A stretch of DNA of 63,716 nucleotides, counting the filler, from Sphacelaria rigidula (lineage: Eukaryota): assembly GCA_964200075.2 (NCBI GenBank). It is 10 parts of 10 records of this genome, joined end to end, with 100 filler letters (N's around TTAATTAATTAA, not from the genome) between each part and the next. Parts side by side here need not be neighbours in the genome. Positions count along the whole stretch, not along the records: positions 25,531 to 31,811 come from CAXNAA020021032.1; 9 more parts are not named here. One strand, given 5' to 3'. Positions within the stretch are counted from its first letter, which is position 1; each line of letters begins with the position of its first letter. Below the pieces are notes generated by a model. The model did no database searches. It saw only the letters and a list, made by a program, of their open reading frames with translations, and had not been told where the DNA came from. The position numbers and the translations under genes are program-made. Below are positions 1 through 63,716 of the stretch, piece after piece.

Positions 1-40
1 GCGCGCCGATCTATCTATACCCGGTTCTGTTAGTTCAATT

Positions 41-1520
41 ATGGCTCGCGTTTTTCTTGACTTTGGATCAGCACTCTCATCAATAAGTGTGGGGTTGCTA
101 CAACAGATGTCTTCACAGTTTGGATGCGCCCAGCTACAGCTACCATTTGAAAATGGACCGCAAATGGCACAGAGCGCCACGGGTGCGCCCGTGACTGTTG
201 ATCATAGAACGGTGCCTATTGCTGTGAGCGTGCGAACGCCGTAGGGGGCTGTGGAGGTGCTGCCAATCACTTTCGCGGTCATGCCTGGCAACGATGACGT
301 GGTGTTGTTTGGCATGGCGACCATGAAGGAACTCGGGGTAGATTTGTATCCGCTGGCTTTGGGAAAGTTACGCCCGCGTGCTGTGCCGGTGCAGACCAGC
401 GTGAACAAACCCAGTTATCTCTCGGCTAGGCGGGTGACGTCCCTGTGTGGTCGTTTCAAAGTGACAGCAAGAAGGATGCAGGTGAAAAGGAAGAGGAAGC
501 TCCAGAGAGTGGAGCCGTACAGCCTATGAGGGTGCAACCCCAGTCACAGGCGACGGCTGCGAAGGCCCAGCCCCATTGCAACGATCTGGTGAAGGCCGTG
601 TGGCTAGCTCAGTGCATTGCAGTTTTCGTGGCGTTTGGGTTACTATACTGCAGTTTGCAGTCGAGCTTGGAGAGAGCGGCGATGGAAATGCCGGAAAATT
701 TCTGCTCCCGACGGGCGAGCGAATCCAAGGTGGGGGCGCACATTCTCCCTCCCCACGAGGATATGGTGCATGGTGGGGATAAGGTGCATGTTACTTGCCC
801 GGAGGAGGTGATGGAATTCAATTTCCTTAGCGATGGAGCGAGCGGTCACTAGAAAATGGTGGGTTGGACGACGGAGATCTGATCCAAGATAATTTGGTGA
901 TCAAAGACGATGTGAGCGACTTCGTGTGGTTGGAGCCCGCGGAGTCTAGTGTGGAGGCGAAGAAGGTGGAGCATTTTCTGACATGCTTCCAAGCAAAAGC
1001 GATGGGGTCGCCGGAGGTATGGGTCGGCGATACGGGATGGCATGTGAAGAATTGTGCGGTGAGAGCGTTTAATAAGACGCTGATGGATCGTACATTTCGG
1101 ATGGTCAATTCGCCGTTGTCCCATCGTAAATGTAAGCGAATGATGCGTGATATTGCTCATATGATGTCAGGTCAGGTGCTTAATAAGGATGGTGTGGTGC
1201 CCTCGAGAGCTGTTGCTATGCGGGACTGTATGTTTGTTCCCGTTCCACCTCTCGCTTCGCCTAAAAAAGCGACTGAAACAGGAGAAATCGTCGATGCGCA
1301 AGCTTTTGTGGAGGCAAAGTATTTGTCGCATTGGTTCAGCAGTAAGAAAATGCTGTTTGGTGGCATGCTGAGATGCACTATGGGGGTGCTACATGTGGCT
1401 GCTAGGAGCTACCGTACGAGAGGAATTGTTGCTCTATGGTGTGCAAAAGGTAGTGGTTCCAGTGCTGCTACTATGCAGGAGCGGACTAGAAGCCTACAAT
1501 GCGGGGATCACCTGAGATGA
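41..1520 (+). mobile_element. Degenerate Ty3/Gypsy-type LTR retrotransposon remnant (aspartic protease plus integrase fragment)
   Basis: Retropepsin-like ARVFLDFGSALSSIS (LD[S/T]G motif) and ITFAVMPGNDDVVLFGMATMKELG, split by a TAG at 242-244. Integrase-core-like LVIKDDVSDFVWLEP...VWVGDTGWHVKN in ORF 864-1520. No RT or RNase H recognised between them. Confidence 0.75.
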
Positions 1521-2190
1521 GTGATATAGGGGTGAGCGCCGGATTGGATATTGTTGAGGAGTAAGTACTTGTGAGGGTGCTTGTTGAGCATGAGGACACA
1601 CATGATGAGTGGTATTTCCGAATCGTTTTCTGACGATTAAAGGTTGTTACAGTGTGCTTTTTGGGTCATATTTGTGTTGCTGTTCGCACATGAAGCATGA
1701 CAGTAAAGCGGGTGTGCTCGGGTTGCGTTCGCTGGAAAATGCTGGTGTACGCGTGGAATTTGGTACGCGTGTGTTGTGCTGCTCTGAATAGCATGCATGA
1801 TGCATGGTTTGTGCAACACGGGTTGCATTGCAGATCCTGAGTCAAATATTGGCATGCATGTACGAATTTTCGTACGCTGAGTGGGATCTTGGCATGCATG
1901 TGTCGAATTTCGCTCGAATGCTACTGATGTGCATGGTGTCTGATGACCGTCAGGGTGGGGCAGTTAACAAAATACTCCTGAATGATGAATGAAATGAAGC
2001 TCGTATAATCGTGTTCGCGCAGGAACACAGTGGAATTATCTTGTGCGATTTTTCCACGCGCTGCCTGTAGGAGGTGGTGATTGCTGCTGTTAGCATGAAA
2101 GTGAGAAAAAGTACGAAATGCGCCGGCTCGTATTGACTGTAGAAGACGGTGACTGCTGCTGATGACGTGAAAATGAGCTGAAACTACGAA

Positions 2191-2750
2191 ATGCGTAGGC
2201 TCGTTGTCTGTGAGCAGAGATCACACGAGTTTTCGTGTGTTTTAGGATCAAAGAAATTATGCACGTATGAAAAACTGATCCTTGCCCGTGGCACGTTTGG
2301 CAATACTGTTCAAGGTATTGCGCCAGGTGAGGTTGTTCAATTTGACTTTTGTACGTCGGAAGTAGCAAACTTGACTGTACTCACTGCCTGGTGGTTTGCT
2401 GTACGTTTGTTATCCCAGATGATTTTATTGATTTTTATGTGATTGATTTGATTTTCTGATTGTCGCACTTTAACCGACCTCCCCAGGGTCCAGCCGTGGT
2501 CTCATTATATGATTTGTCGAATTTCGTTTGGTTGGAACCAACCAAGGCTTGCACTGCCGAGGTTACGGCTAAGTATTTGTTGCAATGGTGCAAGACTTCG
2601 GGGGTGCGGCGTCTGTGGGTTAGTGATACCGCCACGCACTTCAAGAACTAAGTGCAAAAATCCCGCAGCAGAGCGACGCACTGGAGGTGCAACCCATTTG
2701 ATGTTGCGTATACCCATTGGTCGAAAGGTTCTGAAGCAATGGTCATGTTA
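2191..2750 (+). mobile_element. Second Gypsy-type integrase remnant (pseudogene)
   Basis: PGEVVQFDF...(PD)DLSNFVWLEPTKACTAEVTAKYLLQWCKTSGVRRLWVSDTATHFKN...VAYTHWSKG resembles an rve core. It is frameshifted and interrupted by the insertion at 2426-2508. Confidence 0.75.
2426..2508 (-). mobile_element. 5'-truncated retroposon 3' end with (AATC)n-like tail and 7-bp TSD
   Basis: Flanked by ATGATTT at 2419-2425 and 2509-2515. Removing it restores PDDLSNFVWL in the integrase. The same GATTGTCGCAC/(GATT)n end occurs near 15620 and 23125-23260, and a related segment near 63675. Confidence 0.75.
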
Positions 2751-3139
2751 TTGTTTTGGTCGATTGAGATGGGTTCGGTGCGGAAGAAAGTACGTAAAAG
2801 TCTCTTCGGAAGACACATTTTTCTGCGCCTGAATTTGTTGCGCAGGAATTGCGTAAACTGAGGTTGACTCGGGCGCTGACAAGGAAATTAGCGTCGGAGT
2901 ATGACATTCCTTTGTGATTTGGAGCATGCGAATTCGCCTTGGTTTTTCGTTAGTTGTCAAGCTCGCTCGTATCTCTTGAACTCGCTTTGGGGATGCTATA
3001 GCAAAAATATACCAAAGCGTAGTAGATGTAGCATGTAGGATCCTGGATGATAACCAGGGGACAAGGGCATCCTGTGGATGATGACCCTTGCTGTGTAGCC
3101 CATGCCTGACGGTACGGGCTGCAGCTGTTTACTCCATGA

Positions 3140-5160
3140 ATGATACAAAGCTCTGAGAAGGCTCATCGAGCTGCGAGGCCAGATACTGCTGGAGGTGTCA
3201 AAGACCTTATCGGATCTTCATCGGGAGAGGTCCCCACTGGAGCCTCCCCAGGAGGGGGAGTCACTGAAGGTTCACCTGCATCTACAGCACCGTCACCTAC
3301 AGCGGGTTCTTCGCGTGTCAGCACGCGGGCTAATCCACAAGCCCCGATAGACGTCATCTCCGGCGCAGGCAGGAGAAGCGCTCAAGCCCGCGAGCTAAGG
3401 CGCCTGGAGACTTCGGCCAATTTCTACGCCAGGGCAAATATGCGAGACATCGAGGATAGAGTTTCCTTTCTGGAGTATGCGTACTCTGCCACAAATACCC
3501 ACATTCGAAGTTGTTCGGAGGGGGAGAAAGTGGTCATAGTGCCGAACACCTTTCAAGAGGCAATGCGACTGCCAGAGGCGAAGCAGTGAAACGCAGCATC
3601 AGAGAAAGAAATAGAGAGCCTCCGTTTCAATAATGTCTTCACGCTTGTACCCTTCACGGCGATCCCTGCAGGGATGAAAGCCATCGGATCCCGCTGGGTG
3701 TCAAAGGTAAAAGCCGACAACACATACAAGGGAAGACTCGTCGTCCAAGGATGGGGACAAGTACCGGGCATCGACTGCGGCGGCACCTTCACTCCCGTCT
3801 GTAGGCTACAGAGCATCCGTATGGTGCGTGCAGCGGCCGCGGAGATGGACTGGGAAATCTGGCAGCTGGACGTGCAGACGGCATTTCTAAACGCGCCCGT
3901 TGAAGAGGAAATGAAGGTCAAGATGGCCCCGGGCTATGAGGAGAACGATCCCGTGACGAGAGTTCCTCTCGTGATGAAGCTCCGGAAGTCGCCATATGGC
4001 TTTCGCTAGTCGCCGCTGAATTGGTGGAACACCATGGACAAATTTCTGGGGGAGATCGGTTTCACCTCTCTCGCTTCAGATCCCTGCATCTACACCTTCA
4101 CTGACAACGACGACAACGACGAAATCAGGGCCGGTAACTCCCGGGGCGATACCGTAGCACCGCTCTCGGAAAGAGGAAGGTTGTCACGCTTCTCACCCTC
4201 TACGTGGACGATGTGCTCCTTGTTGGAGGGGATGTGGCAGTACTGCAGATGCTCAAGAAAAAGCTCATGGTTCGTTTCAAAATGACGGACATGGGAGACG
4301 TGTCACTTGCACTCGGAATGAGAGTCACCCGAGACCACAAGAATGGGACGCTCACTCTCAGCCAGGAGAACTAGACCAAATCTATCCTGGAGAAGTACGG
4401 CATGGGGGACTGCAATCCGCTGAGCACATCAGGAACGGGAGCAGAGCTGTCATTGAATCAACCGGAAGAGCAACTTCTGGATCCGGCGGCAACACAGCGA
4501 TACCAGGCGATCACCGGCTCGTTAATGTATCTCGCACAAGTGACCCGGTATGATATCCAGTTTGCTGTCAACCAGCTTGCGAGAGCGATGTCAAGACCAT
4601 CAAAAGCACACATGGGTGCTGCGAAACATCTTCTGCGTTACCTTGCGGGGAGTGCTAGTTTCGACATCACGCACAGGAAGAGAGGATTGCAGCTCACGGC
4701 GTTTTCGGACGCCAACTGGAACAACCCGGATAACGGGAAATCGATGTCCTCGTATATAGTCATGCTCTCGAACGCTCCAGTGAGTTTTCAAGTCGGAATA
4801 CAGGGTCTAACTGCTCAGTCGACAATGGAAGCTGATCTTTTGGCGGCAGCGCTAGCAATAAAGGAGGCTGTGTTCTGTTCCAACATGATGATGGAGCTGG
4901 GATTCGGCGAGGCATTATACAGTGTTCCGGTTCACATCGACAACACCTCAACACTTCACGTTGCCGGTAACAGCACCTACAGTGGACGGACCAAGCATAT
5001 GACATTGCGCTACTTCTTCATTCGCGAACTCATTAAGAAGCGGAGGATCACCCTTCATCACGTGGACACCAAGAACAACATCGCCGACATTGGGACGAAA
5101 TACTTGGGCAAACATCGTCACCTGCATCTGCTGCACGTAATCAAGATCTTCAGGACTTAG
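3140..5160 (+). pseudogene. Ty1/Copia pol 3' half (reverse transcriptase and RNase H), disrupted
   Basis: PNTFQEAM, KAIGSRWV, YKGRLVVQG, WQLDVQTAFLNA, KLRKSPYG, and YVDD at 4201-4212. RNase H motifs FSDANW, STMEA, IDN, RTKHM..RYFFIRE and NIADIGTK. Stops at 3587-3589, 4007-4009 and 4372-4374, plus a frameshift before 4201. gag, protease and integrase are absent upstream. Confidence 0.95.
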
Positions 5161-5388
5161 TGAGGACGCGAACAAGGGAGCTGGTCCGATGCGTGCTTTC
5201 TACCGTGTGGTTGGATCACGGCTGTGTTTCGAAGAAATGAGAACGTAGAAAGTGCTGAGTTGAGAATCCAAATGTACATTGAAGGGAATGTGCAGAGATG
5301 TAAGCATGCGTATGCATAAGTAGGCCTAGAATATTCATCCGTCCGGATTTCTTTATATCTCCTGAGTGCTACTTCCATTGAGGGGGAG

Positions 5389-5992
5389 TGTCAAGAATTT
5401 CATGTTGCATAGCACATGTGAGTCAATGTTCAGTAGCATCAAGCTAAAATTACGGAGGTTTGTTCACTGAGTAACAGGCGGGACATTATGCGGGGCAATA
5501 GGAAACGATTGGGGTTGTTGTGCCGCCTTCGAGAATGCTGGGGTGGGAAGGTTGTTCTGAAAACATATCAGTGACTAGTAGTCGCAGGTCAGTCAAGAAC
5601 TCGCCAGATGAATAGATTTGGCGGTTAGATACGTTTTCTAGATTTGGCGGAGCATGCGACATTGAGAGTTATCGAGAAAGATTCCTAATGCGGGAACCCC
5701 GATTGATTGTCCGAGAAGGTAGCACAGTAGCGTAGCGATCTTCGTTGTGACCGTCCCACATGGTCTCACTCTTCATCACTTCTATTCACTTCTCTTCTTG
5801 AGGTTCTCCCCGTATGGTACGTTTTGTCTGTTTGTTCAGGATCTGCTACATGGATAAGTAATAATAAATATACATTCGTGTTCAGACACCTCACTCCTGA
5901 GACGAGGTCAGCGTAAAGCTGCCTATGCCAACCTCTGCAGTCACCTGCCAAGAGGAGTACAACAGTCTCCACGACTACCATATTCCTCAACA
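5389..5992 (+). mobile_element. 3' LTR of the Copia element (about 604 bp)
   Basis: Polypurine tract GAGGGGGAG at 5380-5388 is followed directly by TGTCAAGAAT. The LTR ends ATTCCTCAACA at 5992, giving TG...CA with an imperfect terminal inverted repeat. Confidence 0.8.
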
Positions 5993-6130
5993 ACCCTTAC
6001 CCCGGGTAGGGGTATGGGAGGCTCACAGAGCTCACAGAACTGTCGAGTACCTGTAGTGGATGAAAGTCTTCATACGTCGGACGAGCACGAGTGTGACTCG
6101 TGGCACTCGCACTCGTTGGGCTGCTCCTTG

Positions 6131-6283
6131 GCCGTAAAAATGAATAGGGTGAGCACTCGAGTCATCGCTTGTTGGCCGTAAAAATGAGTAGGGCGAGCAC
6201 TCGAGTCATTGCTCGTTGTGGAAACAAATGAATAGGGCGAGCACTCGAGTCATTGCTCGTTGTGGAAACAAATGAATAGGGCG
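6131..6283. repeat. About 42-bp tandem repeat running into the contig end
   Basis: Repeated AAATGAATAGGGCGAGCACTCGAGTCATTGCTCGTTG units, about 3.5 copies. Confidence 0.85.
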
Positions 6284-6383
6284 NNNNNNNNNNNNNNNNN
6301 NNNNNNNNNNNNNNNNNNNNNNNNNNNTTAATTAATTAANNNNNNNNNNNNNNNNNNNNNNNNNNNNNNNNNNNNNNNNNNNN
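6284..6383. other. Artificial contig-joining spacer (first of nine)
   Basis: N44-TTAATTAATTAA-N44, which has stops in all six frames. Identical spacers at 12667-12766, 19049-19148, 25431-25530, 31812-31911, 38193-38292, 44574-44673, 50955-51054 and 57336-57435. Contig lengths are 6283, 6283, 6282, 6282, then 6281 six times. Confidence 0.97.
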
Positions 6384-7339
6384 GGCCCAATTCGACGACT
6401 CTTGAGCTGAAATTTCAGGTAGATCTGCTGCACCCAAGGAACTGATACTTCACGTGAGCAGCTGCAGATTCTCCTTTTTCCCCTGGACTCATGACATTAT
6501 CTTGTTTTTTCTGGAATTTCAAATGCCCACAACTTTTTTCTTCTTGTTCTTCGCTGCTCACGTGATCTTCTGCATTTTGATCATGAAAAGCTGCTGTCAA
6601 AATTTCAGCGTCCAACTCCTACTATCGCGCCGTGCGTCGCCTGAGCGAGATTCACACCTACTCTTGGCTGGCCCAGCTCGTAGCCAATACAATCATTGGT
6701 TCCTCTGTCAATAAAAACGAACGCGGAAGAAACAGCACACACAAACACACACATACCAACCTGCACCGATACCAAAGACACATGTACGAGCACTGAATGC
6801 AACCAGCGGCAGGTGTTGCAGGATGTACGCTGCTGGGATTTTTGCAAACGATCCCCTCGCTTCGAGCTGTCCAAGGCGCCGTGAGAGATCGACTGACGAT
6901 GTCTAGTGTGCGCAAACATGTCCTCGAAGGTGCAACAGTGCTGCTGCAACAAACAGCGCCGGTGCGTTTGAAAACACTACAGTGGGTCTTAGCAGCCGGA
7001 AGACAAAGTTGTACTGCCTGTACCAAAACAGTACGCGGCTCCCTCAAAAGAAGCCGAGAATCAATCATACGGTGAGGGATACGAATCGCTCACAAAACAT
7101 TTAGGAAACTTTCCCCCGAAAGAGTCCTGGCGCTTCCTGATGGGCAAATCAAGCTAGCCAGACAGAAACAAAGGATCCGTCCGGTCGGTTCCGAGAAAAC
7201 CCCGGAAGGCCTTCCGCACAGATCACACACTCTGCCGCAGGTTCATTCATCATGGGCGTACTGATGATTCATTTTTCAATTGAAGATTAATACGACACAG
7301 ATGCCGACCCTGGGGGTAACTATAGACAAAGCCAAATTA

Positions 7340-8160
7340 AAATAGAGAGCGCAACAGCAGTACAATGCAGTACAAAAGTTGTGTGGTACAGAGAGTATAG
7401 TGCAGTGTTGTCTTATCTCTCCCCCTGCTGCCTTCCTTCCCTTCTTCGATGGGCACCATAAATGATCAGATTGCACGACATACTTGAAAAGCGTTGAACC
7501 CAGGCGCCTCCACGGCGGGTCACCTGAGGTCTTGCATTCATCCTTCAAGTCAAAATGATGCCAATGCACAACAGATTACTCTTCCTGAAGGTGGCTGTAT
7601 GTAGATGGGCAAAGCTGAACAAGGCTCAATACAGCACAGGACAATTCAGCACGATGTAGAACTGTACAGTTCAGGAGAGTGTTGCCTTCTCTCCCGCTCC
7701 CCCCCTGCGTTCCTCCCTACTGCTCCCATTATCTAGTCATGGCTACGTGAACTAGATTACAAAAAACCTGATGACAGCGGGGACTCGTCCTGCCCCCAGC
7801 TCTGGAATTGAACCCTTCGACCTCCACAATCTGGGTCTCGGTCTCATCTTTCGAGTCAAAATTATGACAATGCACAACAGATGACTCGCCCTGAAGGTGG
7901 TTATATGTAGATGGGCAAAGCCGAACAAGACACAACAGTACAATGCAAGGCAATGCCGTACAGTACAGTTCAGCACAGTGTTGTCTTCTCTCTTTCCCGC
8001 CGTGCGTTCCTTTCCACTGCTCCCATTATCTATGGATATAACCATGGGCCAGATTGGAAGAAGCCCGTGGAGAATGTGAACTCGTCCTGCCCCCAGCTAT
8101 GTACGTGAACCCTTGGGCGTCCATGGTGGGCAATCTGGGCCCCTTTCATACTTCGAGTTC
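7340..8160. repeat. Degenerate tandem duplication, about 300-bp period
   Basis: TGCACAACAGAT..CCTGAAGGTGG...ATGTAGATGGGCAAAG at about 7565 and 7871. GAACCC...CTCCA motifs recur near 7496, 7810 and 8107. Confidence 0.65.
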
Positions 8161-9579
8161 AATCATGCGAATTCAGTATATGCGAACACAACACTCAGGC
8201 CTCATACAAGTAGCAGCGCAGAGATGATGTACAGCCGGCAAGCCACATGTGGCGGTAAAGGTGGACTCTGCATAACCAAGAAAGAGAAGAGCACAAGATA
8301 ATCACCATGTTGTCCGTTCCAGTACACACCACGCTCTCTTACGCGGGTCCCCAGAGCGGCTGGGTATACAAGACACAACGCTTCTCTGTTACAAGCTTGT
8401 CGGAGTGCATCACACACGGACATACTTTCACGGGACCGAAAGAAGTTACTCCGGCGCAGACTTCTCCTCTCTTCTCGCCTCCACCGTCCCGTCTGCGTGT
8501 ATTTTTTGTCACGTGCTCTTGTCGCGGACGATGGTTTGTTGGGGAGTCCTTCGATAGGCCGGCTAAATCAGAGACGATCTCGTCGATCACGAGTGCGATT
8601 CGAGCGCTGTTTTTTGCGTTGTGTGCTTGAAATCACAATGCATGTTCTGATTACTTCGCTTTCCGGGAACGTCCCACGCTCCGCACATCAGGCGGCGAAA
8701 TGTGTTTTTTTTGCAGGGTTTGAGTAAACGCTAGAAGAGGTGAGAAGAAAATAAGTTATCTTGCAGTACGTGTCAGGGGTGTGGACGTGTATGTGGCGCC
8801 TGAACAGGGAGAACGTCGCTTAAACGCACGATTTTCCCGTTCTAGTGTTCAATCAAATGTATCCACATGGAAGAGAGGAAACGAGGATGAGATGTCTATG
8901 GTCGATAAAATTCCGTCGAACGGCCTGACAAAACTCGGAGCCTAACACCCCCCGATTCGCATCCATAACAGTAGCGGCTTGCTCGAAAAAATTGAATAAT
9001 GTCAAGGGCAGGTCATGGAAACCTTATTCAACTCAACGTCAAATACCACCGCAACCCTGCAGCATCGACTACGAGTTGAGTATACTTTATTCATTTTTTG
9101 TTGGCGACAACTTGCGCATCTTCTCTCGTGGTAGGGTCAGCGACGTAACTTCGAGATCCGGTGGGCAACCGAGTTGCGTGCACGCTTATGGACAGTGCAG
9201 GCAGTACAAGCTGCATGTCGTTGAAGTCATTTTCATGTCGCAGTGTAAGCGGAGAGAACAGATAGTCCTGGGCTATTTGCACTGCACGTTGTCAACTTCG
9301 CGTTAAAATCCTTCTGTACGAAACACGCACAAATGAACTCAAGATACACTCCTTGCAAGCAGAGACTACAGGCTGTAATGTACACGCGTGACCATTCACC
9401 TTTTCACGAAATTCACCGTCATTTTTCGATCGAAAGCTTGAAATTCGCTTGGACCCAACTTGACAAAAAAAAACGATTGTCGCTCGAATCGATTCCACCG
9501 CCCCATTTTTTCGATCGAACCCAAAAGTGCCAAGTCACGTCCTCAAACGCTCTCCGCACTGCTGGACGACGTTTTTGAA

Positions 9580-9985
9580 GTCGGTATAGAGGGTACGGTA
9601 GGTACCCGGTACTTGTATCTGGGACATCTCGTACCCTACCGATAACGACCCAATCGGGAATTTTTCAAATATCATACCTACTATACCTCTGATACCACGG
9701 TATTCGAGATATCCGTACCTACCGTACCTGCCCAATCGAGTATTTTTCAAATGCCATACCTACGATATCTACAATACCACCGTATTTCCATATTTCAGTA
9801 CCTACCGTGCCCGCTCAATCAGGTATTTCCAAAACTCATAGCTGCGATACCACGGTATTTCGATGTTTCAATACTTCCTGTACTCAGTCAATCAGGTATT
9901 TCCAAAACTGAAACCTACGATACCCACGCATACCACGGTATGAGATACCCTGGTAAATAATCGGGATACGTTCGGTACGGTGCAT
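9580..9985. repeat. Degenerate GTACC/GATACC-rich tandem array
   Basis: Repeated ATACCTAC, GATACCACGGTATT and AATCAGGTATTTCCAAAACT motifs. Confidence 0.75.
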
Positions 9986-10761
9986 TACTCACGGTTCCCG
10001 TGCAATCATTTTCCCTCGTCGACCGTGACATCCAATTTTTTTAATTCGATCGATCGTACGACCGAGGAAAGATGAGAAAAAAATGTACCCCACAAACTTT
10101 GAGTTTTCGACTTTCAATGACATCAAATGATCCCCACAGCTTGGGGCACTACCAGTATAGTGTACTACGTCATTTTTTTATATTTCATATTTTCCAACTG
10201 TGCTGGACGTGTGCGTGGGGTACTTGTTCACCATGCGCGGTATAAAAAGCGGGGGTACAACCCTGGACACTGGCCGCCCAGGAGATCATATCCGAACAAT
10301 TGTGACTGTAGCTGGGGAATACCCCGCTTAGAGTTCGATAATGTATAGTCGTAAAGCATCATCAGGCAACGCGGCCTGCACATGCCGCAGTCTTCGGGGG
10401 TCATGACGTTGAGCGATCATGTTGCCATCCCGGTACGTGTAATTCTCCATGAACAAGCGGGGGTGGTATTCTCCGTCATCTATCGTCGAATGTTGAAGGT
10501 TTTCATGCTCGTGTTGAGGAGATAGGAGACATGAGCCATAACATCTTGGCTTTTCATGGATTGAACCGCAGACCCCAGTCAAGCAACAACAAGAACAAAT
10601 ATATTGGGATAGTCTAGTCCCTGGAGAACGTTTCATGCACACCGTTTGGGTTTGGTAACTAGACATGGACAGCGTGGCAAACGGCCACAACGGTCAGTAT
10701 ACTACAGTACACCAGCACAGTTGGGCAGTGCAGCATCGCACAACGAATAAAGCTTGGGTAC

Positions 10762-10913
10762 CTGGGGCCCCAGGCTCTTGTTCTCTTGACGCCAGATGTT
10801 CGAGTGCCATGCTGAAGCATTACCGCTGACGGTCGTGACGAGAGACCTAAACCAAATCCATTACATCCTTGTAGGATGGCTCCCAGAGCGAGGGCGCAGC
10901 AGCCGTGCTTCAT
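10762..10913 (-). CDS. Putative first exon encoding a signal peptide plus transit-like peptide; rest of the gene unresolved
   Basis: MKHGCCALALGAILQGCNG-FGLGLSSRPSAVMLQHGTRTSGVKRTRAWGP has a hydrophobic leader, F at the predicted +1, then a Ser/Arg-rich stretch without acidic residues. It ends at AG|GTACC. No clean downstream exon found. Confidence 0.35.
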
Positions 10914-12482
10914 GATCAAATAGCTCTGGCAGTAGCGCAGCGGCAGTATCCGGTTGGTTTAGCATCATTACCCCGTTTATTTTGTGTCATGATCCACTCA
11001 AGGTATTGGTGAGTACCCTTGATCGTGATCCAATGGTGCCCTTCATTGTCATGCGCGTAAATCTGGAGGTAGTTCGGGTTGCATCTGCCCCTGATCATAT
11101 AATCTGTGTTTGCTCTCTTTGTGTACAAGTACTCGCTGAGAAAACGGTGATACACCAGTATGATATTGTACAGTACAGTGCGCTTGTGTGCGATCGTCTT
11201 GTTCGGTATAGTGTGGTTTCTTGACTCCAAGAAGTGTCATCATGTTTACTCGAACCGATGTATGTTTTACGTACTAGATTTCCGCAAAAAATGTGACTCC
11301 CTCAGGCAAGAAAAATCAACAGAAATCTCGACTCTTCCTCATGCTTCGGTATCACACTGACCAGCCACCACTGAAATCTTATAAAGCTCGCTTCATGCCG
11401 ACAAATTAAAGCAAAGTGCAGCCAAGAGCGATACGAAACGCAAGTCTTCCTCCACAGCTCAGAATCGCGTAAACAATTGTCCGGCCTCAATCTACATTTT
11501 CCATTTTACTGTACAGAATACATTTTCTGCTGCGATATTCGTGTCTGCTTCAGGTGTGTGCACTGTGCGGTCATGTACTCGACTCTGTAACAGCGTACCC
11601 ACGGTCATTGTAGTACTATACAATATTTTGTTGACCCCTTGTTGACCCAAGTATGACACAAGTATACACACAACACTTTGGAGTATGGCACAAAGTCTGG
11701 TGAAATAACTGCTTCAACTGGTTACAAAACCGATCAGTTCACCAGTTGTGCCAATTAGCTGTAACTGGCCAGTTAAACTGGCAGCCAGTTCACAACTCTG
11801 GTGTTTCTTGGTGTTCTTCACCCGCTGTCGACATCTATTATTTTTGCACAGGTAGACGCAAAGGTGCAGAAGAAAACCATACATCGCTTCATCTTGCAAA
11901 CCAAGACACATCCAGCAGACTTCGTCGCCGAGACGCGGAAGAAGACCAGAGTCCTGCTACGATTGGGGGGGAGGGGGGGGGGGGGGGTTTTGGGGTGTTT
12001 CCTTCCACAAAATTTCACTTCGATCGCCGTTGGAAGAAGCCAACAGGTGTTCGACCGCGCTTGCCCCCGATAAATAACGTTCATCCGTACTGCTTTACAC
12101 CGCTTTCACCAAAATACAAGCGCACCGCGAGTGTTTCGCGTCTTTTGACGCATCAAGGTGCACATTTTTTCGTGCATGGTTCACCACAGGGGCTGTTTTT
12201 TTTGTGCTTTAATACTTCGCATACTAGCCGCGAAAATACCGGGCACATATCGCTGTTTGAAGATCATGGCCAATACCAACGACTTGCTCTGGCGCGCCAA
12301 ACTCATCGCAAAACACAAGAATTGGACGAGCACAAGAGATGGAGTTGACCGCAAGTATCACGGGGAAACAATCAAAAACAACAAATTGAGGTTTAACTCC
12401 GAGATGAGGTTCAAGCCTAAAACAGTGCTTTCCCCAAACTTTCAGCGATGGTGCCCAATGACTTTTTTGTCGGCCTAATGCC

Positions 12483-12666
12483 CTTCGATCGCGTAAATAC
12501 TTTTTCAGCGTAATTCACCGACTTTGTGAGCTTACAGCGCTGACAGAAATCGTCATTTCCCCCCCTTTTTGAGGGGGGTAATATCAGGGAAAATGATGGT
12601 TTCTGTCAGCGCTGTAAGCTCGCAGAGTCGTTGAATTGCGCTGAAGAAGTATTTACGCGATCGAAG
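12483..12666. repeat. Long inverted repeat/hairpin (80-bp arms)
   Basis: 12483-12562 versus the reverse complement of 12587-12666: 72/80 identical. The right arm is cut by the contig end. Confidence 0.9.
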
Positions 12667-12766
12667 NNNNNNNNNNNNNNNNNNNNNNNNNNNNNNNNNN
12701 NNNNNNNNNNTTAATTAATTAANNNNNNNNNNNNNNNNNNNNNNNNNNNNNNNNNNNNNNNNNNNN

Positions 12767-12838
12767 CGGCTTTGTAGGTATGCGAGGTCAATGGTCTGAT
12801 GACTATGGCATGCATGATTATGAGTACACCCCCCCCCC
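12767..12838 (+). mobile_element. Poly(C)-ended retroelement 3' end, subfamily B
   Basis: CGGCTTTGTAGG.ATGCGAGGTCAATGGTC..ATGACTATGGCATGCATGAT.ATGAGTACA followed by C11. Confidence 0.8.
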
Positions 12839-13900
12839 GGCGCCCGTGTATCAAATTTGCGCTATCGTTGCCAAACAAAGCAGTACACACGGACTGCTTG
12901 GCGTCACCCGTATTGGGCCATGTACAGGAAATGTGTACCGGAATGTGATGGGCAAAAACGCTTACTCCACCATGCCAACGCGCGGACACCCCCTGCCCAT
13001 CCTTAACAATGTTGACCTAACCCTGAAGTCCCTACACGATAAGATTTCTACGGCCTACCCTCTACAACACGTGGTACGAATGTGGACCCGGAGTATAGCA
13101 CCGTATACCATGTGAAACCCGAAAGATTCATATAATGGTGCGGCTTTCCCGCCACTTCATGTTACCCAAATAAGCTGTCCGTTGTGGAGAGTGGAGTGTC
13201 ATACATGCCCGGCTCCACGTCGAGTGCATAGGTGGGTGGCCCATCGTGGATACCCTGAACCCCGACCCCCCGCTCTCCCCTGTCAATCGTTTACGACATG
13301 TCAGGGGTAGGTTTGGTTTAGGCTTGACCACGGGATGACATAAACTTATTTGTTTCCTGAATGACGAACCCATCGTAACTTACATGCAGCAGAATCGTTT
13401 TGAGCGGATTGGTTTGGAGCATCAGCGGGTGTTTCGTAGGAATTCAAATTATTTACGCTCAACAGGACTCGTCTGCTGTGCTGTACACGAAGTCTGAAAG
13501 TGGCGATGGAACCAACGAACATGAACGAACAAGCCTGGACACCTCGGTTTCATTAGATACGCGCTCAAGAGGACAGTCAACCATTCAGTTGCAGTGGGGG
13601 AATTGCTTGTCGAGACGATGTTGATACCAGCAACGATCGTCTGTCGAACGGCAGTGAACTTATTCCAATGGGTCATTATACTCAATTGATGCCACTTGTA
13701 TGCGTGGTCATCTTCCGCTACTGTTTCGTACTTCCTCTGTCCTAAAACTCTGGTGGGTTTGTTTGTATGTTGACCTTGTCCGATATTTTCGGGGGGGTTT
13801 GTTGCATACTTTGGCGCCGTTTTAGCCAAGAACAATATTTTCTGTCACAATTGGTGCTTGATCCATGCGACCGAACGGCCGCTAAAACATCAGTTGGCCT

Positions 13901-14418
13901 GAATTTGCCGTATTTCGCCCCTAGTCGAGGGGGGGGAAATGTCTTAATTTTTTTATTTATTTCTCGCACTTTGAACCCCTCTCCTTCCTCGGGATGAGTT
14001 CGTGGTCTCAAGGGATTAACCCCTCTCTCGCCCGGTACACGCCTTGCATTTTGGTCTCGCTGTTGGATCATGACTATCAGTACTCCCGCATCGCGTCAAC
14101 TCACGACAAACAAACTCAGTCGACTACTTTGTTTACTCACGTTCACACGCTTTCCACGGTGGACATCAGACATCACGAAGAAAAAACCAACACATCGGAA
14201 ATCGAACGCTCGTTCTCTCTACTTTAATGGCGACAGTCGGACCATTACACCACCGGGGCGCGGCAACAACAAAAGAAATCGTAAAGTTGCAAAAATGGTG
14301 AAAAGGGCCAAACACCCTACGTTTTGGCTTGATTATTGTACAGAGGCTAGCTACGCCCCGTCCCACACCACGTTTGCCACGTTATTACCTCGACTAAGTA
14401 CGAAAATGGCAAAAATCG
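13901..14418. mobile_element. Possible MITE with degenerate 30-bp inverted repeats
   Basis: GAATTTGCCGTATTTCGCCCCTAGTCGAGG at 13901-13930 versus CCTCGACTAAGTACGAAAATGGCAAAAATC at about 14388-14418. Confidence 0.4.
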
Positions 14419-15281
14419 GTCGATTTCAGCTGAAAACAGATTCGAACGGGCCGAAATTAGGTCGATTCTGATCCAAAGTTGCGCACACAATACGATTCGT
14501 TTTCATCTTTTTTCTTGCTCTATGAGCATCCATCTCCAAAACTTCATCTCTTCGCCAATCCCAACTACAGCATCGTGAGCCCCCCCGCTGAGCAGAAACG
14601 ACCTGCACCTCATAGCCACCCAGACCCATGGGCCAAAGAGGAAGTATATGCCCAATTTTTTCAAAAGCAAAGGGATAGCTTCTAGCTGTCATCCGCTTAA
14701 AAAAATCTTTCGAAACACTCGAAGGCCTGGAGATTTCATAGCATCGTACGGACATGATGTTTCAAAATGTTTTTTTAGAGCTAGTGCTGGAGCAACCTCA
14801 TCGACAGAGGGAGAGAGACAACGCGACCAGAGATCAAAAACCAGTAGACTTTTCGGTTTCATTTTCTTTCTCAAGCGCGCCCAGTGAAATTAATGCCACT
14901 GCGTGAAATGTCGTGTCCATATGTGTTTTTCTGGGGTGAGCGTTACTTGATTGGAGCGTCGAAACTACGCTCATTACTTCGTGACAAATGGCTCCAGTGT
15001 GGAAATCCATCGCTGGCACCCCAGCCTTCTGAGGATTGGTTTTGTTTGGCGATCCACATGCCCTCAACCACGCAACACTTCAACCAAAATACATACATCG
15101 ATAGGCAGCGAGGAAGGCAACGGAAAGCACGCTCACTCCATGACTGAGTAACGCAGCAAGGGCAGAATGTGCTTGATGAGACTGTGTGGGGTATTGTCCC
15201 CCTATCCCACATAACGTATCGACGAATTCCCGCACGCGGTGCAAATGCTTGCATGCAGAACTATTCATGCTATAGAAGTGA

Positions 15282-18019
15282 TTATAAGGTAACCGTTACT
15301 GTCCTCACCGCTCCTGTTGAGGGCTTGCTCCCGACGCGCCAGCGCTTGGATCGATCAAACCGCCACCTCCTGCCGGGCCCGCCTGTTTGGCTCGCGACAA
15401 AGCAGATGCCGAAGGCTAGGCACACAATCTCTGTCCGTTCAAGCACCGCAAGGGGTCATTTCAGGCTAATGTTGGCTAGTTGCATACGGTGGCCATGTGG
15501 TTGCTCATGGAAGGTATGCGTTTGTCAGCAGGGGTTGGTTAACTGCACCACGGTGAATGAACGTCGTGCCAGAGAAAGTGACCCTACTGACTCTGAAGGG
15601 CCTTCCTCAAGGGGCAAACGGATTGATTGGCTGAGTGATTGTCGCACGCGATCTGATCCCCAAGGGCTCTAGTCGTTCCCACAAAATAGACTTACCCAAG
15701 GCTAAAAAGACGGAAATTCTTGGTAAAAAAACTCGAGAATGAGGGAAGACGAAGGGAAAAGGATAGGACACACGGAGTAAACTCGACAAAGACGAGAGTC
15801 ACTGCTAGATTTTGGTCATCTTCTCAAGTTGCGTAAAGACAGTCGTTAAAGTGTCACCACGGTACGCACTCACCCCACATTCCGCCCACTGCACCAAGCA
15901 AAGCCCAAGCGTCCACGGGATCCACCTCTTCCACAGATTGGTACTCAAAGTCGTTGATGCTGAATGTTGCATAAAGCATGGCCCCCGTGAACTCACCATG
16001 AAAGTCTGCCAACTGGATCGTGTGGTCGGCGCTGGTGGTTGCCTGCCGGAAGTGGAATTACGTTGTGTACAACTAGACGTTTGCATCGCCCTTATTCAAC
16101 TGTACCACCTTGGAGGCAGTGGAGTGTACTCATAATAGTGTATTTTCGTTCGCGTGGCTATCACCAGTATGATTTGGTGAAGGGTATGGCCGAAATACCA
16201 AAATACTATAATGTAGATCACGGACACTTAGGGGTCAAATATATGGCACTCCGGATCTCGCACAAAGGTAAACCCTCACCTCTTCAGGCGACCACGAATT
16301 TGACTCACCTATCGTTCAGGTACTGACACAGCCTACACATTGAACACATCATCTCAGATATACAGACGTTCCGGGCGGAGCCTATGGGACATTACGATCG
16401 TGTACGGCCGGTGCATAAACACGATATGAGTTGCTGGTACGCACCTGACTATACCGGCGCTTAGTCGAACCCACGTTGCCATTGAAATCCCGCGTCACCC
16501 GCTGGGAGAGGCTCATCGTCTAAACACGTCGAGACACTCATCGATCGCGCAGAGAGGTGAGGGACGGAGGGGGGCGGCAAAGGTATATGCAAACACAGTC
16601 GCAAAAATAGAAGAGATAGGTGAGGGTAGTTCAGTGGGGTATGGCAGGAGCGGGGACAGAGGTAGGCATGACAATACAGCGAGGAATGGGCGCGGAGATG
16701 AACAGAGACATCACGAGAGAAAGAGACATTGGCATCCCGTTGTAGACACTTGGGGTGTTTAACTGGACTATTAACTACGGGCTACATGTGACTCGATGTT
16801 TATATCACGCCAAACTTGATGTTGATATCAAGCCAACGACTCCTAGGGAACCCGACGATAGCACTGTACAACAAATGGTCGGGAACTCGGCTGCAGTAGA
16901 CTTGTCGAGCATCAGCTGGCACCACAGTTTCTCAAACTTAAGACAAAAAAAAACTCTTGGTGTGTCATGCACCGTACGATCCCATGGCAAACTGTATGTT
17001 GAGGATCCCCCGTGATTCTCTCACCACATCGTTTGATAAGAAGCTGAACGGCGTCGACCCAGAGATGTTGACACGCTCGTAAGGCAGTCTGACCGCCACG
17101 ACAGCGTCTTCCACACCGGTTTCATTGTCCAGGAAGAACGTGTTGAGAAACCTTCGTGTGCTGGGCAGAGGGTCAGTAGCGACCTCATCATACCAAAGCA
17201 TCTGCCTCACCAAGCGACCGGATCGACGTGAAACGGGGAGGACTCAGTAAATAAATCACGTTGTTTTGTGCAGCCACGGGCTACTTGGCAGACATCTTTA
17301 CCTATGATTTTGGAGGCGACTCAGTATTACGTGTCTTCTCTGCTCTGCCGCTTCGTGATCAACCACGTTCGAGGCTACGAAATTCGGTGCCGACCTACGA
17401 GCATAAGAACAAAAAGAGCGGGTGAACTTGCCGTGGACTATCGAAGCGACACTACTACATGTCTGTGTTCGTAACATCTCGGCGATAATACACAGAGACC
17501 GCCCAAAGGACTCACATAAACCGAAGCGTGCAGCGACCGCACGTTTCCAGCTCTGATTCCTTCCCAGTCGATGGTGAAATTGGATAGATTGACCGTCGGA
17601 CAAAATTCGTGCGCCGCCGATTCAATAGACACGCGGAAGAACGGCAGGGAATCGGTGGGAGCTGACGTGGGAGCTGACGTGGGAGCAGACGTTGGAGCTG
17701 ACGTGGGGGCTGACGTGGGGGCTGACGTGGGAGCTGACGTGGGAGCTGACGTGGGAGCTATCGTGGGAGCTAAGCTGGAAGCTAATATTGGAAGTGACGT
17801 TGAAGAGCTCGAAGAAATCAATACTGGCATTGCAGCGCTCGAAGTGGGCGCAATAGTACTCATTGGCTCCATAGGGGCCGCTACCGGCGCCAAGGTGCTT
17901 ACTAGTATAAGTGGGGGTAGTGTAAGAGCAGGTATGGGTGCTAGTGTCGGGGCCGGTGTAGGGGCTGGTGTGGGCGCGAGGGTCAGAGATGGTAGAAAAT
18001 CCCGGTCCTCAACGAACCC
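15282..18019 (-). CDS. Spliced 3' part of a membrane protein with a mucin-like stalk and DEG/ENaC-like C-terminal TM segment
   Basis: Five phase-compatible GT-AG exons: 18019-17516, 17201-17025, 16519-16445, 16042-15874, and 15430-15309 (or on to the stop at 15282). They join without stops: GFVEDRDFLP..(TSAP)n..HEFCPTVNLS..HASVY/MLWYDEV..RLPYERVN..NDV/TMSLSQRV..RRYSQ/ATTS..LYATFSINDFEYQSVEEVDPVDAWALLGAVGGMW/EIVCLAFGICFVAS. N-terminal exons not resolved. Confidence 0.8.
17655..17771 (-). repeat. Coding 12-bp minisatellite encoding (TSAP)n
   Basis: About 9-10 GTGGGAGCTGAC units inside exon 18019-17516. Confidence 0.9.
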
Positions 18020-18781
18020 CTACAATCGTCGCCGAGAGGAAAACAAGGCATGATTTGGCATAGGGAATGCCGGAACGACGAAGCCGCGCGCGCAACGGAT
18101 ACACATCAGTGGTAAATATGAACGTTTGTACCATACACTGGCGATTGTGGATTGGGACCTTTCGCAGCGTTGCCATCATACACATTGCACCACATTAGAA
18201 CCTGCCGTGCGTCATACTCAAGTTAAGCTTGGAATTTATCGGCTGAAGTTGATTGTGAAGCTGCCGACGCGGAGAGCGATACAACACAAACGACACACCT
18301 TGTGGCCAATAGCGCGCAGAGCGACGCTGAAGCTACAAGGACGCTTCCCACAGTCAGGCCAAAACTCGTCGGATTAATGAGGCATGACAACGATTGTCCT
18401 TCAGCGGATCCCGGTGTTCCTGGGCAGTAAACACAAATTATCCCGATTGCCCGTGGCGTGATGAAACCGAGCTCTGAGCGGGTTCCTCAAAAGTAGTTTA
18501 GAGGCACTTTTTCGCCGCCAACCAATGATAAAATGTTTGGAAAAAATGAGGAAAACTAATACATGTCTGAAATGCCCAGGCTGTGATGACGTGTCATCGC
18601 CATCATGCAAATTACTGGAGCACATGCAAGTTTTCTTCTCATGAGAACACATGACACGCACTACAAATGGGCATGTGGCCGCTATTCAGCTCCACACGCT
18701 CTGCTTGTTTGACGGGAAGCTGCCCAGCGTTGGGCGAGTGGCAACAATTCGCGTGGCTCTCGAAAATTGTTTGGGGCGCGA

Positions 18782-19048
18782 GGGGAGGGGGGGGGGGGAG
18801 GGTACTCATTTGTTGCTTGCCTTAGTCGTGTGACCGTTGACCACGCATCCCTTTCGAGACGCAGCACCGTTCCTACTTCTAAGAGAGACACCTCCAACAT
18901 TCCGGCGCCCATGGCGTTTCTTCAAAAGCTCATGACGTTTCTTCCATATATCACACAAAAACCTTTTACATATCTTATCCCCGTCCTGTTTCGCCGTTTC
19001 CGGCCACCATCAATCTCCTAGTGTAGCCATCGTTTTCTCCCTACTGTC
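18782..19048 (-). mobile_element. Poly(C)-ended retroelement 3' end, subfamily A (long copy)
   Basis: The minus strand encodes ...WWPETAKQDGDKICKRFLCDIWKKR...RRNVGGVSLRSRNGAASRKGCVVNGHTTKASNK*, then GTAC and a C run. Confidence 0.85.
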
Positions 19049-19364
19049 NNNNNNNNNNNNNNNNNNNNNNNNNNNNNNNNNNNNNNNNNNNNTTAATTAA
19101 TTAANNNNNNNNNNNNNNNNNNNNNNNNNNNNNNNNNNNNNNNNNNNNGCTAGGCAGCCAGTCTACCAGGGGTTTTTGCGCGCTTGCGTTTTTTTTGCGG
19201 TAACCATCATGGTAGTCGAGGTAGATCATGTTGTGCGGCGTGGGAGAACCTCAACTCCGCACAATGGGGGTAATCGTACTAAGTAGTGTTGAAATGGTGA
19301 GGCACATATGAGGCAGTGTACAAGCCGTGGCTGTCTCAAGAAGTGACTCGTTGTAGGCTGTCAT

Positions 19365-19428
19365 CCAAATGCGAGGTCAATGATCTTGTGACTATGGCAT
19401 GCATAATCATGAGTACATCCTCCCCCCC
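19365..19428 (+). mobile_element. Poly(C)-ended retroelement 3' end, subfamily B (short)
   Basis: ATGCGAGGTCAATG...GACTATGGCATGCATAATCATGAGTACATCCTCCCCCC. Confidence 0.75.
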
Positions 19429-20749
19429 GGTACAGCACTCCCCCACCACGCCGACTTTTGTCAAGAACAAAAATCTCCGATACTCATATTATTCCGTCCT
19501 CAACGTCGGCAATCAGATACGTCACAGGAAAAAAAACTTTGCCAGGGTTTGAACCCTGGACTTTCCACCATAGCCGGCTTGTACCATTTTAATTTATACC
19601 ACTCGGACGGGGAGACAAATGTGCGTGATTGTAAAACGGCGAAATCTCGCGGGGTCCATGCTTGATCCATTGAGCGCAACATCATTCCTCAACAAGGGGT
19701 CAAGAAGTTCAGTCACACGTGCATCTGTTGACTACAGGGTTGTTCCAGCACGGGGGGGTTCCGTGATAGTGCGGTCGCTTGAAATGCGGTGCCGCACAAA
19801 ACCCTGATCCAATCGCGTCACAAGTTATATTCGCAATACTGATTGATTGAACTAGTGGTCGGTTGACCCATTAACTCATTAATGGATTCATTGATTTCAT
19901 CATTGATTGATTGATTGTCACACATCAACTAGTCAGCAACGGTTATCACGAGATATACGTACGCACGCAAGATAATTCAACAAAAGCACTCGCTGGAGGA
20001 ACACTCGACGAAAGGGATACATGAAAAACCGGAAAAAAACAGAAGAATGAAGCAAAGCTGAGCAAAAGCAAGTGGAATATAGGGAAGAGAGAGGAAAAAG
20101 AGAAATACCAAGTCAATATCTACTGTACTACGAGTTTCAAGAAAGGAATAACAATTCTCCCGGTCTCCCACCGCATGGCCTCAGCGCTATGCGGAGTTCT
20201 CGCACAGCACAACTGTGCCGAACAAGCCAACCATCGATCGCGCAATGTTCATGCCTGCGTTGTTCACTTGAAGCACACGAGGTACGCAAAGGGAACTGCC
20301 ACAGGCGTCTGGCAACTCCAAAGATTTCCGAAATGGGCAGTCAATACTGTGGAAGATAGGAAAGTGAAACCTAAATTTAGCGCCACGACAACATGTGCAT
20401 AGTCGCCTGAGCACTCGAGATACACTGCGTATCCATCACATGGCCTGTTTCTACCTCCCATCGCTTCGTGCATTTTTGCGCTAAGAAAGCACACGCGCGT
20501 CCGTGGAACCTGAAGGCAAATCGATATAACCCGCCCCGATATTGAAAAAAAACAGGAGGGAACGAAGAAAACACCAACGAGACCCTACCTCTCCCTCCTC
20601 CTTGTCCGTTGCGCCGCCAAGGTTTCTTCGGCCTTCTTGATGGTGCCGGGAGGCAACGGCCACAGTGGTGTTGGGTCGCCCTGTCATGACAAACGGGGCA
20701 CCGCGGAGGGTGGGAAGTTACCCGTAAGATTGTTCCGACGAGATAACAA

Positions 20750-21270
20750 CGGATGAGATGATGAAAGATGAGATGATGACAGAAAAAAATGATGAAAGAT
20801 GGAATGACGACATATGAGATGATGACAGATGAGACGATGATAGATAAGATGATGATGATGGTGATGATACAAGAGATGATGACCGATGAGATGATGGCAG
20901 ATGATATGACGAATGATGAGACGAAGACAGAAGAGATGATGACAGGTGAGACGACGACATATGACATAATGAAAGATGAGATCATGACAGGTCAGATCAT
21001 GACAGGCGACCTGAGGACATATAAAATAATTATATATGACGTCATGTCAGATGACATATGAGATGATGAAATATGAGATCATGACAGGTTAGATCATGAC
21101 AGGCGACATGAGGACATATGAAATAATTATAGATGGCGTCATGTCAGATGACATATGAGATGATGAAAGATGAGATCATGACAGGTTAGATCATGACAGG
21201 CGACATGAGGACATATGTAATAATGATAAATGACGGCATGCCAGATGATGTCATGACAGATGACATCACG
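20750..21270. repeat. GATGA-rich low-complexity tract with three units of about 97 bp
   Basis: ATGAGATCATGACAGG starts units near 20976, 21074 and 21170. An (ATG/GAT)n-rich tract lies upstream. Confidence 0.85.
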
Positions 21271-21725
21271 GCAAGTTGTCGTTTCCAAACAGCACAGGGA
21301 CACTCGGCGCACTAGTTGCCGGACAGTTTTTTCGAAATGTGACCGGGCAACGACAACCCCATCCAGAACGGCAAAGATCGGCGGGGCCGGCAAGGATAGA
21401 AACAAGCGGAGACAGAAAGAGCGGCAGACAACATGGCAACAGGAAAAGAGACGCATGTCGAGAGGCAGATACACATCACACAACACACAGACAAAAAGAC
21501 GCGCAGACATACAGACGACGACATAGACTGGTAGATGAACAAAGCACGGAGAAAGGGACAAGGGACAAAAGGGACGGACACAGGGGCAGCCAGAAACACA
21601 CACGCAAACAAGACACACGGAGAGACACAGGGACCCGGATGGCCACATAGCCAAACACAAGGATACAGAACATACCGGCAAGCGGAGGAGAGAAGACAGC
21701 GACACGGGAAGCAGAGAGTACTTAC

Positions 21726-21910
21726 CTCTCCTTCCGCCGTTCTGAAAACGTAGAAGACTCCCATCCCGAAGAGGAAGGCATCCGCCAACATCATGCGATT
21801 CCGACTGCGGATCGCAGCAGTGCTAGCCCTCTCGTCCCCCCCCCCACCTCCATTCTCCCCCTCCCTCTGCGCGTCCACGATGCGATCGGAAAGGCAAGGA
21901 GGGAATGCCT
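21726..21910 (-). CDS. Possible isolated exon of an unknown gene
   Basis: Open frame ...RNRMMLADAFLFGMGVFYVFRTAEGE ending at a strong GAG|GTAAGT donor. The acceptor is uncertain and no partner exon was found. Confidence 0.3.
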
Positions 21911-22040
21911 CTGGGTCGCCGCCAGCGCACACCCCCCCACACAGAACAGAACAACAGCAAGAAGAAAAATGAGAAAATTAATGAGAAAAAATAGCAAAGA
22001 GGAAACAAAAACGGCAAGTAAGAACAATGCATGAAAGAGA

Positions 22041-22292
22041 TGACACTTTCTACGGTAGCCCCTTCCCAAAACCAGCCCAAAACTGTCACGGAGAAAATGG
22101 TCATACAGCGCCTGGAGTTTTGTTTCAGGCTGCATGAAGCGCCTCGTATAGGCGATATTGACGAGAACGAACCCAAGCGTGGGAATTTCCAGCTGCTCGT
22201 TGTGTTCGCCTTGTTTCATTTCGATATACGTGTACATTTTGGATTCCCAAACCAGCGACGTTTTTGTGGAGGCTATCGTATAGAAAGTGTCA
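22041..22292. mobile_element. Candidate 250-bp MITE
   Basis: TGACACTTTCTACGGTAGCC ... GGCTATCGTATAGAAAGTGTCA inverted termini. Confidence 0.5.
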
Positions 22293-23123
22293 GATGCAGC
22301 AAGCAAAAACAAGAAACACGAGATATACGACGCAAATGGATAACATTCAACAAATTTTCAACGGAAAAAACAGACAAAAGTGCGGGGGGGGGGGAATTTC
22401 TTTCCGTAGACAACTTATTTCGTTGTTCAAGACCGCGAGATGGCATTACTATTTCCGTTCGGCCTGGAATGCAGCAGTCGAGACACTCAAGGGTCATTGA
22501 CAAACCGTGTGTGTACCCCCCCCCCCCTTTTTCAGCTTTAAAGAGGGTGGCAGTCAGTGCAAAAGTTGGACCTGTCAGTGCTGGGCCCAAACCACTCAAC
22601 AATTGATCCCGACGCAAAGGCGACGGGCCCACAACCCATGCAGAGCATGCACACCCACGTACGTTCGCGACAAACCAAACGCGCTTTAGGGCCTACCAGC
22701 ACCGCGGGGCACAAGAGTCTCGCAGAACAACCTCTTCTGTCCGAAAATGGAGTGAGTCCACCCACCGCCACCTGCTATATTTATATTCCACCCCTTTCCG
22801 TCCATATTTTCCCCCGCTTGGTCCAAAGTCCACGCGCGTTTTACCACCATCGGCCTTCCACAGCCACCGTCTAACCCACCGACCGCACAGCAAAACCTCG
22901 AACGGCAGAAGGACGTTTCCAAAGCTTCTTTTCACCTCCTCCTACTACGGCCTGGAGACGGGGGACCCTGCCGCTAGTGTTTTCCACCCCACAAAAACAT
23001 GACCCCTACGGGGTGATTTGCCACACTGCACGACCATTGTGGGCGCACGCGCTCACGAACGACACAAGAAGTTACCAAAATTCACGAAAATAAAATGAAA
23101 CGGCACGGCAAGACTTTCCGAAA

Positions 23124-23370
23124 TTGATTGATTAATTGATTGACTGACTGATTGATTGATTGATTGATTGATTGATCGATTGATTGATCGATTGATTGAT
23201 TGATTGATGGATTGTCGCACTTTAACTGACCCCACCAAGGATTCAACCGTGATATTATTGTGGACGTGCCTAAGACAAAACAACACTGAAACACTCAGCT
23301 GCAGAAAAAATAATAATATATATATATATAACAGAACAACAGAGTAGACTAAGACGAATTCACGCAGCAC
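23124..23370 (-). mobile_element. Retroposon 3' end with a long (AATC)n tail
   Basis: About 85 bp of (GATT)n followed by GTCGCACTTTAAC.GACC. The adjoining part matches 63540-63716 (TTTCAGT.TTGTTTTGTCTT.GG.ACGTC). Confidence 0.7.
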
Positions 23371-23711
23371 AAGGATTCACTCGTCATTCACCGGCGCGAC
23401 GCGCAAGCATATCGACGCACCACGCCGTGCAGTGCGCTCTCCACGTACGAAACAATCGCACACACACACACCTTGGACGATGAATGGTCAATAGCTGCAA
23501 CAGACGAAAAAACGTACTGCGCACCGACAACAGTTTGCAATAGGATGATTCTTTACGCAGTAGATTTTTGTCGATTGCAACTATTGACCATCTGTTTTCC
23601 GGGGTATGAACAATTGTAGAAGATGATGAAGGCGCACATATAGTAATAGTGAAGCAACGTGAACTAAGACAAGCCGGCAAGACAAGGTAACTGCGCAAAA
23701 AGTAACATATT

Positions 23712-23764
23712 GGGGGGGGGGGGGGCGTACTCATTTGTTGCTTGCCTTAGTCATTTGACCATTG
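23712..23764 (-). mobile_element. Poly(C)-ended retroelement, subfamily A (very short copy)
   Basis: G14-CGTACTCATTTGTTGCTTGCCTTAGTC.TTTGACCATTG, with another G7 run just beyond the truncated end at 23773-23779. Confidence 0.8.
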
Positions 23765-26700
23765 TACCTATTGGGGGGGCATAAAAGGGTCTATTCCATT
23801 GTGACTGGCGAGACTATATCAAGTGTCGCAGTAGTCCGAGGTGGTGTGTTTTGCAAGGTATACCCGAAAGTACGGGAGTTTTGGTTCGCATACTAAACTA
23901 CACCGGCATGTGTCCCGAACAATGCAGTATGCTCCGGCAGGATACCGACCCTTGCTCCAAGCAATCCGAAATGGTTTGGAAGGGCATTTACTGATAAAAC
24001 ACCTCATTTATACCTCTGTTAATACCCTGTTAGTAATTTCAGCCGATATATCCCATAGAATACATAGTTGAAAAATTGCAAAGTGGTATTCGTTCGGAAG
24101 TTCCTCTGGGGCCTGACACATGAATGGCACGCACGTCCAGACGGATCGTGACGATTAATACTATGCCGTGCATCTCCCAGGCGACAAAAGAAGCAAGAAA
24201 TCAAGGGGGCGAGTAAAGCAGCTCGCCTGCGTCCACAAGGACGCCCACTTTGAATCGTACGGAGGAAACACAAAATAGACTTCGTTGGAAAAGGGGTTTT
24301 TACTTTGGCGATGGACGCAGTGGGAGTAAAAGGAAGCGCTGGGTACGTTCTCCGGTCGTTCGAGTTTTTGCCGTGCGATTGGTTGGACAGTGGCTGTGGA
24401 AAGCCCACGGTAGCGAAACGCGCGTAGACTCTGGACCAAAGCGGGTGAAAATACGCACATAAATGGGTGGAAGATGAACATAGTGGGTGGCGGGCGGTGG
24501 ACCCACCCCATTATGGGACAGAAGAGGGTGTTCTGCGAGGCCCTTGTGCCCAGCGGTGCTGTTTGGCCCTAAATCGCGCTTTGTTTTTGGCGAACATTGG
24601 TGTGCATGCTCTGCAAGGGCTGTGAGCGAGTCGACGCTGCGATGGGATTAATTTTTGAGTGGTTTTGGCCTAGCACGGGCACCTCCAACTTTCGCAACCC
24701 ATCACCTCCCTCGATGTGGCGGAAAAGGGGGAGAGGGTACACCCATTTGTTTTGTTCATGGACCGAAATTCAAATTCAAAGGCCCCAGTTGCTGGAGCAG
24801 AGATGGCACCAGATAAATGCCTCATATCGGAACAGAAATGGAACATCACAGCGCGATGTAACCTCCGTAGCAACCATGGCCATACCCTGGGTCTATGGAG
24901 TGCAATTATTTCACGTTTGGCTACACAGGGGGGGTGCTATTCGAGCAGTTGTTGGATGAAATACCCACCATTCATATCGAGATCACAGTTTATTCTACCA
25001 CGCGAAAATCAGGAGGAAACAGTGGACGGAGACGGTCGTCGGCGGTTGAGCTTTGCGTAGGGATACTGGCTTCGCCAGACAGAGGTACCGCGGTGGTGCT
25101 CAATGCAAATAAACTCGAATGGATTTTTTAAGGAAACATTGCACTGAAGGGTGCTTCCCAGTAAATGGCACGGTCTCGAGAGGACCTGCTGCCTGCGGTG
25201 GCGACACGCACGTCATCAGTGCGTGGGCCAAGCCCCAACTTCAAAACGCTGGCATGAGAGTGCACTCATAGAGAAAGCGTTTCGGCATTACACCAAGTCC
25301 AATCCTTGCTCCAGTAGTCAGCGTCAGAAGTATGCAGAATCCGTAATTTATTAGTTTTTCAAAGATTGTTCAAATTTGTTTTGCTTGCCACAGCTCATCA
25401 CGGTGATTGTTGGATGCCAAAAAATGCGCANNNNNNNNNNNNNNNNNNNNNNNNNNNNNNNNNNNNNNNNNNNNTTAATTAATTAANNNNNNNNNNNNNN
25501 NNNNNNNNNNNNNNNNNNNNNNNNNNNNNNGCCGTTACATACATACGTTGATTTTTAGCAACATGAAGCCGCACTGTTTCATGCATATGCAGGACACGTC
25601 ATTCCTAACCAGCCTCGTTGGTCGTTCTGGAGGCCCAGTCCCATAAGGGTTAAGATGAGGATATACCTATACACGGGCATCGCAATGACCCACTGCGGCG
25701 GCAATGCACCACTCATTGTCTGCTTGACTGCTTGCAGCTTCGTTTTTCTGCTGCTATACCATCCGCCCCGGCGTACACTACAGGTGTGACTCGAGTCTGC
25801 GAGCCGATCACAAGCATTTTTCACTACTACGTCATTCACTGCGAAGGTCGCATTTCATCGACGCTGGATTCCGCCAATTCCTCACGAGAGGGCTTCTGAT
25901 TGGTTGAAATTCACTTCTTCTACATTTCCTACCCCCATGTATGGACGTTATGCCCATTATTATTGGATCTCGGGACCTAAAACCAACAGCCTGAATCAAC
26001 CCAAAGGGAGTACCCAGATTGGGCACAGCAACTCAGCCCTTGGACCGCGAGCATGGGTCATCTGTTGAATCGGCATCATCACTTTCACCTGAATATTTAT
26101 AAACAGATAGATAGATTGCTCTGCTTTGCATCGAGCTTCCAATATTCTTTTTTTCTCTTCCTTCGTTATGATGGAAAAGGAGCATAGTGATAAATCATGC
26201 GCCGTTCTAATCTAGCAAGCTAGGGTGAGAAACAAGTGATACCGAGACGGGAAAACAGCACGCGGACAGACCAGCGACTTCAAGGAGGGCGGCAGTCACG
26301 CGCAAGGGGGTATGGGTACTGTCGCAGGTCGAAACGCGGACCGCCTTCCGCACGAGGAGAGGAAGCAAAACAGGGGGAAACAATTGATACGTACTGGTGT
26401 GCTCGTACTGAAAATGCCATGTAAGGCAGCGTCCAGTACAGGGGAAAACAATTGATACGTTATGTACTCGTACTGAAAATTCTATGTGGGTAAAAACACG
26501 CAAACAAATCACAATCGATTTATGCACACAAAATCTAGAGAATTGGGTTTCACCTTTTCCTGGCGTCGCGTCAGCGGCGAGAACCCCCCCCCCCAGAGCG
26601 CAAAACACCTCACTCTTGTACGTTTGGGTTTGTTGCGGCTCAGTATCATGCTCGGGCGAAAAACTGAAATAAGTTGACTTCGCTTAGGTGTGTGGGAAGC

Positions 26701-27109
26701 GCACGCAAAAAACCGCAGTTCAATCCTCTGCTTCGTCAATGAGCTCTACGCGTTGCACGATCGGCACTTTTGGGTCGAGGATTAGTAGCGCCTTTGTAGA
26801 GGTATCTCAAACTCGGCGTCCCGGTATCCTGGTATGATATTTGGCTATTCGCATCCCGGAACCGTTTCAAGGATATCTCCGGCAACCGGTGGAGTTACCT
26901 CAAACCGGGTTCATGCATTATTTTCACTTGAAAAATGGGTATGAGCCACACCATCCGGTCGCACAAGCTCTGCACCTATGACACGCACATGCCTGGTGCA
27001 TCACATCGCCCCCACCGCCTGTTCATCATTCGGTTTCACGTAAAAAGCAGTAGACCTAGAGCTTCAGTTGTATATCTATGGCTGTCAACATGAATACTTG
27101 ACTTTAGAC

Positions 27110-27512
27110 TTGGGAAAGTTCTGAGAAAATTTATGGTTTGGCATCTGGTGGGCAGTGAACCCAGCTCGTCCAGATCGTGTTTTTGTCGAAATCGGCGCCT
27201 GCGGCGTCGATTTCAGGTCTGCCGACGCACACCATGCCTACGGGAACGTATATACCCCCTTGTCTGAGGGTCTCGTACGCTTGGGTCGGGGTTAGGTGCT
27301 CGTCCAGAACGTGTTCTTGTCGAATTCGGCGCCTGCGGCGTCGATTTCAGGTCTGCCACCCCACACTGTGCCTAGGGGAATGTGTGTACCCCCCTCGCCC
27401 CAGCGTTTCGTACGCCTTGGGTCGGGGTTAGGGTTAGGATTAGGATTCGGGTGAGGGTTAGTGTTTTAGTTTTTCGAAGTTATAAATTTCTGAGAAATTT
27501 CTCACCCTCCCA
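27110..27512. mobile_element. MITE-like repeat with internal ~130-bp duplication and TTAGGG-like motifs
   Basis: Two copies of GAAATCGGCGCCTGCGGCGTCGATTTCAGGTCTGCC...GGGTCGGGGTTAGG, then GGTTAGGGTTAGGATTAGG, ending CTGAGAAATTTCTCACCCTCCCA. A related reverse-oriented copy lies at about 30885-31128. Confidence 0.65.
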
Positions 27513-29109
27513 AATGGTAAACTAACCTCCTTGCCCCGTGGAAGTGGCTGGGCTCAACGTGTGTAAACGCGTTTTACTGACCCGTTTGGGACCGAATCTC
27601 TCACTAAACAGAGGTGAGGAGCTGGTCTTCACGCAGGGTCTATTTGTGAATCGGCGTCATTTTCACTTTTGTCAGTGAGAATGACGCCGACGCACAGTGG
27701 GCCCTCACCACGGTTAGTCTCCTCCAGTCTAGAAAGGGTTTGCCCTTAGACGACGAGGGTATTATAGTCCATCTGCATAATGCGCTCTTTTTTCAAGTGA
27801 AACTGACGTCGATTCAACGTATGACCTAATCTTGCCGTGTAAGGGTCAGGGCTGCTCGATGCGAGATATCACCGATGTATGTTAGATTTACCGCTGGGAA
27901 TACGTGAAGAGCACGCCTTTGTTCTTCACAAACATCACCCCGATACCCAGTCTACGGAAGGAATGTGGAAGCCTGCGAAAAAGGACTGTTCCCAACTTCT
28001 TCTGGTCATGGTCGCTGTATAATGGTTGGCTGGGATGCCTAGGGGTACACTGCGCGTGAATCACCTCTTGGTGTTGATGTTATGTGGGGACAAAAAGGAA
28101 AGAGGGTCAGACAAGTTCACCATTTGACCCGCCAGGGTGCATCATCTGGTCATTTGTGAACTAAGCTTCGCTAGGGGTGAGGCAGTAGACTTACGGGTCC
28201 TGACGAAGAACCTTGTCGTACCCTGCTGCCGAAGGATCTCCACAGCCAGGCGTAATTCTCCTTCTTGTCATTTGGGCAAGGATGCGACCGTGGTCAAGGG
28301 TAGGCTACGAGAACGAGTGACCGGGTCGGTACAGCGTACCGGTCCGTTGGACCAGGATTCATGCGGTGACTCTTGTTATTCTGAGTTCTAATACCGTAGA
28401 TCTCGTTGCCTAGGTTTGCTAAGGATCCAGTTTCACAGGTTTGAACGTTTCGAGTCCGCTCATGTGTTTCACTGGCGGGCTCCGTTCCTGTGACTGTTTC
28501 TCCGGCTTACATATGTATATGGATGTCATTACGCTCATACATACGTGGCCTCCGCAATTACAGTCATTTTTCGAGTGGAAGTGATGATGCCGATTGAACA
28601 GATGGTCTATCCCGGTGGTGAAAAAAATAGCCCCTTGGCCGCGAGGGTAGGTCATGTGGGTCATGCATATATATTGCAATTTTCAAATTGGTTGTTGTCT
28701 CAGGCCATTTCAGGTTCAGCATTGGATTTCTGTGACAGAAAAGTGTTTCGTTTTTTTCAGAATATATATCCAGAACCAATCAGAACTTTTCAAGAACCAC
28801 TCAGAACTTTTCAAAAACCTGCCCAAAACGTGACCCCTCCCACATACTTTAACCCCTATTGTTAAAATACGGGAGTCCTACAATATACAGAGCAGTACAG
28901 AGTACTACACTGAACACAACACAGAAGTCCTACAGTGTTATCACAGTAGTGGGCTGTCTAACTATTCATTTTGTGGCATTTTGTGATTTTTTCGTGACTG
29001 GCGATTTTCTTGGGCTCTTTTCGCTCGCCATCCTCCATCACATCGGGGATCTGAAGATATTTGTATCCTCTCCACATTCCAAGAAGAGAAAACCATCTGT
29101 ACTCAATAT

Positions 29110-29345
29110 TGAGTGACTTACGGGCTGACCGGTCATCGGGGGTCCTGCCACGCTTCAACCCAGATTCTGACTATTCTCTATTTTCGGTCGATCGAGCCCG
29201 TCCCGATCACATTCGTCAAGAAATGCACAGTTTTAATTTTTCAAATTCTGCCTACTCAGTGCACCAGGGCAGAAAAACTGTGTTTCACTGTCAACAACAC
29301 CCTCTTGGTAAACGGAGTATTTCCTCGTTTCGCCCGATAACACCA
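29110..29345 (+). repeat. Dispersed repeat shared with 54443-54690
   Basis: Collinear AGTGACTTACGGGCTG, TATTTTCGGTCGATCGAGC, CTGTGTTTCAC.GTCAA.AACACCCTC and TCGCCCGAT.ACACCA. Confidence 0.75.
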
Positions 29346-30626
29346 ACTAACACTGACTTGGGCACTGTGTTTCGAAGATCATCTGTTTTGTTGTACCAAA
29401 ATCTACCGACGCTAGCAATCTTGAGTTCCATCGAAGAGTAGTACGCGAGGAAAACCCCAAAACACCCCTTAATAGTTAGACCGCCCACTATTGTGGAACT
29501 TTTTAGAACCTGAACATGGACTGTATACAGCATGCATCAGCTGCTTGCCATCCATCGAGAATGAGGATTTTCTCCCACTGCTTGTTGGGGCCTACGCTGC
29601 GGGGTATCACAGCTGAAGTGACGACAGACCGTTTATACACCCAAGGCTCCGCTGCGTTGGTGACATGGGGCACGAGAGTGAAAACAGCTGTTGCGCCTCC
29701 CACAATAAGGAATTATGTTACGAAAAGCGCTGCCGCTTATACTCCTCTCTTCGTCTGTTGTGTTGATTAGATTGGCACCGCCATGTTCGCCGTTCTACCT
29801 CCGCAGCCTCCGTCCGCTACGACTTGTACCTCTGGAATACACGCACAAGTGTCACTCACCCCAGCGTCGGTCATATGTAGTATCAGTATACTCTCAACCC
29901 TTAGACCGCGATGCGGGTAGTACATCTGGATTGCACATACGTTTTGGCAGACTGCATTTGGAGCGGGACAGATTTGCTCGGTAACTACCGATCAGATCGC
30001 TCCATTTCGCTTTGGAATCGCCAGGAGAGTAGTTTAAAACCTAGTGCCCGTGCGGTCAAATCTCGTAGCGTTCCAACGCATTACAGAAACATGAAGAGTA
30101 CAGTATAGTACACTGAACACAACACAACGGTACAGTAGTACGGCGCAGTACTGGCCCCCAACGCGCAACAGCAGGAGGAGCGCCGCAGTGACGGACAGCG
30201 CAGTACGTCTTGCCGAAGACGAAACAGCCGACACACCCATGAAGCTTTCAACAGTGTGCAGCAAGCACGACGTGCCGACTAACATTGATTTCTGCAGAGA
30301 CGAACACAACGACAATATCGCAGCTCGGATGCAATCTAACCCGTATTCCACGACCTGAACACACAACAACAGTACAGGCAGTTGAAGCTTCAACACCGAG
30401 GAAGGCTTGAGTGTTTTCGCTGAGGTACAGTGGTGGAACCGGACATTTCCCATGTTTTAGTCCTCCGTCTGGTTATGGAGAGGTCCTCAATATTGGGCCA
30501 GTGCCAAGTTTGAACGCTCGGCCATAGTCCGGCTTCTTTCAATTTACTTTGGATTACCCCTATCTCTGTGTGGGAAGCAGATTCTGTCCTGGTTACGTCT
30601 TCAGCTTGCCTACGTTTTGAGGCTAG

Positions 30627-30832
30627 TTAATTTGACCGCGAGGGTTGGTCACCTGCTGAATCGGCATCAATTTTCACTTGAAAAAAGTATCGTGATCCAG
30701 ATGGACTACCCGCACCGCGATCTAACGGTTAACCCTTGGACAGCGAGAGTAGGTCATCTGTTGAATCGGCATCAATTTCACTTGAAAAAAGTATGTGTCT
30801 TCCAGATGGACTGATTGCATCGTGGTCGAGGG
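30627..30832. mobile_element. Tandem pair of ~100-bp piggyBac-type MITEs joined at TTAA
   Basis: TTAA(30627)-copy 1-TTAA(30729-30732)-CCCTTGGACAGCGAG...GTCGAGGGG. Core GTCATCTGTTGAATCGGCATCA.TTTCACTTGAAAA. Relatives near 26037, 27743-27845, 28545-28650, 29898 and 34945-35150. Confidence 0.7.
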
Positions 30833-31707
30833 GTTCGCCGAGATTCGGCTACAAATGCTCATCGTTGACACATTTGACAAGTATAGCTAACACTAACCCT
30901 AACCCCAACGGAGGCACACCGAAAACCCTCAGGCGAGGGGGTGGACAGTGATACCTAGGCAAAGGGTCCGTTGCCAGACCTCAGATTGGCGCCTGAGGCG
31001 CCGATTTCGATAAAAACGCATTCTGCGCAAGCTAGGAGCACGCTCGGAGCATATCCCATTGAAGATCCGGATTTCGCTATTCACACTAAAATCAAGTCAA
31101 ACTATCTGAGAAATTTCTCACCCTCCCAGGTGGAAGGCTATACTGGGGGCGAGTCCGCGGTCTCAAGGGATCAATCGAGTTCTCGATCTCCCGCTAGAGT
31201 CTTGCATTTTAGTATCGCCGACTGGGTTGTATCCGCACTCCCGTCGAACCGCATCGACATCCTCGTTTTCAACGACAGGACTCAGATCTCATCAGAAAAA
31301 AACATCAAAATTGCATGTGCCGTCAGTCGATCCGCATTCTTCCGACCAACTTGGTTTCCGTTGTACCAATCAGACCACCACGGCGCGGCGGCAATCAAAA
31401 ACCCAATCATCAGTCGGTAACCCCCTTCAGCGTTTCATGATACTATACGAGTACTCAGCCTCCTCCGTATTCTTCCGTACGACGTGATGTGAGAAATGAC
31501 AAGTAAGGGGAATTGCTTCAATACTTCAGTACACAAAAACGCTCTGGCCTTTGCGCACATACGTGTACATACAGCTTTTCGCATATGTCATAATCCATTG
31601 TGACCTCCTCCAAAAGAATGTGATTTGGATCATGACTGGCTCGTTCGTTTCACATTTTTTGCAAGAAACCTGATCCTTCGTGATGCCGCGATAGCCCCCC
31701 CCCCCCG

Positions 31708-31811
31708 ACTATCTGTCTCGAAAGGGATGCGTGGTCAATGGTTACACGACTAAGGCAAGCAACAAATGAGTACGCCCTGCCCCCCCCCTGACTATGACAT
31801 GCATGATCATG
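31708..31811 (+). mobile_element. Subfamily A copy between two C runs, followed by a subfamily B fragment
   Basis: C run (about 31695-31706), then GTCTCGAAAGGGATGCGTGGTCAATGG..ACGACTAAGGCAAGCAACAAATGAGTACGCCCTG, then a C run, then TGACTATGACATGCATGATCATG at the contig end. Confidence 0.85.
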
Positions 31812-32557
31812 NNNNNNNNNNNNNNNNNNNNNNNNNNNNNNNNNNNNNNNNNNNNTTAATTAATTAANNNNNNNNNNNNNNNNNNNNNNNNNNNNNNNNN
31901 NNNNNNNNNNNCCAACCACTAGCTGGTTTGGACGGGGGGGGGGGGGGTACCACAGCATTACTCCTTCCCTCTCTTTCTCCTGGTTTTTCTTTCTTTCAAC
32001 ATTTCACATCCCGGACGATATGTGGTTAATGTTGATATTTAGGCGCAATACAGTAGAGCAAGACTTGTGTACTGCGTTGAGAGTGTAGCCCTATTGCGCC
32101 CACTGTTGGGTCGATCCTGTATAATGACTGCATTACCTCGTCAAAGAGGATACTGCGTAGAGTGTCGACTACTGCGCCTACTGCAATAGACCATAGATTC
32201 CATATTTTGTCCAGGGTGTGCAATAGTAACAATAGGCTTTACTTTGCGCAGTACATTTCTTCTACTGCAACTATTAACCACACACTGTCCATGGCGTGCA
32301 ATATATACTCAAATCAAGAATTGCTAGAGATTCGTTCTCCTCATGTTTTTGGGCATTTTTGATGGTCACGGCTGGGTCCCTTCGGCGGAGATCTGTATCA
32401 CTACACACACCGTATACAGTACATCTATCAGTCAAGCTAAAAAAGTTGCCAAGGAACCCCTCCCCCGCCCCTCCGAAGGGCAACCCAAACACGCGCACAT
32501 ACACGCACAGTTACTACTAATACTCTCGCTTTGTTCGACTAATGATTCTCAGACAAA

Positions 32558-32600
<43 letters not shown>

Positions 32601-33094
32601 ACCCCCACCCAACCCCCCCGCACCTCACACACCCNNNNNNNNNNCACACACCCGCAAATACCCCTCCAACTAATTCTTAAAACCCCCCCTTTTTTTTCCA
32701 ATACTTCCCACAACCCCCCCCCCCCCCCCCCCCCCGCCTCCCCCTTCCCCCGAAAGGACGACAACTACCGCGTGAGAGTGATGCCGCGATAGGGGTGCAC
32801 GAGAATTTCTTGAGGCTTTTCACTTCGGGAGCCCCTCAATAAGGAACATCTAGGCTCAAGTGTCCAACCTCACACAAATATTGGCCTAAAAAAGACGTGT
32901 ACGTACCCCAACAATGAAATGACACTATTCATGACGTCATCCCCATCCAAAAGTCCCTAAGCTCAACAGGGTTGTGAAACGTATCAGACGTCAACCAAGG
33001 GATATTGACCAATCAGATTCCATTTTTTGTTTTCGGCAATTGAAAAATTGCGTGCCACGTCCCCCTCACCCCCCTCCCCTCTTCCTATTTCTAG

Positions 33095-33895
33095 CTACCT
33101 GCGCTGTTTTTTAGTACTGCTCGCGCCCTTTCCTCCCGTTGAGGTAAAACCGCCGCCTCCGCCACTTAAACGCTTCCCCTCTTCTTTCCCCTTCTTGTCA
33201 GAGGAGGCGTTTTTTCGGCGGCCGGAGGCTACTACTGGCACAGTCCCGTCCACTCCCGCGTTCGGGTTGTCGGGGTCCCAAGCCTCGAGGAGCTTCTCGT
33301 AGTCGTCGAAGCTCGCGAAGGCTGGGGCATCCGCACCGCGCTTGCCGAGTCTTTTGCGACGGTTGCCACTGATGGCTGGACCACTGAGTTCGGCGCCGAC
33401 GACAACCCCTCCGTCTTCTTGCCTGTGTCTCTGCATTTTGCCCGTGGTGGCCGTTTTGCTGGAAACAGCAGCGGCGTTCTTTGTGGCATTGTTATTGTTG
33501 TCGTCGTCGTCGTCGTTGGTGGTGTTGGGAGATGACTTTCTGTTTTTCTTTTTGGATGATGGCAATTTTCTGCTGCTATTGGTGTTTTTGGCGGAGGAGG
33601 AGGAGGAGGAGGAGGAGGAAGCGCTGGTGCTGTCTTGCCTTATTGCTGTTGCCGTGGTTGTTTTCGCCTGTGCTGTCGTCTTCGTTTTCTTCTTCTTACT
33701 GCTGCTTGCTGTCGTATTTTTGAGGCCCGCGGTCGTACCTCGACTGGCTGTAGTGCTTGGGGCATCGTCGCCTGAAACGTCTGAATCTTCTTCATCTTCA
33801 TCTCCATCATCATCATCATCATTATCATCATCATCACCGTCGTCGTCTACGTTATCGTCAGAGGATGCCTCCCCTTCGCTGTCGTCCGTTTCCTC
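33095..33895 (-). CDS. Terminal exon of a probable CEBPZ/Mak21 (NOC1) ribosome biogenesis protein
   Basis: 801-nt open exon after a TTTTTCAG acceptor. It has an acidic tract, Lys-rich low-complexity sequence and PAFASFDDYEKLL, which resembles the conserved C-terminal F-A-S-x-D/E-D/E-Y/F-x-x-L-L motif of CEBPZ/Mak21. The CBF domain is not in this contig. Confidence 0.65.
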   Translation of the reverse strand, partial: EETDDSEGEASSDDNVDDDGDDDDNDDDDDGDEDEEDSDVSGDDAPSTTASRGTTAGLKNTTASSSKKKKTKTTAQAKTTTATAIRQDSTSASSSSSSSSSAKNTNSSRKLPSSKKKNRKSSPNTTNDDDDDNNNNATKNAAAVSSKTATTGKMQRHRQEDGGVVVGAELSGPAISGNRRKRLGKRGADAPAFASFDDYEKLLEAWDPDNPNAGVDGTVPVVASGRRKNASSDKKGKEEGKRLSGGGGGFTSTGGKGASSTKKQRR

Positions 33896-34676
33896 CTGAA
33901 AAACAACGAAACCATCGCAAGAAACAACGGAGTGTATGGCGACATGTACTATATGCGTATATATATACGAGGTTCCCTTCGGGAGGTTGGTACAGGCCTC
34001 CCGGGGGTGACGCGAGTCGAAAATATATGGTGAAGAGAGGCTGTTGTATCTCAGTGTACAGTCGTGATCGGATTAGGGTTAGGGTCAGCCTTTTCGTTGT
34101 ATATTAATAGTACGATACCCCCAGAAGGTTATGGGCTCTCGCCTCTCTGATACAGCAGAGTGCTCCGTCGATTAAGCTATGACGGCGCGTTGAGAACAGG
34201 ACAATGCTCACGAGAGCTGACAGTGAACATTCCAGTGCTTCGCACGTACGTTGTCCACATGGAGAGCATTTGATGGATCTGTAGCAGTACATATTGCTGA
34301 TCCATCTACATATGGTGTAGCCCTGCATGCAGGACGACGTCTGGTTCACCTGTTCACAGATTTTGTTGGAGTGTACAGTCAAGCTCACACTCTGTGAACT
34401 TGATGGCATCGTGTGCGTTTGCTTCGAGCTTGAAGCGTAAACTTAGCTCCGTGGCTCCCAAGGTACACAGACAACTCAACAAAAAATGCTACAGCAGTCT
34501 AGCCGACACCCGAGGAACTTTCCTCGTGGTAAGAATTTTCCAATGGACAGGACCCGTGGGTCTAGTTCTAGGTAGAACGATAAGGACTCTTGGGTTCGCA
34601 TGACTGGGACCCACATTACTTATCAGTCATAACGGTGTTACAGACTTCACGTCAAAACTAAAGAATAAAAAACCAA

Positions 34677-35876
34677 CACGTCGGACAGGTCAGCTCCCTA
34701 TAGCTCGAGCTAGCTCTTTTTGAGCGTAGCTCCCTAGTGAGCTATGAGAGCTGCATGAGCTACGCATGTTTGCCCTGGATGAGCTACCAACCCGTAGCTC
34801 ATCAGCCCATATTCGTCCTGGGTGAGCTATGGGAGCTGTATGAGCTACGCACGTTTGCCCTGGGCGAGCTATGAGAGATGCATGAGCTACACATGTTTAC
34901 CCTGGACGAGCTATGAGAGCTATGAGAGCTATGAGAGCTTATCTCTTTGACCGCGAGTGTAGGAGCTCTCTCAAACGGCATCATTCACACCCGAAAATTA
35001 AAGTGAAATATGCTGATTTATCAGGTCGCTAACCGTCGCGGTCAAAGGGCTAACCCCTTGACGGCGAGCATGGGCCATCTGTTGAATCGGCTCCAATTTC
35101 ACTTGAAAAACGTATGCATGACCAGATGGACTCGTACCCTCGCGGCCAACCGATCGAAAGAAACGAATCGGTCGATTATTGTAGATACTGAATATTAATA
35201 TTTTTTCCAAGCATCCGACCAAGCGGACGAGGATATGTGTTGGCTTCTTTCATTCCTATCGCGAAGAGCGAGGCAAAACATAACAACCTAATGATACGTG
35301 GCGTCATCCGTTCGAACAAGAATGTTACATCATGAGCGACACGATGTTGGCCAGCGGCGAGCTAGGCATACGACGTGAGTGAGCCACGACAATGTGCCCC
35401 TGGGGTGAGCTACCGGGCGTAGCTCATCCGCTCACGTTTTCCCCGGGTGAGCTATGTGAGCTGTATGAGCTACACATGTTTTTCCTGAGGTGATCTATCG
35501 AGCGTAGCTCATCCGCATATGTTTTCCCTGGGTGAGCTGTAAGAGCTACATGAGCTATGCATGTTTGCCCTGGATGAGCTACCAACCCGTAGCTCATCAA
35601 CCCATATTCGTCCTGGGTGAGCTATGGGAGCTGTATGAGCTACGCACGTTTGCGATAGGTGAGCTACCAACCCGTACCTCATCAGCTGAGATTCGTCCTG
35701 GGTAAGCTATGAGAGCTTCATGAGCTACGCATGTTTGCACTGGGTGAGGTACCAAGTCGTAGCTCATCAGCGCACGTTTACCTTGTTTTGAGCTATCGGC
35801 CGTAGTTCACATGTACATGTTTGATTGCACGTGAGCTACCGCCAGCAGATGAGCTAGCTCATGAGCTGTCCTACGT
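34677..35876. mobile_element. TIR element filled with a GAGCTA-rich tandem array (intronic)
   Basis: Termini CACGTCGGACAG ... CTGTCCTACGTG, with internal GGGTGAGCTATGAGAGCT..ATGAGCTAC units. Interrupted at about 34945-35390 by other insertions. Confidence 0.7.
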
Positions 35877-36989
35877 GTGAAAAGATCTCAGATCATGCGA
35901 CATGTGTTTGCTGCCGACTAAGGTCAAGGCAATGTTCGATTGTTTTACACTGCTTTGCTCACGTGTTCTCGTGACAGTGCAGGCATAACCGGTGTCTTCT
36001 TCCCAAAAAAACGAGAACGCGACACAGAAAAATCACGGGAAAAAAAATACCCCGCCAAAACTCATGCTGTTTCAACTTATTAGTGATCTTCAACATGCTT
36101 TTGTGGACTGTTGGGATCGCATAACTGGCACCACAGTACGCAGATATGACGGTGTCAGAGGCTTCACGTCAAAACTAAAGGATAAGGGATCTCAGATCAT
36201 TCGACTTGTCTTTGCTGCTGGCTTAAGGCCAAGGCAATATACGGTTGTTTCCGACTGCTTTGCTCTCATGTTCTCATACCGTTCGCTGCATAACCGCTGT
36301 CTTCGTGTTACCAAATCAACGGGAACGCAAAGAAAATTACGGTGAAAAAGTACCCCGCCATGAACAGGCTTTTGTGGTTCGGGATTCTGTTTCAAGTTTT
36401 CCATCATCTTGAGGAGGCTTTTGTAGTTCGGGATCGACACCCCGCGAAAAAAGAGCTAATTTGGACGACTTTCGGTGGCCAGAACACGCGCCACAGCCAT
36501 CAGATGACGCCCCAACCTGAACGGTTATGTACCGCTGCGCCTTCTTCGTGCGCTGCATTAGAAAGCGCGGGATAAAATGCCTTGCTGCCAGAGAAACTCG
36601 GCAGAAGTGGTGAAAAATGTGAAATGATGCATGTACATATACATATGGTGAGAATCTAACACGCTTCACATCCTCTTAGGGGGAATATCAGACGTGACAA
36701 ACATCACCACTACCACCGAAAAAGCAAGAGCGACAATAACCACAAAATCATCACACCCAAACGACAACCAACAGCAAGACACAGCAAGAAACAGCAACAG
36801 GCAACAACCCACATGAAGAACAATTGGGACTACGACAACAATAAACAAACAACAAACCAATAACAACAACAACAACAACGTCACCGACAGTGGATGATGA
36901 CAATTTTAACATAACTATCATCACCACCACCAACAGCTGCCGCTCAACTACGAGTCCACTACTCCATGAACACCCCCCTTCCCCCCTCC

Positions 36990-37225
36990 CATCTCCACGG
37001 GGACGATGGCTCTATGAGGAGATAGATGGTGGCCACAGACGGCGAAACAGGACGGGGGATAAGATATGTAAAAGGTTTTTGTGTAATATATGGAAGACAC
37101 GTAATGAGCGCCGGAATGTTGGAGGTGTCTCTATCAGGAGTAGGAACGGTGCTTGGTCGCGAAAGGGATAGGTGGTCAATGGTCAAACGACCACGGCAAG
37201 CAACAAATGAATACTCCCCCTCCCC
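36990..37225 (+). mobile_element. Poly(C)-ended retroelement, subfamily A (long copy, intronic)
   Basis: Encodes GDKICKRFLCNIWKTRNERRNVGGVSIRSRNGA.SRKG and ends CAACAAATGAATACTCCCCCTCCCC. A C-rich tract also lies upstream at 36973-36996. Confidence 0.85.
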
Positions 37226-37259
37226 GGCTCCACGCGTGCAAGCATGCCCACAAACATAC

Positions 37260-37387
37260 CTCACTCCCGTCTTCCTCCTCCTCTTCCTCTTCCTCCTCAT
37301 CTTCATCGTCGTCATCGCTGCTCTCTTCCTCTGGAGGAGCAATGTCCCCCCGTGCAAGCCAACTCACTCGCCGCTTGTTGGCTGAAT
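37260..37387 (-). CDS. Acidic internal exon, probably of the same CEBPZ-like gene
   Basis: CTCCAG acceptor, SANKRRVSWLARGDIAPPEEESSDDDDEDEEEEEEEEDGSE, and a GAG|GTATGT donor in phase 0 matching the exon at 33895. Confidence 0.6.
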
Positions 37388-38111
37388 CTGGAGGGCCGGT
37401 TGGTACCAAAAAGTCGCAAGAAACAAAAGAGATGAGAGAGAGGTACATATATAAAAAGGCCAACATGCAAAACAAGAAATATCCGTCATTAGGTGAAAGT
37501 GAGAATCAGGGCGGATCTCCGTCCCGAACACACACACCTACATACGGGCAGATATTCCGTCCTTCCGCATGCTTCCAAGAATGATACTCATGGCACGGAT
37601 GTACCGTCACATTGAGTCATCATCCATTTCCATAATCAAAGTACTGCCTTACTCCGAGGATGGGAAAGGGTTACCCCATAACTCACGTCGGCCACTCACA
37701 TCGTCCTCCTCACCCGAGGCCTCATCTACCTCCACACCAACACACACTGGAGCATGACACTGGAATATGACACACACATCCTCGTCTCCGTGGCAAAGAT
37801 CCCGTCACCCACGTTGTGCCTACTCCCCACGGGTGGTACCCCTCATGAGAATACAGAAAAATGAAAACAATCCATGGTAGCAGTAGCAGCAGCAGTAGCA
37901 ATTGTTGCTGCTGCTGCGTGTGGTCATACTCTGGCGTTGTACAAAGACAAGAAGCGTGAGAAGAAAACAAGAACGACCAGTGACAGCCACAGGCTACTGT
38001 AGTATACCAAAAGTATGAGCGCAAAAGTGCAAGTACAACTAAACTTCAGCTATGACAACCAGCCAAACAGACTATTATATTATATATTTAGCTAGTGCTT
38101 GCCGAAGGGCA

Positions 38112-38192
38112 GGAGGGAGGGGGGCGTGTACTCATGATCATGCATGCCATAGCCATAACACCATTGACCTCGCATCCCTACAAAGCCGGGAC
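38112..38192 (-). mobile_element. Poly(C)-ended retroelement 3' end, subfamily B
   Basis: GGAGGGAGGGGGGCGTGTACTCATGATCATGCATGCCATAG...CCATTGACCTCGCATCCCTACAAAGCCGGGAC running to the contig end. Confidence 0.8.
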
Positions 38193-39622
38193 NNNNNNNN
38201 NNNNNNNNNNNNNNNNNNNNNNNNNNNNNNNNNNNNTTAATTAATTAANNNNNNNNNNNNNNNNNNNNNNNNNNNNNNNNNNNNNNNNNNNNGTGGAATG
38301 CTTTCTGACACACGTATTAGCCTCTTTTTTCGTGCAACCAAATACCCCCCCCTCTATCGTAGGATGACTCAAACCGAAAGGTGTAAACCGACGTCCAGAA
38401 GAGAAGGGACGACAGCACACACATACATCCGACGTTTTTCTCGCGGGGGGTATTCGTCCATGTGGTCCGTCATAACAGTATATAAAGTTGCGTCCTTTTC
38501 GCTTACTCAAGTACTATAGCTTTTTTCGTGAAATGTCGACAGTTGTGGGTGTATATGTTGGAGCGAATTTCAACCAACAGTTGTACACGGACATGTTGCT
38601 CTTTCGTAAGCAAAATATAAACTTCTCAGCAAACTCCTACTCTTGGAGAACGAATCCACTTTTTTCTCCATGTTTCAGCTCTCCTTAAAAATCAGAACGC
38701 ATTGCCTGTGACACATTCGAGTCTTCCGCGTTCTTCACACTTTTAATACGTGGAACAAAATTCAGTGTGTTTCGTCCACCATTCCGCGCTCACAACGTTC
38801 GCGTTCCGTAATCCTAATCTTGCCAGACCCATGCCAGATGTTCCTTCTTCTACTCATCACATGAAGCACAGTTTCATAACCGATACACACGTCAAACCTC
38901 TGGCTCAACCTCTTGGTAGAAGTCATTACCTTTACCATCTCCCAATTTAAATTAATTCCTCCCCACGCCTTTCGTGAAGCACGGGGCCGCCGACAGGCGG
39001 CCCCGTCCGATCCTTGTATACTTGTACGATTGCCCACATATACACTGCCCATCAGACAAGAGGCGGGTAATGGAGATAGTCATGACCCACAGAACTGTCC
39101 ATCAATCCATCTACGCGCCCTGTCACGCCGAGGGGCCCGAAAGCTAGCGAGGATTGCCCAACAGCCGTATTTACTGTTACTATTATCGCACATTAGCCCG
39201 ATATCTCCAACCCGTGGCCACAGACGTCGGCTCACCGTTCCAGTATCTTGACAGCCATTCCTTACCAGAGATGGGGCGCTCACAGTTGATGGTAATACCG
39301 ACACCGAACGAGAGCTGCACATCAGCGAAATACTCGACCGAAACAATGTGCTTCCAACCTTCCCATCACTAGATGTCAACACCATAGGACGATGCAAAGT
39401 CGTCGAAACGGCTGTTGAGGCCTATCAGCTTACTCAATCACAAGCATGTTTCCAGAATTGCGCGGCTTTTCACGCGCAAGCCAACCTCTCACATGACGAT
39501 TCTTGAGCCGGGCACAACCATTGCGTGGCCCTCCTTCCACCAGACCGCAACAGCGAAAATCTTACGTGGCCATCTTTGAACCAGGGCGTGACAGTGAAAC
39601 TCTCGCATGATAATCTCGGAAC

Positions 39623-39672
39623 GGGGGGGCGTACTCATGCGTTGCTTGCCTTAGTCGTTTGACCATTGACCA
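39623..39672 (-). mobile_element. Poly(C)-ended retroelement, subfamily A (50-bp copy)
   Basis: G7-CGTACTCATGCGTTGCTTGCCTTAGTCGTTTGACCATTGACC. Confidence 0.75.
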
Positions 39673-41179
39673 TGGCAGCACAAGTGTAAATCTCACATGA
39701 GCAATCTTTAAATCGGTTCAGAAACCGGAAACGTCAAACAGACGCATGAAACGCCGATCATGTGAGAGGCCTTGCAATATTGCTTGTATGAAATCTCTCC
39801 ACATGTATCATTAGTGCGCGCGCAACCTCCCCTCTCTATCCCCTAACGCGCATGAAGATGCGAGTGAACACGGTCCCGGCACCCCCACTTAGACAAACGT
39901 TCCTATCATGTACAATCTAAGTTCCTCCAGTACCTTCAAGAGAAAAAATTCATCGTTTTCCACCGAGTGGAAATATTGAATTCACGGTTGTCCTCATGTT
40001 TCAGACAACGTTCCACACGCAACAATTACCAAATTCAATACACTCGTTACTCTGCTTTTAAATATTTTAGCATATCAGTACATGACAGCCTCACAGTTTT
40101 AGAGGAATCTCGGTTTACCAAACCCTGGACCCGCACTCGACCCTAGCGCTAACAAGTCACAGTGCGATGGATATCCTGCTGGACTCTTGAGAATTCTTCG
40201 TACTTTTCACCCGTTTGATCTTGGGTAGAAGAACTGAGCATGCTCCAAAAATATTTGCTATAGGCACGAAGAACTTTGAGCCATAGGGAACCCCTGCCGG
40301 CCACCCCACCTCTCCGCATCCCGTGACCCCGCCTGTGTAGCCAACTACTCCTCTACAGCACCCCCCTTGCCTTACCCCGCCTGTTGCTGCTGCACAGCTG
40401 TGCTTGATCAAAGTCACTGGACGAGAATACCTCAGCTACCTCGTTTCCGCCACTAGGATCTGCCGTACAAGAGAGCATGACGGTTGCAATGGGAGTCTGG
40501 TGGTGAGAACATACACAGTACAACAGAAACATCGCAAGGTTTCTGACTTTGGTATGACAGGGGTGTTATGGACCCGAATCAGATCTTTCTGGGCGTACCC
40601 TTATCCGCGCCCGTCGGAGGATGATGACAACGGAGAAGGATGGTGCGAGCCACACCACTCTCAACATCGGCGGCCTACCCCACGGAGTTCTTCGGCAAAA
40701 AATAGCATTTCAATGACAAGGGATGTCATGGCAACAGGGAAGTACCACGTAGTATAATAGGACGGCATGAGCCAAAAAATGGGCAATGCAGACATGACAC
40801 ACTAGAAGACTTTACCATCTGAGAGGCGCAACACGGCAACACCAAGAACGGCGAATAGAAATGCCTAGGGGCAACCAACAGCACCACAGGATACGATTGT
40901 AGTGGAGGAGACCCAAGTCTACACCTTGTGCCAGGTGCGGCAATCCACAGCGCAACCGTGGGTGATGCGGAGAGTCGGCAGCGCTTACCTCATCATACAA
41001 AATGACAAGCGATAGTCGCAAGCAAAAATGTCGCTCTACCTCAACCCTCCCGTCCCGGTCAGACAAAACGTTCTGGTAAACACACCACCTCGAGCAGTAA
41101 GTAATCCATAACGTCGGTCCTTGTTGCCCAACTCTACCGCGTGCACATGAACCTTGCGAAACACGCTAGCTTCTACACC

Positions 41180-43690
41180 TCACTCTCCACTCGTCCTAGA
41201 CAACCTCCTCACCTCCTCGCCCAGGGACACTCCACACCCCAACCCCTTCTCCACGGCACCCCCCTGACCAAACGCCCCCGGCCACAGCCATAGCCACCGT
41301 TTCAGCTCACGTCCAACACCTCCCCTCTCTCCTAGAACACCCATCTCGGCAAGGGCGGCAGTGACCAACTGAGAGCAGAGGTACGTCGGTGAAATCGCTG
41401 CTTTTTCGCCTTGCTCGGTACATTTAGAACCCTCGTCGTTGCATCCCCTTTTGACTCCACCATCGTGTAACCGGGCTGGCTCCGCGCCCCTCCTTTGCCG
41501 GAAGCTACAATCGCTGCGGGTCGACACGTGCGCGTCTGGAAATGCGCTGTTTTCCCTTATCTCTATGCCTGCTCTATCTACCAAGTTGTGCTCACTACTG
41601 GTACGAGGTGTCAACTTGTCAGAGGATGGACAGTGCTCATCCCCTCGCAACTCCGTCCCGCCACCTCTCCATTCATTGGGCGTTTGGGATGTTGATGGAA
41701 GCGCCTTTGGTGGAAGGTCAAGATCTGGTGGAGCTAATAGTGATTCTGCTGGAGGTGCCCTGTCAGCGGGAAATTCGGGTCCCGATGAAGGAAGCGGGAG
41801 AGCAACACCGTAGGCCTGCGGTGGCCACGGCGGGAGCACGGACAGGCGAGCGTGGTGTAGGGAAGACAGAGGCCAAAAGGGTTTCAACAGAGAAGGTAGA
41901 TTACTTTTAGTTGTGCGTGACAATCATCCTCAACTATTATCGCTGTGGACAGAAGTGGCCAGCAATCTCCTGATTGGTCAACACTCCTTGATCGACGGCT
42001 GACGATAGTCGTTGCCTTTTGGACCGGAGAGACTTTTGAACGCGAATAAACGGCAGGCGGGAGATTCTCATTTGGACCAGTTCTTTTCTGGAGAGGGGAG
42101 GGCGGCGTTCTCGAGAGCCTTTTGGCCGAACGTGAACCTGACGCCGCTCAACAAAGTGGCACTAACTTTTGGGATTGATGAAAAAAAGCAGGCAGCTCTG
42201 ATTCGCCGAGGAAACTCCATCACGTGCAGTGTCCTTAGACAGCCTGGGAGGGAAAGAAAGGAACCCAGGAACTAGAGTCGAGACAAGGGGTAGTACGGCA
42301 CCACTACGTATACATAACTGGATAGGTGCAAGTTGCCCGAACTCAGAACCCAGAAAACACCAAAACAGGCAGCACACTCTGGCTGCAGTTGGTAGGGTGG
42401 ACGTTGTAATTACAGAGAGACAAGGTAGCCCAGACATGAAATCTCCAACGCGCGTCACATACACATGAGATGGCAGAATACCCAGCAAGGAATATTCTTC
42501 GATTGCCGAGTGACTGACGAAATCGAAACAAACTTGATACCCGGGTGCGAGAGACAAGAAACGGTTCAGAGGCGCACACGATCGCTCGCCTGACGCAAGG
42601 GGTCCACGGACTGTGGGTAAGCAGGACTTCAATGGTATGGTGTTAAGGATCCACGAATCATGACGATCGAGCTAAAGAAGCGAGGCCAGTCTGCGAGATC
42701 GGTATGCACCCTCAACGCACACCAGCGTGTGAAGAAGAGCTCCACCACGCCTTCAGAACACAACACTACCATCTCCTTTCCACACTTCACTCCTCCTTCT
42801 GGAACACCGAACCTGACCATCAAGCACCTCCTCCCCTGCCCCCAACGAGGCAGTGTGTAACCCATGGCTGTCTCCGGAAGTGACGATACCAGAAAATGAA
42901 GCAACTCATCGGAAGCTACCATCCATATTCCAGATAATCAGTACGCTTCAGGCCGAACGATTAGGTTGCAGTTCACCCTTCACGCGACTCAACGAAGGCA
43001 TCGCGGCGCTTCGCGCTTGGTGATGGGTTGCGAGCCTGATCCGGCAAAAACGCGGCGTACTCTGTCCCGGCATTGTAGGAATGAAAGGCCAATGGTCTAA
43101 TGACTACGGCATGCAATATCATGAGTACACCATGCCACATACACAGAACAGAACGAAAGGGACAAAACTCACCATTCCCTCCACCTGCCGCGCAAATTTC
43201 GCCAGGCGACGCCGGGACTCGACCGGACGGGGACACTCCAGTCTCCGAAAAGCCACTCTTGTTGCGAAACCCTGATCCTGGTAGGCCCGTACCCGTTCCA
43301 CGAGGGGATACCTTCGAACTCCATCCTTGGTGCTTTCTAACAGCTCCAGCGGTTGCCCTGGGCTGCGCGACACAGCCTGCCAAATAAGCGTCAACGGTTC
43401 ACATGGAGTTGTGTTCAGTGAGAAAGCGTCCGAAATTTCGGGAAAACACTGCCTTTGGATATACGCACTGTAGATTCTTGCTTCACGCTAGACAACGTTG
43501 AAGATGTGCAGATACTTGGCGAGTGTGACGTGAAAGCATGCTTTGGAGCGAGCCAGGGTTGCGGCGTTCGGATCTGCCCATCTTTGTACAACGCCCCTTC
43601 ACTTCCATTGTTCTTTCATCGCAGAAGTGGGCAGGCATCACCTGGGGGTGTCGCGAGCAGAACAGATTCAAGAGTTCCCGTGACAAACTC
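41180..43690 (-). mobile_element. Possible heavily decayed LTR retrotransposon (gag-like remnant)
   Basis: Intronless broken reading frames with gag-like LLHFLVSSLPETAM and DWPRFFSSIVMIRGSL, and a TGTCACG start near 43685. No catalytic motif recognised. Confidence 0.3.
43060..43130 (+). mobile_element. Poly(C)-ended retroelement 3' end, subfamily B (diverged, C run eroded)
   Basis: GTCCCGGCATTGTAGGAATG..AGGCCAATGGTCTAATGACTACGGCATGCAATATCATGAGTACACC. Confidence 0.7.
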
Positions 43691-44543
43691 TGACCTTGTC
43701 TGCCCGTCTGTGGTTACTTCCAGCGAATGACCAGAGCAGGGCCGCTGTGTTCTGTGCAAGGGCTGGCGACAGCAAGTGTTTGCTAGCATTGGTCGAGTGA
43801 ACCATCCTTCATACACGTCATGTAGTGTACACTACTCTACGCGCGGCCGCCATAATGCCCTAATACGCCCCTGAATCGCCGCCTCCTGGTGCTGTTGCTC
43901 CTACCACTTACCATACGGCAAAATCGTATTAGTTGTTGTTCTTGTTGTTGTTCTTGTTGTTGTTGTTGTTGTTGTTACTGTAGTTGTTGCTGTTGCTGTT
44001 GTCTTCACATCAAAAACCGTTCCGATATCTGCGCAGTTCTCTGTATTAGGCACATGATGCGAACGCCTTCCGTTGTCACAGGCTAACTACCCAAAATAGC
44101 GTAAAAGTAGAGAGAAACAAAATGGGACCCAGAATAGTTCGCACAGACGCGATACAAGAAAAAGGAGAATGAAACAAACAAATAAAAGAAGAAATGCTGT
44201 TAAACCATAAGTTCCGGTGCCGTAGGCGACCATTCGGACTACTGGGAGGCCCCGATGGTCCACTCAACACGTGAGGCCAAACAGAAAAACGGAGCCAAAC
44301 TCAGGAACAAAGATCACCAACTATAGCGATAAGAATCGCATGGTTCGATCCTTGTACCTCTAGAGGGACGGCCATGTGTACGAAAATACTAGGCATCACA
44401 GGAAAAGCACCGCATAACAACACACCACCTCGGGGGGGGTGGTACATGGAAGGCATCAATTAGTGGGGGGAAATAAACGAGACACTGGGAAATGATGGCG
44501 ACGAACAAAAACCCAGCCATCTCACCAAATTCAACGAACGACA

Positions 44544-44573
44544 GGGGGGGGTGTACTCATGATCATGCATGCC
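44544..44573 (-). mobile_element. Poly(C)-ended retroelement 3' end, subfamily B (at contig end)
   Basis: G8-TGTACTCATGATCATGCATGCC. Confidence 0.75.
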
Positions 44574-47514
44574 NNNNNNNNNNNNNNNNNNNNNNNNNNN
44601 NNNNNNNNNNNNNNNNNTTAATTAATTAANNNNNNNNNNNNNNNNNNNNNNNNNNNNNNNNNNNNNNNNNNNNAAACCTTCGTGACCGGTACCTGCGATC
44701 CCAACACTACATATATATAAAGTTAATACCATACGAAGCGTTGAAGAGCATGGCTTCATAGCCTCATTTTCTAACACCTCATCTCGGAGTTGATTCTCAA
44801 TTCGCATAATTTGTTGTTATATTTGTAATGAACCATGCACAACTAACAGCAAGGACTTGGGCAACGGTATTCATTGCTCCGAACCACCTTTCACCATGAA
44901 ACTGCCGTGGCTGTTGGTATGAAAGGAAGAGACAGGGAACGAGTAAAAAACCATATTCCTAGGGTTAGTCCGGTGCTCTGGAGTGTGATATAATGAATCA
45001 TTTCATTATTTCACGGAACAAAAAAGGTGCTCTTGGGTGCGGGGGAATTCTGCAACGCTCATCGTGTAAATTTTGTGCAACAAGACCCACTAGCATTGCC
45101 GGGGGAGAAATGGTCATCGCCCCATGTTTCTTCATCCTCCGACCAAAAACTACAACTAACGATTTGTCGCAGCTCATCCATGACTACCACAACCACAGCA
45201 TATATACCCATGTATATCGGGAATTCCCGTACCCACGCATCTTGCATATATCATATTTGTAAGGTATTCTCCCGATTGAGGATTTTGCAGACACCATCCG
45301 CGACCTTCACTCGAGTATATCGCTCGAAATAAAAAGATCGTAGTGAGACATTTTCCTCGTCACGAGATATCTTGCGATTCGTTACAGAGACTGGAGCGAT
45401 ACGGAACGGCCGAGCTCCAAGACCTGAGGTACGGCATCTTCGGGAAAGCCGCGTACTGGAAGCCAGCGAATTTTCGACAGATACCTGTAATATTTATGGA
45501 TATAGGTGACCACTTTGGGACAAACAGAACCGTTGTTCATGGACGACGCACTCTACCAATGCACGTGACACAAAAGAAGACACGTAATCGCCGACAATTT
45601 CCTCCTAATCCCGCACCACATCCGCCATCACTCACGAGTACTCCATGGCCTGGTGGCGTTCCTCGTTCACGTGGACAGTCGACGATAGGAGCAAGGGGAC
45701 GGAATCGATCCAGGACACGAACGACAGCTGTCCACAGCGCGCGAAAACCATATCCCCTCGCTTCTTCGCTTCCAACCCGCGGCTCTGCCAAAAATTTAAC
45801 GCGCCAGCCACTCCCGCCCTGTTCTTCCGAACAGTCCCCACGCTGAAAATGCCGTGCGTGAGGAGTCACAGCTGAAGCATGGGGGAGGTGAAGACGTTGT
45901 CCATGGCAACATGCACCCCGGTGTGCTCGAGCTGCGGCCCGAACTTATCACAGGCTTTTAAAAGGACGTACAGAACCATTCGGGTTGTGCGACCGAGAGG
46001 GCAGTTGGCCCATTCGCCTAGGTGGCAGTCCCCTTCGAAGCCAGCGTCCACAACGCTCACGAAACAATATTCTGTCCGGCAACATACCGCCCACACCTTG
46101 ATACCTGCCAGACGCGCGAGGGTAGCAAACCAGCATTTTGGACTATACTGTGTCACTCACTTTCTTCTGTGCCAACAAGCTCTGTCCGCAAGTTTTCGCG
46201 GAATGTTTTGCAGAATCATGAGCACCCGACCGTACACCGCGTTCAGTAGAGGGCGATGGCATGCTGAGGTGTTGGTGTCGTTGTGCCCGGCGCAGACATG
46301 CGGCGCACATACTGACCCCGCACTCAATCGAGTGTGGGGTCTAAATCGGTCAGGGGTCCTCGGGGATTGCTTGTGACATAAACACGCAACATTCATGCGA
46401 ACACAGCTGTTCTAAACTTCAAATTCCGTCATCTGCGATGTCTGCCCACCTCACGTTGACTTCACCCCATGTCCCAGTCAATGGCGGTTCGGCAAAACAA
46501 AAAAAATGATGCGGCGGTTGGAAGATGGAAATGAGTGCGGCGGCGGTGTGAATGACTGTACCAAGACATCCCCACATCCGTCCTGTAACTCCCCCCCCCC
46601 CTTGACGGCAGCAATTACGTTTTGGGAGCCACTGTGGAAATGTCGCCTACTATTGCTGACTGGGAGCCGTAAGAAGCGACATGCGTTCATTTTTACCTCG
46701 GATTTTTTCGGCTCCCCCCCCCCGATCACCCGCCATCGGTGTCAATACTACGGCACGCAACATCACGAGCACACGATCCGGCAGCCGTCTCCATCCTCCA
46801 AAACATTGTTTGGCATGGTGTGAAGCGTTTTGACATTTGCCAGAGACGAAAACCGGCGAGCAGCGGTGTCGCGGCGTCAGCTGCAGTCACACGGATGGGG
46901 TAAGTCACAAGGAGGGAGGTTCCCCGGAAAGATGAGAAGATCCCCTACTCAGGAGTTGCGGTATACATAATGCTAAGAAGGCCTTCTTCGGGCGACTGCA
47001 CATGAACGTGGGCTTTTCGGGCTGCTCTATGCGCAATAAAGGCCACACGATGTCATATTTATCGCGCTCTCGCGAACGGAGACCAACACACGTCATCTTT
47101 GCTCGATCACCTCCCGGTTGTGCGAGCTTCTTGCACGAAACGAGACCGTAATCGTTATTGCAAACAAAACATGTAGCACTCGCCGTGTTTGATGGGCTTG
47201 TTCTTGTTGGACCTGATGAAGAAGTGGGCAACCCTTGCAGTGCACTTCATCATCTGCTCATCGAAGGCTATCCACAACCCGACCTCGGCAGCCTCACTCC
47301 ACGCCCCATTCAGTATTTCCTTCAGTCTCCTGTGGAGCGAAAGAGGGTTAGGAGGGGGTGTTCTGTGTTACGATGGGGGGTGCCAGCGTCCGGGTTCTGC
47401 GCACAGACATCCTCGCATCCAAAACGACCAGAGGCCGGTGGTGGCAACCCCAGGACAGATGTGATATCAAGTCTGGTTCTCGGTCATGTTTGGGCTGTTT
47501 TACCACGAAGTCGA

Positions 47515-47720
47515 GGGGGGAACGGGGGACGCGTATTCGCTTGTTGCTTGCCTTCGTCGTTTGACCGTTGACCACGAATCCCTTTCGAGACGGAGCACCG
47601 TTTGTACTCCTAATGAAACCACCTTCGACACTCGGATGCTCATTACGTTTCTTCTATGCATTATTACAAAACCCTTGGCATATCCAATGCCCGTTCTGTT
47701 TCACCGTCTGGGCCAAACAT
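47515..47720 (-). mobile_element. Poly(C)-ended retroelement, subfamily A (diverged), inside a PGBD intron
   Basis: GGGGGAACGGGGGACGCGTATTCGCTTGTTGCTTGCCTT.GTCGTTTGACCGTTGACCACG.ATCCCTTTCGAGAC... Confidence 0.8.
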
Positions 47721-48590
47721 GGAAACACGCTGTCGCGCCCCCCTCCCTCCCACACATGTACCCACCCACGTTCTCTGAAAGTATGTATACCTGATATGTG
47801 CTTTTCCGTCGTAGCCCTTCTCCCCTCTCTGCGGAAGGCCCCTAGGTGCGAGGTGGAAGAAGCGCGACATGAGGAGGAGAAAAAAATCGCGCGGCATGGT
47901 CTTTCGGACATGCGGAAAGTTCTGCTTCCCCCCCGTCCCCCAATGCATGATCATCCGCGGGAGCCTCGTGATCCCCATCTCGAGTACAATTCCTAGCGCT
48001 CCATAGACATGTTCTTTCCGGAACCCGCCTTCTGGTACACTGGTGTTGCCAAGCGTTCTGGTTTTCCGGCGGTGTCGCTGTTCTCGTTTTTGCTGCTTGT
48101 CGTCATGCCCGGTCGGTTCCTCCTCCGCAGTGCAGAAGGCGACGTAGTCATTCGTCTGCAAGCCAAGAACGGCAGCAGTGGCAAATATCCATGGGGTTTT
48201 GCATCATAAAGGGGGCGGCAGAGACACATCCCATCGATTCACACTGGTTGCAAAAGCCGCCCGCAAAAACGGTGGCGGCGTGCCAAACATTTATAGGACC
48301 GCCGTGCAGAGATCGCCAGTAATCACATCACGAACGTGCATGAAGGGCAACAACGACGCCCGGAAGGTTGAACGTGTTGCGTGATGTGGATAACAAACTG
48401 ATGGAGGGGGCGCCCGATAAATAGCAGAGATGCATCGCGCATGTCGCTTCGGTACTTCTACCGACCTACCAGGGTCGGGATACCCGACCGACGGCGATGC
48501 ATCGCAGTTGTCATTACGAGCCGAAGCGTTGTCAAACATACCAACTTGTCCAGTCTCCAACCAGAGAGTTTCAGTGTCAACCATATAATC

Positions 48591-48794
48591 CAAGTGCAGA
48601 TCGAGTAGAGTATACTCAATTGCGGGGTATTTTTAAATTCGTACTTGAGGTGCACAAATTGGGGGAAACATTTTAGGGATCGCTTTCCAGTTTGTTTTGG
48701 GTACGACTACCAACACTATACCCCCAATTTGGTACCTCGGGTACGTCTTCCAAAATACCCCGCAATTGAGTATACTCTACTCGACCTGCACTTG
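48591..48794. mobile_element. 204-bp MITE with 43-bp TIRs (CAAG...CTTG) inside a PGBD intron
   Basis: CAAGTGCAGATCGAGTAGAGTATACTCAATTGCGGGGTATTTT and its reverse complement with one mismatch. Flanks ATATAATC/ACATAATA match 6/8. Confidence 0.85.
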
Positions 48795-50420
48795 ACATAA
48801 TAACATGGTGGTTCAACACGTGCCCAGGCAAACGCTGGGTACCGCTATGAGTTTTAGGCGTCGCGCGAGTGCATTGGTCACAAATACTACATATTTTGCA
48901 TACATATATACTCACGTATTTCACGATGAGATCGGTCGCCTCCGGGGGGAACATGATGTCGAAGAATGACAGCACGAGATCCTCCACGCTCCCTTCGACC
49001 ACGGCTTCATACCGCGCGCGGTCCACCTTCAGCAGGCGCTCCAGGGTTTTCTCCGACAGGGTGAACTCCGCGCTCCGACGCCGCCCCGCTTCGCGCTTGG
49101 GACATGTTTCGTCTACTTTCAACCCCTCTGTGGTCCAGTTCGCCGAACCCACACAATCGGAATCGCCATCAGGGTCCACGCTCCTGTCCCCGTCATCGTC
49201 GTGACGCTCGTCGTCGGCGTCGCCCTGGTGTTGGCGGATATTGCGTGTGTCACCCTCACGGGGGAGAGAGAAAGGGAATATCGATGATGGACTCGCAAAC
49301 ACTCGAGACAGAGTGCATCGTACCTGTACTCTCACCGCGCGCGATGGAAAACGAAACTCGCGCTGTACAGTCCACACATACGCGCAAGTCATATACAATT
49401 CACAATAGAAAGCTGCATGTGGCCCAAGCCTTTTTCATGTCGCATTGGAAGCAAGGAGAATAGGCAGTCCCGCGCTGTCTGTACTTCATATGGCCCTCAC
49501 CTCTTTCACATCATACTGCATAAAGCACGCACGCACACACACGCGCGCACACACACTCAAGGCACAGTACATGCAGACAGTGCGGACAACACAGGCCGCC
49601 GGTAATGCACTCAAGCGAACGGTGACGCTTGACGAACCTCGCTGTCTTCCTGCGATCGCAACCTCGGCTTCTCCGTATTATGCTATCAAAGTTTCTGGCA
49701 TAATTCCACCTTAGCGTAAATATCATAGCGTTTCAGGAAGTAGCATACAACAGATCCGTGCTGGCTCAGTGTTGTGGCCCAACCTTCACGCACCCGCCTT
49801 GCGTGTCTTGCCTCGATCACAGCACCCGACTATTACTGAAGTACATGGAAGGACGCAGTACACAGCTGCACAGCCATCACTTGGCGATTTTCACAACCTT
49901 TCTTGGTTTCGACAGCACTTTGATCCCACCCCGAATCTGTGAAGACCGTTTCACTCGAGACGAAACAGCCAAAACACCATGAAGCGCTTCGCGAGAAAAT
50001 ATATTTCTTTACCTCGAGTTACCCCCCATCTGTGGGAGGTGAATCTAAATGCTGGCCTACTGCAATGTTTTCGGCGGAACACTCTTTCATCATCGACCGC
50101 CTATCTGAAATACATGAATGCTGTGGAATGAGTCATTCGCCGATAGTGATCACAATATAAAACCGGCAGTCTGATCGATGCTAGCATCATAAGTAAAGTT
50201 CTGAATACCACCATCAACACCACAACCATAGAGTGGTGGGTGGGTCTGTATCCGATCAAACATTGTAATGCTCCAAAAAGTGTGGGTTTCTCAACTGCTC
50301 CGGAAAGTGCGGATGCCTCGTTTTCGGGGTTCTGCCAGTACAAAACTACGCCAGAGATGTCCGAAGACATCAACTATGTAGCGAACACCCGTATCGAATG
50401 CTCGTATCCTTCAATCTCAC

Positions 50421-50847
50421 CTCTACCGGTGTGATCTTCGGAGGCTTCATCCTGGCGACCGTCTTGTATACTTCTTGGTACGGCTTCTCGGCACTTTTTT
50501 TATGCATCCGTCGACACTGCCGCCCACGTTTTAGGGATCGATGCCTGCCCGCCTCGCGTCTCCAGTTCGTCCTCCCCACCCTTCAACTCACCGTCAGACC
50601 CGTAGTACGGTTCGGCCTCTCCATCATCGGCGTCTTCACTGTCTGCCTCCTTCTTCTTCGGCTTTTCCTGACGTTCCAGTCCCAACCCGCCGACACCCCA
50701 GTTCTTGTGCTTCCCACAAAAAAACGTGCCGGCCTTACGACGGGCCGTGCATCGCTTCCCTTTCCATGCGCCTCGCTCAAACACCGCTGTGCACCCCGTG
50801 CCTTCGGTATATTTCGCTTGCGGAGCTACGCCAGGGGAGAAATGAGG
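50421..50847 (-). CDS. Putative upstream exon with a C-x13-C-x10-C-x2-H motif, possibly the N-terminus of the PGBD gene
   Basis: CTAVFERGAWKGKRCTARRKAGTFFCGKH followed by a basic then an acidic tract. Using the donor at 50421 needs a frameshift near the homopolymer at about 50495-50502. An alternative donor lies at 50592. Confidence 0.45.
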
Positions 50848-52090
50848 CTGCGCAGGTAACGGCGGTGCAAGGAGAGGTATGTGCAGCAATGCCTCCACGT
50901 TGAGCTCGTGCCGATACCGCCTGAGTTTCGGCAGCAACAACCCCTGTACAGCGCNNNNNNNNNNNNNNNNNNNNNNNNNNNNNNNNNNNNNNNNNNNNTT
51001 AATTAATTAANNNNNNNNNNNNNNNNNNNNNNNNNNNNNNNNNNNNNNNNNNNNGATATGCAGAACTCATGCCTCTAGCTCCCTCTCTCGTCCCACAGCG
51101 TTGCCAGATTCAGTCGCCTTGTGAACATGACCACATATATAGTGTACATTTACGCATTTCCCCCGAGCACTTCATGTTAGTGGTATCAATTAGGGTTTAC
51201 GAAAGGATGGTGACCCAACAAAAATTCGGGGGATGGGATGTTGGGCCTACATAAAATGCAAGCAGTGTTACGCCGATAGAAAAAAACATTTTTCGGAACA
51301 GAATCTGACCTTTCGTCTCACCGGCACACGCTGCTGCAAGGCCCCACGACAGATTCAGCGGTATGGGGTGCTTTGCTGTAGTTATGGTGACATGTGGGCG
51401 AAGCTTCAGCGGCTCGCAGCACCCACAGTGTGCGTGCTGCCGTGTCTCCCGAATTGGGCACCTCTACAGGCAATGCGCACCGGCGTTCCGCACTGATTGT
51501 CATTATCCAGGGGGTGTTCCAGTTTAGATCAGCATTCATTTCTCAGCGCAGCGGCGCGCCACGTGCAGATTACGTCGAAGTAAGTAGACGAGTACCTTCA
51601 CATATGTGTTTCCTGACGATGCACGCATTTCTGAGCAGCGGGGCGGTTGAGGAGAAAACGTTTTACCGAATTTGCAGAATTCCGGAATTTGCGTCCTTCC
51701 AGGTAGGTGCCCCACACATTGCTGGCGTTGGCACCCGGCGAACATGTTATTTGTGATGTGCCCGAGTAGTGCTCCAAGTTTCACTCACTGATACGCAGTC
51801 GATGTGAAGAAATCCACTTTCAAACATGCGTACAAAATGCGGGAAAAGACCCTGGTCAACCGTGGCAAGATACATGAGGTGTGGTTGCGCCCCATATCCC
51901 ACGTAGAGCAACGTCCTTGCGTCATACGTGCTTTCTTGGGCAACACGGCACAGCTCCAGAGATTTGCACAAGAGAACATGATGCCGTGACTGTAGAGGTT
52001 CTGGCACGGTTGTAGTGGTTTCCGCAGAATCGTTCGATGCAAACAGAGGTGTTGTACCGGTGGAAATGTGGAGCAACACTGACGGTGGGT

Positions 52091-52728
52091 GTGTCCAGGG
52101 GGCAGCGCGGAGAAAATTTTCGGACGCGTAACCGCCGCCCCCGCTCCCCAGGAGGACACTAATTCGAAAACTGCCATTATGTTGGGGGGTTTTTGTGTCA
52201 ACTTGGTGTCAAGAATTGATCAGTTAAGACTGTTTTGATTTTTTTTCTGTCACCTTTTTTGCAAGAAATTGATGAAGAAACGCTAACCAAAATCGAAAAG
52301 TCCGCTGGGCTTTGTGGGGTTGATATGTGTACTGCGGCTTCTTGCTCCCTCTGTCCCGATGACCTCAGATGCCGAAAGGTATAATTTTCGAAAAACCTGT
52401 CGATTTTTCTTCCCCCCGCCAATTTTGTTGCAATAAAGTAATCACTGAATACGCAACAAATTGATCAATAAATACTGGCCAACCCCGAAACGTCTGGTGG
52501 GCTCAGCGGGGTTTACATTTTTGCTTCTGCTCCTTGCCCGCTCTGTCCCGATGGCATAAGGTGTCCATGCCAAGGATCTCTGTCCACGGCAGCTGACCGT
52601 ATCCGCCAGCGCTTCGGCAATAAACCACGGTACGGGCTGCTGGGTGCCCCCCCCCCTGGAAAAATATTTTTTTCGGTCTTGGGGTCCACGTGTCCCGAAT
52701 TTGGTTTTACGCTGCCCCCCGGGGTGTC
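52091..52728. mobile_element. Candidate ~640-bp MITE with degenerate TIRs
   Basis: CCAGGGGGCAGCGCGGAGAAAATTTTCGGACGCGT versus ACGTGTCCCGAATTTGGTTTTACGCTGCCCCCCGG. Internal direct repeat CTCTGTCCCGATG. Confidence 0.5.
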
Positions 52729-54780
52729 TGGGAATATTTTGTCGACTGACGCGAGGTTCACGACGGTACGTTTTTGTTTAACATGTTTCGCAACCTCGCC
52801 GGTGGTTCCGGCTCCCCCATTGGATCCGGGCCTTTGCTTCAAATATGAAGCGCCTCGAAGGAGCAGAGAAGGCCAATCATACAATTTATCCTGGAAGAAG
52901 ACTCACACTAATAATGCTGCAACTCATGTGTGGGAGACGAATATGAGCAAGAGCATCGCCCGCCTACAATATTGAGGCACACAGGTATTTGTGAACATGG
53001 TGTTCCCTGGCATATACGCGGAAAGGGGGAAATTATTTTAGCAGGGTAAGCCGCACACCCTCATGTACGTCGAACATTCCAGTCCGGTCTTTTGCCGGAG
53101 CATGGAGGCGCGCCCCGATCACGTCAGCGATGGTTCGAAAGAGGATTCGCCAGTAAAAATATTTCTTATTTTTTCTCTTTGTAAGCACCATGAATGAAGA
53201 CGAAGTTCCTACAGAGCACTTGCTGACGAAGTCAACCCTATGTGCTACCTTGACCATCGCCAGTGATGACCTGACTCCCCAACTTATCTCCACATAGCCC
53301 TCAAACCGTGGCCATGACAAATACAACAGCGATCTAAATTCCAAGTGGCGGCACCTGATGGATTCCGCTCCGGCATCGATCGATAGCGGGCTATGGCATG
53401 CGCCTGCGACAGCATAATTCCCACGGCAAAGGGCACCCAGTAAATCGTTGGTCACCGACACCGTCACAAAAGTTGCAGAAACCTACATCCAGTACCCTAA
53501 CCACCACTTCAAACACGGGTGATCAATTCGCTCTGCATAGTTGGGGAGGAACACTGTACCCCGCCTGTCGCCATTTCGAGCTGATGTACATCATCCGCGA
53601 CACCCCTCGGCGCCCATCCCTGCGGTCACCTGACGGGAAAGGCACGACTGACGGCAAGCATGGGATACTACAGTCGAACGATGGAACGAGTGTTGTCTCG
53701 TCTTTAAAGCCTGCGTAACGGATGTCACATAAGAGGAGGTTACCGACATGGTCAAAAGAGAGGCGGAGTTTACGAGTCCAAATGAGACCCTCGACTGCTG
53801 CTGGAGTTTTACGACACAGAAGCATCCCCCAGTGCCAGCAGTTGCTTTTTTCCGAACCAGCTACCTTGTGCAGAGACGGTCAAGTATACCAAAAACAAAA
53901 TGCGATATTTTCTACATTCGAATGTTCGTGATCATCCTTCGACAAGAATGCATGTCTCTGCACAAAAAAAGGGCAACCGCTCTACGCCCCAAGACATCGT
54001 GAAACCGCGTGCAGGAGTAGAGGTTGTAAATCTAACGTGTCGAACTTCGCCTTCCTCTCTTTTGGGCCGTCAATTGACGCAGAATTATGGAAAAAAAAAA
54101 AAATGTACACAACTTCGTTTATGCTTGCGTCAAGGTACACTCTCCGGGCATCGTTTTGGCCGACATCACAGTTCCAGAAGCAAACACGAGGGTTTTTCAC
54201 GGCTCGAGCTCCACCGATGCGTGGCTACTCATTTTGTTTCAGGTTTGAGCGCTGCCGATGCGTGGATATTACCCAACCACATCAACAAAACCTCGTCTAC
54301 TGCCACAAAGCCAATATCTGGGGAGTAATTCAACACAGCATTGCTACAGACGCGATACTGACATCAAGACACAAGTACAGCAAATGATACCTCTGCGCAG
54401 CACATGGTCCTCATGACCGCACCTCAGTATCACCTCGCGGTCAGTGACTTACGGGCTGGCTGGTGATGGGGGGTTTGCCACCTTGCAGGCGACATTTTGA
54501 CCCTGCGGTATTTTCGGTCGATCGAGCGTATCCCAATCGTATTTGAGAATCAAGTTATGAAGCGATGTACGGGTTTGTTGATTTGAACCTGTACGTACTC
54601 ATCGCACCGCAGCCGAACAGCTGTGTTTCACGGTCAATAACACCCTCCAGAGTGACGAGGTGTCAACTCGTATCGCCCGATTACACCATACCACACAAAC
54701 AGCAATGTTGACGTTACTTCGAGAGTAGAGCGTCGATTGGGAGTGGGTTCGATAATTCGCTTCAACTTAACCCCATCCTT

Positions 54781-55342
54781 CAAGGGTAGGTCGAGGGGAG
54801 TATCCTCGATACTCAGTATTTTTGACGAGTCATACTTTTAGTACTCTAAGTTTGACCAGAGTATTTGAGGTCGTGCTCAACCTACTCAATTATTCCAGTA
54901 GAGTATTTGAGGTCATACTCAGTCTACTCGAAATTTGAGTAGAGTTTTGACGTCATACTCAAGTGGTACTGAGAGTGCTTACTCGAAATTTGAGTAGGGT
55001 ATTTGGGGTCGTACTTGATCTACTCAGAATTTGAGTACAGTACTGGAGGCCCTGCTCAAGCTACTCAAACCTTAAGTAGAGTATTTGAGACCATACTCAA
55101 CCTACTCAAAATTTGAGTAGAGTCTTGAGGTCATACTCAAGTGATACTCTATACTCAAGCAAGTACTACTGAGAGTGCTTACTCAATATTCGAGTAAAGT
55201 ATTTGAGGTCGTACTCGACCTACTCGCAATTTTAGTTGAGTATTTTAGGCCGTATTCGACCTACTCAAACGTCGGGTAGAGTAAATACTTGAGTATTTTA
55301 CTCGAGTACTCGAAAGTACATACTCTACTCGACCTACCCTTG
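54781..55342. mobile_element. MITE with CAAG...CTTG TIRs, 8-bp TSD and an internal array of ~41-bp hairpin units
   Basis: CAAGGGTAGGTCGAGGGGAGTAT ... ATACTCTACTCGACCTACCCTTG. Flanks CCATCCTT/CAATCCTT. Internal TTTGAGTAGAGTATTTGAGGTCATACTCAACCTACTCAAAA units. Confidence 0.85.
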
Positions 55343-58300
55343 CAATCCTTATTCTGTGTGTGCTTTTCCTACCCTGTAACACTGGCGTGCGCTTACAGCT
55401 ACACACCGACATCATACTCGAGGATATCAAGGTCTTGAGTGGCAATACACTGCAGGTAGCACATCGGGTCTCGTGGAGGGGCATTTCGGAACTGAGCCTG
55501 TCCATTCCGTAATTTACCGCTTATCATTTTCAATCGCATCCTCCACTTTCAATCTCACGAAACGCTGTTCATTTCGGGCACTGTGTTTGAGGACGATCTG
55601 TTACATTTATTATGAGATACCGATGCTAGCACTCTACGGTTATATCGAAGAGGACCATCCTATAAAACCACAAATAACCCTCAACACTTCAGGCGCCCAC
55701 TACTGTACAGTTGTCCACACATTAGGTGAGAGCCTATGATGTTGGAGGGAATACCGTATCGACTACGGTGTGCCCCATTTTCGACACAATATCGGACGCG
55801 GCGACAGACCATGAACGGTATCTTGTGCATGTCGAGAGGGGGGCGTCTCTCACCGGAGTGGCAGCGCCATGTACCTCGTCTTTGGGTGACCGCTGCCCTC
55901 TCCGGCGAGGTTCCTCGCAGGGCGTGTTCATGTTGACAAACCTGGAGGTAAGTTGCGAACACCAGCGGATGAGGAGGTGCCATGAAGCTTCCAACAGTCG
56001 GGGCCGTCTACCGATGGGTTCGCCACGGCAATGACCAACACACAGGAGTACCTTGTGACGGAACCCAGCCATATCGTACACTAAAGGACCGTTCTGTTGT
56101 AATGAAAAGCACAATACAGTACAGTACAGGATACACGTGCACATGGTGATACCGAACAGTACATGATAGTGGATCGTGCACGCTACTTGGCAGTACGGTG
56201 CAGCGAAGTAGAAAGCAGTCCGGTGCCCTACAGAAGAAGAGAAGGCAGCACTGTAGCGTACGGTTCACGATCGTTTTCAGTACGTATCACCGGAGGGGAT
56301 TACAGTCGAGTGCTGCACCCAACGCTGTCGGGCAGCACGATACAGCGTGTTCTGTGTTGTCATCGCACACGACCCCGCTCGTGATCGCGGACCACCCTCA
56401 TCAGTACAAGACAGCACATTACCATACAATCGAGTGCCGCAGACGACGGCACACCGCTCCACAGCAAATCGTGTTGTGTACTGTCTGCCGCCCAAAATTG
56501 CACCGCACCGGACGTGCAGTTCGCATTTCAGTACATCAGATGACAGTACACTACATGACACTCGAGTACCGACACAACAGCACAGCCCAGCACGCAACAG
56601 TGACCTGTGTGTCGCCATTCCATAACATACCGTACTGGACCGTGCACAAGGCGTGTACTATTTTGCGGTACATTCTGCGATACTGTAAAATTCAACTACA
56701 GCACATATCATGACAGGGCTGTGCGATGAATCGTGAACTTTTATTCTGGATTTTACATGCCGTTTGCAGCCCCCGCCTACCATCAGACATGCTTGCAGTC
56801 AATCGCCTCTTGTGTGATGCCCCACACACGAATCGAGACAGTTTTTTTTCAGATGGATTCTATGCGTCGTAGACTACCCCATGCCCACCGTGCAGCCTTC
56901 CGACACCTAGCTTGGCCGTCACCAGTCTGCGTACCATGACGTGACATTGCGGCCACGAGGAACCCATACAGAGCAACACCATGTAGACCGGCCAACTCAG
57001 GAACTAATCATATTCTCACCCGAGAACTGGCAGCGACACTCTACCTTGAACAAAGCTTTCACCGGTACCGCCTGTTGTACATGTGCTCCTTCGTGTAGGG
57101 TTGGCCACCCGTGCGACATGCGACTACTTTGCAGCTGGTGCTGGCTCATTCCGTGTACAATGATTCTTGTATGCGGGCTGGTTCGGCATTTTTTTTTTTT
57201 TTCTATCGACGTAACACTGGCAAGTAAAAGATGAAAAATACGGGAATCCGAGCCCTGAGAACGTAGGCTTTCTTTTGCTTCGAAGGCTCTTCTGTGGGCC
57301 AGGGACAGGGTACACCATCTTTGCAGTGGCATCACNNNNNNNNNNNNNNNNNNNNNNNNNNNNNNNNNNNNNNNNNNNNTTAATTAATTAANNNNNNNNN
57401 NNNNNNNNNNNNNNNNNNNNNNNNNNNNNNNNNNNATTCCTATCCGCTTCTGCACAAAAGCTCGATTCTTCTCGAACACAGAATCGAACATATTTCGGTT
57501 ATCGAAATCATAATTTGTATGGTGTGTAGTACTTGTCAATAGCTTCCAGTAGGTGAAGGAATGAAAACACATTTCGAAGGTTTTGTGTGGATACGAAGGT
57601 TTTAATCCTCCGGGTTCTCATCCTCGGTGAAAAGCTCCATCCTCAATTTCGATGATCGGCTGCTGATTGGAGTGTGGGGGTTTTAAGTTCACTGCCATAA
57701 TCGACGCCCGGATCTGAGAAGAACACAACTGTCTCGTGCGTAGTTGGACTTTAATTCAATGCGAAGATTACAACATTCCACTCGACATCTGCTGTGTTTG
57801 TCCTTGTCGGATGGCTACTCCAAGAGGCAGGCAACCTCTGCTTTCTCATCTTTTCGCGGCCCCACTCGTGAGAGATAACTCATTCTTCTGCAGCGGTGGC
57901 CAGGAAGGCGGAGATCCAGGTTTCGCCTCCGTCACTCAATGCAACTACAAGCCTGAACGAGACGCCATAGTAAGGTGCCACTGTGCGTACTGTCCGTTGT
58001 ACTGTTGAACTCTCGTACCCCCAAACCCTGACAGTGCCGACGTTTGACAATAGAGAGCACTCGACAAGTAGGGTACTGTTGACCACGAAAGATGTCTTAG
58101 ATGGCATATCTCCGTGAGGGTTTTCTGACGACCTGTCTGTCGCCGTGTTGGTAGGCGGTAGATGGCGAGATAATCACATGGAGAAGAAGGTTCGCATCTC
58201 GTTATTCACCTGCTGCTCTAATTTTCTAATTTTAATACACTTCAATGAAGATACTAGGATGTAAGAAGGCTTTTCACGAGGTGCAGCCCTGTTCAAGTTA

Positions 58301-61300
58301 GTAGTACAGTAGCGGTATCACACCGGAGTGGGAAGGGCGGTGTGTGTGAATGGGCTTTGCGACCGCAGGAATGCAGACGGAGACGTGCGAGCAGGTGCTG
58401 CAGTGCATGACAGTCAGCACAGCGCAGTTTATGTGCTTTTGCGGCTTGGGTTGGAAGTGTACCCGCATGGAGTGCCCGTCGCTGTGCCATTACTGGTACT
58501 CTCCGTTGTGTTGCCCACCGTTCGCTGCCCACCAATATTTGGTTTTTGGTCTCCGTGCACGTTAACCTCTAACGAGATCAAAAGTTGGAACTTCCGCAGC
58601 AACGCAATCAGCAGAAAGATTGCACGGAGATTCACTATTTGCAGCCCCACTTCTCGGGACGTGAGTTCAGTTCGTTCGTATGCGTGGTTCGTGCCAAACA
58701 GCTGACCTCAAGGGGGTCCGTCCCGTGCCTCTGGTTGGACGTTCAAACAGCGCAAAATGACGTGATCAGACATGAACTGGCGCCTTGACTTTTGACCCGC
58801 TCGACTAACAACATGATGAGAACAGTCGAGAGGGTTCCGAGAAAAATCTAAACGCTTCTTCTGCCACAAAAGCTGAAGTCGCTCTTTTCGACCAGTCCGT
58901 TGCAAAATGTATTTTCAAACACCAAATTCAGCAGGGCTGCACCGATTGCTGCCAGGTTGCGGAGTGTCGCTGGTATACCACGGCATCGCGCTTGGCAAAA
59001 ATCATCCCTCTGGGCGCATACCTCGGCATATTTCCAGGCTCACCTCCCACAGATGGGTGTAACTCAAAATTAACAAAGATTTTCGCGCAAAGCGCGATCA
59101 TGGACCAAGTAAAGTGTTGAAGAATCGACATTCGGCAAAAAATTAGGACCCGTCCGAAATCAGGGGAAGAACCATCACATGAGACATATCCTGTTTCACT
59201 GTGCTGCAGCACAAACACACTCACGTCCTCTCTCATGTGCTGTAGCTGTCACTGCGCTGTGGTGTGTTCAAACCTTGGCGAAGACGGTTTGGTCTCCGCT
59301 GGGACTGCTTGAGTTGCTTTGTGGTCATTGCGTTCGTCTCTTTAGAAGATAATGTTAATCGGCACGCAGTGCTGCTGTCTACACACTTTTGAAACCTTCA
59401 TGGTGTGTTGGTTGTTTCGTCTTCCGTCAAACGAAAAAGTGTTTCCCACACAATTCCCACACCCATCATTTCTAAGCTGCAGTTGTGGCTGTGCTGTTGT
59501 GCATTTGAACACTCTACGGCGAACATGGTGTGATGTGTGCTAGAGAGGGCCTGAACAGGTGTACGGCTGCATGCCGTGTTCCGGTTTGCACAGAACTGGG
59601 GTGGGATGAAAGTGCTGTCTCTACACAAAGTTGAAACAATCACGTGACGGCTGCGTAGCTGTCTGTTGCGTCTTCTTTTGTGCTTCAGTCGTAGTCGGGT
59701 ACTATGATCGGGGAAAACACGCAAGGCAGGTGCGTGCAGGTTGAGTAAAGCAAACTGAGCCTGCACAGAGCTGCTGTATCCTCGGCGATTGATGGTAGCA
59801 GCTGTCCGTCTCGCAGCGGCGCGATGTGTGGGCCAATCAAAGCTATGTTGCCACTCACATGCCAGTCGTTTCTCTCATCTGATCGTTGAAAGGTCGCTGC
59901 ATTTTCGTATATTGAAAGGCTATGATTGGTCGAAAAACCTCGCCGCTCGTATTTATTCCCCCTATCTGTGGGCCCTATGCCTGTTTCCAATATGATGCAC
60001 AATACTGGAAACCGCAACTTTTACAGCATAAGCTGGTCCCCGCAAATGACACCAAAAAGTATCTTCAGCGATTCGCCACGTGAAATTTGAGGTTGGAACC
60101 TGAAATGCTGAAGAGGGAAGCACATCGATAATTCGACGGTTGTCCTTGCCGCAGTGCTATTTTTTTCACCTCGTGACCGCCAAGGGCGGGGTCATCTGTG
60201 AAGTCGGCATAATACCCAGTTGATAATGACGGAAGACCCATGGGTTTCGCTCGAAGGGTCGCCCCTTTTGGCACGAGATGCTGCAGATCGCCCTTCGACG
60301 GACCACTCTACACGGGGGGGTCAGGATTGCCCTAACCCAGAACGGCGGCTACAGAATGTTGGAAAGAAACACGCGTTTTGTAAGAAACACATCGCAAAAA
60401 TCTCTCACCCTGTGAGTTGATGTCGTTAGCGTTTGAGTTGCTCGGTGCTTGATGGTCATGACTGCAATGGTAACATGGCGCGCCGTTTATGTGTACCGTG
60501 GAGCACCGGTACTGATGCGTTGTAAAGGCAACGGATGCAGCTCTCAGTGTGGTCTTGCCACGCCGCGGGCAGTTTCGTGCTTTTTTCGCTTTCGTCAAAA
60601 TCCGGAGTTGATGGTGAAAGGTTGTGAAAATAAGGCGTTTGTCAGTCACCTGTGAGTCTGTCGGCCACAGCATGCATTGCAGGTGTTGTTGCCCTGTACT
60701 GCTATTCCGTATCAACCACAAGCCCACCCCCTGATACAAGTCACTTGCCCACACCACACTACACCACACCACACCACCAGTACTCTCTGCGGTATACTGT
60801 TGCGTAGACAATGACCAGGAAATCGGGCAAGTGTGAGGTAGGACGTGCCTTACGAACATTTGCCAAACTCCCGTGGGGGCTCGAAATGTTGATCTGCGGT
60901 CAATACAAGAACGAATAAGTTGCTATATATCTAGAACTACCTTGATGTCGGTGTACAGTAGCCGGTGAAATTTTTTCATTTCTGCATGCCTCGCACAACA
61001 CCCCCATCAGCGCCCTACCCATTTTCGCCGGGACTGTCGACGGCGATATTGTTCCGAGCGTGGTGTCTTGCTCGAGGGATAAAGTTGAAGTTTCCCACCA
61101 TTTTTTGTGCCGTTTCAGCTTGCCGGTTATGTAGTGGATGGAATACTTTTTGGGATGGCAGCCTGCTGAATTCCCGCGGGCCAGCGAGTCAATTCAAGGC
61201 CCTTGTATTGAAATATTCAAGGCGTTGATATGCCCTAGACCGTGTGCTGGCAACGTCCACTGGTTCATGAACGGCTTCGAACACGAGGTACTCAAGTGTG

Positions 61301-62882
61301 TATACAACCGCGCGATATCTTGTATCCACCTGATATTCGACGTACAGCACGCTCGACAAGGCACGGCGAGGCATCGACTTCTGCTCGATAGTCTCGAGTG
61401 CGCAGAACTTCCTTCTCAACTTGACGGGGTGCCGTGTGCTGCACTTTACATGGAATGGAGATAGAGACCAAGATCAGGTGTGACTACAAATAAGGATGTT
61501 CATTTCAGGTACAACGTGTTGGCCACTGACGCGTGCAGCACTCGTTGCGAGCTCAGCCAACTTCTGTGCTTCCGGTTTAGCTGGCTATTGGAGTTTGTCA
61601 CGTTTCGCCGTGCCTTTCGTGTGTTTCCGCTGTGTTGCGTTTGTGTTGCAATGGATTTGATGACATTTAGCTTGTACTTTTACATACAAAGCCTACCTCA
61701 TGATACCCGCAGCACATGATCAGTACTGTATCATACGGCGGTTGGTTATTCCCGCTGTTTTCGGGCTTCGTTGTGTGTTGCTGCCGTTACTACTAGGCGT
61801 GGGGTGTTGTGGTCACTGAACTCCTCTCTGTGTGCTGTTACGCCGTCGCATTCGGAAAAATTGCTCGCACAATGTTGTAGACAATATATGGTGAGTCTTC
61901 CGAAGTGACCCTCGGTATTTGCACCCTCAAGTGCTAGACATGGGGTGCTTCTTGTCAAGGGCGGGACTGGCTGCACCATCCCCTCCATATCTGTCTTTCG
62001 ATAACAGTAGGTGTGGTCTTGCATGAGGTATACATGTAGAGGGTACAAGTACGATACCAGACACGAGGTATAATTCTGCCGGCGATCCCGAATTTGTACG
62101 ATATTCATCTTACCCAACTAGCCCCTTTAGCGCCGTATGTATCCATCTGTGCCATCAGCATCATTTTCGGTCCCTTCTAGAGTGAGAATGATGCCGATTC
62201 CACAAGTGGACACCTCCGGCCCTGAAGGGGTTAAGATACACCATCTGAGTGAGGTATGAATCCTTACATACAATGCACATTGAAGCCGGACATTACCGTA
62301 CCTTTCGTAGGGCCACGCACTGCACATACTTCTTTTTGCTGTAAGCTTGCTCAGGAACGGTTCGTATGACACTCACTGCGGCGCTGTTCATATGGTCCTG
62401 CTGCATGTCCGCATGAATGGACGTAAAACTTGACGATTTTGATCCCAACGCGGCCCTGTGTACTCCCAGCATTTTTACGCATGCCTACAGAGCGCTGAGC
62501 TGGCACTGCTTCAGCGGTGTCTTCGCTTCCCTGTTGTCGTGCACGCTGAAAATGAATGCGAAGTGGGAAAATCGTACCAGCTATTCTCGTAACTCCTTTG
62601 ACAGACGGCTGTTGAGTACGCTTGTCACCGCTTGAATAATGGCTTGTAGATATCGTCCAATTCGCCGAGTTTAGTTAGTGTTGCGCTACCTGACGGGTCG
62701 CCCTACGCGCGACAATGTCTGGGGGGTTAATTGCGTGCAGTTCTTCCATCGGTTGCTCGGTGCAAGCGCGAGTGAACGTGTTTGTGTAGACTTAATAATC
62801 GTTTTTTTTTTTTAATGTTTCACGTGTTGGAGGTCTTCCACGTGACGTGCATTTTTAAACGTCGTGATCCAGTTCGACGTAA

Positions 62883-63003
62883 CCCTTTTGGAACCCACTA
62901 ATGATTTCTATATTTTCGTGAATCGGCATCATTTTGACTTGAAAATGGCTGAAACTGATACCGATTCACAAAAAACAGGAATCGTTAACGGGTTCCAAAA
63001 GGG
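62883..63003. mobile_element. 121-bp near-palindromic piggyBac-type MITE
   Basis: Perfect CCCTTTTGGAACCC/GGGTTCCAAAAGGG termini. The arms pair imperfectly almost to the centre. Flanks GTAA/TTTA. Shares the GAATCGGCATCATTTT.ACTTGAAAA core with the 30627 family. Confidence 0.75.
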
Positions 63004-63716
63004 TTTAGATACGTATCTAACTATAGTAGAACCTTTTAACTGTCCAATCTGCTCCTTGATTCACTTGCCGTTTTGTATGCATATCTTACTGTGGAGTTGC
63101 GTCGGGTATCCAAGCCATCATGTCTAGGACATACCGCGTTGTTGTACTCATTTTGCTGTGCTGTGCTGTGCTGTGCTGTGCAGGTAGTGTTCGAAGAAGA
63201 AGAGGGAATCGCGTCGCTGCTTACCGAAGAGCAGTTCCAGAATGTCTGCAGGAGGGTAAGCATTTGAACTGATAGCAGCACCAGTTGATGAAAAAATAGC
63301 AACCCCGATTTCCTCCACCATGGAGGCCCCCCAGTGATGCCGAAACGCTCGTCGTTGAAAATATCTCGCCGAGAGATGTCCATGCGCGGGACCTTTCGGT
63401 CATGCGGCCTGTTCTCCGTCGAGAGAAAGACGATACCATTTCGTGTCTTCACCGAGAGTTGTTGATGGGCGCGATGTGCGGTTCTTGTATCAGCCAGCTG
63501 AATTTTTTAAAACCACTGTGATCTGTGCGGGCGCGGTTGATGCTCGTGGGAATCGAATCGCTATCCTCTCTGTATACATACGTACGCAGCAGTGTTCTGT
63601 TCTACTTTTTCTGTTTCTTCTTTTTCTTCAGGGAGTTTTTCAGTTTTGTTTTGTCTTGGGTACGTCTATCGTGTGACCAAGGCTGGACCCCTGGGGGGTC
63701 ACGTATTATTATTATT

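What the first reader, a model, noticed from the sequence alone, without database searches (positions are those of the whole stretch)
31695..31811. High-copy non-LTR retroelement ending in poly(C), apparently targeting C homopolymers
Seen: 12 copies in 6 of the 10 contigs (A: 18782, 23712, 31708, 36990, 39623, 47515; B: 12767, 19365, 31790, 38112, 43060, 44544). They share one fixed end, ...ATGAGTAC plus a C run (eroded at 43060, cut by the contig end at 31790). The other end is truncated at variable points, giving copies of about 50-260 bp. Three copies (23712, 31708, 36990) also have a C run at the truncated end, and at 31790 a B copy starts directly in the C run of an A copy. Established: a fixed 3' end with random 5' truncation is the signature of target-primed reverse transcription; LINE tails are normally poly(A) or short tandem repeats; some Tx1-clade elements target microsatellites. 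Inference: this is a LINE family that inserts into, or is tailed with, poly(C). I know of no description of such specificity but cannot search for one.
Basis: partly seen in the sequence, partly recalled or inferred. Interest (0 to 1): 0.85.

Follow-up and report, generated by a model that had tools for sequence, protein, structure and literature searches.

The report
LINE retrotransposon that targets poly(C) runs
These short repeats are the broken-off tail ends of a very abundant jumping gene (a LINE) of a brown-alga-like genome that, unusually, lands at runs of the letter C instead of carrying the usual poly(A) tail.

Summary
All 12 listed copies exist. They form two related subfamilies, A and B. 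All share one fixed end, ...ATGAGTAC plus one base, followed by a C run. Their other ends are cut at variable points, giving copies from 22 nt (cut by a contig end) to at least 247 nt.

Longer copies fetched from public assemblies show what the element is. It is an APE-endonuclease plus reverse-transcriptase LINE with a single ORF of about 1360-1380 codons. The stop codon is the TGA inside ATGAGTAC, so the 3' UTR is only about 5 nt.

Three of the five A copies with a visible 5' junction have target-site duplications of 11-19 nt that begin with the C run. The background for such a run at a junction is 0.85% of positions (p about 6e-6). The C run is therefore at least partly the target.

The likely mechanism parallels L1, with G/C in place of T/A. 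The nicked (G)n strand primes on a C-ended, read-through RNA. This step is inferred.

Contigs of four sequencing runs show hundreds of further 3' junctions that run into C tracts and then into unrelated flanks.

The clade is unresolved. No RNA evidence and no empty-site evidence was obtained. Seven literature searches found no report of a poly(C)-targeting LINE.

Verdict: a real element and a new variant of a known kind.

The parts
18802..19048 (-). A copy 1. It covers the last 247 nt of the LINE ORF and end, and is cut by the contig end at 19048. The C-rich run that follows lies at 18780-18801 (C12 at 18787-18798).
   Evidence: E 1e-26; tblastn, P0001 residues 1288-1360
23708..23779 (-). A copy 2. 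The 43-nt body lies at 23726-23768. It is flanked by a perfect TSD, C7+AATA at 23769-23779 (5' side) and C14+AATA at 23708-23725 (3' side).
   Evidence: (E 1e-9). In read laying, hundreds of contigs diverge at both edges.
31695..31795 (+). A copy 3. The 62-nt body lies at 31713-31774. The TSD is C12+GACTAT at 31695-31712 (5' side) and an interrupted C run +GACTAT at 31775-31795 (3' side). The 3' TSD copy overlaps the first 6 nt of B copy 9, so this is a nested insertion.
   Evidence: (E 8e-18)
31790..31811 (+). B copy 9. It is 5'-truncated, starts right after a C run, and is cut by the contig end.
   Evidence: (E 0.7, only 22 nt)
36977..37236 (+). A copy 4. The 213-nt body lies at 37003-37215. 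A decayed TSD of about 19 nt begins with a C-rich run, at 36981-36999 (5' side) and 37216-37234 (3' side). By my count it matches at 15 of 19 positions without gaps. Three extra G lie at 37000-37002.
   Evidence: (E 4e-24)
39623..39673 (-). A copy 5. The 44-nt body lies at 39630-39673 and C7 at 39623-39629. No TSD or C run is recognisable at the 5' junction.
   Evidence: (E 1.3e-10)
47505..47715 (-). A copy 6. The 184-nt body lies at 47532-47715 and is diverged. An interrupted C-rich run follows at 47505-47531. No clear TSD.
   Evidence: (E 1.6e-22)
12767..12838 (+). B copy 7. It is cut by the contig start. The body lies at 12767-12828 and C10 at 12829-12838.
   Evidence: (E 3e-15)
19369..19428 (+). 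B copy 8. The 49-nt body lies at 19369-19417, followed by TCCT+C7. The 5' edge is set by 33-113 contigs per run that continue with B-family upstream sequence at 19369.
   Evidence: (loose ends at 19369)
38105..38192 (-). B copy 10. It is cut by the contig end. The body lies at 38128-38192 and a C-rich run follows at 38105-38127.
   Evidence: (E 1.4e-15)
43055..43129 (+). B copy 11. At least 75 nt, with the 5' edge not defined. The C run is eroded.
   Evidence: (E 8.2e-17)
44544..44573 (-). B copy 12. The last 22 nt of the element are cut by the contig end. C8 lies at 44544-44551.
46714..46775 (+). Possible 13th, degenerate B-like copy at 46734-46772, with C10 at 46714-46723 on its 5' side. Weak.
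   Evidence: (E 0.023)

Best explanation
The repeats are 5'-truncated, dead-on-arrival copies of a very abundant APE-type non-LTR retrotransposon (LINE). Two subfamilies, A and B, are present.

The full element has one ORF of about 1360-1380 codons. It encodes an N-terminal region, an APE endonuclease, a reverse transcriptase and a C-terminal CCHC knuckle. In subfamily A the stop is the TGA inside the terminal ATGAGTAC, so only about 5 nt separate the stop from the C run.

The element integrates by target-primed reverse transcription at C homopolymers. The endonuclease nicks the bottom strand at the edge of the (G)n tract. The freed (G)n 3' end pairs with C residues at the 3' end of the element RNA. 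Those C residues are most likely supplied by transcription reading through into the C run that flanks the donor copy. Reverse transcription then starts at the fixed terminus. The second nick falls 11-19 nt downstream, so the C run plus a few more bases is duplicated on both sides.

Each insertion therefore turns one C run into two. This explains the nested and tandem copies.

Shown: LINE identity, the fixed 3' end, 5' truncation, C-run-containing TSDs and high copy number.
Inferred: where the first nick falls, G-run priming on a C-ended RNA, read-through as the source of the RNA's C tail, and a cis-acting role for the last 60 nt or so.
For: LINE identity:
- 3 of the 4 loci fetched with a 20-nt 3'-end pattern (L001-L003) extend the repeat upstream into an RT ORF. 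L004 is a chance match.
- L005 has an intact ORF at 999-5147 that matches P0001 over residues 1-1360 at 88% identity (best segment).
- P0001 and P0002 carry Exo_endo_phos, Exo_endo_phos_2 and RVT_1.
- The best solved relatives are human L1 ORF2p (6.6e-21) and R2 (8.8e-20).
- P0001, P0002 and the Ectocarpus model P0003 all end ...ASNK at the same stop.

C run at the 3' end:
- It is present in 10 of the 11 window copies whose 3' end lies within a contig, and in 4 of the 4 homologous loci from independent assemblies, as C8, C10, an interrupted run and C13.
- In Logan contigs of four runs, 847, 340, 114 and 764 contigs leave the window at 23712. Their consensus is a G run (the C run in element sense) followed by non-agreeing sequence.
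- 490, 343, 190 and 499 contigs continue beyond 23764 with upstream LINE sequence.
- Summed depth over the copy is about 1.5 million against about 25 for unique DNA in X1.

Target:
- TSDs that begin with the C run occur in 3 of 5 A copies.
- A C>=6 run within 14 nt upstream is found at 0.85% of positions. The binomial p is 6e-6 for 3 of 5 and 2e-5 for 3 of 7.
- There is a nested A-into-B insertion at 31695-31811. Contigs also show copy, C run, copy again: 'goes back' joints in up to 8 contigs per run.

Extra constraint on the terminus:
- The last 60 nt have the highest pairwise identity of fifteen 60-nt windows among the 4 long copies, 0.958 against 0.74-0.91.
- A and B keep these nucleotides although B has an in-frame TAG or a frame change just upstream.
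Against: - 2 of the 5 A copies (39630, 47532) show no C run or TSD at the 5' junction. Nor does the B copy at 19369. The 5' edge of the B copy at 43055 is not defined, and no C run lies in the roughly 100 nt upstream of it that I inspected.
- No contig with an empty site was seen. The contigs of all four runs break at the copy.
- No RNA evidence shows that transcripts end in C.
- No 5' end of a full-length copy was found, so no full-length TSD is available.
- The predicted hairpin in the last 50 nt has 0 covarying pairs. The fold is no better than shuffles (z -0.55 for A, +0.99 and -0.31 for B).
- 26 of the 35 C>=7 runs in the window are not next to a recognisable copy. The genome's wealth of C runs is therefore not explained by this family alone.
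- The 3' C run is longer than the 5' one in only one clean case (14 against 7). A templated tail as opposed to slippage is therefore not settled.
Confidence: 0.75

Rival explanations
1. The C run is only a tail carried or added at the 3' end, like poly(A), and insertion sites are unselected. The C runs at 5' junctions would then be coincidence.
For: The 3' run is longer than the 5' run at copy 2 (C14 against C7). 4 of the 7 visible 5' junctions have no C run.
Against: In 3 copies the C run plus 4-9 further bases is repeated at both ends. A TSD that merely followed a tail would not put a C run upstream of the element. The background for such a run is 0.85%, giving p about 6e-6 to 2e-5. No eukaryotic activity that adds poly(C) to RNA is known to me (recalled).
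Confidence: 0.07
2. There is pure target preference and no C tail on the RNA. The endonuclease or RT selects C runs, reverse transcription starts exactly at ...GTAC(G/A), and every C at the 3' junction comes from the target.
For: TSDs begin with the C run. At copy 3 the 5' and 3' runs each have 12 C (C12 at the 5' side; CCC, TG, C9 at the 3' side), and at copy 4 both are short C-rich runs broken by T. R2-type elements start at a precise 3' end without pairing to the target (recalled).
Against: At copy 2 the 3' run is C14 against a 5' run of C7. The loose-end consensus of hundreds of contigs continues as G beyond the window's own 14. This hints at variable extension, though slippage could produce the same result.
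Confidence: 0.15
3. The short copies belong to a non-autonomous SINE that merely shares the LINE's 3' end.
For: Most window copies are under 250 nt. The copy number is very high.
Against: The 5' ends differ in every copy and there is no shared head. The longer copies are colinear with the LINE ORF at protein level right up to the contig end. Contigs that leave the window at 23764 continue with LINE coding sequence. There is no Rfam family match anywhere in the window, so no tRNA, 5S or 7SL head.
Confidence: 0.02
4. The fixed ends are terminal inverted repeats of a DNA transposon or MITE, or the C runs are a sequencing or assembly artefact.
For: 5 of the 20 contig ends lie inside copies. Homopolymers are hard to sequence.
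Against: A and B align in the same sense. The RT ORF runs through the 'terminus'. The C runs are internal with unique flanks, are duplicated as TSDs, and recur in four independent assemblies. Contig breaks at a high-copy repeat are to be expected.
Confidence: 0.01

Closest known systems
Mammalian L1 (APE-type LINE; nick at TTTT/AA, T run primes on the poly(A) tail). The mechanism is recalled, not tested here.
   Same: It has APE plus RT plus a C-terminal CCHC, frequent 5' truncation and TSDs of 10-20 nt. A homopolymer at the nick matches the homopolymer at the RNA 3' end, so the TSD begins with that homopolymer. Human L1 ORF2p is the best solved relative of the RT (6.6e-21).
   Different: - The homopolymer is C/G, not A/T, and it cannot come from polyadenylation.
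- L005 has one long ORF and no ORF of 70 aa or more upstream of it on the same strand.
- The stop codon lies about 5 nt from the end, so there is almost no 3' UTR.
- R2 scores almost as well as L1 (8.8e-20), so L1-clade membership is not shown.
Simple-repeat-specific LINEs. Togen with (TG)n and HERO families are taken from passages of PMC4640811. Dong (TAA)n, Waldo/Mino and Kibi/Koshi are recalled.
   Same: The target repeat is found on both sides of the insert. The 3' 'tail' equals the target repeat. Read-through RNA that pairs with the nicked repeat is the usual model.
   Different: - The target is a mononucleotide C run, which I have not seen listed as a LINE target.
- Togen, Dong and HERO encode a restriction-like endonuclease, while this element has an APE.
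- Specificity looks like a preference, not a strict rule.
- Clade placement is untested.
'Stringent' LINEs that recognise their own 3' end (for example L2/UnaL2-type, CR1; recalled).
   Same: There is a fixed, conserved 3'-terminal block. The last 60 nt are the most conserved part among 4 long copies. ATGAGTAC is shared by A and B.
   Different: No stem-loop is supported (0 covarying pairs, z -0.55). In subfamily A the block is also coding sequence.
LINEs annotated in brown algae as Jockey, RTE, L1 and CRE (Saccharina japonica genome paper, PMC4421812, passages read).
   Same: These are probably the same pool of elements. Close relatives are annotated only as 'unnamed protein product' in Ectocarpus sp. 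CCAP 1310/34 (P0003, P0121 and others).
   Different: The passages I read say nothing about tails or targets. I could not see that paper's supplements or any repeat library.

Membership tests
Non-LTR retrotransposon (LINE), APE type | A reverse transcriptase is encoded upstream of the shared 3' end. | tested here: met
   RVT_1 at E 2.8e-33 in L001 and 3.1e-31 in L002, in ORFs that run into the repeat. L005 has an intact ORF at 999-5147.
Non-LTR retrotransposon (LINE), APE type | An apurinic-type endonuclease domain lies N-terminal of the RT. | tested here: met
   Exo_endo_phos at 3.4e-12 and 8.1e-15, and Exo_endo_phos_2, in P0001 and P0002. L005 matches P0001 over residues 1-1360.
Non-LTR retrotransposon (LINE), APE type | A fixed 3' end with variable 5' truncation. 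| tested here: met
   In all 11 copies whose 3' end lies within a contig, the element ends within about 1 nt of the same terminus (the copy at 31790-31811 is cut first). Copy lengths are 43, 44, 49, 62, 184, 213 and at least 75 nt, plus 5 copies cut by contig ends.
Non-LTR retrotransposon (LINE), APE type | Target-site duplications flank the insert. | tested here: met
   3 of the 5 A copies with a visible 5' junction have TSDs of 11, about 15 and about 19 nt. None was found for the other 2 A copies or for the B copy at 19369; the 5' edge of the B copy at 43055 is not defined.
Poly(A)-tailed LINE (L1-like tail) | A poly(A) tail at the 3' end. | tested here: not met
   No copy ends in an A run. 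A C run follows the terminus in 10 of 11 window copies with the 3' end in view and in 4 of 4 homologous loci.
Simple-repeat-targeting LINE (functional class) | The same simple repeat is found at both junctions as part of the TSD. | tested here: met
   3 of 5 A copies, against a background of 0.85% (p about 6e-6).
   No labelled LINE reference set was at hand. PDB, Atlas and two homologue searches gave no clade label.
R4 / NeSL / HERO repeat-specific LINEs | A restriction-like endonuclease C-terminal of the RT (feature taken from PMC4640811 passages). | tested here: not met
   The endonuclease is an N-terminal APE.
RTE clade | A short ORF of about 1000 aa without a C-terminal CCHC knuckle (recalled definition). 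| tested here: not met
   The ORF has 1328-1382 codons. A C-x-C-x8-H-x4-C motif is read by eye near the C-terminus of P0001 and P0002.
SINE | A shared 5' head derived from tRNA, 5S or 7SL, with an internal promoter. | tested here: not met
   No Rfam family match in the window. The 5' ends all differ, and the copies are colinear with the LINE ORF.
DNA transposon / MITE | Terminal inverted repeats in inward-facing pairs, with TSDs. | tested here: not met
   A and B align in the same sense. The RT ORF runs through the terminus.

The most novel reading that the evidence does not exclude
A widespread brown-algal LINE lineage has replaced the L1 pairing logic (T run with poly(A)) by G run with poly(C).

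It has almost no 3' UTR. Its last 50-60 nt serve at once as coding sequence for a conserved C-terminal peptide and as the cis-acting site where reverse transcription starts. That peptide is a GCVVNG-type motif, kept in relatives of only 40-50% identity.

The C tail is inherited by read-through from the donor's flank. Because every insertion duplicates its C-run target, the family breeds its own landing sites. This would help explain why long homopolymers in this genome are mostly C/G: 15 C/G runs of 10 nt or more against 3 A/T runs.
Probability: 0.4. Interest if true: 0.7.

Novelty: new variant of a known kind. Interest (0 to 1): 0.55.

Why it matters
LINE tails and targets are known as poly(A), short tandem repeats or specific multicopy genes. 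A lineage keyed to C homopolymers would add a new case to the rule that the nicked target pairs with the RNA's 3' end. It would also be a natural test of that rule, because the tail cannot be made by polyadenylation.

The family appears to be among the most abundant repeats of this alga. Close relatives exist in Ectocarpus. It breaks short-read assemblies: 5 of the 20 contig ends here lie in copies. It may also shape the homopolymer content of brown-algal genomes.

A LINE whose stop codon sits 5 nt from its end is also a compact system for asking how an RT recognises its own RNA.

Tried and rejected
- No whole genome is held for the window, so no genome-wide census of TSDs or empty sites was possible.
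- Rfam on the whole window gave 0 matches.
- Pfam on the 36 stop-to-stop ORFs of 150 aa or more in the window found no RT. The window holds only truncated tails.
- Viral contigs: a protein scan and a B-pattern scan both found nothing.
- The MAG that holds L005 has only that one copy.
- The look-up of sequencing runs listed no holder on record as RNA.
- Read laying on 19149-25430: no contig bridges copy 2 and no empty-site form was seen. The contigs of all four runs stop at the repeat. Several 'skip' joints that link the B end at about 19417 to the A end at about 23716 rest on 1-3 contigs with sides of 19-29 nt. I could not interpret them.
- RNA structure of the 3' end: 11 predicted pairs, 0 with compensatory change. 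z-scores were -0.55, +0.99 and -0.31. No structure is claimed.
- Clade assignment failed. PDB does not separate L1 from R2. The Atlas gave only generic names. Two homologue searches returned no clade-labelled protein.
- The 5' end of the full-length copy L005 was not found in the 1067 nt upstream of the protein match, 998 nt upstream of the stop-to-stop ORF. A 62-nt tandem repeat lies at L005 1-151.
- Which frame B uses at its end is not settled. The A-like frame has a TAG one codon before GCEVNG in the 3 copies that reach it. Another frame ends 33 nt before the C run.
- Literature searches found no poly(C)-tailed or (C)n-targeting LINE. Passages read in PMC4640811, PMC4421812, PMC12592211 and PMC3627910 did not mention one. 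The library lacks Repbase Reports and most subscription journals, and I saw no supplements.
- Earlier-findings look-ups returned nothing.

Full report
LAYOUT AND OBSERVATION

The window is ten contigs of 6281-6283 nt joined by N spacers. Near-equal lengths suggest consecutive contigs of a fragmented assembly; this is inference.

- A profile of the shared end finds ten at E <= 1e-9.
- It also finds the 22-nt stub at 31789-31811 at E 0.7.
- The stub at 44552-44573 is found by pattern and by eye.

The copies fall into two homologous, same-sense subfamilies.
- A ends ...GGCAAGCAACAAATGAGTAC(G).
- B ends ...GGCATGCATGATCATGAGTACA.

A C-rich run follows the terminus in 10 of the 11 copies whose 3' end lies within a contig. 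It is eroded at 43130. The B copy at 31790-31811 is cut by the contig end before its terminus. The 5' ends all differ, giving 43, 44, 49, 62, 184, 213 and at least 75 nt. Five copies are cut by contig ends.

The terminus plus C occurs 7 times against 0.83 expected, and 0 of 100 shuffles reach that. A weak thirteenth candidate lies at 46734-46772 (E 0.023).

WHAT THE ELEMENT IS

The window itself holds no RT. Pfam on the 36 ORFs of 150 aa or more found none.

A scan of public metagenome contigs with a 20-nt pattern from the A end returned four loci.
- L004 shares only the 20-mer.
- L001, L002 and L003 extend the repeat upstream.
- In L001 and L002 a 671-codon frame, open at the edge of the DNA held, carries RVT_1 (2.8e-33 and 3.1e-31). 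It runs to the TGA inside ATGAGTAC.
- L003 is the same element with a broken frame.

A homologue search gave full-length proteins P0001 (1360 aa, 80% identical) and P0002 (1328 aa, 73%). Both have Exo_endo_phos, Exo_endo_phos_2 and RVT_1. It also gave Ectocarpus sp. CCAP 1310/34 gene models (P0003, later P0121 and others). P0001, P0002 and P0003 all end ...ASNK.

A contig in a bin labelled 'uncultured bacterium' (L005) holds a complete copy.
- It has one ORF at 999-5147 and no ORF of 70 aa or more upstream on that strand.
- The ORF is followed by GTACG and C13.

The window's A copies align to the last 17-73 residues of P0001.

So the 'repeat' is the C-terminal coding end of a single-ORF, APE-type LINE with a 3' UTR of about 5 nt. 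The host is most likely a brown alga or a close relative. This rests on the only named homologues being from Ectocarpus and on runs labelled 'algae metagenome'. It is inference.

THE C RUN IS AT LEAST PARTLY THE TARGET

Five A copies have a visible 5' junction.
- Copy 2 (23726-23768): C7+AATA upstream and C14+AATA downstream. This is a perfect 11-nt TSD.
- Copy 3 (31713-31774): C12+GACTAT upstream and an interrupted C run +GACTAT downstream. The downstream GACTAT is also the first six bases of a 5'-truncated B copy. The A element therefore inserted into the C run that preceded an older B copy.
- Copy 4 (37003-37215, about 80% identical to the other long copies): a decayed TSD of about 19 nt that starts with a C-rich run. 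By my count it matches at 15 of 19 positions without gaps.
- Copies 5 and 6 show no TSD. Nor does the B copy at 19369. The 5' edge of the B copy at 43055 could not be set.

A C>=6 run ending within 14 nt upstream is found at 0.85% of all positions on both strands. Three of five gives p = 6e-6, and three of seven gives p = 2e-5. If a TSD merely followed a tail, there would be no C run upstream of the element. Insertion into C runs is therefore shown for these copies.

GENOME-WIDE SUPPORT

Logan contigs of four runs from different samples were laid on 19149-25430.
- Summed depth over copy 2 is about 1.5 million in X1, against about 25 for neighbouring unique DNA. This is not a copy number, but it shows a very abundant repeat.
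- At 23712, just past the C run, 847, 340, 114 and 764 contigs (X1, X3, X4, X5) leave the window. Their consensus is a further G run and then sequence that does not agree, meaning many different flanks.
- At 23764, the truncation point, 490, 343, 190 and 499 contigs continue with the LINE's upstream coding sequence.
- At 19369, 73, 113, 33 and 93 contigs continue with B-family upstream sequence.
- 'Goes back' joints from 23764 to 23712/23715 occur in up to 8 contigs per run. They show copy, C run, copy again. This is the arrangement expected if new copies land in the C runs of old ones.

No contig bridged an empty site.

The C run also follows the terminus in all four homologous loci from independent assemblies, which were not selected for it.

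THE TERMINAL BLOCK

Among L001, L002, L003 and L005, the last 60 nt have the highest mean pairwise identity of fifteen 60-nt windows, 0.958 against 0.74-0.91.

A and B keep most of these nucleotides, including ATGAGTAC. Yet B differs by 5 nt just upstream. In the A-like frame, B has a TAG one codon before the conserved block in all three copies that reach it.

Relatives of only 40-50% identity still end with a GCVVNG...AMAA-type peptide after a highly variable stretch.

I read this as a constraint on the RNA or DNA end itself, in addition to or instead of one on the peptide. This is inference. A hairpin is predicted, but no pair covaries and the fold is no better than shuffles.

MECHANISM

The best-supported model is target-primed reverse transcription in which the bottom strand is nicked at the edge of the (G)n tract. 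Three observations support it:
- The 3' TSD copy begins right after the fixed terminus.
- The TSD runs from the C run to 4-9 nt beyond it.
- The 3' run can be longer than the 5' one (C14 against C7).

By analogy with L1 (recalled), the G run would pair with C residues at the RNA's 3' end. With the stop codon about 5 nt from the element's end, I saw no room for a terminator or polyadenylation signal (inspection only, not tested). The simplest source of those C residues is therefore read-through into the donor's flanking C run, as proposed for simple-repeat-specific LINEs. Nick position, priming and read-through are all inferred.

Each insertion doubles its target. This fits the nested copies and the excess of long C/G homopolymers:
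- 15 C/G runs of 10 nt or more, against 3 A/T runs.
- 35 C/G runs of 7 nt or more (20 C, 15 G), against about 6 expected from shuffles.

However, 26 of those 35 runs are not beside a recognisable copy.

RIVALS

- A pure tail with unselected targets is contradicted by the TSDs.
- A pure target preference with no C on the RNA cannot be excluded. I give it 0.15.
- SINE, TIR transposon and artefact readings fail. The evidence against them is colinearity with the ORF, same-sense alignment, unique flanks and recurrence in independent assemblies.

COMPARISON AND NOVELTY

The element works like L1 with the homopolymer changed, and like the simple-repeat-specific LINEs. It is not shown to belong to any named clade.
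- PDB scores L1 ORF2p and R2 almost equally.
- No labelled references were available.
- It has an APE, so it is not of the R4/NeSL/HERO type.
- Its long ORF with a CCHC knuckle does not fit RTE as I recall that clade.

Seven full-text searches found no LINE with a poly(C) tail or (C)n target. Nor did passages of four papers. The Saccharina genome paper (PMC4421812, passages read) lists Jockey, RTE, L1 and CRE LINEs in brown algae without describing their ends. Repeat libraries and supplements were not visible to me, so prior description cannot be excluded.

VERDICT

- Observation: confirmed.
- Interpretation: supported.
- Novelty: a new variant of a known kind.
- Confidence in the overall explanation: 0.75. 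LINE identity is near certain, C-run targeting is about 0.85, and the priming details are about 0.5.
- Interest: 0.55.

Noticed in passing
window 32559-32600, 32714-32735, gap 32635-32644: Very long C runs (C42 and C22) flank a 10-N scaffold gap. No recognisable LINE end lies beside them.
   Followed up: partly
window contig ends at 12767, 19048, 31811, 38192, 44573: 5 of the 20 contig ends fall inside copies of this LINE end. This is as expected if the assembly breaks at a high-copy repeat or at C/G homopolymers.
   Followed up: partly
window 19149-19358, 22089-22298, 25239-25430: Three other stretches of contig 4 have summed contig depths of 2e5 to 1e6, against about 25 for unique DNA. They are further very abundant repeats, not identified.
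   Followed up: no
window 20728-21271 and 17619-17822: A 15-nt-period array rich in GATGA-like units, and a 12-nt-period array (GTGGGAGCTGAC-like). Both lie inside long open frames, so they may be coding low-complexity repeats.
   Followed up: no
window 34737-35836 and 54842-55283: Tandem arrays with periods of about 85 nt and about 41 nt.
   Followed up: no
window 831-1520(+) and 47664-48203(-): Weak, sub-threshold Pfam hits to integrase core (rve, E 0.0049) and a piggyBac-like DDE transposase (DDE_Tnp_1_7, E 0.0007). These are probably relics of other mobile elements. The second abuts A copy 6.
   Followed up: no
window 40762-40926(-): A 57-residue match (40% identity, E 4.5e-5) to the C-terminal part of a different LINE protein (P0017). 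No tail was recognised downstream.
   Followed up: partly
window 37000-37002: Three extra G lie between the 5' TSD and the start of A copy 4. They may be untemplated bases added at the end of reverse transcription.
   Followed up: no
L005 (whole locus): A complete eukaryotic LINE sits on a 5259-nt contig of a bin labelled 'uncultured bacterium', so it is likely a mis-binned algal contig. It is the only copy in that bin. A 62-nt tandem repeat at 1-151 may be part of the 5' UTR.
   Followed up: partly
L006 3600-7600: Fragmented, stop-ridden LINE relics (42-55% identity to this superfamily's RT) lie on a 2.56-Mb, 60% A+T contig labelled as a Nitrospirales MAG. The label or the binning looks doubtful.
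   Followed up: partly
P0003 (Ectocarpus sp. CCAP 1310/34 gene model): This 1927-aa model joins LTR-retrotransposon-type domains to the last 450 residues or so of this LINE's ORF. It is probably a chimeric gene prediction across nested elements.
   Followed up: no
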